Positions 1-64,000 of a DNA stretch of 64,000 bases are shown here, one piece after another. The stretch is from Adineta vaga (lineage: Eukaryota; Animalia; Rotifera). Both the position numbers and the translations under genes were made by a program. Below the pieces are notes generated by a model. That model was given only the letters and a program-made list of their open reading frames with translations, made no database searches and was not told where the DNA came from. The stretch spans positions 12,524,001 through 12,588,000 of the forward strand of contig CP075493.1 of the NCBI GenBank assembly GCA_021613535.1, written 5' to 3'. Every line of letters begins with the position of its first letter. Within the stretch, counting starts at the first letter, position 1.

Positions 1-1328
1 TGTTCGTATCTCATATACATCCTTCATGCATCTTTAATCTTTCTCTTCCTATAAAACATATATCCGCCTTTTCTTTACTTTTCTTCTTATACACCTATGT
101 TACATTACGCCCTAACTGATCATCAATGAAAACAGACATCCTTTTTATTTTATAATTGTATTGTTGCAAATATATTTATCATAGTCTTATTTCTTTTTCA
201 TTATCTTTCCCTTTTCATGTTCTTTCGTTGGTCATGTTGGAGAAGCATACAAACATATGCTTTCCCTGAAACAATGCGAAATGTGATATGAAAATTTTAA
301 AAAAAGAGGTGAAGTTCTATTAACGTTAAAGTTTCTTCTACATAAATTCATCATAATTATTTTATTGTTGTTGTGTTTCTTTTCAAATGAAATTCATCGG
401 TATCGTTACTTGTGTTGAAAAAAGTCTTTGTATCACTATGGTTTTCATACAAAAATATCTTATAAATAAGAATATTACGGAGTCAAATAGAAATATTTCC
501 TTATTAATATAGCATATATAAATTCATGGTTTTCTAGTTATTACTCATGTGTATGCTGTCAGTGGCGATAAATATATAACCTTTCATGGTAATATCAGAG
601 TATTGTCATTTCTTTCTCTTTTTCTTCTCATATAAACTTAGGTTCTATTGTGAGACAGCTCAATTAACAACTATACAGTAGACGAAGCATTCTGTAGCCT
701 GTACAAAAATTGATTGAATGAATACGAGTCTGTTGTTCATATGAACAAAACATAATCCAACGATTCAATAGTGCACCGAAGAAGAGGAAAAAACGAACAG
801 GCGCTTGATGTACAACTCTATTGATATGTTGTGCAAGCGTTATAGGTATGATATTATTGCTACATCTACTCTCCTCACCGGCTCATCTTTCGTCACGACA
901 AAGAAATTTACTGTAGAATTATCTCAGCTGAACAAGTTACTCATTTTGCTTTTACTTCTTTTTTTACATGAAGCTTATGTTCTTCAATAAGTAATATAAA
1001 GTTGTTCATTCAACAATTTTCCAAGTCGAAATTTTTCCTTTCAAACTTATTTCTATTTTGTTTTCGATACATAAGTTTTAATAAATCGAGCTTAGAAAGT
1101 ATTTTGATGAAATGCAATTTAAAAGAATGTGACTTCTCATAACCCAGTGCGTTCTAATTCATATAGTCGATAATCATTGAAGAGGATTTCAACTTCTGCA
1201 GATAAAAGATTAGAAATATCTTAAGAAAATCACGACAAAAATAGCAATGACTAACATAGAATAACAAGTCATTATATGTATCTGCGTACATACAGATAGT
1301 TTAGATTAAAATTTTAATCAAGAGAAAC

Positions 1329-1400
1329 CAGGGGCGTCCCGAGGGTGGGGGGCGCGTGGGGCGTAACGCCCCCTGCTTTTGACACCTCGGGACACCCCTG
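1329..1400. mobile_element. 72-bp hAT-like MITE with 16-bp TIRs and 8-bp TSD
   Basis: GC-rich island. CAGGGGCGTCCCGAGG (1329-1344) and CCTCGGGACACCCCTG (1385-1400) are inverted repeats (15/16). Perfect direct repeat AGAGAAAC at 1321-1328 and 1401-1408. CAGGG termini plus an 8-bp TSD are typical of hAT. Confidence 0.85.
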
Positions 1401-1877
1401 AGAGAAACTAATGTTTTTCATAAAAGAAACGAGAAAGTACTTGTATCTAAATAGAGACAAGCATCCCAATGCTTCTTTACAGGAATACTATAAAATAAGA
1501 AATCACCCGCTGAGATAGAATTTTCAAAATTCATTCAAAGTCATATAATCCACATCCTTGAGATTTTATAGAGACGATTTGTTCTACACCTGAAATATCT
1601 TCTCCCTTTGTCGTTGTGTTTGTCAGTACTTTCTTCCCACCTTCTCTTTTTCACAACTATGATTTCTATAATAAGTCAGCTCTATTTTAATCCAGTTTGT
1701 CTTGTAATTGAATTTGTTTTCAAAAAGATGACAAGCAACAAGAAATGAATTAGATTTATGCGCTTGACAGCCGACAGTGATTATTAAATATCATTCTGGA
1801 CAAAAAAATATTGTGAAGGAAGTAAGAATTGTTTATCAATTGCTCGAAAGTATTTCTATCTTCTCATTCATTTCCAA

Positions 1878-2816
1878 ATGGACTACATTCAAACATTACT
1901 ATCAGTACAGACATATTTATACAGAATAGGTGGTGCAATTATAATGGTTGCTGGATGTCTAGGTTGTATACTCAGTTTAATGATCTTTTCAAAGAAGAAT
2001 CTTCGCAAAAATCCATGTTCATTCTATTTTATTGCATACAATTTTGCCAATCTTTGTCAACTCACTCTGTTACATATGCAGGGAATGTTAGCATACGGTT
2101 ACAATATCGATATTTCAACATTCAACGACAGTTTCTGTCGTATCGATTGTTATCTAGGATATGTATTGGATATTCTCAGTCCATTCTATCTGATTTTAGC
2201 CTCCATCGATCGAATGGTAGTCACTTCACGAGATGCACGTATACGCCGTCATAGTACTCATCAACTTGCCTATAAATGCATTATTGGTGGCTCAATAGTT
2301 TGGATGTTAATCCACTCTCATACATTAATCTTCTTCAAAGTGATCGAGATCATCCCAAGCTATTTGGTATGTTATTCCGATTCGGATATATATTTAGCAT
2401 TTATAAATTACTATGCATTAGTGAAAACTATCTTAATACCAATAGTGATGCTGATTTGTGAAGTATTTACAATAAAACATATTCGATCAACACATCGTGC
2501 GACAGTTGTTCCTGCATCAACAGCAATTGGTAGTGCTGTCAATCCTACACGTTCGAAAGATCGTCAACTAATTGGAATTGTATTGATCAATGCCAGTGTT
2601 TACATCATTTTTACTTTGGTTCCTGTCAGCGTTGCTATCTACAAACAAATCACTCAGTATCAAAACAAAAGTTTCGTAGAAAGTCAAGTGGATTCATTTT
2701 TGACAAGTATAAGCTCTTTTATTTATTTTATACCAATTTCAGTTAGTTTTTACATTAATTTAATTGTATCGAAAACCTTTCGAAATGAAATGAAAAATAT
2801 ACTTTTGTGCAATTAG
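1878..2816 (+). CDS. Intronless rhodopsin-like 7TM GPCR (orphan)
   Basis: 312 aa with seven hydrophobic segments; LRKNPCSFYF in ICL1, FCR in ECL1, LASIDR (DRY-like), FYINLIVSKTFR helix-8 end. Confidence 0.85.
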   Translation: MDYIQTLLSVQTYLYRIGGAIIMVAGCLGCILSLMIFSKKNLRKNPCSFYFIAYNFANLCQLTLLHMQGMLAYGYNIDISTFNDSFCRIDCYLGYVLDILSPFYLILASIDRMVVTSRDARIRRHSTHQLAYKCIIGGSIVWMLIHSHTLIFFKVIEIIPSYLVCYSDSDIYLAFINYYALVKTILIPIVMLICEVFTIKHIRSTHRATVVPASTAIGSAVNPTRSKDRQLIGIVLINASVYIIFTLVPVSVAIYKQITQYQNKSFVESQVDSFLTSISSFIYFIPISVSFYINLIVSKTFRNEMKNILLCN

Positions 2817-3117
2817 ACTATTCCATATTCAAGAGAACATTATAATCAGTCCAATATTGTGACCTCTCCTTGCTTGCTTTTGTCATCAAAGTTTCAATAA
2901 AAACTGCCAATATAATTATTCTGCCTTTTTTCTTACTTGTTCTTATAATAAATGGAATATAAGCAATACAAGAATATCAGTCTTAGATAAAAATTGATTC
3001 TCTTTCAAATAAGTATTTTAGGGAAATAATATAATGAAAATACGCAACTGTAACTTAAATTTACATGAAAGCAATACAAAAAATATCACATTTATGTCTT
3101 GTTGGTTTTCAAGATGA

Positions 3118-6100
3118 TTATTGATTAACATAAATGAAGCGTTGAATTTTCGGTGGGAATTTTCGTCTTTTTGTTCGTTGATTCCATCTTCTTCTTCGTC
3201 TTTGTATTCTTTCTAATTGATCGCTTGCTGGATCAATACCAAAACAGTATTTCAATGTATCCATCACAACAAGAAATAAGCAAACACATCCAACCATAAA
3301 ATAGCATAGATAACCAAATGATTTTGTTGTGATTTCATGTGCAACTAAACTTCGTGAAGCAATTTCACAATGATTACCAGAATAACTTGTACTCAAACAT
3401 TCACATTTATAGTCACCCACTAATGGTCGACATACACCATGGTTGGCACATGTGACATTTTCACAGTGATTTACTTTTCTTTCACAATGATCCCCAGTCC
3501 ATCCTGATTGACATACACATTCAAATGTGGTATTCGATGTTTCATTACAATGACCTAAACAAAGAAAAAACAATATTTTCTTCTTCTACTTCTAGAAATC
3601 ATAGTGTGTATGTCTATGAAAATACGATACCATTATTCCAACATGAATTTGACTGACATGGCCGATGATCATATTCACATGTTGAACCATTGAAACCTTG
3701 TAAACATAAACAAGAATAAGTATTCATGATGGTATTGTTATCGACACAAGTGCCATTATTTTGACAAGGTTTCATCATTTGACAAGGTGTTGCTGAGATG
3801 TTACATGTGAGACCAATTGTATGTTGTCCACAAACTGGTACAGTCATGATTGATGAAGGTGGATGACCTGAGACAATAGAGAAAATATATATTAAAGAGA
3901 GGAGAAAGAGGTATTAGATAGGTGAACCTGTAGTTAATTGATTCGTTGATGATATCATAGTCGAACTATGTTGTGTTGTTATTGTTGTTTCTATAGAGAA
4001 GATAAAAGTGAGATACAATTTGAAGTGACAATGAAGAGAGAGATGGAATACCTGTTTGATAAAGTAGACTGGTTCCTTTTGATGAGAGTGTTGATTGTAC
4101 GAGAAGCGATGTATGCTCGACTACATAGGTTAACTTACGGTATGGTAAAAAGCGATGAGAATTTACCTTTGATGACGGACGTGGAGAATGATTGTTGTGT
4201 TGTAGACTGATCTAAAGAAAAACATTTGACGATTCTCAAACTATTTCGTTTTTCAAAAGCTCTGCTATATTTACCACATAAGCGTGTTGATAACAGAAAT
4301 TTTTGAATACGACTATTATTTTGATCAACAGCATATATATTTCCGCGCGCATCAAAAGCCATACTCCATGGAAATAATAATTCCTTTGAAGCTGAATTAC
4401 TTCCATTACATCCAATAATACATTGTAAAGTGTTTTGTGTCGATCTAACAATGCGATGATTATTACTATCGACTATATACAAATACTTGTTGCCATCTAG
4501 CACAACACTACTCGGACCATTTAATAATGGACTACTTGCTCTCGCTGTGCCATTGGTGTTCCCTGATTGAAAAACTAAAACTCGATCGTTTCCATAATCT
4601 GCAACGTATAAATCAAAGTTGTCATCAACAAAGATTCCAGCAGGATTCGAGAGTCTATCCAATGTCGAATCAGCAGTGCCATTTCCAGCAACAATCGCCG
4701 ATATATCTACACGAGGATCATCTAACCATCGTTTTATGACTTTATGAAGTGAATGGACGGAGCAGTACAGTGAATTACTGATATCAACAAAGAGACCGTA
4801 ACAGGATGAATTAACATACATGACCGGAATGCTAATATTTGTATCTACCTTCCATTGATCGACAGTGCCATTCGCATCACCATTATCAACCAAAATATCA
4901 CCATTAATGGCAACATAAACAGATGCTGGAATAGTGATGTTGTTCAATATTTCTTTTCTTATGTTCATAGAACCGTTCAGCGAAATTTGTATTTTGCTTG
5001 TTTGTCCATGAAAAATATAGATTGAATTATTTTTCGTAATAAACATTGCGACAGGTTTGCTATCAGTCGTAGTTATATTCATAAATGTTGTTGTATTCTC
5101 ATCCCAAGTTGCGAATGAACAAAACCTCAGTTGGTTGTATGATGTCGCTACAAAATAGAAAAACAGAAGTAGACGTGCATCGTTTGAAGATTCTGATAAA
5201 AGAAGCGTTTACCTTTTGTATTATTCAACAGGAGAAACTTTTCAACTAAACTACTATTCCGATCAGTAACATAAATGTTTCCACGAACATCAAAAGCCAT
5301 ACTCCAAGGATATGATAATACACTTGAACCTGAACTAATTTCATAACAACCAATAATGCATCGAAATTCGTTTTGAGTCGATCTGATAACTCGATGATTA
5401 TTACTGTCGACTATATACAAATATTTGTTGCCATCTAACACAACACTACTTGGACCATTTAATAATGGACTACTTGCTCTCGTTGTGCCATTGATGTTCC
5501 CTGATTGAAAAACTAAAACTCGATCGTTTCCATAATCTGCAACGTACAATTCAAAGTTGTCATCAACAAAGATTCCAGCAGGATTCGAGAGTCTGTCCAA
5601 TGTCGAATCAGCAGTGCCATTTCCAGCAACAATTGCCGATATATCTACACGAGGATCATCTAACCATCGTTTTATGACTTTATGAAGCGAATGGACGGAA
5701 CAGTACAGTGAATTACTGATATCAACAAAGAGACCATAACAGGATGAATTAACATACATGACCGGAATGCTAGTATTTGTATGTACCGTCCATTGATCGA
5801 CAGTGCCATTCGCATCACCATTATCAACCAAAATGTCATCGTTTAAAGTAATAAATATAGAGGTTGGATGGATCAGACTATTGTATGTTATGCTCTGTGC
5901 ATGAATAGATTTATTAAACCAGATTTGTAGTAGACTATTGTTACGATCAACGGCATAGACGGAGTCAACTTGATCCAAAAAAATACCATAAAGTTCGCTA
6001 CTGCCTGTATCATTAATTCTGAAACTAACTTGTGTCGGATTCCAAGTAGCTAATGAATTCAAGTTTGGTTCATTATATGAGATATCTAAACAATAACAGT

Positions 6101-8190
6101 GAAAAACTGAATGTGACGTTACAACTGATTCTTTTGAGACTTACTCATTGTATTATTTAACAGGAAAAACTTTTCGACTGAACTACTATTCCGAGCAGTA
6201 ACGTATATATTTCCACGAATATCAAAAGCCATACTCCAAGGATATGATAATACACTTGAACCTGAACTAATTTCATAACAACCAATAATGCATCGAAATT
6301 CGTTTTGAGTCGATCTGATAACTCGATGATTATTACTGTCGACTATATACAAATATTTGTTGCCATCTAACACAACACTACTTGGACCATTTAATAATGG
6401 ACTACTTGCTCTCGTTGTGCCATTGATGTTCCCTGATTGAAAAACTAAAACTCGATCGTTTCCATAATCTGCAACGTACAATTCAAAGTTGTCATCAACA
6501 AAGATTCCAGCAGGATTCGAGAGTCTGTCCAATGTCGAATCAGCAGTGCCATTTCCAGCAACAATTGCCGATATATCTACATCAAGATCATCTAACCATC
6601 GTTTTATGACTTTATGAAGTGAATAGATGGAACAGTACAATGTATTAGTGATATCAACAAAGAGGCCATAACAGGATGAATTAATATACATGACCGGAAT
6701 GCTAATATTTGTATGTACCGTCCATTGATCGACAGTGCCGTTCGCATCACCATTATCAACCAAAATATCACCATTGATGGCGATATAGATGGCTGCTGGG
6801 TTTGTAAAATTCTCGAATACGGTTTTTGTCGCATTAGGGTTTTCTTCAAACCACACTTCAATCTTAGCATTTGCTCGATCAGCAACATAGATCGAACTAT
6901 TTTTAGTTACGAAAATATTGAGAATATTTGTACCAACTGTATTATCCGTCTTGAAAGTGATTCTATTAAAATTCCAAGTAGCTAACTTATCGAAGTTTGG
7001 CTGATTGTGCGAGATGCCTAAATGATTACAGTGAAGAGTTATTTTCGAAGTTGAAAGAATCTTTTAGAATTTACCCATAGTATTATTTAGTAACAAAAAT
7101 TTTCTGATTTGATTTTTATGTCGATCAACAACATATATATTTCCACGAGCATCAAAAGCCATACTCCAAGGACATGATAATACACTTGAACCTGAACTAA
7201 TTTCATAACAACCAATAATGCATCGAAATCCGTTTTGAGTCGATCTAACAATGCGATGATTATTACTGTCGACTATATACAAATATTTGTTGCCATCTAA
7301 CACAACACTACTTGGACCATTTAATAATGGACTACTTGCTCTCGTTGTGCCATTGATGTTCCCTGATTGAAAAACTAACACTCGATCGTTTCCATAATCT
7401 GCAACGTACAATTCAAAGTTGTCATCAACAAAGATTCCAGCAGGATTCGAGAGTCTGTCCGATGTCGAATCAGCAGTACCATTTCCAGCAACTGTTGTCA
7501 ATGTCGTTGTATTAATACTATCTCTTAACGATCGCTTTACGACTTTATGAAGTGAATAGATGGAACAATACAATGTATTAGTGATATCAACAAAGAGACC
7601 GTAACAGGATGAATTAACATACATGACAGGAATGCTAATATTTGTATGTACCATCCATTGATAGACAGTACCATTTGCATCACCATTATCAACGAAAATA
7701 TCGCCATTGTTAGCAACAAATATAGCTGTTGAGTTCGTGAAATTGTGGGCGATGATGTCAATAAAATTCAGATTGTGGTCAGGCCACACTCGAATTCGAT
7801 TATTTCTTCGATCGACGATATAGACAGAATCATTTCTAGTAATAAACATGCTGTAGGATTCTGTAGCAATTGTTTCATTCGTTGGAAAAGTGGCTGGAAT
7901 AGTATCCCAAGTAGATGATACAGTAAAGTTTGGTCGATTAAAAGAAATAACTAAATAAAAGAAATATTTTATTATATTCAAAGAACCAAAGACAGTACTT
8001 TCTGAAGTACTGATCGTTGAAGTAGTTGTTTGTTCTGTTGTCTCTTCCGTAGTGATTGTTGCAACTAAAAAAATGAAAACTATACTAGTACAGCTCAACG
8101 AAAGTTTTTTTTAGATCATTCACTTGAAATGTCTGCTATGCTAAACAAAATCAGCCATACTATGCAGTCATAAATTGACATCATCATCAT
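3118..8190 (-). CDS. Multi-exon type I membrane protein: signal peptide, Thr-rich stalk, four tandem NHL beta-propellers, Ser/Thr linker, EGF repeats, TM, basic cytoplasmic tail
   Basis: ATG at 8190 (MMMMSIYDCIVWLILFSIADIS). The four NHL exons (ORFs 7064-8098, 6119-6856, 5148-6062, 4135-5082) join in frame through phase-1 GT-AG introns. NHL motifs LSNPAGIFVD..LYVADYGNDRV. EGF exons at 3614-3847 and 3118-3573. TM GYLCYFMVGCVCLFLVVM. Confidence 0.8.
4300..7720 (-). repeat. Four tandem ~1-kb near-identical NHL exon copies
   Basis: Long nucleotide-identical stretches between copies, e.g. ~5290-5650 vs ~6220-6580 and ~7140-7490. Confidence 0.9.
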
Positions 8191-9115
8191 CAATTGAAGT
8201 TTTCATATATGATTCTATATAAAATGATAAGAGTCAATACTCACGAGAAAAAACGTTGTTTGTCTTACGTAGGTGTATACATTTTCGTGTCTTAACTTTA
8301 ATTTTTCTTATTTGACTTCCTTGTTCATTTTGAAACAGTTTTTAAGAAATGTGTTAAAAAATAATCATTAGCAAACAATTTATTTTCTTCTCGGGTGTTA
8401 AGAAAAAGATTTTGTCGATATAAATTGGTCCGAAAAAGAGTGAATAAGAAAAACAAATATTGGACAGAAATCTATTTGAACATTATGGTAAGTCATGAAT
8501 AGCTGTTTTTGATGAAAACTATTGATGTTAGCAACGATAGTATTGTTTGATTTGTTTGCATGAACTTTTTTCTTATTCTTTAGTAATGGTAAACATAGAT
8601 AGAAATAGATACATTTGAATAAAACTGAATTGATTTTTTTATTGGACAAAAGTAAATATATATTCCCGTTGAAAAGTAATAAAAAAAACCATTAATTTCA
8701 TTGTTTTCAGAGAATATTTCCCATTCCGCGACGCTGAACATTGCGGAATCAGTCTCTAGCCATTCACAGGAACTCCAATACTTTCCGGAATTCGAATCCC
8801 AATCGAATTCCATTTAATTCTGTATCGGAATTGCTCGTTTATATATCGATCGATCTTCGAACAGAATACAATACATAAATTATTTCACGACTATATAGTC
8901 TGAATCTATTGAAGTAAATAATGAAAATCTTAGCAAAATTAAGTGCATAGATAGAAACATGAGATGCTAATCATTTTAGTAGCTAAAAATGAAGAATAAC
9001 ATAATTCCAGAAAAAAGCAAAATGTTAGTGAAGTGTGATTAAAATAAAAATAATGTGTCTGTTTTAGTCTATAATGTCTTGCTGATGATTTTGATTTTGT
9101 CAGAATATTATTATT

Positions 9116-10100
9116 TTAACCAGTAACGCTTTTTATCCAATCTTCGTATGATGCTACACGTGTGAACACGTTAGGTGTCGCACCACTTCCCGACGTTTTA
9201 CAATCACGTAGAAAACTAGTTATGCCTGATACAACATATTGATTTTGATATTTAGATAGAAGAGGCCCACCAAGGTCACCTGAACATACGGAACTACTAT
9301 TGACCACCAACGTTCACAGTCACAAACGACTTTCGTATAAGATTGTTGAAGAACGTTATTAAGTACGCCATTGTTGGGAATCGCTTTCGGTAGTTGAAAC
9401 TTTATTATGCATACCAGCAATTAATGTACCATCCGATGGATTAATTGTTCCAATACATTGAGCAGAAGTAATTGCATAATCCTTGTTGATCAAAGTTGCA
9501 TCACACAGATAACAGAGAACACTAGTTCCTTGAATTCTTTTCTCTTGGTAATAGAGCATCTGTATCAAACATAGATTAAACTAGTTTGTACATCATTTCA
9601 ATACTTATCCAAGGCCAAGAGTTAGCAATAGCATCTGTTCCACTAAAGATTCGTCTGATTATTTTAGCTCATGGTTTAATACTTTGTATGCCACACACAC
9701 GTAGTACTAGTCATAGTTGACGTTGGTGGTAACGTGATTTCATTTGCTGAACAATTGTAGAATTGTCGAATTTCTTGAATATCAATATAGCACTCATACC
9801 GGGACGGTTTCCAATCTTAACGTTAGGTTGAAGTGGTTCGATTGTTGGTAAACCATTAACAGAAAATTGATTCACTGCATAGTGCATCACAGACTGGTAA
9901 TCATAGGAAATATTTTGAGTATCAACTTGAGTACTATTATACTTGTCAACGTTAAATAGCATTACTATGAATAAGAAATAACGTTCAATAAAACGATGTA
10001 CATAGCATAACAAATGCTTACATGGATCAGTATTAGCTGTATTGACTCGAACATAGAAATCTTGATCAGGAACTTCTATTCTCTCCTTGACATCAAGTAA
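9116..10100 (-). pseudogene. Degraded astacin metalloprotease + trypsin-like serine protease fusion
   Basis: Astacin Met-turn YDYQSVMHY..NGLPTI, then CGIQSIKP*..RRIFSGTDAIANSWPW, AITSAQC (TAAHC equivalent), CSGDLGGPL (GDSGGP equivalent), PNVFTRVASYEDWI. Frameshifts, an in-frame stop and missing segments. Confidence 0.75.
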
Positions 10101-10264
10101 AACTTCATAGAAATCTGATTGTTTTTATTTATTTCTAGAAAGATCTTGATCTGATAACACGCAGACGGACAACTATGTTTTATTGAAGCGAGATGAATGG
10201 TTAGTTACATTGAAAATGCACAGAATACGTTTTACAAATATTGAAGAAACGAAAACTTCTGAAA

Positions 10265-11336
10265 TCATTTCTCTCCAGGTTTATTTAATGTAGCAGGAAT
10301 AGTCCATTGAGTTATAAAACGTTTTGCTATGTCTCGTTGTCGACGCAATACAGAATAAATTCGATTGTATTGACTAACTGACAAGAGATCTTGAATTTCT
10401 GTAATCCAACTATCAATTTGTTCATTGGTAATAGCTGCAAAATGTTCTAATGTTTTACTGATTAAAGGTCGATCTTCTATCGGTAATTTATTAAGATATT
10501 CTTCAAACTGTTTTGACTTGTGTACTGGATCAAATTTCACGATAGATAGATGATTACTATGAAATTTCGATGCCATAGTACTAATACCACTAACTTTGCC
10601 CATACCAAAACTACTTGCATGATCAATGAAATGTATTTTACCTTTAATTTCATCATCATTTTCATCATTAATGTCAACTGTTTCTGGTATTGTTATTAGA
10701 ATATTATCTTGATTACGATCGACATTTTGTATAATATGATCAAATATATCCATTTCTTCCATAATTGCATTTTTCGATAGTATATCTCGTTTTTTCTTTG
10801 GTAAATCTTTGAATGTAACAGTTTTTTCATTTTCTTCTTCAGCATCAGCATGTAAAGTTGCTAATTTATTCTCATAAATGGCAATTTGTACTTCATTGAC
10901 AGGTAAGGCAAGTTCTTTACCTAAAACATACGCTAACCATTCATTAGCAGCACATAATGGTAATTCTTGAAGTTTAATTAAAATTCGTCGACCTTGAGGA
11001 TCACGTATCCATAGAGATGAACTGCTATAACCTTGATCAGAATTTTCTCCTTCTAATTTCCAATCCGATGTAATTTCCGTGAATGTTGGTTTGATAGAAC
11101 GATTTGTCGTTTGTTGTACCTTTGCTATTTGATTTTGTTTGACTAATCCTTTCTTCACTGCTTCTAAAACATAGTCACTTATATGTGTTCCTTTTGCACA
11201 CAAGTCGACCGTTTTCAATAAACCTTGAACCATGGCTTTGAAAGGACCTCGTAACCAACGAACGATATTATTTGAGAAACGTACTTTGTGATTAATCTGT
11301 AATTCTGCATTGGAATCGAGATATACGACCACTTTG

Positions 11337-11374
<38 letters not shown>

Positions 11375-11947
11375 TTCATCTTCTTGCTTTTGTTCTGAAG
11401 ATATTTTATTCTTTGGCTCAACGGATATATTTTGATCGGCTTTTAAATCTGAATTCGATGAGTTTGATCGCCCAATAACTAACTGAGACAATATGAAAGG
11501 ATCACTTTTATTATTTACAATTAATTTAACAGGATAATTTTCCTCCTTCACTTCATTGTCCAATGACGCATCTGATATTCGGTTTTGATTTTCATTACTT
11601 AACTCTTCTAATTTCATTTGTAAATCTTGAATATCTTGTTTCAATCGTTCAATATCATTTTCCAAATAATCAATTTGCTGAAATGTCGATTGTTTCTCCT
11701 CCTCAATTAGATTTTTGAATTGTTGTTGTAGAATATTTGCTGTTTCTTCAACTTGATTTAATTTCAAACTATACTCATAGATTGGATTGATTAGATCTAA
11801 TAAAGCATCTGTTGTTATTTCTGATGCTAATAATTGCCATTTTTCTTTTATTGAATCTAATGTATACATGATATATTTGAAATGTTTCTTAAGTTTTTCT
11901 TGACGTTCGACATTAGGTTTCGACGCAGTATTATTTGATGAAGTCAT
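10265..11947 (-). CDS. Coiled-coil + acidic linker + HipA-like/PI3-PI4-kinase-like atypical kinase
   Basis: Probable start MTSSNN at 11947, downstream of an intron acceptor. Heptad-rich N-terminus, poly-Asp, kinase motifs ILIK, AANEWLAY, FDHIIQNVDRNQDNILI, FIDHASSFG. Confidence 0.75.
11337..11394. repeat. (TCA)n microsatellite encoding a poly-Asp tract
   Basis: tcatcatca... run; reads EDEDDDDDDDDDDDD in the minus-strand kinase ORF. Confidence 0.95.
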
Positions 11948-13542
11948 TTTTGCAAATAAATCTACAAAAAAAGAATTCAAATGAAGTAAATAATGAAGAG
12001 ACATCGTATGTACGACACGACATGATATTGAATTGTAACATTTTAAACAAGGATGTATTGACCTTCGTATATGATAAGTCTGTCGACATACTGAGCTTCT
12101 TATATTCAAACTACAACTTTGTAAGCAGATAAAACATTAAAATATCCGCATTTTAATAGCTAAATAACAATCTTTTTTGAAAGAAAATGAACTATAAATC
12201 TTTATTTCTTATTCAAACTCACTTTATCATCTTATCTGAAATATATAGATACTACAACGAGTACACCTATAAAAATAAAATATTGTAAAAGTTGTAGTCA
12301 TACGACCTGTTTACCATTATTTTTTGTTACAATACATAACATTGTACGACTCCGTGCTTAATACTTGCAAATATAAAAGTGTTTATTAGTTTTAGTTGAA
12401 GGTGAGAAGACATAGTGAAGGTAAAAATGTGTCGACAAAAGAAAAGGATAAAAGTTATAAGATTGGCTGAAAGAACATCCATCGATATAAATAGCGCTGT
12501 CATAAAGAAATGTAAACTACATAACACAAGATAATAGTGGCATCTTACGATAATATATCGTAATTATGCGCTTTTCTTTCTATCATTGGTTATTATCATT
12601 TATATTTGTCACCTAGTAACCCTTTTCTTTTCCTTTCTGTTACTTTCTCGAACGCTCACCTATACTTATCATCAGTTGAACTGTATCTATAAACAACAAA
12701 TTTGTTTAGGTCCTGAATCGTATGGAAGCAAATAAGTTAATTATTGTTAATAAAAAGAAAGAAAAAAAAAACTTTACGTTCACATTATTATCAAATTATA
12801 ATGATACTGCGATGTAAAAAAAAGAGAAGAGTAATCTTATTAACTACGATTGTTTGCAATCGATTGATAATCACAGTAGAGAAATGTTTTCGACGAAGAT
12901 ATAAAAATAATTTTTTTCCTATAATCATATCTTTCTACTCTGAAACTTTTCACTAAATAATTCATTTCTAAAAATTGTAGTAGAAAAAGTTTTTCAATAC
13001 AACTCAAATCTAGTTAAAGCTTGAATGATGAATTTTTATGTAAAGCATTTATGTACTTCCAACAGAGATACAATTTCTGATCATATTCGTTTCAACATAT
13101 CAATTAATATGAGAAGATCCTTGTTTCATATGTTTGAAGGAATATAATGAATGTTTATTTCTTAATTTCTCTTTACCGTTACTTTGATGTTAAGAAAAAT
13201 ACATTGATTTCTTAGGATTTACTATTTGTTAAATTACTCACGACATGTGCGACAAAAAAGAAAAAGGAGCATTTACAATGGCTCGTATTACAGAATTATA
13301 AAGATAAGAAGGGAAAGAATCAGAAATATGACACTGAAAATATTTTCTTTTCTTCTTCTTATTATATATTGTAGAGAACCAAGCCAAACGACAACATTAG
13401 TAAAGCGTACACCATTAGCAATTCACACTCTTGGCGAAAATAAATTTCAACGAAAGCAGTAAGGCTTCTAAGTTTGATCAATTATACGTTTGAATAATAG
13501 TTCACGTACTGCATTAACTGTTAAGACAATTGCTTTCAGAAA

Positions 13543-15924
13543 ATGGCCGAGAGCAGTAAATCAACAACATATGAAAATACTGATCTTACGGAACGAATTC
13601 AGCCTCGAAATCATTTCTTCGATCGTGAAGAAATTAATCTTGAGTCCCATCAACTTGTCTGGTGTGATGTACAAGCAAAGGCAACATCTGACAAAGAGAC
13701 AATAGAGATGGCCGAAAAACTAAGAAAGATCGTCGATTATACTCAATTCTTCGATGATGTGAAAGAATGTGAGAGATATTTAAAAGATACGACCGATATG
13801 GTTACCTTTCTAATATGTTCTGATGAGTTTGGTAAAACGCTTAACATACATTATCATCAGCGGGAAATATATTCAATCTATGTCTTTTGCCAAAATGATA
13901 AAGAACATAGTCACTGGTCTAAGGAAGAGTCAATGGTAAGTTTTAAATGTTCAGTAACCTATGCATATTTATGTATGGAGAATGAAGACTTTAGACCGCT
14001 TTTTCAATTCTTTGCCGTTCCATAGGTTGGAATGATATATACAAATTATGAAGAATTGTTGAAACATCTAGAAACCGATGTTCAAACCTATCTGGGCAAA
14101 GAAAAACATGGACTTTTCAACGAGTTAGACAGATCCGAGATAACAGCACAGTTGAGCTTAGAGGCACATTGGCCAATAATCGTCGAAAGTTTGTGCTATT
14201 TATCATATCCGGATGATTGCCGTGCAAACTTAGTGGCCTCTCTTCGACACTATTATCAGAACAGAATCCAGACATTAGCCGCTCTTACAGAATTTGAACA
14301 AGAATACACATCGAGTGCAGCTATTCACTGGTATACACGCGACACAGTTCTGTTTCGTCTCCTGAATCGAGCTTTACGTCAGCAAAACACGCAATTATTG
14401 CTTCTCTTCGGTTTTTTCCTTCGAGATCTATTTTTTCAACTGACCGAAGAATATCACAAATTCAAAAGTTTTCATTCTATTACTCCAATAATTACCGTAT
14501 ATCGAGGTCAATTGATATCGTTGAAAGAGTTACGATCATTAAAGGAACCGAATGAAATTGGCGCTCTTGGGTTAATGATCACAAACAGCTTCTTTTCGTC
14601 AACTCTCAATCGGAACTCCGCTCTAATATTTCTTAACCAAACAGCGCGACCAGAAGATGAAGAGCAGAGTGTGCTCTTCGAAATTGAAATTGACTTTCGA
14701 AAAGAGTCATCACATCCTTTTGCGGACATCTCCCAACTGAGTCACTTTTCGAGTGAACAAGAAATTCTCTTCATGCCTGGAACATATTTCGGAGTCAGCA
14801 AAATCACTTACAGTACAGAAGAAGGGATTTATATCATTAAACTAAATCTATCCGCACAAATAAAGTCGAAATTTAACAATTTATGTCAGAGAAGACTCCT
14901 GAAAAAATGTTCCGATCGACTCGCTGATTATCTTTCAGATGAGACGAGTAACGAAATCGATGGCGGTTTCGACGCACTAACCTGTTTATTTCCTTCCGAA
15001 GAACAATGGTTATTGGCCGCTAAATACCAATGTTTAGGTCAAAGTTATCATTGGGATATACATTTACCTGATCTTCAAAAAGCCTTATCACACTATAGCC
15101 AGGCTCTTCAAATCTGGGAAAACTTTCTAACTGACAGAGACTTGAATTGTTCAGTTAACATCGGAGATATTCATGAATCACTTGGTGGGTTGTATCGTGA
15201 ACACTATCAAGATTATTGCCTCGCTAATAAGCACTATGATCTCAGCGTCAATTCCTGCAAAACTGCGCTCACAAATAAAGAACATGACTACGAAGAACGA
15301 AAATATTTGCTCAGAATGATAAGCCGAGTTTATGAGCAAAAAATGGAGATTTCTGGCGACGATGTCGAGCAGCGAAGACAGAATTGTTTGAAAGCGATCA
15401 AAGTGGGGCGGCTAGAATTTCAGGAAATGGTCAGAAACTCAGATTCATGCATGGTTACTGAAGCTGCAAGTTGTATTCATAGAGTAGGGACTCTCGAGGA
15501 ATCCATATGTATGCATGACGAAGCGTTAATTAGTTACAATGAGGCATTGCAAATCTATGATAGACAGTACCATACACCTCTCAGGGACACAATAGCAATT
15601 TATGATCGCATGGCAAAGATCTATCTCGAGCATAAGAAAGATGAAGATTTAGGACTCAAGTATGCATTAATGAAACATGAGAACGTATTGCAAACTCAGA
15701 AAGTAGACGCCAATGCCGGTGCAATGCTAACTGCTTTTGTAAAATCGATACTGGCTGAGAGTTATTTAGAACTGGCTGATGTTTATATTAAGCTATATCA
15801 AACTGAACAAGCTTGGACTAACCTAAGAATGGCAAAGCAACTTTATGCAGAAAGCAATTATCCATATATTGAAGAAGCAATCAAAAGGATCGAAGAAAAA
15901 CTAACGGCGATAGGAACAGTCTAA
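13543..15924 (+). CDS. ART (R-S-E mono-ADP-ribosyltransferase) + TPR protein with an N-terminal alpha/beta domain; 2 exons
   Basis: Intron 13936-14025 (GTAAG..TAG) joins the two ORFs in frame. WYTRD, VYRGQ, FFSST, EQEILF motifs; C-terminal TPR-like helices (ALSHYSQAL, ALISYNEAL). Confidence 0.85.
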
Positions 15925-16519
15925 CATTAGATTAACTCTTCAATAAATTTCATTTTTTACGACAATAATTCCTGAACTTTCAGATTTTATTTCAAAAGAG
16001 AATGTGGATTTAAGTGAGTTGGAATCTGGACGGTAGAATGTAGAGACATATGTAATACCAAGCCGTATCAATGCACATCCGTCTGAAGATCCTACATCTT
16101 TATAATGAAAAATCTCAACGATATTGTAAGAAATTACTATCGAAAAGGTGATAATTCTATATCTTTGGAAGTGAATTAAAGTACTATGAGAATCTTGTGT
16201 TGTTGTTTTTTCGCTCTATCAAACTCAGAAAGAACTGTTATCAGTCTGAGTGTTTGTCGGTTCTATTATTCATCATGAAAACACTTTTTCGTTGTCAATT
16301 ACGTCTTCAAAATCTTTCGTTTAGCCTGTTTATTGAAATAACGTTTGCATCTTACTAATAGCTACCTATACAAATAATATCAATGGACATGAATAAGAGT
16401 ATGCGAGAAGTTATATCAGAAAAGGAGTCTTATATATGTCACATATTAGCAATATGTGACAGCATTGCATCTGAACACATTCTGTGATGTTTATTTAGAA
16501 AGAAAAGAGTTAATTCCTA

Positions 16520-17423
16520 TCTACGAAAATGCATTGAACTGCTCGACACTACCAATAAGAACTCCATGAACACAAGCATTTTTCATTCAGGTTTTCATTC
16601 CAAATTCAGATGCAGACATAGAAGAGCCATCATATTGACTAAGAAATCCAATTAGATGAATTGAACCACCGAATACGAGTGCTTCAAATGATTGTTTTAA
16701 TGTTTTTTCACCGCCAACTTCAAGAATATGATTAACGCCTCTTCCATCAGTTAATTCTTTAGAATTTTTATCCGGTTCAGGAACTTCTGAATAATTAATT
16801 GTTAAAACATTCTTTTCACTAAGATGCTTTTTGATATTAGCAATTTTCTCATTTGATGATGAAATAATAATAACTTTGGTACCAGCTGCTAAGGCTAATT
16901 GTGCACCAAAGACACTGACATCACCAGTACCTTGAACACGAACAGTTTCACCGGTTTTTAAAAGCTTTATCAGAAATTACATACAGAGCATTCCGAGCTG
17001 GCAAAGCAGCACAAGGTAATGTTGCCACTTCTTCGTAAGAAAGCGAAGTTGGAATTTTTCACACAACTCAGGGCACGAAAGATACCATATTGACGAAGAC
17101 AACCGTCTAGTGCAGCTCCAAGACCAGAATGAAGTGCTTCTTCGGTAAGTTGTCCTCCAGTATGATCTCGACTAAAACTCGGTGAAACACCATCACCCAC
17201 AGCTGTAATTTCGTCTGCTCCATCAGATACTGATATGATGCCTTCTTTTATTGGTAATGGATATTAATCCTTTGCTAATGAGTAAATCTCGATAATTAAG
17301 TGAGCAAACATGAAATTTAATTTGAATTCTATTCGCACCTGTTTGAGGAGTTGACGACGATTTATGTAATTTAACTGAGTCAAATCCTGTGCCATTCGAT
17401 AATTTGTATTCTTGATTGGACAT
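16520..17423 (-). pseudogene. Zinc-binding/NADPH medium-chain dehydrogenase-reductase (MDR) pseudogene, microbial type
   Basis: SLNYRDLLISKG; GETVRVQGTGDVSVFGAQLALAAG; GRGVNHILEVGG. Broken by frameshifts and in-frame stops. Confidence 0.75.
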
Positions 17424-18402
17424 TTTTTCACTAGCAACAAATGACAAAAATTATGATTTTCCTTTACGTACGACACTCAATATTCGTTTTAGTAAACTAC
17501 ATGCATACTGTATGTCAATAATAGGTAAATATTCTTTTTCTCATACATGTAGTGCGTACCACGAGGTGACAAGAATAGTAATCCGTATATCTCAAGTACG
17601 TTACAGCTAAATTTAGAAATATAATTTCAAGGACAATTGTGAATATATGTATGTTTGTTTCATTAAGTATTTACATCTGCATCTACCCTGGTGAAAAACG
17701 GAACACATTGATAGTAAATAGATGAGAGTTGATTAGATTCAGATTTTGGAATTTTTTTCGTAAGAGCGAGATGGAGTTGGGATAAAATATGTTTCAGAAT
17801 ACTTTATTTTCCATCACTGAATGTCAAGAACCAATGTTTTATGAACATTGCTCACAGTGTATTGTTCGTATTTTTTAAAATTCAACGGAGAATCGTGATA
17901 TCGATTGCGAACTAACATAACAAGACGTGGTTGTGTAATTACACAGAAATGCTGTTGTATCACAATTCATTTCTGGTTTTACACATATAATTTCTTTCTT
18001 ATAACACGCGATACGACGTAATAGTATGACTCATGTGCTTTTTCCATGCGTATAAGAATGGAAGAGAACGATCGGATAAAACTAATTGTTTTATAATAAC
18101 GACTATATATAACATACAAAACGCTACAGACGGTGAGTATCAAGCGAAAAGAAAAGCGTGAGGATATAGTTTTCAACTTTTGCTGTTCTTTAATTCTGCT
18201 GTATTTCTTTCATAGCAGAGATTGAATAGTTTGAGGGTACTAGAAAAAGAGATAAATATTGCAGAAAGAATAAAGTGATTCATTTGAAATTATCAAAAAA
18301 CTAAAAATCAAATATTGTTTTAGCTTTTGTTCGTTGTTGAACAATTCGATTTCAATCTTTATTCTTTATTTAGAAAGTTCGAAAAACTATATTATTATTA
18401 AA

Positions 18403-18618
18403 ATGGGTGAAGTACAAGGCAAATCAGACGCTGTGCAACGTGATCAAGCAGCTCAGATTCGTCAATATGACGATAACAGTGGTAAGAAAGCACTCAGTTC
18501 TCAAGAGCGGAATACGGTTAATGCCGTTATACACAGTCCGGACCTGAAACATTCACCAAAATTCGACAAACCATTAAGCAATTTGGCTAAGAAGCATCCC
18601 GGTGCATTTCCAAAGTGA
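18403..18618 (+). CDS. Small hydrophilic protein (71 aa), unknown function
   Basis: AAAATGG start after an intron-acceptor-like TTTAG; coding-like composition within AT-rich flanks. Confidence 0.55.
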   Translation: MGEVQGKSDAVQRDQAAQIRQYDDNSGKKALSSQERNTVNAVIHSPDLKHSPKFDKPLSNLAKKHPGAFPK

Positions 18619-19044
18619 AAAAAAATTCAATCAATCAAACTAACCTGAGAAGGACAAATGGATATATTGAAAACTAATCTTCTATGAATAATACTGAATA
18701 GCTTGTCATTTTATTTTTGTTTTCTAAACAAAGTAAAATATATAAATAAGTGTATATTTCATTGAATTATTGATTTCATATTGAGATTGTATACATACAT
18801 AGTCAATCATATAATCGTGGAACTTTGTAATAATATCTTATCTTATCAGTTCAAAGACTTTATATTTCAGTTAGAACTACCAATAGAATTATATATACTT
18901 TATGATATTTTCAAAACAAAAAGCATATTTACTTCTTTATTTTCTCTATATGAATAACTATAAGCATTTAGAGATACGAATGTTCTCAATCGTTTATGAA
19001 AATAGGATCGTTTCAAATAGAAATAAAATACAATTGTGTCATTC

Positions 19045-21171
19045 TTAAGTCGACTTCCATTGTTGTCCTTCATATGCTATCCATTTACTCAAAGTTTTGA
19101 CAAATTTCCGAGCATATAAATGAGTCAGCCAATGTTCAGGTAGATTCTCATAACCATAGTAAGCACCTGCTAATTGTCCATAGATAGCTGCTGTTGATCC
19201 TGTTTCATCACCGAGATTAACAACAGCAAGTGCACCTCTTTCAAAAGAATTATCATCACACCAAAAAGCCCATAAAGCTGCTTCTAAAGCATTGACAATG
19301 TAGCCTTTACCTCGAATTCCACCTTCATATCCACCTTTACGTTGATATGATCCTCTTGAGACTTTTAATATCTCCGACGACAGTGGATATTTATAAAACC
19401 AACTTTTGTGTTTCAAATAAAAATCTTTATCAAGTAATTGTTCCTTAGTTTCACTGTGAAGAGCTGCAACGATAAGTGCACTATAGTAACGACATGCATC
19501 ATAAGCAATTCGATCACCATGCGTAATCTCACCACTAATTCCTGCGAATTCTATTGCTTCAATAGGATATTTCCAGAAAAAGAGTGGTACAGGAGCTAAA
19601 CGCACTAGAGCTCCATTATCAGCTGCAGTTTCATCACTACAAAACGTATCAAATTTCTCCAGAAGATTTAAATCTGAAAGATAATCTAATCGTTCGAGAG
19701 GTATATTATTTTTATCAGCAAATTGTTTCTGACGACGTTCAAATTCACGCAAAGATTGACTGGTCGCTGCATCAATATCATAACACTTTCCAGTCACTGC
19801 CATATAACCATTTCTGTACCACCATTTGTAACGAACTAATTGATCATAAGGAATAAAATCACGACGTCCTACCAATGAATTTGCCAGACAAAGTGCCATG
19901 GAAGTTTGACTAGTAAACTAAGTAGAATATACTATTATTTATCCATGACCTGAGAACATGAGAGAACTATGTACCTGTCCTTTTTCCAGATTCCATGTTC
20001 CTCCTGCTTGTAGATCAGTAACTGGATGTTCAAGTAAATATTCTCGTGTTCGATATTCAGCCGGAGTACCAAGAGCATCACCCAATGCTAATCCAATCAT
20101 TGAACCTTGAATACGTGTCAAAATTTTATCATCAATATCATCAGAAGGATCCTGTATTTCACATTCCAATTGATTACGTATCTTGTTCGATCGATGATCA
20201 ATAAATTGATTTTGATGATCAAGCCATACTTTGTCTAAAACAAATATATGATGCTTGTTTTCCAGAAATAAACCGAGACTAACCTGAATGAAATTGACAC
20301 ATGGGATGGCTTTGCTGTGATTCATTAACCACTGAAATAAATGATAGATATTCGATATGAACATTGCTATTTAACAAGTCATACCTAATCGACTTGATCG
20401 ATTTCGCAATAATTGTGATTGAATTTTCTGATCAATAGCTTGCACTTCTACTTCGACAATATCATCTGATACAGTATCATTCGGTGGAGCCATTAGTCGA
20501 TGTGGAGGAATTTCTTCTTCCAAATGAATCATATGTAATCCATCTGCAGGACTCCATTTACTCCTTACACGAAGATATGTACCAGGCATAAGGAGAATTT
20601 CATTTTCATTCTCATAAACCGAATGTTGACGAATATTTTTACCATTTAAACATTCGACCATAAAGATCGTTCGTACACCTGTTCGACCAATAAATTGTTC
20701 GAGTACATCCATTGTTTCCGTACACGAACTAAAACCCCACCAGATATAATCTTTTTTATAGTGTTCACTTACGTCGCCATGTACACCGCGCCAAACTGTT
20801 CTTTTTACCGATGGTAATTTGTATAAGGCAGTTAGAAAAAGCTTTAGATAGGAAAACCATGGCGTAAGTTGTTCACGAAGTTCTGCACGAAGTGTTCGAT
20901 TGAGCTGTACATAGAGACTTTCATATGGTTGAGACCATTGTAAAGTATAAAGACGAATAGCAGCTGATTCGTCAATTGTGAGAGTGTCTGTTGGAGTGAT
21001 TAAATCTCGTTTTGCTAACCATACGATTCTATCAAGATCATGTACCAATTCTTTTATTCTTGGAATAGCTTCTTCAAGTGATACTAATGGTTTCTTTTCA
21101 TAACCTTCGATTGGCATACGAGGACGAGTTGGTTCTTTGTCAGCATCGATAAAACGATCGATAATACTCAT
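19045..21171 (-). CDS. ART + ADP-ribosylglycohydrolase (ARH/DraG-like) fusion, 4 exons, ~655 aa
   Basis: Exons 21171-20385, 20331-20284, 20234-19975 and 19917-19045 splice in frame at canonical GT-AG sites. ART: AIRLYT, VWRG, FSSCT, ENEILL. ARH: GLALGDALG, NGALVRLAP, ITHGD, ALEAALWAF, TAAIYGQLAGAYYG. Confidence 0.9.
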
Positions 21172-21441
21172 TTCTTTTTTTGTAACTGATTTGTTTCGTT
21201 ACTATAGAAGTATGACAATGATAAGAAAAATAACAACTCTTACAATGTTGTATCACGTTTATGTGTCATGGTTCCTATGATTACATGCGTTTCTCGATGA
21301 AAGATAAGGAAGAAATAAAAGAAAATCTCGCATAAAAATATTTTCTTTTATTCGAAAGATTATATCTTAAAGAAGTAATACACAATACAAAGCATACAAC
21401 CGAATCATATTTGTCTTTTACATATATTCGTTGTTCGTTTT

Positions 21442-23497
21442 TCAAGGTGATTCGTTGATATAAACGAATCGTTGAATTGAGGGTGAATATTTTCGTCGTT
21501 TTACTCGCTGATTCCTTCTCCTGATTCTTTGTATTCTTTCTAATTGATCACTTGCTGAATCAATACCAAAACAGTATTTCAGTGTGTCCATCACAACAAA
21601 AAATAAGCAAACACATCCAACCATAAAATAGCATAGATAACCAAATGATTTTGTTGTGATTTCATGTGCAACTAAACTTCGTGAAGCAATTTCACAATGA
21701 TCACCAATCCATTCTGATTGACATACACATTCAAATGTGGTATTCGATGTTTCATTACAATGACCTAAACAAAGAAAAAACAATATTTTCTTCTTCTACT
21801 TCTAGAAATCATAGTGTGTGTGTGTGTCTATGAAAATACGATACCATTATTCCAACATGAATTTGACTGACATGGCCGATGATCATATTCACATGTTGAA
21901 CCATTGAAACCTTGTAAACATAAACAAGAATAAGTATTCATGATGGTATTGTTATCGACACAAGTGCCATTATTTTGACAAGGTTTCATCATTTGACAAG
22001 GTGTTGCTGAGATGTTACATGTGAGACCAATTGTATGTTGTCCACAAACTGGTACAGTCATGATTGATGAAGGTGGATGACCTGAGACAATAGAGAAAAT
22101 ATATATTAAAGAGAGGAGAAAGAGGTATTAGATAGGTGAACCTGTAGTTAATTGATTCGTTGATGATATCATAGTTGAACTATGCTGTGTTGTTTCTATA
22201 GAGAAGATAAAAGTGAGACACAATTTGAAGTGACAATGAAGAGAGAGATGGAATACCTGTTTGATAAAGTAGACTGGTTCCTTTTGATGATAGTGTTGAT
22301 TGTACGAGAAGCGATGTATGCTCGACTACATAGGTTAACTTACGGTATGGTAAAAAGCGATGAGAATTTACCTTTGATGACTGACGTGGAGAATGATTGT
22401 TGTGTTGCAGATTGATCTAAAGAAAAACATTTGACGATTTTCAAACTACTTCGTTTCTCAAAAGCTCTCTTATATTTACCACATAAGCGTGTTGATAACA
22501 GAAATTTTTGAATACGAAGGTTATCTGTATCTGTAACATATATATTCTCGATATTATCAAAAGCCATTCGCCGTGAATTCGATAGTTGATTAGATGCTGA
22601 ACTGCTTCCATTACATCCAATGATACAGTGAAAACCATTTTGACTTGATCGAACAATTCGATTATTATTGCTATCAACAATAAACAAATGACTATCAGCA
22701 TCTAGTACGATTGACCTCGGACCATCGAGTGTGATGGTAAAATTTACTGAATATTGTCCTGCTATAGTTATTCCATTTGATTGTTCTGGATGAAACAATT
22801 GGATGCGATCGTTCCCACAATCAGCTACGTATAAATCAAATTTAATGTCAACAAAAATTCCACAGGGAGCATTAAGACGAGTGGAGGAAGAGCCTGAATT
22901 AACATTTCCAGCGACAGTTGTGAATGATGCTCCGCCATTGCGCAACCATCTTTTCACGACTCTATGGGAATTAGAGACCGAACAGTATAGAGTATCATTA
23001 GTATCAACAAAGAGACCCAAACATGACGAAGCAACATTCATAGAAAGAAGGAAACTGACACTTGGATCTAAGGTCACTTTATCAACTTCGCCATTCGTTT
23101 TAGCAGTATCGACATAAATATCGCTGTTGTTCATTATAAAAATAGAATATGGATTCTGCAAGTTACTATGTGTGATAATTCTTGGAGAAGTATCAATATT
23201 AAACCAAATAAGAATTTGATTTTTGCTTTGATCAACGACGTAGACTGAATTGTTTGTGCTGACAAAATACCAAAAGGTTTATCAACTATCGAGCTGTTAC
23301 TAAAAGTAATTCCAACCGGATTCCAAGTAGAACACTATCACTAAATGTTGGTTGATTGTATGGAACAGCTAAACAAGACGTATATTTTTATATTAATACG
23401 ACTAATCATATACTTTAAAAAAGAATAAAAATCTACCTAAGATTTGCTCACTGATGGACAAAATGAACCATAAACGAATATTATTCTTGATTAACAT
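21442..23497 (-). pseudogene. Single-NHL + EGF + TM paralog of the 3118-8190 gene, probably frameshifted
   Basis: Signal exon from ATG 23497; NHL ORF 22340-23161; linker/EGF/TM exons and introns nearly identical to ~3200-4315. Two apparent frameshifts near 23265 and 23335. Confidence 0.7.
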
Positions 23498-23873
23498 CTT
23501 TTTGGTTGCGATGTGTAATCGTAGACAATAAGAAACAATCTAATAGTATTTTGTTCTTCTAAATATTTCTTTCTCTGATTTTCTTTTGTTTATTCAAATA
23601 AAACTCATTCGAAAAGGTCACGGACAAGAAAAGCAACACACCTGATTTTCTAAAATGTCAATACAAATTCTTCTATCAGAAACAAAGTCATGAATTGTTT
23701 TTATTCCGATCATTTATTTTACAACATTCCTGACAATTAAATTAACTTTATGAATTTTTATATTTATACAAAAGTTTCTTCCTTTCTTTATTTATTCTAA
23801 AACTAAAATTAATGATGACATCACATGTCTCTTCTATACCTCTGCACTGATATCCGCAAACTTATTTATCTTT

Positions 23874-25403
23874 TCAAAATGAATTCTTCGATTTGTCAAC
23901 TAATTGAATCGATTCATTTTCTGTAATACTACCAGATGTCATTTGTTGATTCAGTTCCGCAGAAGTCATTGGTGATGAATTCTTCACCAAATAATTCACT
24001 TGTTCAAGTGATAAACCTTTCGTTTCCCAAATACAAAAAAACGCAAAAATTAAACATCCTGTACAAGTTATACCCCAGATAAAAAATACATCTGTTCCTA
24101 AATTTCCTTTATCTTTATCGATCATGTAGGGTGTTACATAACTAAGTATAAAATTAAATAACCAATTTGAAGCACTTGATAATGACATACATTTCGCTCG
24201 AATTGTTATCGGATAAAGTTCTCCTGTGATAACCCATGCAGATGGGCCCCATGTTGATGCAAAAAATGCAATATAAATACAAATCAACGCAATCAACATT
24301 CTTTGTTTTGTACCATTCGATTGTCCAATTAAAGCAATACTAAATTCACAAATTAACATTCCAATTGCACCAATAATTAAAAGTTTTCGTCGTCCTAATC
24401 TATCGATAAATAAAATTCCAGGAATGGTCATTATAACATTGATAAGATTAATAATAATTGTTACTAAAAATGGTTGTGAAATTCCCGATGAATGAAAAAA
24501 TGATGTTCCATAATAAAAAATAAAATTTATTCCAGTTAATTGCTGCCATGCTTGAAGAAAAATACCAACTAATGTTCTCCAAAGATTTTTTTCTGGTCCG
24601 TCTTTAAAACAATCGATATATGTTCCATTTTGATGTGCTTTCATCAAGACTGTATCAGTAATAATTTCTTTCACAACATTTGTAACTTCAGGATCATCAA
24701 TAGTTTTTGAAAGTAATCGTGATTGCGACTTATATGCTTGGTCGATATGTCCTTTCAAGATTAAATATCGAGGAGATTCAGGTAATAGAAACATTCCAAT
24801 ACAAAGAATACCTGCCCAAATTAATTGAAGACCGATGGGTATTCGATATGCAACATAGGACATTTGATCTTTTGTTTGATTATTTATTATTGCAGCAATC
24901 AAGAGGCCGATTGTTATAAACCATTGATAAGCTGATACAATTGCACCACGAATCCATTTTGGTGCGCATTCACTTTGATAGATTGGAACAATACAAGAGA
25001 TAATTCCAACTCCAAGACCAGTAATAAATCGTCCAATGACAAATAATCGAATTTCTATTGCTACAGTTTGAAATATTACACCAAAGGAAAATATAAAATA
25101 TGCAAGAATTAATCCCCAACGACGGCCAAGATAATCACTTGAAGGATATCCAAGTAGTGCACCAACAAATGTACCGGCAGATAATATTGAAACAATTAAG
25201 CTTTTATCATTCGATGCGAGAACATATGTATTTGTACTATTCTCTTGTAAATGACCGTATGTTTGAATAAAATATGGCATATCAATAATTCCAGATATTA
25301 AACCTGTATCATAGCCATATAAAAAACCACCCAAAGCAGCGAATATAGATACCATTATTGCCATGTAATTCGAATGAAGTTTTTCTAATGTATTCTTCGA
25401 CAT
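23874..25403 (-). CDS. MFS sugar porter, fungal-type hexose transporter, intronless
   Basis: GGFLYGYDTG, DYLGRR, YQSECAPKWIRG, PESPR, QQLTGINFIFYYG, ETKGLSLE; about 12 TM segments. Confidence 0.92.
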   Translation of the reverse strand: MSKNTLEKLHSNYMAIMVSIFAALGGFLYGYDTGLISGIIDMPYFIQTYGHLQENSTNTYVLASNDKSLIVSILSAGTFVGALLGYPSSDYLGRRWGLILAYFIFSFGVIFQTVAIEIRLFVIGRFITGLGVGIISCIVPIYQSECAPKWIRGAIVSAYQWFITIGLLIAAIINNQTKDQMSYVAYRIPIGLQLIWAGILCIGMFLLPESPRYLILKGHIDQAYKSQSRLLSKTIDDPEVTNVVKEIITDTVLMKAHQNGTYIDCFKDGPEKNLWRTLVGIFLQAWQQLTGINFIFYYGTSFFHSSGISQPFLVTIIINLINVIMTIPGILFIDRLGRRKLLIIGAIGMLICEFSIALIGQSNGTKQRMLIALICIYIAFFASTWGPSAWVITGELYPITIRAKCMSLSSASNWLFNFILSYVTPYMIDKDKGNLGTDVFFIWGITCTGCLIFAFFCIWETKGLSLEQVNYLVKNSSPMTSAELNQQMTSGSITENESIQLVDKSKNSF

Positions 25404-26608
25404 TTTTCCTATGTATTTTTCAATTATTCATCGATAAGAAACATTTGTTAAGGGAAAAAATGAAATAACCATTTCAGTTAACACGTGCTCGTTTCTTCTC
25501 GTATATCTTACCATGCGTGACTATAGTTTTATGTTCGATTTTTGTTTTAGTATCGTACATATACAGAGTAATGGTGATGGTGACGATGATTCATTCTCAA
25601 TTCAACATATATGGTAACTATATATCCTTGATTAAAGAGTTTCAATGTTATTGTCAGTATTGAGCGCATATCAAAATAACATTTACATATCTTTTTTCGA
25701 ACTATTTCACTCCATGATAGATTCACAATTTCATTATCATGGAAGAGAAACACGATATATTAATTCCATTGATTTAAAATCTAATTTAATGTACAATTTA
25801 TCATAAAGATATACAAAAATAATAAATATTTTGTCAAATAAAAACATAAGAACACATAGAAAGAGATTGTAATAAAAAGAAGCGAGTTGATCCTCTCGTA
25901 AACTGTTCTGAATTAAAGGCAAACGACAAACAAATTCTCGAATGTATTTCGCTGTATTTAGAACGATATTCAAATTTATAATCGAGCACAGTTTTTACAT
26001 GACAAAAGTGAACTATCCTCTGTAATAGTAGTTAATCACGGCAAGATATCGTTTACTTTGACAATACCGTTGCGAGATTATATTTCACACGATTCTTTTT
26101 GTGGGTCTCAGTCTCCATGTATCTACACACAAAAATAGTGTTAAGAAATCGAACATAGAACAACTTCGTCATACAATGATATAAAGATTATTCTTCTATT
26201 GAAAATTATAAGAAAAATCTATATAAAACAAAATCGACCACAATGACGTACATAAATATTTCTTTGTTGTTTTATGTTATGGCCTAATTTCTCACAGAAT
26301 GACTGATGTCATCATCGATGCGTATGTAATTTCACAAGAAAAAAAGCTTTGAGCATGTTCTGTCGTTTGTATCGTCATGTTTCTTGTGTGATTGCGCAAT
26401 CGGCGTAAAAGTGGTATAAAAAGAGTGAATTAAAATGACTATACCATACTTCTTATTGTAAATTATTAGACTAAAATAAGCAAGCCATATAATAAGGTAA
26501 GTTTTGACTCGATGCTTTACTGTTGATTTGAGCTCTATACTTTTGATTTGTTTTTACTGGAATGCTCAATGATATTTTGTACTCATATTTAGACGATATA
26601 TAACGATT

Positions 26609-26851
26609 ATGGAGCAACCTTCAAAAGAAAAACATTTCGTTTGTCAATCACAAACTTGTAATAATCGATGTGATAGTCAACATGCAGTTCATTGTAATCG
26701 TGTGTGCAGTCGAGAACATTTTGGTTATGGCAAAAGTTATAAATGTGAAAAATGCGGGAATGTTCGTCGTCGTCGAAATGGTCATCACGTTTATACGTGT
26801 GAAAAATGTAATCATTTATATTGTTATACGTGTTGTTTTAAACTGAAATAG
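26609..26851 (+). CDS. Small Cys/His-rich putative zinc-binding protein (80 aa)
   Basis: Several CxxC/CxxxC pairs (CEKC twice, CYTC). Upstream GTAAG..TTTAG suggests a 5'UTR intron. Confidence 0.6.
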   Translation: MEQPSKEKHFVCQSQTCNNRCDSQHAVHCNRVCSREHFGYGKSYKCEKCGNVRRRRNGHHVYTCEKCNHLYCYTCCFKLK

Positions 26852-27402
26852 ATTATCAAAATATATATTGACATTTTTTCTTTTCTTTTTTCGAGCAAGA
26901 GAGAGGCTGGATCATATTTATCCAGCAACACATTTTTAATTAGAAAATTCGAAGCAATAAAAGAAACGTCGAATCATGTGTCTCTGTAACACTCTTTTGA
27001 GGTACTTTTTCCTAGGGAATGTTGAATGTGTGAAAAGAAAGATAAATAACTTTAGCACTGTAAATAGTGCTGAACTATTTTAGTCATCTATTTTACATAA
27101 ATATGCTTCGATGTTATATGTCAAACGTTTCTATTCGAACTAAAAGATTTTTGAAATAGTTCATTATATTCATAGTAAGAATGAGTATGTATATATGACT
27201 ATGTCTATGTTAATTGTTTAACTTTGATCACCGACGGTGGCCTTTTGTCTTTCAACATGTGCAATTATAGCTGTAAAAAAGAGAAGAACAAAATGTCGTA
27301 ATTACAGTAAATATTTACCATTCGTCATATCTCAATGCATGTGACATACAGTAAAGATCGAAAAACAATACTTATTACTGCAGACTGACGAAATAAAAAA
27401 GA

Positions 27403-29133
27403 ATGAGTTTTGAATCTTTGGCAAATGAATTATTACTTGATTTATTTGAATATTTTCCTGTTGTTGATCTTCTCCGAGCATTTCATCGTCTCAATACTCG
27501 AATAGATAATCTGATTATTTCACATTTTCAAACTCATACTCTTGATTTTCAAAATATATCCAAGCAAGATTTCGATATTATTTGTCAAGTAAATCTTTCA
27601 GTGATTATCAAACATGTTGTTTCACTACGTTTATCAGATGACAATGAAACACCTCAACAGATTGAATTATTCCGTTCGTATCAATGGGATTTTAATCAAT
27701 TTGAATCTCTTCGTTATCTCACATTAAATCAAATCCGTTCATTGCCAATGACAACTGAAATATTATCCAGATGTCTTCAACTAATTCATCTTAACTTAAC
27801 TGCACTTTATTCCCAACATCAAGATGATGATTTTCTTCGTTTTATGAATAACATTTGGAATTTACCTAAATTGACTCGTTGTTATTTAAATGTTAAATTA
27901 ACTCATGAATCGAATATTCCAACACCAACTGTTTATTCTATGTCAATTGAACATTTATCCCTTATTGATGTATCATATCATACTGGTCAATTGCTTCATC
28001 TCTATGAACATACACCAAATCTTCGATATCTTGAAATAAGTTTGTATCATATGAATTATGTAGAAAAATTACGAAGAACAATTCCATCCGTTACTACTCT
28101 CTATCTAGTTTCTCTCAATCCACAAGATGGAATTTTAAAAAGTGTATTACAATATATGCCCAATCTGTATAGATTGAAAGTTGAAATTGTTTATTTGCCT
28201 GTGAATGGATATCAATGGGAACAAATCATCGAAAGTTATCTACCAAAATTAAAAATATTTCAGTTGAAGATGACTTTTCAAATGATAGATATTCGTTTCA
28301 AGGAAGATTTATTCACTTCGTTTCAAACATCATTTTGGCTCGAAAAACATCAATGGTTTATTCGATATCATGATAATTCTAATCAAATCTGTTTGTATAC
28401 ATTGCCTTATAGTTTTTCTGATCTTACTATTTATTCTCCTTTTCATACTAAATACACATGTCCCAATGACATATTTTATCAGTCGTACAATTGTGTTCAA
28501 CGTTTACTATCTTTATCATGTTCTTTACGAGCAATAATGCATCTTTCTTATCTTCAATTTCCCAATATTATTACTTTAACAATCAAGTTTCCATACAATG
28601 AGTATTTAATACCAGTCGTCAAAGAATTTCGACGATTACATTCATTAGAGATCTCACGGCGACATAATACATTAGATGCCGATGTTCAATCACAATTGCA
28701 ATTATTACTTGATCATACAACTGATCTTTATTCATTAAAGTTCGATAGTTGGTCAGAAATAAAACAATCAACAACATCAGAAAAATTAACACCAATGATT
28801 ATCAAAAGTCAATCCATTCGTCAACTAAATCTTCTTGGTTTTTGTCATTGTTTTACTCATGAAGAGTGCCTTGACTTTAGTCGTTCATCAATTGCTATTC
28901 ATTGTGAAGTACTTTGCATTAGAGTGGAACAAAGAAAAAGTATACTTTATCTTATCAATACAATGGACACATTACGAGCTTTGGTTGTCAGATCTGTAGA
29001 TGATAGTTGGACATGTTTTCAAAAAGATGAAAATGAATTGGATCGATGGTTAAAACAAAATCTATCATCCGAATGTTCAATTCAACGAGATTCTCGTTCA
29101 ATGCGTCTTATTCGAATATGGATTCATCGTTAA
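27403..29133 (+). CDS. F-box-like/LRR protein
   Basis: N-terminal FESLANELLLDLFEY; LRR-like repeats; QWEQIIESYLPKLKIF, LYTLPYSF; C-terminal IRIWI. Confidence 0.85.
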   Translation: MSFESLANELLLDLFEYFPVVDLLRAFHRLNTRIDNLIISHFQTHTLDFQNISKQDFDIICQVNLSVIIKHVVSLRLSDDNETPQQIELFRSYQWDFNQFESLRYLTLNQIRSLPMTTEILSRCLQLIHLNLTALYSQHQDDDFLRFMNNIWNLPKLTRCYLNVKLTHESNIPTPTVYSMSIEHLSLIDVSYHTGQLLHLYEHTPNLRYLEISLYHMNYVEKLRRTIPSVTTLYLVSLNPQDGILKSVLQYMPNLYRLKVEIVYLPVNGYQWEQIIESYLPKLKIFQLKMTFQMIDIRFKEDLFTSFQTSFWLEKHQWFIRYHDNSNQICLYTLPYSFSDLTIYSPFHTKYTCPNDIFYQSYNCVQRLLSLSCSLRAIMHLSYLQFPNIITLTIKFPYNEYLIPVVKEFRRLHSLEISRRHNTLDADVQSQLQLLLDHTTDLYSLKFDSWSEIKQSTTSEKLTPMIIKSQSIRQLNLLGFCHCFTHEECLDFSRSSIAIHCEVLCIRVEQRKSILYLINTMDTLRALVVRSVDDSWTCFQKDENELDRWLKQNLSSECSIQRDSRSMRLIRIWIHR

Positions 29134-29154
29134 CATTAGTTCATATATTATTTT

Positions 29155-30033
29155 CTAAAATGAATTCGTTAACAAACTAGATCGAGCACTACTGTTCTCA
29201 CTGATATGATATCGAAAGAGAAAATAAAGAGCTATAGCACAAAGTACATGCCATAGAGCATGACCTTGAAACCAAGAATTTGGAAAGCATAGTGGACCAC
29301 CAGTATTAGAGAAATTCCAAATGAGAAATGCGAGTATAAACGCTAATATACCGAGAATACCCCATCTTTTCTTTATATCGGATTTTCGATAAAAGACAAT
29401 GAAGAGTTCAGCGATAAGAAATATGATAAGAAATATAGCAACCAATAAATTCGCAGGCCCACCAATAACTGGAAGATAAATATCACATCGTGATACCAAT
29501 TCACAAATGACAACAATTAATAGAAAAACACCAACGAAATAAATCTTATTCATACAAAAGAGTCGTTGTGTACTATAGGCGACTAAATATCCACAGATTA
29601 GATATTCCGAGAGAACATCTAATTCCATACCCAAATGTGTATATGTAGCATGCATTGTCATTGAACATGGACCCAGGCAAATGACTAATGACGAATAGAA
29701 GATCGATAAAAAATCACTTGTAGTCAGATTATTAACATTATCATTGAATGTACCCCACATCATTTGCCAAGCAATGATAAAACCAATAATTATAAAACCT
29801 AAATTACTCCATGTATTGATAGGTTCAGCAAATATTTTGTTAGTAGATATTTCACAATAACCACCTGGTTCTCGTTTATCATAACCCATTGCATGTAATT
29901 GAAGATAGATGATGAAGAGTGATACAATACAGATACATACCATCAATGGAATCAAAAATAGATATAGATTTCTTCTCGAGTCAAGATGTTTGGCAGAACA
30001 GATACGTAGGAATGATTTACAACTATAATTCAT
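29155..30033 (-). CDS. CREST-superfamily 7TM hydrolase (alkaline ceramidase-like)
   Basis: YCE..EPINTWSN, SMTMH (SxxxH), HALWH (HxxxH); seven or more TM segments. First ATG at 30033. Confidence 0.8.
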   Translation of the reverse strand: MNYSCKSFLRICSAKHLDSRRNLYLFLIPLMVCICIVSLFIIYLQLHAMGYDKREPGGYCEISTNKIFAEPINTWSNLGFIIIGFIIAWQMMWGTFNDNVNNLTTSDFLSIFYSSLVICLGPCSMTMHATYTHLGMELDVLSEYLICGYLVAYSTQRLFCMNKIYFVGVFLLIVVICELVSRCDIYLPVIGGPANLLVAIFLIIFLIAELFIVFYRKSDIKKRWGILGILAFILAFLIWNFSNTGGPLCFPNSWFQGHALWHVLCAIALYFLFRYHISENSSARSSLLTNSF

Positions 30034-30585
30034 AATCGTACAACTATGATAATATAATTTCAATCTCTATGAAGTGACACCAACCATTGAAATCGATTCT
30101 AAGAATATATATTTGCGAACTTTTTCAAAGCAAAGAAATTATTTATTGTTCAAATAATTACGTACCATCTGACTGTAACGAACAGAAAAAAAGTTTTCAT
30201 TCTTAAACAAATATTTATTATTTGATTCTATTTTCAATCAATCTCAATTAAAGAAGAAACGAAATGTGTTTATGATTTCTCAACAGCATATAGCAAAATA
30301 AATTACCCTATCGTATGTAGTCGTTATTTGACTGTAATGCATAGTTAGATGAATATTTTTCTCGAAATAATTAACACTTTTAAATGACATTTCACAATGA
30401 AATTTATTGCCCTTTAACGTACTTATATCTGTGCAAAATAACCTTTTATCTTGTTTGTTTTCATCATTGAGTTTGATATTTGATGATTGGAAGGTCATTA
30501 CTTGATGGCAGATGGGAAGTAACATGCGAAATAGATAAACATTTTTTATATAAAACTCAGCTTCAGTAGAAAAAAGATTATAATC

Positions 30586-31020
30586 ATGGATGATCGTCGT
30601 ATACGTTCTATTATTTTGAATCTTCAACATTGTCCTCGTGTTGACGATCAACGACGTCTGTATTTCTATCTTGATAATGATGCTTTACAAAAAGTTCGAG
30701 ATCATCCAACACTTGGTGGAATATTGAGTCTTATTGGATCTCTTATGGATAAAAACAGAATTAATAACAAAGATATGAATTATATGATCAATGCATTTGA
30801 AGAAATTCAATGTGTTGATGTTGCAAAATTTTCAAAAGGTATATTCATTATTTTTGTTTTTATGTAATGTTATGCTATTTGTTATGTTTAGAGTATCAAG
30901 ATCGAAATCTTGCCGATGATTCAAATATATCGTTACAAAGTTTATCAGACATTATGCCACGTAGTTCATTTAATCAATTGCTACGAGATAAGGAAGAAGA
31001 AGAGTATCATTTGCAATCGT
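30586..31020 (+). pseudogene. Death-effector-domain-like gene fragment
   Basis: RLYFYL..ILSLIGSLMDKNRINNKDMNYMINAFEEIQC resembles DED helices. Short intron ~30839-30890; no clear downstream continuation. Confidence 0.5.
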
Positions 31021-31536
31021 GTAAATGATTATATTTGGAACTACTTGTTCTACTATTTTTCGTTATAAACTCAGCATTACTATGTTGCTGTCAGTGGTAC
31101 AAAATCGGGTTTCGTCGATCGGAAAAAAATAAATGTTGAATTTAAGGAATTAATAAAAGATGTAAAAACAAATCAATATACGATTACCGAAGAGTTCAAT
31201 CATTTGGAACATAAACTGACAACAATTCAAAGTAAGAAAACGCTTAAGATTCTTTTTAAGAACAGATATCCATATGTATCTGGTATTTAATACTGACATT
31301 GATAGCAAAATAAACGATTTACGAGACATGAGATTTTGATACATTAAACATACTATCATTCTAGTCACTCTCTCCTCTTTTCTCATCAATTAATGATAGA
31401 ATACCTCAATTAAAAAGTTAAAATTGAATTTTAATTCATAGTGTCAATCAAAAAAATTACTAATATAGACTACTTTACTATAATTCGTCCATCCTCACCA
31501 ATTAGTAATAATAATATCATTTTAGTGTTTAGAAAA

Positions 31537-31866
31537 ATGAATATTCATTCAAGAGACTGGCAGCATTACGACAAAGCATTAATAAATGAACAAAAGTCTC
31601 TTAATACGATGCAAGTTAGTTTGTCACTCAGTTATAACAATATTGCTACCATATATTTACAAATGAGGGAGTATTCCAAAGCTCTCGAATACTATCACAG
31701 AGCATTGGATAATCAATATAAATCTCTTCTTTCCAATTATCCAGATTTAGCTGGGACTCTAAAAAACATTGGTGTGGGATACTTTGAGAAGGAAGCATAC
31801 TCAAGAGATTGTGTAAACTTGAATAAAACATGGCATCTTTTAAGAACAATCTATTCTCAACCTTGA
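31537..31866 (+). pseudogene. TPR (kinesin-light-chain-type) gene fragment
   Basis: SYNNIATIYLQMREYSKALEYYHRAL..YPDLAGTLKNIG; isolated and truncated. Confidence 0.65.
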
Positions 31867-32237
31867 ACTATCTTTAGTCAGCAATTTGAAAATTGATTAT
31901 TTTCAAAATATTGATAACATAAATGATAAAATTACAAATCAAAAAGATGTTTTTACCTCGTTTAGTTATAGCATCAAGCTATGGTGTAACATCCTATATT
32001 GCGCTATTACCACCTATACAAGAATATGGTTTGAAATATTGTATGAGGTCAGTTGAACTATGATGACACACTTTTTGACTTGCAGTTGAAAATATAACAT
32101 CGAATCATTCACTAAATATGTCATTGATATGACGTCGTGTAAAAACGATGATAACATGTAAATCACTCCAAGAAAAAAGACGATATAGTATGAATTTAAA
32201 TAGTATCTTTTTTCGTATATTATGATGAAAAACAAAA

Positions 32238-35200
32238 TTAACACGTTTTAGAAATAATATCAATATTGCCTGTTCCATAGTTGGTTACTAAAATATCTAA
32301 CCATTTGTCATTATTGATGTCTTCAAGTGCAACATATACAGGTCGAGCATCATATCCCATCAAAACTTCTGTTTGATTAACAAATGTTCCATCTCCAATA
32401 CCAAATAGAAGAATAATAGAATTTGAACCATAATTAGCAGTAATTATATCTAATTGTTGATCATTATTAATATCACCAGTAACAATGAAATAAGGAACAA
32501 ATCGAGGATCAATTAAATATGTTATGATTGATCCAAATGATCCATTTCCAATATTTAATAGTATACCAATATTACCAGTACCGTAATGTGCAACGGCAAT
32601 ATCCGTTTGATTGTCTTGATTAAAGTCGCCAACTGCAACGGAATATGGCATGGATCTATTACCAGTTGAAAAAGTTGTCTGATTTGAAAAAAATCCATAA
32701 CCTAGTCCGAAAAATATACCAATATTATTATAACCAGAATTGCCAACTACAATATCTGTTAAACCATCATTATTAAAATCAGCGACATTCACAGAATGTG
32801 GTAAGGAACCAATTCCAGTAGATAATGGCATTACATCGAGAAATGCTTTAGTAGATGTGCCAAGAAAAGTATAAACTCGAAAGTTATCAAATATAGTTAT
32901 ATCTAATTGACCATCATTATTGAAATCAGCGGCGTGAACAAAACTTGGATCAAAAAACAAACTATGATAAATCCTTGTTGGACTAGAAAAGTCGCCATTA
33001 CCATATCCCAACCACAAAGCAACAAAATTGTTATATCGATTTGTTATTGCAAAATCGAGTCGAGTATCGAGATTAAAATCACCAACAGTAATAGATAAAT
33101 AATCAGTTGAACTACCACCATGTGTTAATTTTGGACTTCGAAATGTTCCATTTCCGTATCCTAGATAGATGCCAAAATAACCTGTCGAATAATAACCAAC
33201 GACAATATCCATATTATTATCTTTATCAAAATCACCAACGGCTACAAAGCTTGGATTAATTCCTTGAGAAACGTAATATGTTGTTTGATTTGTGAATGTT
33301 CCATTACCGTAGCCTAAGAAGATGCCAATAGTATTTCCATAATAATTTGCAACAACAATATCCGTTTGATTATCATTATTAAAGTCACTAACAGCAAGAC
33401 AGATAGGCTCAGATCCACTATTCGTTGAATATGTTATTTGATTTGCAAATGTTCCATTACCATAACCTAAAAAGATTCCAATATTATTTCCATAAGAATT
33501 TGCAACAGCAATGTCCGATTGATTGTCATTATTAAAGTCGCCAATGGCGACAAATGCTGGATAAGAAGCACTATTCGTTGAATAAGTCATTTGTTTGTCA
33601 AAAGATCTATTTCCATAGCCGAGAAATATTCCAATAGTATATCCATAAGAATTAGCAACAACAATATCAAGATAATTATCATTGTTAAAATCAGCGATAG
33701 CAACTGCAGTAGGATATGAATTACTTCCTGTCGAACATATAACTGGATCACTAAATGATCCATTACCATATCCAAAAAATACTTGAACATTTTGTCCATA
33801 ATAATTAGCAACAATAATATCTGTTAAATTATCAAGATTCATATCACCAGTAGCTATATTTTTATAAGTATTTGTACCTGTTCGAGGATAATTAAATATC
33901 GATGTGAATGATAGAAGATTAAATCCAAGAAGAACACCTATATTATCAGTACCATAATTAGCAACAACTAAATCCGATCGATTATCATTATTAAAGTCAC
34001 CAACAGCTAAAGATTGTGGTTTAGAACCGGAACCAGTTGAAAAAAATCTTTGATTTGTAAAACTACCATTTTCATATCCAAGAAATATTCCAATACCACT
34101 AGTACCAACATTAACTGTAGCAAGATCAAGTATTTCATCATTATTAAAATCATTGGAAAGAATCATGATTGGTTGAGATTGAAAATCAGTAAAATAAGTT
34201 TTGTCTATAGTAAAAATTCCGCTACCATTTCCAAAAAATACACCGAAATTATTCGATCCATAATTCGATACTCCTATATCGGATTGATTATCATCGTTGA
34301 AATCGCCGACAGTTAAAGATGATGGAAGCGATCCATATGATGTTGAAAATTCAGTAATACGATTAAATTTACCTGAATCATATCCTATAAACATTCCAAT
34401 AGTATTGGTATCTGGATTAGCAACAATAATATCTAATCGTCCATCACGATTAAAGTCATCGGCAGCAACAAAATAGGGACCTCCTGCACCTGTTGAATAT
34501 AAAGGTCCGTCAATGAACGAACTACTGCCTGTTCCCAATAAGATAAATAGACCTTTACTTCCATAATTAGCAATAGCTATATCTAAATTATTATCATTAT
34601 CAAAATCAGCGACAAAGACACACATTGGATAAGAGCTTTGACCAACCCATTTAACGTTTCGATCTTGAAAGGTACCATCACCATTACCAAGCAGTAATCC
34701 TGTTGTACTTCTTTCATTATTCGCAGTGATTATATCTAATCGAGAATCTTTATTATAATCACCAACAGCCACAAATGTTGGATATGAAATTTCTCCTGTA
34801 GAAATTTTTGTTTGTTCCGTAAATGTACCATTACCATATCCAAGATATACACTGATATCATCAGAATAATAATTAGCAACAACAATATCTAATTTCATAT
34901 CATTATTAAAATCACCAATAGCTAAAGAAATTGGATTACTTCCAGTAGAATATGTTTTCGAACTTTTAAATGAACCATTATCATAATTTAAAAATATCAC
35001 TATGGTATATGAATAGGAATTACAAACAACAATATCCAACAGAGTATCATTATTAAAATCACCAACAATTGCAACATAAGGATACGATCGTGAACCCGTT
35101 GAATAAGTTATCTGATCAGCAAATGATCCATTGCCGTATCCAAAAAAAATGCCAATATTATGTTTACCATAATTAGTAACAACAATATCTAAGTTTCTAT

Positions 35201-36990
35201 CGTTATTTAAGTCACCAATAGCAATATAATTTGGATAAGATCCACTTCCAGTAGAAATTGTAATCTGATCAGTAAATGATCCATTTTCTTGACCGAGAAA
35301 TATACCAATATTGTTTGCATAATAATTACCAACAACTGTGTCTGGTTGACCATCATTATTTAAATCACCAATAGCCAAAGTATATGGCCCATTGTCCGTT
35401 ATATAAGAGACTTGTTCTCGAAAATCTGCTGTTCGAACACCTAAGAAAATACCAACATTATTCGTAGCATTATTTGCTACAACAATATCCATTCGACTAT
35501 CATTATTAAAATCACCAATTGTCACAAATTGCACACCAGTATTAACACCAGTTGTATAAGTTACTTGATCAGTAAATGATCCATTACCTAATCCAAAAAA
35601 TAAGCCAATATTATCTGTACCAGTATTAGCAACTGCAATGTCTTGTAAATGATCATTATTAAAATCAGCAACAATCAAAGAATGTGGATTCGAATTTGTA
35701 CCCGTTGAAAAAGTCATTTGATTGAAAAACGTTTCATTATTATTGGCAAGAAAGATGCCAATATTATTCATTGCAGAATTAGCAACAACAATATCAAGAT
35801 GATTATCACCATTAAAATCACTGATAGTGATAGAATATGGTCGAGATCCGAAACCAGTGGAATATATGTTAAGATTTGTAAAACTTCCATCGCCAATACC
35901 ATAGAATATACCAATATTGTTTGTACCGAAATTTGCAATAGCAATATCTAGATATCCATCCTTATTTAAATCAGCAACTGTCAATGATTTTGGTTCCGAA
36001 TCATAACCTGTTGAATATTTTAATAAAGATTGAAATGTTCCATCACCATTTCCAAGGAAAATACCAATGTCATTCGTACCATGGTTAACGACAGCTAGAT
36101 CAATTTTAGAGTCATTATTAAAATCTCCATTTGTAATTGCTATTGGTCGAGAAGAATCAGTTGAAAATATAATTGGAGATGCAAAACTTCCATCACCCTC
36201 ACCAAGTAATATACCCACACTATTAATTCCATAGTTTGCTACAGCAATATCCAAATAAGTATCGTTATTAAAATCGGCAATGGTTACGGCATAAGGAAGA
36301 GAACGTTTAGTTGTAGAATATGTTATTTGATTTTCAAATGTTCCATCACCTTTACCTAAGAGAATTCCAATATTATCTGCACCATAATTAACAACAGCAA
36401 GATCTAAATAACGATCATCATTAAAATCACCAACGGCAATTGCTCGACTACGAGAATTATACTGCATATCAGTTTTTGTTTTACGTTCAAATTTTAATAC
36501 ACAGGTTTTAACTAAATTATATCCGTTATTTCATTCTTTTTTATGAATAAAAACTAAATTGAACATACTTGGTGGTTGTGGTATGGTATAATAAACAACA
36601 ATGATACCAACAATCATGGCTATCGATGTAAATATACATGATAGAAAAACACGATTAGTCACAAATAGTAAAACTAACCAATAAAGAGATTTTCTATGAA
36701 ATAAAAACAATGATGATTAGGTACGATAAGAGAAATCCTACTGTAATACTTTTTCTCCGGAGTTGTAACATGGTTTATTTCGATATCAGCGTCATTTCGT
36801 GCTTTGTATTCATCTTCAATCGAACCAATAACTTGATTTGCCTTAGTAGAACTAATATTCTCCGAAAATGGATTATTGATTGCTTTCGCAATAGGATTCA
36901 GAATAATTATTTCGTCCTATAAAAAAATTCTCACATCAGTATTACCTATAGATTTATATGAATTCATACGTTTTCCAAATCAGATGACAT
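32238..36990 (-). CDS. Large FG-GAP/VCBS-repeat beta-propeller protein with an N-terminal membrane anchor
   Basis: 1409-aa exon with over 25 GDFNNDxxxDIxVxN repeats. Upstream small exons (MSSDLEN from 36990; TM VFLSCIFTSIAMIVGIIVVYY near 36590-36680) appear to splice in frame; the 5' structure is less certain. Confidence 0.85.
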
Positions 36991-37609
36991 TGTAAACACT
37001 TGCGTGTCTATAATTGTTTGTTGTGAGGAAAATATTTTCAAAATATTAGAAAAAAAAGGTACCTATTGTAGTTGACTTGTAGAATAAAAGTATTCAATGA
37101 TAAATACTTTCGAATAGGAGAAATAATCTAATCGTAATGAGAAAAAAAAACAATATATTATATGTTGATATTCATTCGTGATTACGATGATCAACCATGC
37201 AGAAATGAGTTCATTTCTAAGTTCGAAAAATGAATAACTAATTAAACGTGCAACTCAATATGTACTCATCAAAATCTTATCGGTAATAATTGTAGAGAGA
37301 AAAATTAAATATTATATTTTGAATAACTGTCACTCATACGATGGATGAATGATAAAACACAGAGCGAACCAGTATTTTTTTGCTCTCATTTTCTGTTTAT
37401 TGAATGCTGATTGACCTGATAGAAAACAAGAAGAAAAAAAAAGAAGATCAGTCATTCACAAAAAGGTAATTTTTTTATCACAAAATGTACATTATCTGTC
37501 ACATGTATTTTGTTTTTGTACAATACGAAAATAACTGTCAATCTTTCTTTTATATTTATTAATGCAAAAATAAATAAAAAATATGATATTTTATCTCTTT
37601 TTTCAAGCA

Positions 37610-38614
37610 TTATTTTTTGTTCTTTAATTCTTCGTAAGCTTTGGATATATTAAGACTCGAATGTATCCAATCAAAAAGTACGTAACCACGAAATTGTGAC
37701 ATATCATCCGTCGCTTTCTTCACTGTTTGTTCAAGATTTAAACCATCATCAATTGCACTCTGTACAATCTTTTGAAGTGTTGTAAGATAATCAATATGCC
37801 ATTTGAAATCATCTCGTTTAATAGCAACACCATGTCCTGGTATGATCCTTGAGTCTAAAGGTAAAAACTCATAAGCTCTTGTCAATGATGCCAATGTATC
37901 AACTAGATGACCATCTAACAACCATGGTAAACCTGGTTTTGGTGCGACAATTGGATTTCCAGTCCACATAGTCTTCGATTGAGGTTCCCAAATAAATAAA
38001 TCACCACCAGTTTGAGCAAAACCAAAATCAATAATCTCAACAAGTTTACCACCTAGATCGATTTGTATTTGACTACGATCACTGACAAGAATATTACCAG
38101 TTCGTGCTTTGATATCTTCAATTCCACGTCCTTTACCCAAATTTTGTAACATAAAAGTTTTATCTTCTTCTAAATGTTCATCAATATATTTTTTAGCATT
38201 TTCATGTTGAATAATCATTGTCGTTGAAGGTAAATACATATTACCATACCAATGATCACCATGACAACTTGTATTAACAGCAAATAGAATTGGTTTATTA
38301 TTTGCTATTTTTTTAATTAATTCTTGAGCTTGATGATTTAAACGTTGATTTAGAAAGGTTTCTATAAGTAAAACACCATTTTCACCAACAATTAAACCAC
38401 CACTAGTAGCGGCTGCGCCACCACTTGCATTCAATTGTTCAGCATCTTTTGCATAGAAAGCATAAACATCAGTTGCTAGTTTTTCACTAATCATTTCGAC
38501 TTTATTTCCATCCCAAACGGGTTGTTTTTCATCTTGTATTGATTCAACAATTTGTTGTTTATGACAATTACCTATGCAAACAAGGATAATCGAGAAAAAA
38601 AGCGCTAATATCAA
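37610..38614 (-). CDS. Metallo-beta-lactamase-fold hydrolase, bacterial type, with signal-like N-terminus, intronless
   Basis: NTSCHGDHWYGN (HxHxDH variant), IIPGHG. The ORF starts at TTG with no in-frame ATG before the hydrophobic leader. Confidence 0.8.
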   Translation of the reverse strand: MILALFFSIILVCIGNCHKQQIVESIQDEKQPVWDGNKVEMISEKLATDVYAFYAKDAEQLNASGGAAATSGGLIVGENGVLLIETFLNQRLNHQAQELIKKIANNKPILFAVNTSCHGDHWYGNMYLPSTTMIIQHENAKKYIDEHLEEDKTFMLQNLGKGRGIEDIKARTGNILVSDRSQIQIDLGGKLVEIIDFGFAQTGGDLFIWEPQSKTMWTGNPIVAPKPGLPWLLDGHLVDTLASLTRAYEFLPLDSRIIPGHGVAIKRDDFKWHIDYLTTLQKIVQSAIDDGLNLEQTVKKATDDMSQFRGYVLFDWIHSSLNISKAYEELKNKK

Positions 38615-39048
38615 CGAAGTTTACCGTGAGAACACATTATTTTACTTTTATTTAGAAATACTGTTCGACATGTTTTTGTTTTTTAAATAGATATAGTTAA
38701 GTATGACAATGCATTTTTTTTCCATGTTCATTTTCTGTTATTTACTTTCGATTTTAATGATAATGCGAAATTTTATCCCTTTCTTCTTTTTTAATTACGA
38801 GATAAACATAATGACAAGGCATATTTTTAATAGTATCGAGTATTGATATGATTATAAAAAATGTGAATCATAATGATCACAGTTATGTTTTCTTTCATTC
38901 TCTTGTTATAGATTCGTCCTTCATAATTGTGCATAATATTATGATGAAAGAAAAACTCGCTTTTTTTATTATTATGAATCTTTCATATACAAAAACAAAA
39001 ATCAAATTTCGATTTGCTGATTATTCGTGTTGAGTTCTGATGACTTAA

Positions 39049-41140
39049 TTAACTACAGTATTTCTGTGTATTATTTCTTCCATTAGAATATTGAAAATCA
39101 TTATCATCCTTGAAATATTCTAAATAATATTTATAGAGTTTTCTTGAATATGCATCTCCAATTAAAGTAAAATTGTTTTTAATCATATTTTTCTCAATTC
39201 CACATTGAATAAATGATTTAAAGATATTTAATGCATTTATAGTTGTATAATTACCCATGATAGCAATACCTTGTCACAAAAAAATAAGAGATTATTCATT
39301 TCGTTAAAAAATTATTCTTACCTAATGATCTAAAATTATTACCAACACAATGTGCACCAGCAAATGTCCATCCTCGACCTCGATAGATCTCTTGACGATC
39401 ATCCTTATCATTACATATGAAAAAATTATAACCAACATCAGCCCAACCTCGAATATCCATTTGAAAATTTTGTAAATCTTTTATTGCTTTAGTACACTCT
39501 TGTTGATTTAGAACTAGTTTTACATCGGCTAATTGTCGAATAACAATATGTGTTACCGGTAATGTTGTTAAATTTTGACGTGTTATATATGGACGTGCAT
39601 TCCAACTAGTTCGATTTAATATTCGTGGACAACCTGTAAAAAATAGTAAAAAAAAGTATTCTTTTATAATCAATTCGTAATTACCTAAAGGTAATCGATA
39701 TTCAATAAGATTAATTTTTTCTAATAGAGCTGTTGAATTCATTGCACTATGATTTGACGATGGCTTTTTCACAGTAAAAACATAAACAAGTGTAACAATT
39801 ACGACCGAGAGAATAATAACAGTTAATATTCCAATAATACTATAGAGAACGGATCTTCTTTGTTCAAATTTGACATAAGCTTCCGTAAATTTAATATCAT
39901 TTTCCGATGATAAAACTGTTAATGAACGTGATGTAGAATTGCTTTTTTCAATCTCTGGATCTTCACATTCTTCTAATTCAATTTCAATGGAAATTGATGC
40001 TTGAGGATCGTCTAAATCATTTCGTTTGATTGACGTAATTTTAAAAACACTAAATGGAATAATTAGAATTTCTTTTTCATCAGGTCGTGTTGATAAACTT
40101 TCGATATTAATTGCTGTCAAATTCTGTTTCGTTACATATCGACAGATACAAGAATATTGTAATGCCGATTGATTTTTTGGTGTATATCTCATTTGTGATT
40201 GTTGACCTTCACCTGCAAACATTTCTGCGACTTGTCGATCGAGTGATGTCGATAGAAAAGCTCGATTTAAAATATGACGATTGATTTCATATTGATCTAA
40301 ATCATTTGCTGTTATTCGCATTCCTCGATAACATATACCTTGATATTGATATTGTGGTAGATTTGGATGATAGATTAGAAGTGTAACAAGATGTACAAGA
40401 CAATTAACAAGACGATAATTCGATGAAAAAGTTTTTGTTTGATCAAAATATTCTAATATATACAAAGCTAAATCTTTATTGAGAACATGATAGAAGAAAT
40501 TTGTTAATGTATATGCTTTGATAAAATATGTGAGATAATCTTGTTTATCAATGGCTTCTTTGAAATATAATTCAATTGTTTCAATTTGTTGACGAATTTG
40601 TTCATCTTTCGAATTTTTTTCATTATCCATCGTTTTATTCATTAAATATTCATTTAAATAATAATGAATAACTTCAGCTAATAATTTCGATACTAAAAGA
40701 TGATTATCATACGTTTTATAAACATCAATTAATCGACGAAATTCTTGTCGTTTACCAAGTAAATCATCACCGATCATTGACCATTGAATATAATTATAAT
40801 CATCATTCAATGATAAGTTTTCTTGTTCAACAAATAATTGTTTTATTTCATCAGTATAAACTTCTTCATAAGGTGTTAAACTATGTCGTAGATTTCTTAT
40901 TGAATGGGCTGCGCCATAATCTAATAGAATTTTAACCATATCACGATGACCATAATAACATGCGACATGTAAACATGTGGAACCTGATGATGTTTGAATC
41001 TTATTGATAAGATTGATATTTCCGATAAATGGAAGGAATTTTTGAACTTTTTCAATTTCATTTCGTTTGCATAATTGATATAGGAAATCAATTATTTTCG
41101 AATCATTTTCACGATTATCCGGTGGTAAAATTGAAAGCAT
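39049..41140 (-). CDS. Ankyrin + ART + single TM + PGRP (Amidase_2-like) protein, 3 exons, ~662 aa
   Basis: Exons 41140-39685, 39633-39322 and 39269-39049. ANK GSTCLHVACYYGHRDMVKILLDYGA; ART CYRG, FLSTS, EKEILI; TM ~39770-39850; PGRP CPRILNRTSWNA, RGWADVGYNF, GRGW..GAH, SLGIAIMGNY. Confidence 0.9.
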
Positions 41141-41543
41141 TCACGATGAAAGAGATCAAAAATGATAAGAAAGAAAAGATCGTATTCTTCTTTTATTTTC
41201 GATTTGACATTTTACATAAGTAATATGATATTTTCATATTCAGACATCTTCGTTTTTTTAATCTTTCCTTTATTTGTGTAACTTAACAAATGATAAGATG
41301 AAAACTACTGAAGAATGTTGATGTTTGATTGTGAAATAAATAGAGAAAATAAATGAAGAATGAAAATGTGTTTTTAAACGAATCTTTCAGCTTAGAAATA
41401 TATGCACAGATTTCAATTGAGATAGAAAAGATGGTCTTATTTTTATTGATATACAAACAAATACGATTCGAATATAAAGAATAGGCGTTTGATTTCAGTA
41501 ATTTATTTGTCATTTAATAACAATCTGATAAGATTAGTGATTA

Positions 41544-41801
41544 TCATGTACGACATTGCAAAGTACATTTGAATTTTTTTCCATTTTTAGCAAGATAATC
41601 AGTGAGTGGTCGACCATTATCCCAATCTTCAATTTTATGTGAATGTCCAAGTCGTGCATGAGGTACATTTAAGTTTTGTTTCAATTGACCGACTGTAATT
41701 GATTTGGGAATCTTTTTGACAATTTTCTTTCTTCCACCTGGCCATGACATATCCACTTTCACTTTCATATAATCCTTATTCGAAGATGATGCACATCCCA
41801 T
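41544..41801 (-). CDS. Small putatively N-acylated, ubiquitin-like protein (85 aa)
   Basis: MGCASS myristoylation/palmitoylation motif; beta-grasp-like spacing (VKVDM..ITVGQLKQNL..PLTDY). Confidence 0.55.
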   Translation of the reverse strand: MGCASSSNKDYMKVKVDMSWPGGRKKIVKKIPKSITVGQLKQNLNVPHARLGHSHKIEDWDNGRPLTDYLAKNGKKFKCTLQCRT

Positions 41802-42872
41802 TCTTTTCAAAATTTTCTCTTTAATTTGATCAAAATACACAACAAATCTATCTATCGCTTACTCACGGTACGTATTCATAGAAAGTTAAACGTGTATATG
41901 TTTTTTTTTCTTCTTTATTTTGTATATTTAGAGAAGAACTGAAGTTAATCAAGTGTGGCGATAGCTTACGTCAAAAATGAGTCAACGAAGAAGTTTGTTA
42001 TGACGAATATCGTTCTTTTCAAATAACGTCACATTATGATAAAGTAGATCTGTACAAATGTTTTCCGATGTAAATTAATGAAATTCAATCAATAACGTTT
42101 TCTTCGCACTGTAGGAGATTCAAAGTAATTATAACAATTAATTATGAGCTTTTTCTTGAAATTTTTTATTTTTACACAAAGAACAGATCTATCTTTGCTT
42201 CAATGCAATATTTAGTTGTTTGCACTTTATATCATTGATCATTTGAACACTTTCCTCATCAACATTGTACTCGTTGATCTTGCTGTATGCTATCTAATTT
42301 CAGTGTGTACAACATGATCTGATAAATTAACAGACGACTGTGATAAAAACAATGAAAATTGAATCGGTATCTTTTAGCGATGAGATGTTCTCAAGTAGCT
42401 GCATCTTCGAAACTATTTTGAGGAGAATAAGACTTATATGATCTGATTAGATTATGTGATAAATTAATTTTTAATTGAAAATAAAGCACTCAGACTTTTA
42501 TCTTTGTATAACATTAACTCTGCCCATTCTGTTTTCCAATGATTTCTCACGTTTTTGAGTTCAAAAGAAAAAATCATGATTTCTTTTAAATTTAGTAAAT
42601 ATTATCTCTACTGCTTGAAAACATAATCATTTTATTATTTATACGAGAGACTTTTTTCATGACATTTATTTTACTCATTATAATGACTACGTTTTTAATG
42701 GTCTTTTGATTTTCAAGAGTCTTTATAAAAATGTTTATAACATGCAAGAAAATTATTTTGTTAGATTATAAATGCTCTGTCATTAGAGATAATTAATGAA
42801 GGTGATACTTAGGCTTTTTCAAGCTCGTGAACAAGATGGTAAAACTCTTTGTGCGTAGATTCATATCATACT

Positions 42873-43201
42873 CAAAGATGGGCAAGTCAAGTCATTTTTG
42901 ACTTAGAGCGTTTTAAAATTAGATATGACTTAACTTGACCTTACTTGGGCTCATATAACAAAACAAGTCAAGTTCAAAAATATATAGTATAAAAATCTTT
43001 TATGCACTTCAATTTTGTTTTCCAGTTTGAAAATGTAACAGGAAAATATAGCCAACATCAATAATTATTTTCTCATAGTAGATGTATCTTGAAATTAAGA
43101 CAAGATTCGAATACGTTGGAAGTCTTTTTCAGTTTTCATAGGTTATCTGACTTCCCAATCAATCAATTTTAGTGTGACTTGACTTGACTTGCCCATCTCT
43201 A
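42873..43201. mobile_element. ~329-bp hAT-like MITE
   Basis: Perfect 19-bp inverted repeat AGATGGGCAAGTCAAGTCA (42876-42894 / 43180-43198); internal GACTT/AAGTC repeats; degenerate 8-bp TSD ATCATACT/ATTATAAT (6/8). Confidence 0.75.
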
Positions 43202-43391
43202 ATTATAATTGAGAACATGATGGTACGTCAACACTTTTTATCTGTTAAATAATAGATAGTTTCTTCTTTCATACCGATTCTATTCTGAATAAACTACGAA
43301 AGACCAATTTTTTACTTCATTTGTGTAATTAACCATAATTAGTTATCTTGTTGTTTAAGAATCTATTCATATTGTATCCAACAGTATACAT

Positions 43392-44339
43392 ATGGCAATT
43401 CCTAATTCTACTCGTGCATGGTTACTTCTAATACCTCTAATTCCATCACTGATCGTTACAATATTCACTCTTTATCATTTTCTTACAAACAGAGCATTAC
43501 GTATGGCACTTAACAATCATGTTATTATTCTTCTTCTCATCGCTGGATTCATTGAAGAACTAACTGATATATCATGGTCTATTCACTTTTATCGAACCGG
43601 CACTTCTCTCTCATCTACGCCTACTTTCTGTTATACATGGGCCTATATTGGTTCGAATGTATATGCATTAAATTTCATTTTCATGGCTTGGGCATCGATG
43701 GAACGACATATTCTTATATTTCATTCTAAATGGTTGAGAACAAAACGAATGTGTTTTTTCTTGCATTATCTTCCATTAATCATTTGCATTCTATTGCCTT
43801 CAATATTCTACTTTGTTAACTACTTCATTCTACCTTGTGATGTACCTTTACATTTTAACGAGACATTATGTTGTCTGTATACATGCATCACAAATAACAC
43901 TTGGAGTTCTTATTTTGATAGTATTATCATATCTCTCATACCTATATGGACCACGGTTATTTTTAGTACAGCACTTTTCATCCGTGTAATCCGCCAAAAA
44001 TATCGTATACATCAGAAAATCTCTTGGGGAAGATATAAAAAACTTGCCACTCAATTGTTATTGATATCTGCACTCTATATTCTGTTACAATGTCCTCCAA
44101 TGATCATGTATACTGCACATTCTATGGGTCTGTCATCTGATATTGGAGCTGATTATTATTCTAATAGCTTCATTTTTACAAATTGGATTATATTATTTAC
44201 ACCATTTACTACTATAATATCGTTGCCTGAATTACGAATAAAATATCGACGTGTTTTTTGGTTTTGGCGAACACGACATTCTGTTGCTCCATTCATTCCA
44301 TTACAAAATCCTAAAAAACCAGTTGCGCGATCGACATAG
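43392..44339 (+). CDS. Intronless rhodopsin-like 7TM GPCR (orphan)
   Basis: 315 aa; LRMALNNH, FCYTW, WASMERH, seven hydrophobic segments, LPELR end. Confidence 0.85.
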   Translation: MAIPNSTRAWLLLIPLIPSLIVTIFTLYHFLTNRALRMALNNHVIILLLIAGFIEELTDISWSIHFYRTGTSLSSTPTFCYTWAYIGSNVYALNFIFMAWASMERHILIFHSKWLRTKRMCFFLHYLPLIICILLPSIFYFVNYFILPCDVPLHFNETLCCLYTCITNNTWSSYFDSIIISLIPIWTTVIFSTALFIRVIRQKYRIHQKISWGRYKKLATQLLLISALYILLQCPPMIMYTAHSMGLSSDIGADYYSNSFIFTNWIILFTPFTTIISLPELRIKYRRVFWFWRTRHSVAPFIPLQNPKKPVARST

Positions 44340-44519
44340 TATACTTGGTAATACAGTAATTAAATTAAACTATTTCAAACAGCTATTGTTTTTAGAAAAA
44401 CAATAAATATTTATTATATTTTTTGTCGTATCTCTCCGTATCGTTCTTTATTTTTCATTAGAATAAAGAAATATGACTATTAATATGAAAGTTCTTTTTT
44501 TCAAAGTACTATGAATAAG

Positions 44520-44880
44520 TTCATGTGCATGTAGATAATGTTTTTCTCGCATTGTTAATACTCGTCGATAAAATTCATACGCTTCTTGCTAAAATCCTTG
44601 TATTCTTAGAGTTTCACCAATATTCACAAGTACAAAAGCTGAATCTTCAATATGTTGTGGATCATTCGATTATAAGCATTATCGAAATATCGTCGAGCTT
44701 CATTCCACTAACACATATCATATGTGAATTTACCAAATAGAATTGAGATATTTAAGTTTTCCGATTGACGATGCGTATCAGCAGGATATTTGTTTATGAT
44801 TAACATTCCACCATTAATTACATTTAATCGAGTAATCCATTTTTGATCAATTTGCTGTATACTTTAAAATTTCAATGTTG
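44520..44880 (-). pseudogene. Degraded TPR fragment resembling the C-terminal half of ART-TPR genes
   Basis: Minus-strand translation gives ISILFGKFTYDMC*WNEARRYFDNAY..VLVNIGETLEY..*QEAYEFYRRVLTMREKHY with stops and a frameshift. Confidence 0.6.
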
Positions 44881-45164
44881 TATTGAAATCGAATAAGATC
44901 TCTTATTTTTTATTCTATTCAATAAATCGCAAATTATCACCAAGTTCTTCAATATTCACTTATTTTCTAATGAGTCATTTTTTCTATTGCGTAAAGGAAG
45001 TAGAGAATCTCATCTATACTTTTATCTGTTTTAACCGAATGGTTTACTCAACTGAAACGAAAAATAAGCGTACATAGAATAAAATATCCACGTTTTTCTT
45101 CTTCTTTCATAGTTTGAGAGCGCAACTTGCGACAACAACGTGTACGTATCGAATTTGACATTGT

Positions 45165-47006
45165 TTGTTTCGAGAATACTCGCTGAGATGGAACGGTGAA
45201 GTATTGCCTTTGTTTATATTGATCTCGAAGTTATATCCTCTTATTTTTTTTAGTTTAAGTGAGAAAGGAAAAACTTCGCTTGAAAATCTTTCAAATGAAC
45301 TTATTTATGAAATATTCGAATATTTACATTTACATCATGCATTTCAAGCTTTTTATAATCTCAATGAACGATTTGACAATCTTTTCAAACATTTCAAATA
45401 TCCAATTAAAATCGATATTTCATCGATTTCAACATCGACATATGAACGTTATGCTCAACACGTTATTCGTCCACATGCTAAACGAATAAAATCACTTCGT
45501 ATATCAAATCCTTTTGTGAATGAAATATATCTACAACTACTTCCTGCAATATTAAATTTCATTCGACTTGAAGCACTCACCTTAACGAATATTGATGTAG
45601 CATATCTTCCAAAAATTTTAGATCAATTGTATTCTTTGTCAACTTTATCTTCATTAACTATTATATCCGATGATTATTTACATAAGTCAATTAATGTTTA
45701 TGAAAAAATATTTCGACTTCCCCGATTAAGATATTGTCAGATGTTGTTAAAAACATCTGAAAATACATTTTTTGATATTACTAATGAATTGAATACGATT
45801 GAATATCTTGTTGTAAATCAGACAGTTTCTTTTGATCAACTTGATAGTTTATTATCATATGTGCCGAAATTACAACGTTTATCAATTATTGATTTATATG
45901 AACTAAGCGATAGTCGAAGAAAAAGCAAGTCATTATCCTTGGATTTATTGACAAATGTTTCAATTACAGTGAAAAACATCGAGTTTAACGATTTTCAATC
46001 AATAGCTCGAGATTATTTTCGTCAAGTTCAAGTTTTACACCTTAAAGTTCAATGTAAAGCATGGTACAACGATGGAATACAATATCTAGATGCTAATCGA
46101 TGGGAACAATTAATTTCAACATATATACCAAATCTAAGTATCTTTGATTTCCAATATATTCATTACTTTCGTGGTGAAATTGATCGAGAAAATTACGACA
46201 CTTGTATAAGAAATTTCAATTCGATATTTTTCGTGAAGCACGAATGGCTCTTTGATTATCAATATCATCCACAGTCTGATACAGCTGTCTTCTTTTCGAG
46301 AAACCCATATAGAAGAAAAGACTATTTATTACATGGAGATTGGACGAAAAATATATGGGCATCAATGACTGAAATTAATCAAGATCCAATGCATCATATT
46401 TATTTACATAATTCAACTACAACGGAACAGTATGCGGATATTATTTCAAATGTGAATGAAATGTCTTTTGTGGAAAATTTGGATATCTCTTATCATTCAT
46501 TTGATGCTAATTCTCAGCTTATTTTTCCTGGAAAACAACTTACTAAAGTAAATATCTATTTTCGTGACTTTTCCGTTGAAGATTTAATTGAACTGATTGA
46601 ATTATCACCGAAAGTTCATACATTAAAGTTGGCCTGTTTGTCACTTAACCAAACCGACTTAATTTCAATTCAACAAAGTGATCAATTTCATAGAGTGTCC
46701 AAAACAAATAACATGAAGAAACTGACCATCGAGGATACAATTAGAGCAGAACAATTCAAATTAATTGTTGACTTGTTTCCTCAACTGGAGAATCTTAGTA
46801 TTGATTTATATAGACATGATCTAGAGTCAATAGCACATTATTTATGGGCGAAATTTGACAACATTTCTCGTCGTTTATGCTTATTGTGTATTGCACATGA
46901 ACGTGAACGTTTGGATGGAATCTTAAAAGATTTGATAGAATCGAACAAACTTCGTTCTCATTACTATGTGAAAGTTATAAGAAAAAAACTTTATATATGG
47001 TGGTAA
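45165..47006 (+). CDS. F-box-like/LRR protein (true start probably in upstream small exons near 45040)
   Basis: LENLSNELIYEIFEYL; DANRWEQLISTYIPNLSIFDF; ends LYIWW. Confidence 0.8.
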   Translation: MFREYSLRWNGEVLPLFILISKLYPLIFFSLSEKGKTSLENLSNELIYEIFEYLHLHHAFQAFYNLNERFDNLFKHFKYPIKIDISSISTSTYERYAQHVIRPHAKRIKSLRISNPFVNEIYLQLLPAILNFIRLEALTLTNIDVAYLPKILDQLYSLSTLSSLTIISDDYLHKSINVYEKIFRLPRLRYCQMLLKTSENTFFDITNELNTIEYLVVNQTVSFDQLDSLLSYVPKLQRLSIIDLYELSDSRRKSKSLSLDLLTNVSITVKNIEFNDFQSIARDYFRQVQVLHLKVQCKAWYNDGIQYLDANRWEQLISTYIPNLSIFDFQYIHYFRGEIDRENYDTCIRNFNSIFFVKHEWLFDYQYHPQSDTAVFFSRNPYRRKDYLLHGDWTKNIWASMTEINQDPMHHIYLHNSTTTEQYADIISNVNEMSFVENLDISYHSFDANSQLIFPGKQLTKVNIYFRDFSVEDLIELIELSPKVHTLKLACLSLNQTDLISIQQSDQFHRVSKTNNMKKLTIEDTIRAEQFKLIVDLFPQLENLSIDLYRHDLESIAHYLWAKFDNISRRLCLLCIAHERERLDGILKDLIESNKLRSHYYVKVIRKKLYIWW

Positions 47007-47255
47007 AATATTTTTGAACGGAACAGTTATATCGTGATGCGATGATATATTTAAAGAATGAGTCATAGTTTATAATCCTATCTTTCCAAGATACAACTCG
47101 TTTTTTTATTCCCTTTACTCAGCGTCACTGTGTATGCTGGAAAAAGCCAACATAAATCATACATTATGGGTAATAAACAGCTTGTTCGTATAAAATTCCC
47201 TTTGTTTTAAACATCATACATAACTCACATAGGTATTTTTTCTTTCCATTTTACG

Positions 47256-48900
47256 ATGGCTACTAATTACAAAAGATTTCGAAGGGACAATAAACCAACG
47301 AATATTGAATTATTACCTAATGAACTGTTCATCAATTGTTTCCAATATTTGTCGACTGCTGATCTCTTTCAAGCATTTCATAAGCTCAATCTTCGATTTG
47401 AATCTCTTCTTTTCGATCATTTTCGAGTTCAAGGTTTCGATTTTCGAGCTATATCTCAATCGAATTTCAAGATTATGTGTCCTACATATTTGTCACTTTC
47501 ATTCATCCATTTACAATCACTTTCAATATATAAGCTTCGTTCTCAAGATTCATCTGGTCGAATTATAGGAGAACTTCAAGATTTGCCACACTTTTCTCGT
47601 CTTATCTACAAACCAGTTTATTATCCATCAAATTCTTTTATAGCTTGTCACTTCGTTAGCAGCCTTTGGCATTCAAAAAAACGTAGACATTGATGTTTAG
47701 CTTTTGAATTTGAACCTTACATGAATTTTCCTATGCCATTCGTAACTTCAACTAGTCTTCAATACCTAACTTTGGAGGATATTCAGTTGACATCAGATGA
47801 ATTGATTCAATTAATGAAACGCACACCAAATATACAATATTTATCTGTACATCTTAGTTACCAATTTCCGTTCAGGGCACAACTATCGGCTATATCAAAA
47901 CTCAATAAGTTATGTATAACATATTTTTGGAATTCCGCTCAATTTCTTCGTATATTAGAAGCACTTCCTGAATTATCTTATTTAAAATTAAATCTAGGAG
48001 ATGATTGTATTGATGGAAATCAATGAAAATGGTTAATCGAACTATGTTTGCCGAAAATCACAAGCCTGCATTTTCGTATGATATATAAGATAAAAAGTAA
48101 AACTCAAAAGAATCAAGAAATTGATAAAATACTCGATACCTTTCGTGATCATTTTTGGCTTAATAAGCATCGTTGGTCTGTACAATGTAATTGGCATCCA
48201 GATCAGCACACCGCTCATTTCTATACATTACCGTATGCGTTCGAAGGATATTCTTGTTCTGAACAATATTTATCGAAAACAACTTGTCCTTATGAAAATA
48301 AATCATGGTCTTATCATAGTGTGCGTTCACTTATATATAATCTACCAATATCTAAATGTTCAAATCAATCAAACATACAATTTTCTAACATTCAAACGCT
48401 TTCGATCAAACTTCCTATCGACGATCATTTTTCATCGATGATATCAGATTTATCTCAGATAAAATAGCTTATAATTTCATTAACTAATGATGATATGGAA
48501 AATAATCGAAATCAATTACAAAATGTACTTCATCAAATACATTGTCTATTAACTTTATATATTAGACAGAAACCAATGCAGGTTTTAGACTTATTATCCT
48601 TTGACAATAAAGATCTAGCTACATGGTATTTCGATCTACTCAAACCTGATCAATGGTATAATAGTGAACAATGCATGAAATTAAGTCAATTGACATTTAT
48701 TACTCATTGTAAAGCACTTGCTATTGCTGTTGATGATCGAACAAGTGTTGTTAATATTGTTACTACATTGAATAATCTACAAGCTTTGAGTGTACTCTGC
48801 CAAGATGATAAATGGAATCTACAAACAACATCTACCACCTTCATGCACGATACGAAGATATCCAGAATATCGAGTTATTGGATTGTGGATACGTTAGTCT
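47256..48900 (+). pseudogene. F-box-like/LRR pseudogene
   Basis: Four ORFs in one frame separated by stops ending at 47693, 48026 and 48467. IELLPNELFINCFQYL and FYTLPYAF match the 27403 gene family. Confidence 0.85.
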
Positions 48901-49091
48901 TTCAGCTCTATATTCACATCCACATATGGAAAATAGTCGTTCATTGTTTGAGAAATATTTTATTCGTGAGTAAAATATGGAAAACTTAAGTAGAGCTAAC
49001 TACAGATGAAGAGAGAGATCTAAAATCAACTAATTTTGTTTAAAAAAATGAAAACGCAGAAAAGTTTTAAGTATCATCAGCATGACGTATG

Positions 49092-50815
49092 TTAACAACC
49101 AGTAGATATGAGACTATATTTCCAGATACCATCAATGGAATACATCGATGCACTGTTGAGTGTGTAAATATTACCGGCCGTATCCAAACGAATACTCGAA
49201 TAGCCATACATTCCACTGAAAGAACTTGTAGCAGAATAGACTATTGATTTAATGAAAGCAGATGCCGGTGTGGAACCATATCTATATATATAATTGCTTG
49301 ATAAGATATAAATATTTCCATATTTATCCAACGTTAAATGATATGGAATGTATTGAGATTTGACCGTGAATAGAACGGTCCCATATGCACTGCCAGAGGG
49401 ATACATGACAACTCGACTAAAATGAAATAAAATCCATGATATAATTCTTCTTTCTTATTAATCTCATAAGCTGGATGATTCTTTATACTTTTGCAGTATT
49501 AGTGTGATACTTACTAGTTATTGGTATCGGCTATGTATAAAGTGTTGTTTTGGTCTAAATAGATACCACCTGGAGTATTGAGTTGATTTGTCATTGACCC
49601 AGAAATTCCGTTAGTACCAGCCACTAAAATCAGTGTCATCGCATTTTGTGTAATTTTTACGACTCGATGATTAGATGGATCTGAATAGTATATAAAACCC
49701 TGACTGTCAACAAATAGACCACCACATTGACAGAGTTGATTCATTTGATTACCACATATGACTTCTCCGAATACAACAGTACCATCCGTGCCATTGCCTT
49801 CCACGTATTTGACCACTCGATAATAGGTTGAATAGCCAAATATACCAGAACCGTACTTGTAACAAAGAATATCATATTATCTCATTTAGATTATTGAAAA
49901 AAATGGTTCTAAGTTTTCTTTCTCTCAAAACTCTAAGAACATAACTATGGATGATAGTGAACTTGGCGGAATAGAATGACTAATCTTTATCTCATTTAAA
50001 ATTTAAATACAGACTTACTCCACTTTCGGCTGCATACACAGTTCCGTTAGAATCAACGTACAGTTTATTAGCTGAGTAGGTAATTATTGTTGTATTAGGT
50101 GCACCAATGACGCTATATGTTGCTGCTGATGTCTCGTTTGCTTCAATTTTAATTATACGACGATTATTATTGTCGATCGTAATATAATTATTTTTTGCAT
50201 CAAGATAAAAATCAGACGTATAATAATTAAAATAATACGAGGATATATTGGAAAAATTGACTGCTATTTGTTCGATGTCACTCCATATAGCAGTTGGACA
50301 GATACCATCTAGTAATGAAATTAGAAAAAATATATAAGATAGAGACATGTTTTCATTTTATTGGCTAGGGCGTCTAAGTTGAAATTCTGTATACATACCT
50401 ACTACACGTAGTTGAGAGTTAGAAATTCCATTTGCATTAGTTGATGAGCATACACTAGTTAATGCAATAGGCATACAGATCGGTGCTGCGCAGCAACTGT
50501 TGATAACACATACAGAGTTATTTGATGCACACGTCTTAGCGGCTGTGCAAACATCGAACAATGAACAATTCGCTTGAGGTGCACATACTGTTTTATTTTT
50601 TGATGTCTCAAAACGATAACATGTGTTTGCAGCTGAACAATTACCGTTTGGATTGTTTAGTGTACATTGATCTACCTTGCAATTTGACGAAGATATAATT
50701 GTCAAACCTATATCAGAGAAGATATCATAGAAATAATTCTTAACAATTTTACATTACTTTTAGTAAAGATAGGAAGCAGGCATAGATAAAAAACCGTGAG
50801 AAATGTTAGTCGCAT
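49092..50815 (-). CDS. Secreted multi-exon protein with a Cys-rich N-terminal domain and NHL repeats
   Basis: Signal MRLTFLTVFYLCLLPIFT; Cys-rich exon (VCVINSCCAAPICMP); NHL QLNTPGGIYLDQNNTLYIADTNN. Internal splice junctions not all verified. Confidence 0.7.
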
Positions 50816-51399
50816 CGTTTGAATAATAGATTGATTCAGAACAATAAAACTGAATACGAATATGTTTGAAAGCAAAGAAGGAGAGAAAAACGGCGAATTT
50901 ATATAAGCGTAATTGTGAAGCAAGATATTTATTTTAGAAGCAAAACATCTTTTGGTTACTATATGAATCAGCAAAATTCAATTCTGCTTTCGTTAGTGTT
51001 CACTTAGTGAGACTGTTTTTCTCTTTGTTGAATAAATAGCATGACTTTCTTTTTCTGCATTACGTTCCATGATGTTTGATTTAAACTAAAGAAAAACATT
51101 ATTCAAGCAAACATTTTAACTTTGTTTACGGTTAAAGGAATTATTCTGACAAGAAAAAATATTGTGGCTGCCCCACATAAACGATTGACATTTGTTATTG
51201 AAAGTATGATCATTCAGCTACGAACTTCGAAAAAAAACATTCCCAGAAAGGATAGAAATGAAAGAATGAGTTTTGTTGTTTTAATGGTTGCAAAGCCAGA
51301 ATAGTCGTAAAATTTCGTATGGATGATTAACTGATTGGTGAAAAAAAGACATTTTAAATATTTTCACCATTCAGTTAGATGATCAACAAGCCTTAAACA

Positions 51400-51977
51400 T
51401 TCCCAGAGGTAATGACTTTCTTTGATTATCTGAATGTTTCTGTAGAGAATTCGACAATGTCCGGAGTTCTTCACAATACAATAGTAGCATCAGTGCTAAA
51501 CCCATCGGAGGAGATGGTAAATATAAAAAATCACTATAAGCAAATGAATGTATTCGAGCAAATGTAGTTCCTAACGAAACATACGAAACAGTTGAGCGTT
51601 TGTAAATTTTTTCACACGACCAAGTTTCTCCTCGTTACATCACGATTGGCGGTTGAATGGAATTTAGACAAAGAATATAATCTTCGGAGACTTCACCAAT
51701 ATTACTGATCTCTTTGTCAGTAATGATGTCACTGATCAGAGTATTCAGACACCTATGACGTTTTACAGGATATGCGATTGGTACTTTACAAAAAAAAATA
51801 TGATTGATCTTGGATAATAATACAATAATTACTATTGGCAATACCACCCGATATGTGTCGATGTGAATCGTACGATTGACCTATATAATGGGATAGGATA
51901 ACACTTGCATCTTCTACATTCAAACATGTATAAGTGGGTCGTTCATAGAATGATTGTTGAATATCATCAGGGTTCAT
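51400..51977 (-). pseudogene. Phosphotransferase (APH/homoserine kinase type II-like) N-terminal remnant
   Basis: ISGGIANSNY followed by FF-K, later LGTTFARIHS; frameshifts and stops; no Brenner HxD motif seen. Confidence 0.5.
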
Positions 51978-52552
51978 GATGTTTATATTGTCTCAATGAT
52001 GCGACGTATGTAATACTCAGTACCTGAAGTAGTCGATGTTAGGAATTATCAATAATAGTAAATACCCGTGTGATTTTCAGAGTTGAGAGAAAAATACTTT
52101 TGCTCGTATGCTAGAAAAGAAATAATATTTATTTTTAAAATAAAGTGTGTTCTTGATTGAATTCTAGTCGAGAATACCTCAAATAATTAAGAACTGACGC
52201 TTTCGAACTGTACAGAAATGCTTACAAGACTCAAAGAACAATCGGAGAATACATGTAAGTTAGAAGGATGAACAATGAGAAACAAAGGACATACTATAAG
52301 AATGAACTGTGGATAGAGTATATTTATCAATGAAGTTCACAGCCCATATCCTATCTTTGTGGCTTCTGGTGCCTATAAGCACCATATATCGATATAAGTT
52401 CTTTCCCGCACTCTCAAGATGATAATGCTACTTTTTTATGTAAAATATTAGAACAATATGCATAAATTATTGATTTATTTCACGTGTCTTCTAAAAATAT
52501 TATCTAGTAACAGTACCCAAAAATGTTTTTGTACAATAATCAAAATTTAAAA

Positions 52553-53485
52553 TCAAGAAGGATTTGGTTCGGTTCCAATAATAATCGGTACTAATAATTC
52601 GAAATCTGTGATAACACCTTCGAATTGAACTTGAAATTTCAATATATAGTTTGTGTGTGCAGAGGTGACTTGGTTCAGACCACCATCAAATTGATACGAA
52701 GGAGGTAATGATGTAGCAGGAATCATCAAAGTAAACGGTTGATTTATTCGTGGGTCTTGTCGACGCATCATTTCCGGTATTGTACTACGAACGATAACAT
52801 GTTCACCAGAAGCACCGCCCATGCGAAAATTTCTAATCAATGTAACAACAATTTGTTTAATAATAGCTTGTTTAGGATTATCAATATCGATGGTACCTTG
52901 AATCGTTTCACCTGCGATATAGCCAAGTTTATTTAGATTTCCTTTGAGTGAGAAATCTTTTTGATTCTGAGAACTAAATACAGTTGGTTTCGAAGAATTC
53001 GGTACTTGAGCTAGATTGACACGTGGAAAAACAGTAATATATCGATTTTCTCGTGTATTTGCTTTATACCAGGCTCTATCAACATACATTTGTACATAAT
53101 AACGAACATGTGGATATGTTTGTGGCTGATTCATTGTTGGTGGAAGATTAGTAGGCAATTGTATTTGAAATGGAAATGAATGTTGACCTTTACCAAACGT
53201 TAAATCTTCTTGTCCATTTTCTGGACGAACAAGAACATGGTTCGATGAAATAATTGGTATATCATTATGTATTGTTTGAGTAGTTGTTTGACCGTTAATA
53301 ACAACAGTTTTTTGTGATGTATAACCGACTTCACCAAAACACTTCAAAACAAGTTCATCAACATTTACAGTTTCATCATTGACATTGTAGTTAACAACTC
53401 CAGAAACAACTTCACCACCATAAAAGAATGCATTTTGTCGATCAAGATTAATCTCAACCGATGAACTAGAGGAACCACAACCCAT
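52553..53485 (-). CDS. Alpha-arrestin (arrestin N + C domains), intronless, MGCGSS N-terminus
   Basis: FFYGGEVVSG, GQHSFPFQIQLPTNLPPT, VRYYV, GYIAGETI, VPIIIGT. Confidence 0.88.
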   Translation of the reverse strand: MGCGSSSSSVEINLDRQNAFFYGGEVVSGVVNYNVNDETVNVDELVLKCFGEVGYTSQKTVVINGQTTTQTIHNDIPIISSNHVLVRPENGQEDLTFGKGQHSFPFQIQLPTNLPPTMNQPQTYPHVRYYVQMYVDRAWYKANTRENRYITVFPRVNLAQVPNSSKPTVFSSQNQKDFSLKGNLNKLGYIAGETIQGTIDIDNPKQAIIKQIVVTLIRNFRMGGASGEHVIVRSTIPEMMRRQDPRINQPFTLMIPATSLPPSYQFDGGLNQVTSAHTNYILKFQVQFEGVITDFELLVPIIIGTEPNPS

Positions 53486-54351
53486 ATTCCAAAATGGAAT
53501 CTACTTTAGAAACAAAACCAGTATATATAGAGCAAAAAGAAAAACGGATGAAGTAGCAACCGTTAAATAAAATTTCAATTGTTTTCACAATGCAAATAGT
53601 TTCTCGTTTCTTTTTCTTTTTTTGTTTACTCAAGTCAATTGACGTCAGAGTAAGAGAATCAGCAAACAGAGAGGGAGAGAGAGAAGAAAAGAAACAACAT
53701 TTACGTTGCGTTGGCGTACAGAAGAAAAATTTCATGTATACTGTAGTTTTTGTTTTTCACTTATGGACTATGAATTTATTCAATACTCACTCCCACACTA
53801 TCAATAATTAAAAAAGTTCTTTGTCCATAGTCTGATAAGAAAAACTCGGAATTTTTTAATCCAGCTTACATACATTCTCGTCAGGTGTAACTATGCACTT
53901 GATTTGGTTGAAGTTTGCTTACACATACAAACAAATAAAATATTCTTTTGTGTTTTAGACTACAGAGAGAGAGAGAAAGCTTATATGATCAATTACTCTA
54001 CTTGTGTCGTTATACGTTTGATATGCTCTTATAATCTGGAAAACATCTATATTGACAATATATGATAAAGATCAGATAACATGAAATACTTTTTGAAGAA
54101 TCGTAAATTTCATTCAAAGACAAATATAGAACTTTATCACTAATAAATTGGTTGATTCATTTGATGCCGTAAAAAAATATTTAGACGGGTAACGTTTACA
54201 AAGTTTCACATGTGTTTTTTCTTTGCTAAGAAGTGGATACAATGAAAACATATACATTCTAATGCAATGCGTATAAAAATAGGCCCCTTATAATAAAAAT
54301 CGAATGAAATTTTTTATTCATGATAATACAACTGTCTCGTCAATTTGAATT

Positions 54352-55052
54352 ATGACTAACGAAAATTTGATTTGTCGTATTCCAGTGCTCGCTGCTGATG
54401 GACATGTTTATGAACATGAGGCAATCGTATGATGGATCAATGAGAATGGAACAAGTCCATTAACAAGAGAACCTATTGAACGTAGAATAGAATACACTCC
54501 ATCCGTATCCTATTCAATATCTGCAGATTCAGTAACACTTTCAGACATTCAAGCGTCTGAAGAAACAAGAGAATCTTCACTGTTTTCAAAAGCAAAATCA
54601 TCGGTACAAACAGCACAAGTACACCATCTTTTATGCAAGTTGCTGTCTTGCTCAATATGCCCAAATCCTAAAAATTTGACTACACGTACTTTTCATATCC
54701 GTATACAACTATAACAACTATTACATTTATATTTAAAAATGCATTTTTCACAGCTTGGTTTCTTGATGACATATCAATTGTAAAGAAGACAACAGGCACA
54801 TTGGATGCTTTTCACATATGTGATTCGCAATCTTTAAATTCGACTTATACAGTCAATCAGCGCTTGCCTCACTCAGGTGCGTTCTCATGTATGACTGCAG
54901 GATGGACCTCTTCTCATTACATATCGCAAACAATTAATACTCGCATAGACCAATCATACAATATCAGATTTTGGCTTCAGAATGATGGCTGGATTGGTTT
55001 TGGTAGTGGAGTAACAGTAACTGTAATTATGAGTGGGACCTCTTACAACTGA
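54352..55052 (+). pseudogene. U-box-containing gene remnant
   Basis: MTNENLICRI-PVLAADGHVYEHEAIV*WINENGTSPLTREPI: U-box with a short deletion and a TGA stop. Downstream beta-rich fragment at 54801-55052. Confidence 0.7.
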
Positions 55053-55230
55053 GTGTTAGTCTACACGATTACCGCATCTATGTTGCTTTTTTTCAGAACA
55101 CTCTGATCTTAAAGAATCACCAATGAGACTATATAAGAGAGAGAAAAAGAAAATGTTTTATTAATTAAAGCAAACGCTTAGTAGAAGTTTTACGAAGGCA
55201 ACTATAAGTTTCTTATTGAATTTAAATTGA

Positions 55231-58200
55231 TTATGTTTGTTTTGACATATAATCATCAAGCCATGCACTAGTATCTCGTCCAACAGTATTCATCCATCGA
55301 ATATTTGCTTTGATCTTTTCAATAGATGAATGGAAAGATCGTTCGGCTGTCGATAAATCAGCTGTAGTGGCCATAAATCGTTGAACTATATCCAAATCTT
55401 CTTGTGTATTCATATATTCCAAAACATTTTCAACAATATCCGACAGAGTAAAACTTACACTACCAAATTTATTCACAAGTTCCTTCCATTGTTGACTGAC
55501 AAAACGCCAAGCAAGTTTTTGTCCATTAGGTTGAAGACGAATATTACTAATAAATCTTGATGCATCTTGAAGACGAATATAATCATTAGCTATTGTTGTA
55601 TTGAGCAATTGTTCGAGAAGAGTAATATTTGATGTACATGTAAGTGCATAACCATAACGATTCTTTTCAACTTGATCATTGCTTTCTTTATATAATTCTC
55701 TCATATGTTCATAATCAGCAACTGTTCCATATTTAATTCCTTGACAATAAGTCACAGTTCGAATATCAGGAACAATCGGATAAGCTGTTGAATTGGAACG
55801 CCAATTACGATATTGTTTTACAATATCGCTAATACATACATTATAACCATTAGCACAAAGATCTCCAATGACCATAGCACGTAATCGACGTGTAAAATAA
55901 TCTAATGATTGTAAATCTGCATCTGCGGAGAAAATCGATGCATTATATTGTTTTTCTTCAAGTTTTTGAATGAATTTTTGCATATTCTGATAACTAGTAT
56001 TTCCTTGATTTTGACTTAACATAACTAATGGATAATAAATATTGATTGAAAAAGTATAGTATGGTACATAATCAATTTCATTCATAAGATAAGTTGAGAG
56101 ATTTAATGCAACTGTTACATTTAGATCTGCTGATCGAGCTAAATTGAATGCATCATCGATCAATTGTGCACGTGTTACACTAGTAAAAGATGTACGATTA
56201 TTTTTCAATTCTTTAATAATCGAATGCCAATTATCATTATCATAATTAACACGATAGAATCCAAATTCATCTACATTAAATACAATAAAATCGTTACGTG
56301 ATGCAACATTAGACAAAGTACGAGTTTGATTTGGAGAAAGCCATTGAACAGATGAGATACCTGATACAGTCATATAATTGAATGGAATATACCATTGAAA
56401 TGAATTGATATTAGTTGAAGTTTGACTTAATTCGAAAGGATCGAGAAAATATCGTTTCTGTGAAAGTGAAATAGAATTATCGGTGTTATTACGTGTAACA
56501 GTAAGGAGAGGATATCCTTCTTGAAGAGTCCAAGTATCCATGATCATTTTAACAGTATAATTATTAAGTGCAGATGCATTGACAACACCATTAAGGAAGG
56601 TCCATAATTGATCTTGAATAGCATTACCATATTGAAAATGATTCAAATAATTGCTGATGCCCTGAAAGAACGTTGATTGACTGAGAACAGTATAGATCAT
56701 TCGAAGAATAGATGCACCCTTATTATCTGAAGAACAGAGAAAAATGACATAGAAGAAGATATTTATCGAAGAATATTACATGAAATAGCATCGAATATTG
56801 AATTGATTTCATCTGGATGCGTAACTTCGATGCTAATTGGATGCGTAGAAAAGAGACTATCCAAGACCAAAGCTGGATGAACAGTTTCTATTAGAAGTAA
56901 AGGAAATAATAATCAATATTCCTGCGTTTTTTTTTCTTGAATACTTACCACTGACAAATGTATCAAAGGATTGAAATTCTGGATTTGAATGATTCAGACC
57001 AAGTACTTCCACCCACGAAGCAAAACCTTCATTTAACCTTGATAAAGAAATGAATTTTTTCTTAAATCAGTAACTATTCTCTATTTACCAAAGATCATTC
57101 CACCATACAGGTGAAACAATATCTCCAAACCATTGATGTGCTAATTCATGTGCGACAACTTCACCAACCCGTCGTTTATCTGTTAGAGTACCAGTGATAT
57201 TGCTGTAGAGTAAAGCCGTCTCACGATATGTAATTAAACCCCAATTTTCCATGCCACCTAGAGAAGATATAAACATTCAATGATTGATCATGGCATACCA
57301 TACGAATGATACTTACCAATAGGAAAATCAGGTATAGCAAACTGATCACATTTACTTAAGGGATATGAAATATTGTAAGATTCTTCGTAGTATGGAATTA
57401 CTTTCAAACTAACGTCACGAGCAAAGTCACCGTTACCTCTACCTATTGCTTCGGGTCGTCCACAAATATTAACTGTAATATTGTTTGCAGTTACACCAGT
57501 AGCACATTCAAAATCAGTAAGAACAAATGCAACAAGATATGTTGACATTGGTGGTGTTTCTTCAAAACGCGTTAGTAAACGACCATTGGCTGTCGGAACA
57601 GGTTGACTTGCGCCAAGCATCGCACCATTGGATCGAACCATAGTAAAACTCGAATGATGTGTAATGGAAATGTTAAATTTAGCTTTAAAACCTGGTTCAT
57701 CAAAACATGGAAATGCCGTACGTGCTAATGTTGGCTAAAAGAAAGAAAGAAACAAATTAGAGATATATGTAAAAAAAACAAGGGTATTTTATAGACTTGC
57801 CTGCATGTGAGTAGAAGCAATATTATGTACGATAGTTTCATTTGTACTTGTATTTGTCGTTTTATATTGACTTAAATAGAATCCAGCCATATCACGACTC
57901 AATTCAGTTGAGTAAGAAGCCTCAAACTGATAATCTTCACTAACCATACATCGTTCACGTAGACGGCAGAGAAGTATTTCCGATGCTGATATCCATGTCC
58001 AATCAATGATAAGATTGTTCAATGTATTCAAACGTTTCAATGTCACAACAGATATTTGTAATTGTTTTGTATGAATTCGAAATTCATTTGTTGATTGATT
58101 ACAACGAACAATAATACGTGTATAACCCGTCAAACGTGTGTCAGGTTCAGCATTATTTGAATAGATTGTTTGAAGACGTACATCAAAATTAAGATCATAT

Positions 58201-61200
58201 TGAGATGGAATCCAATTGAATGGAAGACGAATAGTATTTGTTCGATTGTTAAACCATTCGATTAGATTAGGTTTTGCATTGTCAATCCATTGAATATTAC
58301 TACGAATACGTTCAATTGTCGATTGAAATCGGACCATATTCTACATAAATCAATGAATATATTTCATAAAATTGATGATATACTTACAGTATCAGTCATT
58401 TGTTCAAAGAATTGTTCAAATTCACTTAATTGTTGTCTAGTATTGAATCTTGCAGTTGCATCTTTAATAAGATCAACAAAACTAAGTGATCCACCGAATT
58501 GATCAAATAATTGTTGCCATCGAGAACGTACAAATGTCCAACATTCCGTTTCAGCAATAAGATTTCGACAAATAGCTCGTACTCCAGAAAGAGCATCCTG
58601 TGGTCGAATGATATTTAATTGTGAATTGATGTGAATTTCGAGTAAATATCGAATCAATTCTGTATCACGTGTACAAGCTAATGCTGATTGTATTCGTGCT
58701 TTTTCTTGTGGATCATTCGATTGTTGATATTGATTAAGAAGATACTGAAATTCAATTCGACTACCACGACGAACAACAGTACAATAAACAACCGAACGAT
58801 AGTTTGCTTCAATAGAATTATTCAATGGTTGATTAAACCATTCATCAAATAATGATCGAGCACGTTGAATACAATCATCAACATTTTGTCGACATGCCAT
58901 CGATATGATTAGATCACGGTGAAGTCCATCAAGCCATTTTTCAGTTGTATTTGTTGATTGTTGCCAACCAAGTTTTGTGTAAATTGGTGAAATTAAATCG
59001 ATAACATACGATTGAAATTGTTCATATAGAGTAATATCTGAACTTTTCGATGCTATCATTTGTTCAATATAAGAAAGACCAGCAATAATACGTTCCCAAA
59101 CAATATATGCATCTTCAGAATGAACATAACTAATTAGATTGAATACGAGTGATGTTTCTAGAATATCTATGGAAGAGAAAAAAAAGTGAAAATATAGAAT
59201 ATCGAGAAAACGATTTCATTGTATATTACTCGCGCGTGCTAAGTTGAATGCATCATCGATAAGACCTGCTCGTTCTATGACAGTGAAACTTTTATAATTC
59301 GATTTCAATTGTTCACTAATCATCTTCCAATTTTGCCGATCATAATTCGTACGAAAGAATCCCAATAGATTTGGATTTGCTAAAAGCCATTGATTTGATT
59401 GTGCATTGATATTTAACGACACATTGCTTTTAGGTTGATTAAACCAGATAAGATCTGATGTCAATGCTGATGAAGATTTGAATTGTAATGGAATATACCA
59501 AAGATATTTATAAGGCGATGGAGCTGGTTGTGCTTCCGAATCGAATAGGAACTGACGTTGAGTTATTGTTACTATTCCAGTAGAATAGTCACGTGTAACT
59601 TCAATATATGGATAACCCATTTGATTTGTCCATGTATTCATAATGGTATCAAGTGTTGTATTATTTGGTAATTGAATATTATCTGTAGACATTTGTTCAC
59701 CTAAGGCTTGCCAAAGATCAGTCTGTGTTGCAGTTGAATATAAATGACGTTGAAGATATCGTGTAACTCCTTTGTTAAATGTTGCAGTAGACATGAAATT
59801 ACTCATCATTCGAAGTAATGATGATCCTTTCGAGTAAGTGATCGTATCAAAAATACTTGTTAATTCTTCGTTACGTATTAGTTTCATATTAACTGGATGT
59901 GAAAATGATATTGCATCATCTTGCATAACAGCAAGCCATCGTTGAGCAATGAATTGTTCATATAAATCCCATTCTGGATGAATTTTATCTGTTCCAACAA
60001 ATTCCATCCATTTAGCAAAACCTTCATTGAGCCATAAATCATCCCACCATGCAGGTGAAACAAGATTACCAAACCATTGATGAGCAAGCTAAGTATAAGA
60101 AGAAACTCCATCGAATAATGAAAATATATCTCTTTAAGTTTTTTCTTCTTACTTCATGAGCAATCACTGCTGCTACACTTTGTTTATTCGATGATGACGA
60201 TGTTCGATTATTATAGAAAAGTCGTGTTTCACGATATAGAATACAGCCAAAATTTTCCATTGCACCTATAAAAACAAATAGAATAAGTAACAAAAGAATG
60301 TTCTCAATTATTTACCAGCATCGAAATCAGGTATAGCAATATGATCACATTTTGATAAGGGATAACCGATGTCATATTGTACTTCAAAATCTCGTATACT
60401 TTTTGTTGCTACTTCAAGTGCGTAAGTCAACGAATCTTTTTTCTCCGATTGAGCACATACACTTGTTGTAATATTTCCAAAACGTCCCGTATTATTTTGT
60501 GTTAGGCAATCAAAATCTGCAATGACTAATGCTAACAAATATGAACTCATTGGTACAGTATTTTGAAATTGTGTCAATACCCAACCGTTTGGTTGATTGT
60601 TACTACTTTCAATGGGCATATTACTCCAAACTCGATATTGTTGTTCATGTTCGACATTGACTGTAAAAGTTGCTTTTAACTTAGGTTCATCAAAACATGG
60701 TAGAGCTCGTCGTGCTGCAATAGGTTCCATTTGCGAAGCAACTAAATATCGTCGAACTTTATCTGCTGAACGTACATATGAACTGAGATAAAAACCATTC
60801 GTATCACTTCGTAGTTCACCTGTATATTTCAATGTTAAATTTATTTGTTCATTGACTTCAAGTAGTCGATTGAGTGTAATAGTGAAAAAGTCTAAATCTT
60901 CGTTGAATGCTGTTGAAATTACTGATATACCACCGGTAATTTCGATTGGTTCTTCTATTTTAATAAAACGTTTATGTAAAACAATACGATTAGTTCTACG
61001 TGTGACATTGAGTTGTATACGAACTCGTCCATCAAAACTTGAAGAACGAATGTTTTCATTAGTGATATTTAAATATGGTTTAACATAGAGATCATAATGA
61101 ATTGGAACAATATCCGAAGGTAAACGATTGTTGACAGTCACTGATTGATTATTTGAACGAAAGTAAGTTATAATCGAATCAAGATTTTTTGTATTCCATT

Positions 61201-64000
61201 CAACGTTTGCATGAATTCGATCAATCGACAATTGAAATTGACGATAAGCTGTACCTAAATAAAAACAAAATATACATATATGTTTAAAGATAAACAAATC
61301 ATCTTGATTATTTACCTTTATCAATAATTGAATTAGCAAACGATAAAAATTCGTCTCGTTGTCCATTTGTTACAAATCGAGTTGATAAAGCTTCAATAAT
61401 CTCTCCTAATTTATTATCTGCTTTGCCCCATTTTTGAAAAAGTTTTGGCCAATTCTCACGAACCCAATTCCAGGCAATTTGATTTGCTCGTGGCGAACGA
61501 GCTACATTGGCAATCGAACGCGATGAATCTTGATCACGAATAATTGAATGATTGCTTAAATGTTGATCAAGAAACCAAACAATCAATGATGGATTTTCTG
61601 TGCAAGCAAGACCTTCAAGAAGATTGATTGTTTCACCAGCAACCGATTCTTGTCCAAGACGAGACCATAAGAAATCGAATACAGATTGTGAACCTTCACG
61701 TACGACAGTACAATAAACAATTGAACGTAGATTAGCAGGAATTTGATTGAGAGTAGGATTTAAATACCAACGACGATATGCACTACGTGCATTTTCAATA
61801 CAATGGAGATGACGATAACGACAAACAGCTGATACAATATCTGGTTGTAATAATGCTTGTAGCCAATCTATTGATTGATCGACTGGCATCCAGCCGATTT
61901 TGTTATAAAGAGGAAGAAGAAGATCAAGAAAATAATTTTGTATATCAATAAAAATATTTTTATTAGCAAGTAATTCTTCTTGTTGATGCATTGCTAAAAG
62001 TGCTGCCGTCCATGGAACAAAATCCGTTTCTCGTTTCAAATATTGAATAAGTTCGTAACCATCGGTTGCGTTCATAAAACCTGCACGTGATATAGCAAAT
62101 GTATCATCGATCAGAGCACCACGATTAATATTTGGAATGCGTGTGTGATCTGTTTGAAGTTGATTAATAATAAGACGAAAATTTTGTGGATCATACTTCG
62201 CACGATAAATGCCCATATATTGTGGATTAGCTAAGATCCAATCGGTATTTCCTGTGTTAATATTCAATGTTCTAGATGTATCATTCAACCAGAAGAGTTC
62301 ACTTTCAGCCGATTTCTAAGTAAAGAATTGAAGAAGAAAAAAAAAGATATACAAGATCGTAATTGAATCTATTTACTGTATTCATAGTTTGATAAATATA
62401 TTTAAATGGAATCCACCATTTATCTTCTTTTGTTGTTGATGAAAGAATACTAAATGGTCGTTGATTAATAACCATACGAGCTCCATTTGTATCATAAATT
62501 CGATTAATTTCAACCATTGGATAACCTGCTTGCCGTATCCAACCATTCATAATTCGTTCAACATCGATAGTATTACCCGTAGCTTCGCTGAGAGATTTCC
62601 ATAAATCTTCTTGTGTTGCTGAACCATAACTATACGTTTTTAAATATGTTTGAATTCCACGTTGAAATATTTCTGCACCTAAAAACATTGACATCATCCG
62701 AATGACTGCTGCTCCTTTACTATAAGTAATGGAATCATACAATTGAAATATATCGGCTGGATTTGTTGATTGAATACTAATGGGCCGTGAAGTGGGCAAT
62801 GAATCAGCTTCTATAAATGCAAAGATTGTATCAACAATAAATTGTTCATCTTGTTTCCATGATGGTTCAAGAGAATCAGATGCTAATGTTTCCATATAAG
62901 TCGCAAATCCTTCCTTTAACCATCTATATATAAATCAACAAACATCAAATGAGCAATAACAATAAAATATCATTAAAACTTACAATTCACCCCACCAAGC
63001 GGGAGAAACTAGATTACCAAACCATTGATGAGCTATTTCATGATATATTAAGTTAGTAATACGTTGTTTTAATGATGCTGGAACTGTTTTTTCATCGAAA
63101 AATAATCCGATTTCCGTATAGATTAACAAACCTAGAACGACAAACAATTCCTCAGTAGATTCAATTGATATGAAAACAAGAGATAATATTTTACCATAGT
63201 TTTCCATCGCACCACCATCAAAATCAGGAACAGCAAAATGTTCGATTTTTGTCAATGGATAAGTAATATTAAAGTATTGATTGAAAAACTCTAAAGTTCT
63301 ACAAGTAACATCATCAGCATAGGCCAACTGTGGAAGAATATCAGCACGTCCACATACTCTCGATCTAATATTTGTCGAATTAATAAGACGATATGGTCGA
63401 CAAGCGAAATCAGATGTTGGTGCCATAATCATTGCTAAGATAAATGTCGACATTTTTAATGTTGGATTAAAATGTGAAACTGTTTGACCATTTTTTAATG
63501 TTTCAATACGTTCAATATCTCCATTGGACCATACACTATAGGAAGAATCGTGTCGAATACTAATCTGAAAAATAGCTTTCCGAGCTGGTTCATCAAAACA
63601 TGGAAGAACACTTCGTGCATAAGTGGGTTCCATCTGAGATGTCATAAAAGTACGCTCTTGTCCGTTGATATCAACATAATCACTGATGTAGAGGCCATGC
63701 AAATCACGAGTGATAACACCTTGATAGACAATACTGATTGTATAACTGTTCTCTATTTGAAAATTCGATGAAAAATTCATTATCATAAATTCATTGTAAT
63801 TATCATAGGTCGACGAATGAAATGTAGGTAGTGAATTCGATGATGAATTAACAATATGTATACTTGAATTATCAATAATTAAGTTTGTCATATGAAGAAA
63901 TATTTGATTTGTTGTCTTAACACACTTAAAAGTAAAGAAAAGTTCACCTACAATAGATAAAATTGTTAAGTAACTCTTCAGATCAAACTTTATATTTACC
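55231..64000 (-). CDS. Giant multi-exon gene with at least three tandem M1 (aminopeptidase N-like) modules; 5' end lies beyond the window
   Basis: Three sets of G[A/G]MEN, HE[I/L]AH, WLxEG, Y[S/N]KG and ERAP1_C-like helices. Module junctions lie inside open exons with no stop; all introns checked splice in frame. Confidence 0.85.

Follow-up and report, generated by a model that had tools for sequence, protein, structure and literature searches.

The window analysed here (64,000 nt of contig CP075493.1 of Adineta vaga) carries a minus-strand gene of four exons, in which an ADP-ribosyltransferase (ART) of the R-S-E class is fused to a complete ADP-ribosylhydrolase (ARH) fold whose four metal-binding aspartates are all replaced. 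The same replacements, together with further new residues in the active cleft, are fixed in orthologues from Adineta ricciae and Adineta steineri, and the combination of ART and pseudo-ARH is a real, conserved, genus-level variant. The ARH half is in all likelihood non-catalytic and functional; tentatively, we consider it a partner- or substrate-binding module which aims or gates the ART.

Gene structure and orthologues

Sequence and profile searches were run exon by exon, and continuity of the frame between exons was checked by arithmetic. The four exons, translated separately, sum to 1968 nt, i.e. 655 amino acids plus stop (Table 1). As the initial annotation had claimed, they join in frame through a 48-bp micro-exon, and the remaining frame was likewise found intact, with no internal stop in 655 codons. 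The introns are GT-AG, with phases 1, 1 and 0. Position 19917 is the sole in-frame acceptor for exon 4, and the position of intron 3 is common to most A. vaga ARH paralogues.

Table 1 Features of the ART/pseudo-ARH gene; positions refer to the 64-kb window, residues of the ARH half are numbered after DraG
Feature	Position	Strand	Description
Upstream non-coding stretch	21172..21290	-	Short blocks conserved in 3 species; probably 5' UTR or core promoter
Exon 1	20385..21171	-	787 nt; ART domain (~residues 1-230) and start of disordered linker
ART R128	20790-20788	-	Catalytic arginine
ART serine	20727-20725	-	Serine of STS-like motif, reads FSSCT
ART Y186	20616-20614	-	ARTT loop
ART E189, E191	20607-20599	-	E-x-E
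Intron 1	20332..20384	-	53 nt, GT-AG, phase 1; donor position identical in both orthologues
Exon 2	20284..20331	-	48-nt micro-exon, end of linker
Intron 2	20235..20283	-	49 nt, GT-AG, phase 1
Exon 3	19975..20234	-	260 nt; ~40-residue N-terminal extension and first part of ARH fold
Glu-flap glutamate	20058-20056	-	E28 equivalent, kept in a remodelled loop
Intron 3	19918..19974	-	57 nt, GT-AG, phase 0; contains in-frame stop
Exon 4	19045..19917	-	873 nt; main body of pseudo-ARH fold and stop codon
Metal motif 1	19903..19914	-	TSQT for TDDT; D60 to S, D61 to Q
D97 and G99	19771..19779	-	D97 equivalent kept, invariant G99 to aspartate (alignment)
ExxA motif, G125 and N126	19612..19632	-	Adenine-contact motif kept, invariant G125 to aspartate, N126 kept (alignment)
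Metal motif 2	19195..19212	-	GDETGS for GDDTDT; D243 to E, D245 to G, T246 to S

The A. ricciae orthologue (CAF1264646.1, 655 aa) is 85–87% identical exon by exon, and that of A. steineri (CAF1496231.1) 81–84%. Intron positions and the micro-exon with its splice signals are common to the three species; the micro-exon peptide is 86–93% identical in A. ricciae. For A. steineri, the longer model seems to have retained intron 2, which is 45 nt long and free of stops. Over ~25 kb, A. vaga and A. ricciae are collinear in gene order, except for an A. vaga-only stretch downstream. No orthologue outside Adineta was found in the sampled genomes and length windows, where the next matches were 68% identical, and a metagenome scan yielded none. 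Copy number varies between assemblies (L059:10001-16556; L062:7320-13726; A. ricciae contig of L061): one A. steineri assembly holds a tandem pair, another a single copy and a further one partial flanking copies, and a second copy is probable in A. ricciae.

The ART half

Exon 1 matches the Pfam ART family PF01129 (E 1e-9, above cut-off). The arginine R128, the serine of the STS-like motif and the catalytic glutamate E191 follow in this order on the ART fold, so that the domain appears to be the intact R-S-E ART that had been annotated. Its Y-x-x-E-x-E segment agrees with the ARTT-loop consensus X-X-aromatic-X-X-E/Q-X-E (PMC8120803). A structural model of the domain matches HopU1 and Vis; a PDB sequence search with exon 1 returned no match. 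An R-S-E signature with E-x-E points to arginine acceptors. No hydrophobic stretch was detected in exons 1, 3 and 4, so that no signal peptide or membrane span is apparent in these exons, in contrast to vertebrate-type ecto-ARTs, which have a signal peptide and a GPI anchor. To the ARTs of the A. ricciae and A. steineri orthologues, the identity is ~90%.

Metal motifs and cleft of the ARH half

Exons 3 and 4 match the Pfam ARH family PF03747 at profile positions 1–47 and 49–287, which together make up its full length. Both acidic metal motifs are altered as first described, and TSQT and GDETGS are found in both orthologues and in every allele or copy that covers the motifs; one detail of the initial annotation had to be corrected, as it placed TSQT across the exon 3/4 junction, but the motif lies wholly in exon 4, one codon past the junction. 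Upon alignment with Rhodospirillum DraG, all four metal-binding aspartates proved to be replaced, the residues of the two-metal centre (D60, D61, D243, D245 and T246) reading S, Q, E, G and S in 3/3 species. Chance is an insufficient explanation, since 21 of the 23 other full-length A. vaga paralogues read TDD and DDTDT (of the remaining two, one has DDADT with the aspartates kept and the other, L008, lacks both motif-2 aspartates), and sequencing error is contradicted by the two orthologues, which have the same residues. Some codons of the altered motifs differ synonymously between species. Invariance of D60/D61 among the bacterial matches is a product of the search pattern and was not counted as evidence.

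Apart from the metal ligands, GDALG is kept in exon 3, and so are the adenine-side residues corresponding to E121, A124, H158 and Y212; the N126 equivalent is serine in A. ricciae. The two glycines G99 and G125, now aspartates, are invariant in 80/80 bacterial and in 241–242 of 243 bdelloid ARHs, and going by the DraG complex they presumably face the pyrophosphate. Altogether, A. vaga, A. ricciae and A. steineri share 16 identical changes at columns which are at least 85% invariant in 127–243 other bdelloid ARHs; most of these changes sit on active-site loops.

An ARH without its two-metal centre cannot hydrolyse ADP-ribose linkages. PMC7050489 describes this centre as needed in all characterised ARHs for both catalysis and substrate positioning, and assigns adenine-contact roles in DraG to the ExxA motif and Y212; in ARH3, every single aspartate mutant is impaired (PMC8141533). 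With all four aspartates gone, the A. vaga ARH is therefore very probably not a canonical eraser, which agrees with the earlier suggestion that it may be non-catalytic.

Selection on both halves

Both halves are under strong purifying selection. Among Adineta orthologues, dN/dS by three methods was 0.05–0.13 for exon 4, 0.05–0.14 for the ARH part of exon 3 and 0.02–0.10 for the ART core; dS of exon 4 was 0.7–1.2 by two methods and near saturation by the third. The initial annotation had named a dN/dS near 1 on the ARH half as the mark of simple decay, and values this far below 1 refute it. Under neutrality, the 12 derived codons of exon 4 would be retained across a single pair distance (0.7) with P ~1e-7, and the five metal-site codons alone, across the same distance, with P ~1e-3. 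Between species, the altered ARH is 84–87% identical, compared with 74–83% for catalytically intact paralogues. In an ARH tree built by a quick method, the orthologous group has a stem of 0.30 and crown branches of 0.08–0.11, which suggests a burst of change followed by stasis. As in ARH2/ADPRHL1, the loss of metal aspartates is thus conserved under purifying selection. Among the folded parts, the N-terminal extension is the least constrained (dN 0.13–0.19 vs 0.03–0.08).

Fold and comparison with known systems

Structures were predicted from the A. ricciae orthologue in the database. The model of the ARH domain reached a pLDDT of 93, and its best structural match was Tri1 (Z 45.1, rmsd 1.7 over 302 residues); together with the PF03747 match over two exons, the prediction bears out the full-length ARH fold originally proposed. 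The full-length model (pTM 0.52, disordered linker) gave no support for a fixed ART-ARH interface. Family models, scored on exon 4 alone, which lowers the score, stayed far below their cut-offs, with 150 vs 490 for NF041672 (Tri1) and 62 vs 337 for TIGR02662 (DraG).

Tre1/Tri1 of Serratia proteamaculans (also Listeria Lmo0067), a toxin and the immunity protein that protects against it, resembles the A. vaga protein in pairing an R-S-E ART with an ARH of the same subfamily, and Tri1, too, has an N-terminal extension before its ARH fold. The bacterial pair, however, consists of two genes with an active ARH, and Tre1 is a separate secreted toxin, whereas A. vaga has one spliced animal gene without metal site and without secretion signal. 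With DraG of the DraT/DraG nitrogenase switch, the A. vaga ARH has in common the DraG-type fold, the E28 Glu flap, D97 and the ExxA and tyrosine (Y212) adenine contacts; it differs in the replaced D60, D61, D243, D245 and T246, in the fusion to an ART and in having no nitrogenase context. Vertebrate ARH2 (ADPRHL1) is likewise a conserved ARH that lost metal aspartates, and its old active site is the conserved part (PMC7390403, PMC4990356). In both proteins, the first aspartate of motif 2 has become glutamate and the second a small residue, and each has gained a cleft aspartate, not necessarily at the same position. ARH2 nevertheless is of independent origin (ARH1 lineage, E 1e-6 to the family profile), stands alone and loses the adenine-binding residues which the A. 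vaga pseudo-ARH keeps; the closest relatives of the latter are bdelloid and bacterial DraG-type ARHs, with ARH1 matching weakly, which argues against descent from the ARH1 lineage. Trypanosome mt-SAF23 and Chlamydomonas ARHL are examples of an ARH fold serving as a subunit of a large protein complex, but with 15–21% identity and no ART partner.

ART-ARH fusions in bdelloids

The A. vaga genome (100.8 Mb in six contigs) was surveyed for paralogues and contains ~24 full-length ARHs of the Tri1/DraG type, of which nearly all have the canonical motifs; ART matches number at least 148. Intact paralogues are 55–68% identical to the altered ARH, and three other ARHs (L003, L008 and L010) have an ART directly upstream. 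Since annotated ART-ARH fusions also exist in A. steineri, A. ricciae and a number of Rotaria species, and the ESM Atlas holds a 170-member rotifer cluster of them, the architecture is ordinary for bdelloids; the A. vaga gene stands out by its eraser, which is both remodelled and frozen. The other fusions, in the ESM Atlas cluster as well as L003, L008 and L010, have the same domain order, linker and intron before metal motif 1. In most of them, the ARH is intact and the ART evolves fast, its catalytic triad often being incomplete; the TSQT orthologous group is their mirror, since here the ART is frozen and the ARH remodelled. For two sister fusions in which the eraser is intact, the ART shows 44–51% identity to that of the putative orthologue, orthology being taken from the ARH tree, so that domain swaps could widen the identity gap. 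Of 18 rows, each a fusion gene or tight clade, all four with damaged ARH have a complete R-S-ExE ART, compared with 3/14 in which the ARH is intact (Fisher P 0.011). As the rows are non-independent, Q-x-E and N-x-E were scored as incomplete and genes with both halves dead would be lost anyway, this association of damaged ARH with complete ART across fusions is offered as a lead only.

Fusion L008 (L031:2513-4830; ~13.370-13.372 Mb of C3) has a complete ART triad and a damaged eraser with GDITTT as motif 2; its ARH is sister to an intact paralogue, which makes the loss an independent one, and no orthologue was found among the proteins fetched. A well-supported Rotaria fusion clade (P0247, P0249, P0256, P0265, P0269 and P0272) has glutamine in place of the ART arginine in all members and ARH aspartates mostly kept, and is possibly a conserved pseudo-ART plus eraser, a mirror of the A. 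vaga case. Other fusion partners of bdelloid ARHs are SAM, AIG1-like GTPase, caspase-like and EF-hand domains (L033:2579-4786, L043:3605-7456; P0184, P0197, P0241), which suggests a use in signalling or immunity. Beyond rotifers, the ARH type is 41–50% identical to many bacterial proteins, and sponge and Acanthamoeba proteins of the same type exist, which leaves the transfer undated; a similar ART within 3 kb was found at 0/80 bacterial ARH loci.

Interpretation and alternatives

As the rebuilt metal site has stayed the same in three species, a new function without catalysis is probable for the disabled half. The product would be one cytosolic protein, in which a flexible linker connects a mono-ART of the arginine type to an ARH fold; the latter would have turned pseudoenzyme before the three Adineta species diverged, and it has been fixed since. 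Its metal-free cleft would be lined by five carboxylates (E28 and D97 kept, D243 changed to E, and Asp at G99 and G125); it would no longer hold ADP-ribose in the usual way and may bind a basic protein segment, e.g. an arginine-bearing substrate or partner. The pseudo-ARH could in this manner aim or gate the ART, and tags written by the ART would not be removed in cis. Fusion to repeat or binding domains, e.g. LRR, NHL, MORN and FG-GAP, is habitual among rotifer ARTs, and these domains probably act on them in a similar way. Two points weigh against the preferred reading: the adenine-side residues that are kept would fit nucleotide binding equally well, and the public A. vaga annotation skips the ART. 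We infer a ranking in which partner or substrate binding precedes ADP-ribose reading, followed by autoinhibition. More generally, and as a possible but doubtful extension, bdelloid ART-ARH fusions may have split repeatedly into one-sided forms, the Adineta eraser cleft having become a new kind of site through which an intracellular arginine ART is controlled, either by recognition, with targets bound in the absence of metal, or by catalysis, with new chemistry at a shifted metal site.

Of the earlier interpretation, the single gene, the intact-looking ART, the presumably non-catalytic ARH and the absence of decay are supported, but its option of an ADP-ribose reader is weakened. A dead ARH might bind ADP-ribose or ADP-ribosylated arginine and thus recruit the writer or shield its marks from the ~22 intact erasers. 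In favour of this, the adenine contacts and the equivalents of H158, E28 and D97 are kept, single-site mutants of ARH3 still bind ADP-ribose, with D77A 23-fold tighter than wild type (PMC8141533), and weak binding could suffice inside one polypeptide. Both metal sites are altered, however, and the same source reports that the same D-to-E change (ARH3 D314E) removes the second magnesium, that human ARH3 without the second magnesium loses ADP-ribose binding 44- to 60-fold, and that metal-free ARH3 binds ADP-ribose at 81 μM vs 1.4 μM. In a model of ADPRHL1, moreover, an aspartate in the cleft clashes with the ADP phosphates (PMC4990356), and these data together speak against normal ADP-ribose binding. 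Plain ADP-ribose reading is also disfavoured by the change of two near-invariant glycines to aspartates in loops that presumably hold the pyrophosphate, and we regard the reader as unlikely.

Still less probable is a built-in immunity, in which the ARH blocks its own ART until a signal releases it, resembling the steric half of Tri1 immunity. [quoted passage not shown] Yet this extension is the least constrained folded part, it also occurs in paralogues without ART, the conserved changes lie in the old active cleft, where steric blocking does not need them, and the predicted full-length structure with its disordered linker lends no support to a fixed interface.

It is improbable, and more so than the two preceding options, that a shifted metal site made up of the five carboxylates has acquired a new reaction or acceptor specificity, by which the protein would still be a writer-eraser or a writer with another kind of hydrolase. 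D97, crucial in DraG (PMC7050489), and E28 are kept, the new acidic residues adjoin D97/E28 and are frozen, and an alternative metal site has been proposed for the new aspartate of ADPRHL1 (PMC4990356). The four aspartates, on the other hand, are needed in all characterised ARHs, each single ARH3 mutant being impaired (PMC8141533), and ADPRHL1, with similar losses, is without measured activity.

A wrong gene model, with ART and ARH as separate transcripts or with the ARH spliced to upstream EGF exons, is very improbable. The public NCBI model I4U23_004094 (UJR17199.1; window 19048-22949, minus strand) does splice upstream EGF exons into the middle of exon 4, so that these precede the last 198 residues of the ARH and the ART is skipped, and one A. 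ricciae model also fuses an EGF gene to a second copy. This is opposed by the three introns, all short and GT-AG, whose phases match and whose positions are shared by 3 species, by the conserved 48-nt micro-exon, by one-protein annotations in A. ricciae and A. steineri, which favour the single gene assumed initially, and by the EGF/NHL neighbour, which is a separate gene in A. ricciae. Given this cross-species evidence, UJR17199.1 is likely a mis-annotation, and expression tables built on it would consequently misreport the ART-ARH gene; among the rows listed in expression tables of published supplements, none was found for this locus. Simple decay of a redundant eraser, one copy being dispensable beside ~24 full-length paralogues, is ruled out for practical purposes by dN/dS no higher than 0.14 at a dS near 0.7–1.2, by the lack of stops or frameshifts and by identical derived residues in three species.

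Novelty and significance

A search of mostly open literature retrieved no description of rotifer ART-ARH fusions, nor of an active-type ART fused to a conserved pseudo-ARH. Already known are pseudo-ARHs (ADPRHL1, PMC7390403) and ART/ARH pairs, and rotifer fusions exist in databases under automatic names. The A. vaga gene provides a pseudo-ARH case independent of ARH2, with partly parallel changes and fused to its likely client enzyme. Vertebrate ARH2 is the one well-studied pseudo-ARH and is needed for heart chamber growth; we know of no ligand for it. With close intact paralogues as natural controls, the gene allows the role of a dead ARH cleft to be tested directly. The case also suggests that, when a writer-eraser pair of microbial type has been fused in an animal genome, one half alone tends to stay active; should the rebuilt cleft be a new site, the gene would encode an ARH fold that has acquired a new ligand and is connected in cis to a writer.

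Neighbourhood in the window

Two further ART genes are present in the window, an ART-TPR gene at 14032-15924 (+) and an ankyrin-ART gene at 39296-41140 (-). The former lies in the stretch at ~12500-19000 which is present in A. vaga and missing between the collinear genes of A. ricciae; it also holds a dehydrogenase-like fragment near 17000-17480 and, at 18403-18618, a 71-codon ORF without family match. Single-exon ORFs at 10265-12109 (-; 614 aa) and 27403-29133 (+; 576 aa) have no Pfam match, and the first of them has a conserved counterpart at the collinear position of A. ricciae (74% DNA identity). A 1409-aa single-exon ORF at 32238-36467 (-) comprises ~25 FG-GAP repeats. Tandem NHL-repeat segments are located at 4290-7744, and an NHL/EGF block is duplicated at 3088-4899 and 21420-23122 (83–87% identical), both in the same arrangement as in A. 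ricciae.

Follow-up and report, generated by a model that had tools for sequence, protein, structure and literature searches.

A gene on the minus strand of the 64,000-nucleotide stretch of Adineta vaga DNA analysed here (the window; contig CP075493.1, positions 12,524,001 to 12,588,000) encodes, in one chain, ankyrin repeats, an ADP-ribosyltransferase (ART) domain, a single transmembrane (TM) helix and a domain of the peptidoglycan recognition protein (PGRP) type. We propose that its product may well be a type II single-pass receptor, a reading held with middling confidence, in which an extracellular non-catalytic PGRP sensor is coupled to a cytosolic output formed by the ankyrin repeats and a C3-like, ExE-type, arginine-specific ART; within this proposal we infer the ligand, the activity of the enzyme and its gating by that ligand, its substrates and a role in immunity.

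The coding span (39049..41140, stop codon at 39051-39049) comprises 662 codons in three exons, all on the minus strand like the other features given below. Exon 1 (39685..41140) runs from the ATG start through the ankyrin repeats, the ART, an acidic linker and a basic juxtamembrane stretch to the TM helix and a stalk; exon 2 (39322..39633) encodes the N-terminal two thirds of the PGRP domain (CPRIL ... GRGW ... GAHC), recognised by phmmer against PDB PGRPs; exon 3 (39049..39269) supplies the remainder (IAIMGNYT ... FTLIGD), a family-specific Tyr-rich tail with a conserved Cys at its end and the stop codon. In the window sequence the exons contain 485, 103 and 72 complete codons, and two further Gly codons are divided by the introns. 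About 80 nt past the stop lies AATAAA (38965..38970), a candidate polyadenylation signal on sequence grounds. Both introns are bounded by GT..AG: intron 1 (39634..39684) has 51 nt and intron 2 (39270..39321) 52 nt. Because intron 1 is in frame and stop-free, a mechanical open reading frame continues across it and, reading through into intron 2, comes to a false end at 39296. The actual junctions are seen in a single 424-nt contig from a public run that is tentatively taken to be RNA (X1): it joins 39188-39266, 39319-39631 and 39683-39714 and, after cut shifts, lacks exactly 39270-39321 and 39634-39684. Intron 1 is also missing from a contig of run X3, whereas the DNA run X9 follows the genome without a break and retains the introns. 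The single chain of about 662 residues anticipated in the preliminary description is thus borne out by the GT..AG introns and by the precise removal of both, in this presumed RNA. Together the X1 contigs tile 39188-40048, up to the ART C-terminus, with the 5' two thirds of the gene (ankyrin repeats and most of the ART) outside their coverage. A retrocopy as the origin of the intron-less contigs was considered and ruled out, the genome having one exon 2-matching locus.

The N-terminal part of the protein begins with about two ankyrin repeats (40856..41098, approximately residues 15-95), over the cut-offs of Pfam Ank, Ank_2 and Ank_5 and modelled by AF2 as paired helices. The ART follows (39965..40783, approximately residues 120-392), with an N-terminal helical part and a beta core. 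It matches PF03496 (33 bits, cut-off 23.4) and PF01129, the ecto-ART family (25.9 bits, cut-off 22.3). Since an ankyrin-ART profile run against the PDB was dominated by ankyrin proteins, an ART-only query and a fold search were used in its place: with the AF2 model that includes the ART (pLDDT 76), the best Foldseek matches are XopAI, Vis, C3bot, HopU1, ExoS, Tre1 and rat ART2.2 (E 4e-08 to 1e-04 for XopAI, Vis, C3, HopU1 and ART2.2). All three motifs of the R-S-E triad that had been read from the sequence (CYRG, FLSTS, EKE) are present; the alignment places R272 (40327-40325), S297-T-S (S297, 40252-40250) and E355-K-E357 (E355, 40078-40076; E357, 40072-40070) in register with the motifs of the Vis toxin, and among 51 relatives S297, E355 and E357 are invariant and R272 is kept in at least 90%. 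The domain is of the C3-like R-S-E mono-ADP-ribosyltransferase type, with intact catalytic residues under conservation. The ExE form of such enzymes predicts arginine as the acceptor, and R-S-E ARTs such as ART2 additionally hydrolyse NAD+. Genome-wide, we found at least 88 ART-like matches and at least 40 matches to ADP-ribosyl hydrolases (ARH).

The TM helix (39773..39853, approximately residues 430-456; hydropathy 2.95 across 19 residues) is the only one in the chain and has some 430 folded residues upstream of it. A hydropathy scan of the chain found no N-terminal hydrophobic segment or signal peptide. The helix is preceded by K..QRR and followed by KK; flanking K+R averages 4.8 on the N-terminal side against 2.6 on the C-terminal side, and in 33 of 36 relatives the N-terminal side carries more basic residues, while in none does it carry fewer. 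In the ectodomain six cysteines and two sequons are conserved. The topology signals cited in the preliminary description (no signal peptide, QRR ahead of the helix, and six sequons beyond it: NHS, NST, NRT, NLT, NYT and NFT) are all there, together with a seventh sequon, NNT. The ART itself holds a conserved sequon, QN[LS]T, so topology cannot be read from sequons alone. The family-wide charge asymmetry is consistent with an N-in/C-out orientation, in which the ankyrin repeats and ART would be cytosolic and the PGRP extracellular; hydropathy and the positive-inside counts therefore support the type II prediction, and ankyrin repeats are typically cytosolic.

Assignment of the ectodomain to the PGRPs drew on homologues and on matches to PDB entries and profiles rather than on Pfam, with the exons searched separately and full-length homologues serving as proxies. 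Exon 2 matches PDB PGRPs by phmmer (4z8i, 2.8e-17; PGRP-LCx, 5.8e-13), and the family ectodomain profile matches PGRPs at 1.8e-40, as far as the FTLVG position. Exon 3 tiles onto the full-length homologues P0011, P0015, P0020, P0034 and P0040; on its own, its sole PDB match was a designed PPR, judged spurious. Residues 483-658 of the homologue P0020 fold as a PGRP (pLDDT 80.5), as a proxy for the window protein, with Foldseek TM-scores of 0.65-0.77 and rmsd of 2.2-3.3 A to PGRP-SA, LB, LCx and LE; superposition on PGRP-LE and PGRP-LCx gives 2.4-3.2 A. The Pfam Amidase_2 match that had been suggested as a check did not appear on exons 2 and 3, each searched separately, even at E up to 1, although the homologues P0020 (24.3 bits, just below the cut-off of 26) and P0094 (60 bits) do score against this profile (PF01510). 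Given the strongly positive PDB and profile searches, we do not count this miss against PGRP identity.

Several features set this domain apart from catalytic PGRPs. The first zinc-ligand region reads IRQ in place of the canonical IHH, the second site GD in place of the GH of paralogues, and the canonical T-x-C-P-G segment is replaced by the family-specific tail; with the His, His and Cys zinc ligands missing, the protein is not an amidase. On this point the preliminary description was right about both histidine sites but wrong in reporting no terminal Cys: a conserved penultimate Cys is present in the tail (KYCS), and what is missing is the T-x-C-P-G segment. Also gone is the first of the two cysteines that form the canonical PGRP disulfide, and four residues are inserted ahead of GRGW. 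Loss of this Cys and of the usual C-terminal segment may have changed the groove for ligand, a situation known from PGRP-LCa and PGRP-LF, which do not bind. The PGRP scaffold is nevertheless almost invariant across the family (W-N, P-V, DIGYNF, GRGW, GAH, N..S.G), confirming the retention of GYNF and of the GRGW Arg, and the GW...R pattern (GW plus the GRGW Arg) is common to the window PGRP and PGRP-LCx. In PGRP-LE, which acts inside cells, the role of Arg254 ties the GRGW Arg to preference for DAP-type peptidoglycan (PMC4309185).

The gene belongs to a sizeable bdelloid family. Its ANK-ART-TM-PGRP architecture recurs in over 50 predicted proteins in the public proteomes of Adineta, Rotaria and Didymodactylos, all unnamed or automatically named, and across these three genera the domain order and C-terminal Cys are retained. 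They include paralogues from Rotaria and A. steineri (P0011, P0015, P0020, P0034, P0040) and A. ricciae P0001, at 60-78% identity; the orthologue by synteny is P0001, whose public model is wrongly fused to the same MBL-fold gene downstream. P0094 and P0103 are relatives that lack ankyrin repeats, and in certain paralogues the first two zinc-ligand positions are still His, or the canonical IHHT..C..C segment is kept. Many public bdelloid models read through intron 2, ending ...SLGKN.F.F. Evolution has been faster in the ectodomain than in the cytosolic module (identity 0.61 for the PGRP vs 0.69-0.76), and 11 of 21 allelic or strain variants are synonymous. In A. vaga the window gene is the sole ART-linked PGRP, and a chromosome 5 paralogue, 66% identical, has ANK-ART-TM followed by an NHL propeller ORF in place of the PGRP. 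In the ART tree the NHL pair is nested within the PGRP clade: ectodomains have been exchanged on a shared ANK-ART-TM chassis. Elsewhere among bdelloid gene models the ART and TM helix are followed by an NHL propeller (P0044), leucine-rich repeats (LRR, P0089) or a GH16 domain (P0283), the latter two being a sign of a modular "receptor-ART" family. Beyond the bdelloid family, no ART-linked PGRP occurred in the best 150 of 13,588 PGRP-profile matches (1.84 billion representatives), and Pfam showed no ART in ten long non-family PGRP-profile matches. Every named match in two homologue searches was bdelloid, among the matches listed; atlas neighbours are Rotifera, and monogonont rotifers may also carry the architecture.

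How could such a receptor operate? Most probably, if PGRP-LC is taken as the model, the ectodomains would be clustered by polymeric or DAP-type peptidoglycan, drawing the ankyrin-ART modules together and thereby relieving autoinhibition or allowing modification in trans. With NAD+, the ART would then ADP-ribosylate arginines on itself or on cytosolic targets recruited by the ankyrin repeats, and the expanded ARH hydrolase family could remove the mark. The same architecture and topology would also serve for an executioner, in which bacterial contact causes the ART to burn NAD+ or modify an essential host protein, so that the engaged cell is killed or extruded in a SARM1/TIR-like or toxin-like manner. 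The closest structural relatives of the domain are indeed cytotoxic bacterial ARTs, and R-S-E ARTs such as ART2 are generally known as NAD+ hydrolases too; however, a genome with at least 40 ARH matches fits a reversible modification and the N-terminal ankyrin repeats suggest recruitment of specific partners, leaving this outcome rather unlikely. Slightly more probable, while still a minority view, is that the PGRP-like ectodomain has ceased to sense peptidoglycan and acts as a co-receptor or decoy (like PGRP-LCa and PGRP-LF) or binds another ligand, the ART being regulated otherwise or constitutive. The eroded zinc, disulfide and C-terminal features, the insertion before GRGW and the faster evolution of the ectodomain would all suit such a change; set against them are the near-invariant scaffold motifs, the GW and Arg shared with PGRP-LCx, and the superposition of the homologue model on PGRP-LE and PGRP-LCx.

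Two further alternatives concern the chain itself and carry much less weight. In an inverted topology the ART would face outward, as in vertebrate ecto-ARTs, and act on extracellular or bacterial targets, with the PGRP in the cytosol; the match to PF01129, the ecto-ART family, would agree with this. The intracellular action of PGRP-LE (PMC4309185) offers a precedent for the cytosolic PGRP. But the protein places about 430 folded residues and no signal peptide ahead of its only TM helix, the N-terminal flank is the more basic in nearly all of the 36 relatives, and the six conserved cysteines and conserved sequons fall on the PGRP side. With the ankyrin repeats also of a typically cytosolic kind, we regard inversion as improbable. 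Least probable of all, to the point that we give it hardly any credence, is an annotation artefact, in which ART and PGRP would be two adjacent genes or the PGRP exons a decaying remnant. The exons do lack a Pfam Amidase_2 match and many public models do end at intron 2, but contigs lacking the introns connect the exons precisely, the ART exon also encodes the TM helix and stalk, and exon 2 begins mid-codon without a Met or signal peptide of its own; the same order and C-terminal Cys recur in more than 50 relatives from three genera, and variants are biased to synonymous changes.

Extending the ligand-gated receptor proposed above to the whole family, we tentatively suggest a class of bdelloid "receptor ADP-ribosyltransferases", in which PGRP, NHL, LRR or GH16 (glucan-binding) ectodomains are swapped on a conserved ART-TM chassis to give ligand-gated cytosolic arginine ADP-ribosylation, reversed by ARH enzymes; this logic would parallel that of receptor kinases and be undescribed in animals, and we consider it possible but less probable than the receptor reading of the window gene itself. 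To our knowledge, transmembrane PGRPs signal via adaptor motifs and animal R-S-E ARTs act extracellularly. If true, direct coupling of peptidoglycan recognition to an arginine ADP-ribosyltransferase in the cytosol would give immune receptors an output of a new kind, and the protein would be the first candidate among ARTC-type enzymes for mono-ADP-ribosylation that is intracellular and gated by a ligand. Bdelloids are noted for unusual pathogen defence, and a large, bdelloid-conserved, modular family could be a major overlooked arm of their immunity; one infection study, with a fungal pathogen, found little PGRP induction. The claim that the architecture had not been described in animals holds in that a full-text literature search found no paper describing ART-PGRP proteins, and needs amending in that more than 50 bdelloid examples are already public under automatic names: the architecture is uncharacterised rather than unseen. 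Truncation of many public bdelloid models at intron 2, or their fusion to neighbours, hides it from domain censuses.

Among known systems, Drosophila PGRP-LC (LCx ectodomain, PDB 2f2l) is similarly a type II single-pass protein whose C-terminal ectodomain is a non-amidase PGRP without zinc, of the same fold and carrying GW and GRGW. Its tail, however, is a short RHIM-like, IMD-recruiting segment with no enzyme, whereas the window protein has about 430 residues of ankyrin repeats and R-S-E ART, and a Tyr-rich tail ending in Cys where the PGRP C-terminal segment would be. The cytosolic part of the window protein is wholly occupied by these two modules; we treat PGRP-LC-type IMD receptors as something it may work like, not as a group of which it is a member. 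Catalytic PGRP amidases (PGRP-LB/SC, PGLYRP2, T7 lysozyme type) differ in having the zinc ligands. Bacterial C3-like R-S-E ARTs (Vis, XopAI, C3bot, HopU1, ExoS, Tre1) resemble the window ART in fold and in having the R, S-T-S and E-x-E motifs, but are secreted or injected toxins without a membrane anchor, while the window ART is encoded by an intron-bearing animal gene, joined in one chain to ankyrin repeats and the ectodomain of a receptor and predicted to lie on the inner membrane face. Vertebrate ecto-ARTs (ARTC1-5, such as rat ART2.2, PDB 1gxy) share the PF01129 match and the R-S-E/ExE catalytic type, yet they carry a signal peptide and work outside the cell, either secreted or on a GPI anchor, whereas the window protein has no signal peptide and a predicted cytosolic ART. 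In general terms, the closest parallels in logic are plant LysM receptor kinases, with an extracellular pattern-recognition domain, one TM helix and a cytosolic enzyme, and TIR proteins and SARM1, with NAD+ chemistry as an immune output; the window protein has no sequence relationship to any of these, its output being an ART rather than a kinase or TIR domain.

The receptor gene is read on the minus strand from an ATG at 41140 and, by reading of the sequence, comprises exon 1 (41140-39685), exon 2 (39633-39322) and exon 3 (39269-39049), separated by two GT..AG introns of 51 nt (39684-39634) and 52 nt (39321-39270). Because intron 1 is in frame and stop-free, the mechanical ORF is 614 aa; the exon sum agrees with the 662 codons of the preliminary description. 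The window is AT-rich eukaryotic DNA (~30% GC) and lies at 12,524,001-12,588,000 of the first of the 6 contigs of the 100.8 Mb A. vaga genome. A 424-nt contig from sequencing run X1 aligns to 39188-39266, 39319-39631 and 39683-39714 and, allowing for shifts in where the alignment is cut, skips both predicted introns exactly; its gaps have CT..AC ends on the plus strand, that is, GT..AG on the minus strand. Intron 1 is also skipped in run X3, and both introns are retained in the DNA run X9. A retrocopy as source of the intron-less contigs is ruled out because exon 2 matches a single locus in the genome; the X1 and X3 contigs come from spliced RNA, although the classification of these runs as RNA is itself a guess. 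Between the assembly and the aligned contigs, 11 of 21 coding differences are synonymous and none falls at a catalytic residue.

Ankyrin (ANK) repeats occupy aa 20-92 of the receptor (Pfam), and the ADP-ribosyltransferase (ART) is matched by both ADPrib_exo_Tox (33 bits, curated cut-off 23.4) and ART PF01129 (25.9 bits, cut-off 22.3). The R-S-E triad claimed from the sequence is borne out by alignment to Vis, an NAD+-arginine ADP-ribosyltransferase, with which its motifs are in register: the Arg of Y-R-G is R272, S-T-S starts at S297 and E-x-E is E355 and E357. Across 51 aligned relatives (41-82% identity), S297, E355 and E357 never vary, and at least 90% keep R272, T298 and S299. An AlphaFold2 model of aa 1-400 (mean pLDDT 76, ART core mostly >80) finds its best Foldseek matches in the PDB among R-S-E clade ARTs (XopAI, Vis, C3bot, HopU1, ExoS, Plx2A, Tre1, rat ART2.2). 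The A. vaga genome holds at least 88 matches to the ART family and at least 40 to ADP-ribosylglycohydrolases (ARH); 20 kb from the receptor gene, at 19045-21171 (-), an ART ORF (PF01129, 1e-09) lies directly upstream of an ARH ORF (PF03747, 6.9e-46), forming a writer-eraser pair. Elsewhere in the window are an uninterrupted 1409-aa ORF with ~25 FG-GAP/VCBS-type repeats (32238-36467 (-); PF13517, 3e-194) and a 613-aa ORF (45165-47006 (+)) whose leucine-rich-repeat match (LRR_14, 29.5 bits) is weak and falls short of the cut-off of 40.

For the peptidoglycan recognition (PGRP) domain, the receptor was searched exon by exon, and homologues stood in for the full-length protein and for the ectodomain fold. 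Among solved PGRPs, exon 2 by itself matches amphioxus PGRP3 (2.8e-17) and PGRP-LCx (5.8e-13); exon 3 alone, too short and divergent, gave no PGRP match among solved structures. Aligned to full-length homologues, the three pieces of the receptor abut exactly, at the junctions ...PLG/CP... and ...SLG/I.... When these pieces were combined with 14 homologue ectodomains into a profile, positions 1-145 of its 176 matched PGRPs (1.8e-40). A homologue ectodomain modelled by AlphaFold2 (pLDDT 80.5) gives TM-scores of 0.65-0.77 on PGRP-SA, LB, LCx and LE. As first described, the zinc ligands are lost (IRQ for the canonical IHH, GD for GH). The reported lack of a terminal Cys needs correction: where PGRPs canonically have the T-x-C-P-G segment, this family has a Tyr-rich tail of its own with a conserved Cys at its end. 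The canonical PGRP disulfide lacks one of its cysteines, and six other cysteines are conserved among the relatives. Judged by these residues, the domain is a predicted non-catalytic PGRP and no PGRP amidase.

Homologue searches returned more than 140 relatives, and all named ones are bdelloid (Adineta ricciae, A. steineri, A. vaga, several Rotaria species and Didymodactylos carnosus), a statement that covers the named relatives found and does not prove the absence of ART-PGRP fusions elsewhere. At least 50 relatives show ExE, then a transmembrane (TM) helix where predicted, then GRGW. Identity by region is 0.69-0.76 in the cytosolic module, 0.61 in the PGRP and 0.38-0.46 in linker, TM and stalk. 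The public model of P0001, the A. ricciae orthologue (77-83% identity), wrongly joins it to a metallo-beta-lactamase-fold gene; the same neighbour, with a hydrophobic N-terminus, lies immediately downstream of the receptor gene (37610-38614 (-)), which indicates conserved synteny and an annotation error. Many public family models (P0002, P0003, P0005, P0007, P0013, P0014, P0018, P0035, P0037 and others) end in ...SLGKN.F.F, a read-through of the conserved intron 2, and are thus missing the final third of the PGRP domain, some also the PF01510 call. The receptor gene is the only ART-linked PGRP in the A. vaga genome; the only other PGRP match (L002, contig C6, 7866500-7873000, ORF 3452..3691 and following (-)) is a canonical secreted PGRP whose start resembles a signal peptide and whose VIHHT zinc-ligand motif is intact.

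The closest paralogue (L001, contig C5, 3625000-3630500, ORFs 2595..4091 and 1576..2421 (-); 66% identity in ART) is an ANK-ART-TM protein; an NHL-propeller ORF of 281 aa (Pfam NHL 1e-36) lies ~170 bp further downstream in the same orientation. Over the parts they share, this paralogue and the public A. vaga protein P0047 are identical; the P0047 model, probably a mis-annotation, treats the TM helix as intron sequence and continues into an aldo-keto reductase. In other bdelloid gene models ART-TM is followed by an NHL propeller (P0044), by LRR (P0089, A. steineri) or by GH16 (glucanase/GNBP-like; P0283, A. ricciae), the last two by gene model alone; an ANK-less ART-TM-PGRP subfamily (P0094, P0103, P0086, P0090) has a more canonical PGRP. 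By gene model alone, the A. steineri ART relative P0114 carries a CD225-type domain. An ART-region tree (IQ-TREE 'quick', 71 rows, excluding rows whose C-terminal domain was uncertain or of another type, ANK rows without ectodomain, the N-truncated P0089 and two thirds of the ANK-less rows without ectodomain) separates ANK from ANK-less members, each as a clade with SH-aLRT 100. Both clades contain PGRP-linked members, and the NHL pair sits inside the ANK-PGRP clade, so ectodomains have been exchanged on a conserved ART chassis.

The X1 contigs together span 39188-40048, reaching from exon 3 through the TM region to the C-terminus of the ART; they leave the ANK region and the greater part of the ART uncovered, so the complete single transcript is a prediction. 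The TM helix and stalk share an exon with the ART, and exon 2 starts mid-codon without a Met, which speaks against two separate genes; we regard an annotation artefact as barely credible. As to orientation, the proposed type II topology is backed by the lack of any N-terminal hydrophobic segment in the hydropathy profile, by the one strong TM helix (~aa 430-456), by flank charge and by the ankyrin repeats, which are cytosolic by nature. Among 36 relatives having both motifs, K+R averages 4.8 in the 15 residues preceding the TM vs 2.6 after it, the N-flank being more basic in 33, equal in 3 and less basic in none. The C-terminal side has the higher sequon density (2.1 vs 1.3 per 100 aa) and two positionally conserved sequons, but sequons alone are weak topology evidence because one ART sequon is conserved too. 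An inverted topology is very unlikely, and the features together support a predicted N-in/C-out, PGRP-LC-like type II protein.

Within this architecture, the outward-facing non-catalytic PGRP would sense peptidoglycan, receptor clustering would activate the tethered ANK-ART, and the activated ART would ADP-ribosylate arginines of cytosolic targets. We consider this the best-supported reading and hold it with roughly even confidence; beyond the architecture and the residues, we infer all of it. The ExE form of ART predicts arginine as acceptor, and a destructive output of the same architecture, as an NADase or in toxin-like fashion, seems unlikely. It is also doubtful that the ectodomain no longer binds peptidoglycan. 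The GRGW Arg is retained, as initially noted, together with the GW preceding DVGYNF, both as in the TCT receptor PGRP-LCx. The GW pair is linked to DAP-type specificity in the PGRP structural literature. Arg254 of PGRP-LE, the equivalent of the GRGW Arg, has a role in DAP recognition (PMC4309185).

No description of an ART-PGRP fusion was found in the searchable literature, and the ANK-ART-TM-PGRP architecture is present only as automatically named predictions. Its outside would work like that of PGRP-LC, a type II protein with a PGRP ectodomain, whereas the cytosolic tail of PGRP-LC is a short, enzyme-free, IMD-recruiting segment and that of the rotifer receptor is an ANK-ART module. The receptor is no catalytic PGRP. 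By clade its enzyme is an R-S-E ART, but one that differs from the secreted toxins and from the ecto-ARTs in being neither.

Follow-up and report, generated by a model that had tools for sequence, protein, structure and literature searches.

The 64,000-nt stretch of Adineta vaga DNA analysed here (the window) ends in a row of M1 aminopeptidase modules on the minus strand, which raises the question of whether these modules belong to one gene or to several, and of what a chain with so many catalytic units would do. The first-pass annotation had read at least three modules running into one another, with the only terminal stop at 55231. This stop was confirmed (stop codon 55233-55231), and extension of the sequence past the window revealed the other end of the gene. 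A single minus-strand gene runs from ATG 64336, 336 nt past the window end, to 55231, and comprises 2,764 codons with no internal stop in 15 exons, separated by 14 short introns of 47-66 nt (13 GT-AG and one GC-AG). An AATAAA lies about 85 nt downstream of the stop codon. The encoded protein begins with a short tail, followed by a single transmembrane anchor and a Ser/Thr stalk; the rest is made up of complete M1 modules, exactly three in number. The count of three modules therefore stood, but the open-ended part of that count did not, because the start and the anchor were found. A search for a fourth module yielded three ERAP1_C matches at this locus, three at its ohnolog on contig 4 and no more, and the other M1 loci of the same genome looked single in a search for extra copies.

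Exon 1 (64336-64000) contributes only its last base, 64000, to the window, positions 64001-64336 lying beyond it. Its product starts at Met1 with the cytoplasmic tail, passes into the transmembrane anchor (aa 24-47) and continues through the Ser/Thr stalk to the first N-domain strand of module 1 (RIP at aa 88). The sole hydrophobic stretch of the whole protein (aa 21-52, Kyte-Doolittle up to 3.0) is followed by the stalk and is predicted to be a type II signal anchor without a cleavable signal peptide, likewise kept in the contig-4 copy. Neither module 2 nor module 3 has a separate anchor. The protein contains 40 N-x-S/T sequons, half of them (20) in module 3.

The Pfam domains Peptidase_M1_N, Peptidase_M1 and ERAP1_C were found three times in this order, all above the curated cut-offs. 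The catalytic domain is thermolysin-like, and the modules belong to the M1 gluzincin aminopeptidases. In module 1, exon 2 (63195-63947) encodes the N-domain (SQMEP 63639-63625) and the start of the catalytic domain (GAMEN 63213-63199), exon 3 (62984-63131) the zinc motif HEIAH (63042-63028), exon 4 (62377-62923) the third zinc ligand Glu417 (62913-62911), the catalytic Tyr480 (62724-62722) and the remaining catalytic domain, and exon 5 (61316-62315) positions 1-299 of the 318-position ERAP1_C profile. Module 2 begins at RLP (from 61126) within exon 6 (60316-61254), which carries its N-domain (SQMEP 60736-60722) and the start of its catalytic domain. Exon 7 (60153-60265) follows with GAMEN and the first half of the zinc motif (HE/LAH, split by intron 7), exon 8 (59230-60088) with LAH, Glu1301, Tyr1364, the end of the catalytic domain and the start of ERAP1_C, and exon 9 (58388-59166) with the ERAP1_C domain. 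Module 3 begins at RLP (from 58229) within exon 10 (57801-58340), which encodes its N-domain as far as THMQ. The remaining N-domain and the start of the catalytic domain lie in exon 11 (57317-57734), GGMEN and HELAH (57150-57136) in exon 12 (57089-57257), the third zinc ligand Glu2204 (57030-57028) in exon 13 (56949-57037) and a further part of the catalytic domain in exon 14 (56780-56887), the final base of which is the first base of the Tyr2267 codon. Exon 15 (55231-56726) encodes the remaining catalytic domain, a complete ERAP1_C (profile 1-318) and the stop codon. Intron 10 (57735-57800, 66 nt) is the GC-AG intron (CAG/GCAAGT); its homologues in the contig-4 copy and in other bdelloid ORFs begin with GT.

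In the spliced model, the zinc motif HExxH-X18-E is complete in all modules (HEIAH..E417, HELAH..E1301 and HELAH..E2204) and is readable in the contig-4 copy as well. The GxMEN motif reads GAMEN, GAMEN and GGMEN in modules 1, 2 and 3, and the catalytic Tyr (Tyr480, Tyr1364 and Tyr2267) stands in Y-x-KG. Splicing is needed to complete two of these motifs, namely the module 2 HELAH and, in module 3, the Tyr codon, which spans intron 14. The earlier statement that every module has intact GxMEN, HExxH..E and catalytic Tyr thus held in the spliced model, and the S1-pocket motifs (SQMEP, SQMEP and THMQP in modules 1, 2 and 3) were all present as described. Each module-specific motif was invariant across all bdelloid copies examined. 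Database searches were made exon by exon, never with the joined spliced protein, which was used only locally, to translate the gene, locate motifs, align modules, build trees and compute dN/dS.

The joints between the modules were then considered. Intron 5 (61255-61315; 61 nt, GT-AG, phase 1) lies immediately upstream of joint 1 and intron 9 (58341-58387; 47 nt, GT-AG, phase 0) immediately upstream of joint 2, both exactly where the first-pass annotation had placed them. In exon 6, positions 61254-61127 encode the last helices of the module 1 C-domain and an 11-residue linker; in exon 10, positions 58340-58230 encode the last helices of the module 2 C-domain and a 7-residue linker with an N-R-T sequon. 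Each joint exon is one stop-free frame that comprises the last ~35 ERAP1_C residues, the linker of 7-11 residues and the next N-domain. The proposed run-through from module 1 to module 2 and from module 2 to module 3 was thereby verified, as was the location of each joint inside a single exon that also encodes the end of the preceding module. The position of intron 5 is kept in the contig-4 copy, in both contigs of another bdelloid and in a Rotaria contig, its sequence and length not being kept; that of intron 9 is kept in the contig-4 copy and in the two contigs of the other bdelloid. About 28 bdelloid genomic ORFs cover joint 1 fully (60-81% identity), with changes of linker length that preserve the frame, and about seven further bdelloid genomic ORFs keep joint 2. 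The Rotaria magnacalcarata gene model P0246 contains joint 1, spliced alike. The splice sites at both joints are conserved, and open frame and splice sites persist across at least five loci and about 28 ORFs. Because the joint exons remain free of stops and can be aligned in the ohnolog, in another bdelloid and in further ORFs, their continuity, as judged from these alignments, is far beyond chance.

These observations bear on the alternative of three separate tandem genes, or of regular short isoforms, in which transcripts would end at the intronic stops (61308 and 58364) and the modules would have promoters and starts of their own. Retention of the introns does put in-frame stops just past both donor sites, and a comparable Trichogramma locus is split into two genes by one annotation and fused by another, so the gene boundaries predicted for tandem M1 units may be ambiguous. 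However, a stop directly past the donor is explained by the donor context GTAAAT(A/G)A in an AT-rich genome, and termination there would delete the conserved final C-domain helices (ERAP1_C profile 300-318), which the next exon encodes together with the following module. No intergenic space separates the modules, and the conservation of frame and splice sites across the loci counted above argues in the same direction. Moreover, module 2 has no signal or anchor, and no Met was found from joint 1 to residue 1104, i.e., over its first 130 residues; module 3 has one Met at its beginning, at joint 2, and this residue is not conserved among copies. Separate genes or regular short isoforms are therefore regarded as extremely unlikely.

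The linkers also bear on whether a chain translated in one piece would stay in one piece. A precursor cut at the linkers after translation would leave module 1 on the membrane and release modules 2 and 3 as soluble enzymes, which would suit linkers that are short, variable in sequence and presumably exposed, as well as an anchor present on module 1 only. However, neither linker contains a dibasic or R-x-x-R (furin-type) site in any copy read, and the N-R-T sequon found in the joint-2 linker of most copies would tend to shield it. The known tandem-domain ectopeptidases, somatic angiotensin-converting enzyme (ACE) and carboxypeptidase D, remain intact. The earlier wording "polyprotein-like" thus found no support in the linkers; a protease of another kind might still cut there, and processing of this sort is considered unlikely.

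The age of the three-module chain was assessed by comparison among bdelloids. The 15-exon triple is collinear in the contig-4 ohnolog and in two contigs of another bdelloid. A full-length bdelloid protein was not found in the HMMER representative search or in word searches, which returned exon-sized ORFs and partial Rotaria models only. In the module trees each module forms its own clade holding all four genes, and therefore the triplication predates the ohnolog split. All rotifer modules together constitute one clade (support 97) on a short branch (about 0.1) in three tree analyses, one reported tree being a quick mixture-model tree (IQ-TREE). The dN/dS ratio was 0.08-0.30 in every module and 0.22-0.49 for the joints, values that are approximate owing to saturation at synonymous sites (dS about 1 or more). 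The collinear triples, joint 1 in Rotaria, the module clades and the low dN/dS of the modules support the earlier description of an old, selected concatemer. Comparative genomics shows that the three-module chain is no annotation artefact but an old gene maintained by selection.

The same comparison bears on the possibility that the protein is one chain in which at least one module serves as a non-catalytic binding or scaffold unit despite its intact motifs. Non-peptidase M1 homologues exist, and module 3 is the most divergent of the three, with GGMEN, THMQP, its high number of sequons and the longest stem branch. Against this, none of the three modules in any of the four full-length genes has lost a zinc ligand, the GxMEN Glu or the catalytic Tyr, and purifying selection is similar across the modules. 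A non-catalytic module is thus considered very unlikely.

The best PDB matches obtained with one exon (exon 8, module 2) were aminopeptidase A (APA; 4KX7) and many aminopeptidase N (APN) entries, with E about 1e-64 to 1e-66 for the top matches, followed by ERAP1, PSA and IRAP. By these matches, the closest solved structures are APN and APA and not LTA4H or bacterial PepN. Mammalian APN (CD13; e.g., 4FYQ) and APA (ENPEP) share with the rotifer protein a type II anchor with a stalk, and share with its modules the order of N-domain, catalytic domain and ERAP1_C as well as GAMEN, HExxH-X18-E and the catalytic Tyr. The mammalian proteins are dimers of one-module chains, whereas in the rotifer a single anchor carries three modules in a row.

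We consider it probable that the locus is one gene for a type II membrane ecto-aminopeptidase with three serial APN/APA-type M1 modules. In a bdelloid ancestor, tandem duplication within the gene would have occurred twice, in the order m3 versus (m1, m2), before the genome duplication behind the contig-1/contig-4 pair. Translation would yield one continuous chain that enters the membrane through its only anchor, at the N-terminus, and is heavily N-glycosylated on its 40 sequons. All three active sites would work next to one another on peptides outside the cell, the most plausible location being a digestive or absorptive surface, as in other animal APNs. The modules would differ in N-terminal residue preference, with Glu (SQMEP) in modules 1 and 2 and Gln (THMQP) in module 3, at a position which we take to contact the free amino group of the substrate in APN/ERAP1 structures. 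The invariant difference between SQMEP and THMQP lends some support to the earlier suggestion that the modules may combine different specificities. The catalytic activity, the orientation in the membrane, the tissue and the substrate preferences given here are predictions.

Somatic ACE (family M2, two catalytic domains) and carboxypeptidase D (family M14, three domains) are membrane ecto-metallopeptidases that arose by internal tandem duplication of the catalytic unit, and their units differ in specificity. By analogy, the rotifer protein resembles them in carrying whole catalytic units in series on the membrane. It differs from them in family and fold and in its type II anchoring, theirs being type I. 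Moreover, carboxypeptidase D has an inactive third domain, while the catalytic residues are intact in every one of the rotifer modules.

The first-pass annotation had taken one catalytic module per M1 chain as the rule. To our knowledge, the characterised M1 aminopeptidases (APN, APA, ERAP1/2, IRAP and PSA) are indeed one-module chains, but the rule does not hold in sequence databases, where multi-module M1 chains make up about 45 of the 150 nearest cluster representatives. Among the nearest relatives, many are chains of 2-5 modules, from insects, nematodes, molluscs, a starfish and a mite. Head-to-tail M1 modules with linkers of 2-15 residues recur in other animals, one of which provides an mRNA-like 6.3-kb contig with one uninterrupted two-module ORF. 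Three-module predictions occur in Hymenoptera: Polistes fuscatus XP_043498883.1 ("putative aminopeptidase-2", 2,623 aa), Eretmocerus KAJ8681953.1 (2,733 aa) and Anthophora CAK9796737.1 (2,686 aa). Like the rotifer protein they comprise three complete M1 modules head to tail, with a similar total length and linkers of about 3-11 residues; these chains are gene predictions, and their modules form a clade of their own, unlike what common descent with the rotifer triple would give. Module-by-module orthology with the hymenopteran triples, hinted at by best-match positions, was ruled out by the trees. The phylogeny of the modules, proposed earlier as a check, thus places the triplication before the ohnolog split and independent of the hymenopteran chains.

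Two-module M1 proteins were found in nematodes (Necator XP_064063856.1, 1,814 aa; C. brenneri G0MKG9, 1,888 aa), molluscs (Haliotis XP_067653450.1) and a starfish (Acanthaster XP_022081851.1), and also in flies, beetles, a springtail, an ostracod and a mite. They share with the rotifer triple the in-chain tandem modules and short linkers, and the nematode module pair, like the rotifer modules, consists of old paralogs, but these chains have two modules. In the trees the rotifer clade stands apart from the hymenopteran, nematode, mollusc and echinoderm module clades, so the fused architecture is not shared by common descent; as modules cluster by lineage, separate duplications or concerted evolution are implied. 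Because comparable chains of two or three units from many invertebrates are present in public databases, the rotifer triple, on present sequence comparisons, is a further case of an existing but unstudied architecture and is not unique. Among predicted invertebrate proteins, chains of 2-5 M1 modules are frequent and seem to have evolved repeatedly, which raises the question of why covalent linkage of several aminopeptidase sites on one anchor is repeatedly favoured. Stoichiometric co-delivery, broadened specificity and sequential trimming are candidate answers. A more tentative and rather doubtful proposal is that multiplication of M1 modules within a chain arose independently many times (in bdelloids, Hymenoptera, nematodes, molluscs, echinoderms and others), and that the bdelloid triple might be an anciently fixed "three-headed" ectoenzyme with stably divided specificities (Glu versus Gln at the amino-group anchor), an as yet unstudied family M1 counterpart of two-domain somatic ACE. 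For genome annotation, these chains caution against automatic splitting of tandem M1 units into separate genes.

Full-text literature searches for tandem or multi-domain M1, rotifer M1 and T16G12.1 yielded no description of the architecture. C. elegans T16G12.1 is presumably a further nematode two-module M1 protein. A passage in PMC6857582, citing Althoff et al. (2014), reports that RNAi of T16G12.1 lowers brood size.

On the minus strand of the Adineta vaga window (contig 1, 12,524,001-12,588,000), from 55231 to the window end, Pfam searches of stop-free stretches revealed the domains Peptidase_M1_N, Peptidase_M1 and ERAP1_C, ordered and three times over, every match exceeding the curated cut-off. 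Introns were chosen by enumerating GT/AG pairs between the coding stretches and were retained if frame and homology were restored. Extension into the next 10 kb past the window (L003) located the gene start at ATG 64336, 336 nt outside the window end. The product of exon 1 consists of a short tail, one hydrophobic helix and a Ser/Thr-rich stalk, followed by the first strand of the M1 N-domain. In this genome of six contigs (100.8 Mb in total, ~32% G+C, introns of ~50-60 nt), the gene comprises 15 exons separated by 14 introns, each 47-66 nt long (13 GT-AG and one GC-AG). Its coding sequence of 8,295 nt encodes 2,764 amino acids; the sole stop lies at 55231-55233, where the first-pass annotation had also placed it, and an AATAAA occurs ~85 nt 3' of it. 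The GC-AG intron, located in module 3 (57735-57800, minus strand), has the strong context CAG/GCAAGT. A GT opens the homologous intron of the contig-4 ohnolog, as it does in every other bdelloid ORF seen, and those bdelloid ORFs run on past the GT donor position into a Val after THMQ.

The first-pass annotation had described a polyprotein-like chain of at least three M1 aminopeptidases. Three modules with intact motifs were indeed found, but their number is exactly three, as revealed by the gene start and by a genome-wide ERAP1_C scan, which gave three matches at this locus and three at just one other. In the spliced model, module 1 covers about residues 88-960, module 2 about 972-1855 and module 3 about 1863-2764. 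The GxMEN motif is GAMEN in modules 1 and 2 and GGMEN in module 3, and HExxH with a Glu 18 residues on, plus the Tyr of Y-x-KG, is present in each, so that the catalytic residues previously claimed for all modules were borne out. Ahead of P-x-x-A-R, every copy has SQMEP in its first two modules and THMQP in the third; judging from APN and ERAP1 structures, we take this region to contact the free amino group of the substrate. The protein carries 40 N-glycosylation sequons, and the N-terminal anchor is its only hydrophobic segment. M1 loci are paired on contigs 1/4, 2/5 and 3/6, which fits three pairs of ohnologous chromosomes; the triple occurs at the 1/4 pair only.

Direct reading of both joints on the minus strand gave the intron positions already annotated, 61315-61255 (phase 1) before joint 1 in exon 6 and 58387-58341 (phase 0) before joint 2 in exon 10. 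At both joints the upstream exon matches the 318-position ERAP1_C profile only as far as position 299-302, and the exon after the intron begins by encoding the final ~35 residues of the preceding C-domain. Module 3 lacks an intron at that place, and its match reaches 318. The joint exons then pass via a linker of 11 (joint 1) or 7 (joint 2) residues to R-L-P, where the next N-domain starts, so that each junction lies inside one exon, as had been proposed. Since the C-domain end is encoded in the joint exon, a transcript that ended with the intronic stop would leave this conserved domain incomplete. The first ~130 residues of module 2 contain no Met, and the Met at the beginning of exon 10 lacks conservation among the relatives.

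All 15 exons are present in a collinear copy on contig 4 (13,887,703-13,896,923; 56-86% amino-acid identity), to which each joint exon aligns in one unbroken segment. With exon 6 as query, a word search retrieved ~28 bdelloid genomic ORFs with 60-81% identity and 97-100% exon coverage including joint 1, the named relatives being Rotaria species; the linker varies in sequence and length but is always in frame. In the Rotaria magnacalcarata gene model P0246 the ERAP1_C end is spliced to the same joint exon over a ~60-nt intron. Conservation extends to joint 2: most copies carry an N-R-T sequon in its linker, and THMQ is invariant. Two contigs of another bdelloid from one ENA sample (ERZ26165376), L008 and L009, each carry a complete 15-exon triple. 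In L009, the contig-4-type copy, intron 7 has been lost (exons 7 and 8 abut at 7339-7349) and intron 1 probably too (11139-11140); thus intron content differs among orthologs while the joint introns are retained. At every locus compared the splice sites at both joints are kept, whereas intron sequence and length are not. Nei-Gojobori dN/dS against three other full-length genes was 0.08-0.30 per module and 0.22-0.49 for the joints, values that are rough because synonymous sites are saturated. Both the architecture and its conservation are demonstrated.

Module phylogeny was assessed with three trees (FastTree, 92 rows; IQ-TREE LG+G4, 51 rows; IQ-TREE LG+C20+F+G4, 30 rows). In all three, the rotifer modules formed one clade (support 97) with the topology (m3,(m1,m2)). 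Each module clade grouped the contig-1 copy with L008 and the contig-4 copy with L009, and therefore the triplication is older than the split of the ohnologs. Together with the bdelloid conservation and the low dN/dS of the modules, the trees support the earlier reading of an old, selected concatemer. Modules from a single protein also cluster together in most of the other lineages, a pattern that concerted evolution could mimic. However, on these trees the distances between rotifer modules about equal those to M1 proteins in other phyla, which makes recent homogenisation unlikely. Independent origin of the bdelloid and hymenopteran triples is likely on these trees, though not proven because the rotifer clade rests on a short branch.

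Database searches were run one exon at a time, and the joined spliced model served for local computations. An exhaustive HMMER search of 1.84 billion cluster representatives with exon 6 gave, among its 150 best proteins, about 45 that exceed 1,300 aa and have 2-5 matched stretches. According to a profile from the rotifer modules, these chains consist of complete modules 2-15 residues apart. They include three-module proteins of Hymenoptera (Eretmocerus, Anthophora, Prorops, Polistes), two-module proteins of nematodes (Necator, C. brenneri, Syphacia, Panagrellus) and molluscs (Haliotis, Solemya), and multi-module proteins of a starfish, flies, beetles, a springtail, an ostracod and a mite; the architecture is therefore already in public data. 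The C. elegans two-module ortholog is presumably T16G12.1. Full-text searching of the literature found no description of multi-module M1 architecture, and PMC6857582 mentions the M1 gene T16G12.1 solely for an RNAi effect on brood size. The bdelloid triple is a new, probably independently evolved case of an architecture present in databases yet seemingly unstudied. A Logan contig from run SRR24189489 (L010, 6,261 nt) carries an uninterrupted 1,820-aa ORF with two complete M1 modules (44-5506, plus strand) and, with its UTR-like flanks, looks like a full-length mRNA. One 90%-identity cluster (P0055/P0281, P0282-P0284) contains a 1,926-aa two-module Trichogramma pretiosum model and ~960-aa single-module T. 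kaykai models with adjacent locus tags; judging by this cluster, annotation pipelines seem to differ on joining or splitting tandem units. In P0038 (Musca autumnalis, 1,866 aa) the two modules are nearly identical (terminal branches 0.06-0.08); either the chain duplicated internally very recently, or assembly or annotation introduced an artefact.

The closest solved structures are aminopeptidases A and N. One chain would be inserted into the membrane by its single anchor, presenting three APN/APA-like active sites in series on the cell exterior, with modules 1 and 2 (SQMEP) stably set apart from module 3 (THMQP) at the amino-group contact region. No dibasic sites occur in the linkers, so cutting of the chain into separate enzymes, though possible, is unsupported. 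For the intact chain, a digestive or absorptive role may be envisaged by analogy with other animal APNs.

A neighbouring gene at L003 6288-8228 (plus strand), ~4.3-6.2 kb past the window end, matches Pfam AtuA (E 2e-126) and the AtuA ferredoxin-like domain. Since this family (acyclic terpene utilisation) is mostly bacterial and fungal, horizontal acquisition is possible.
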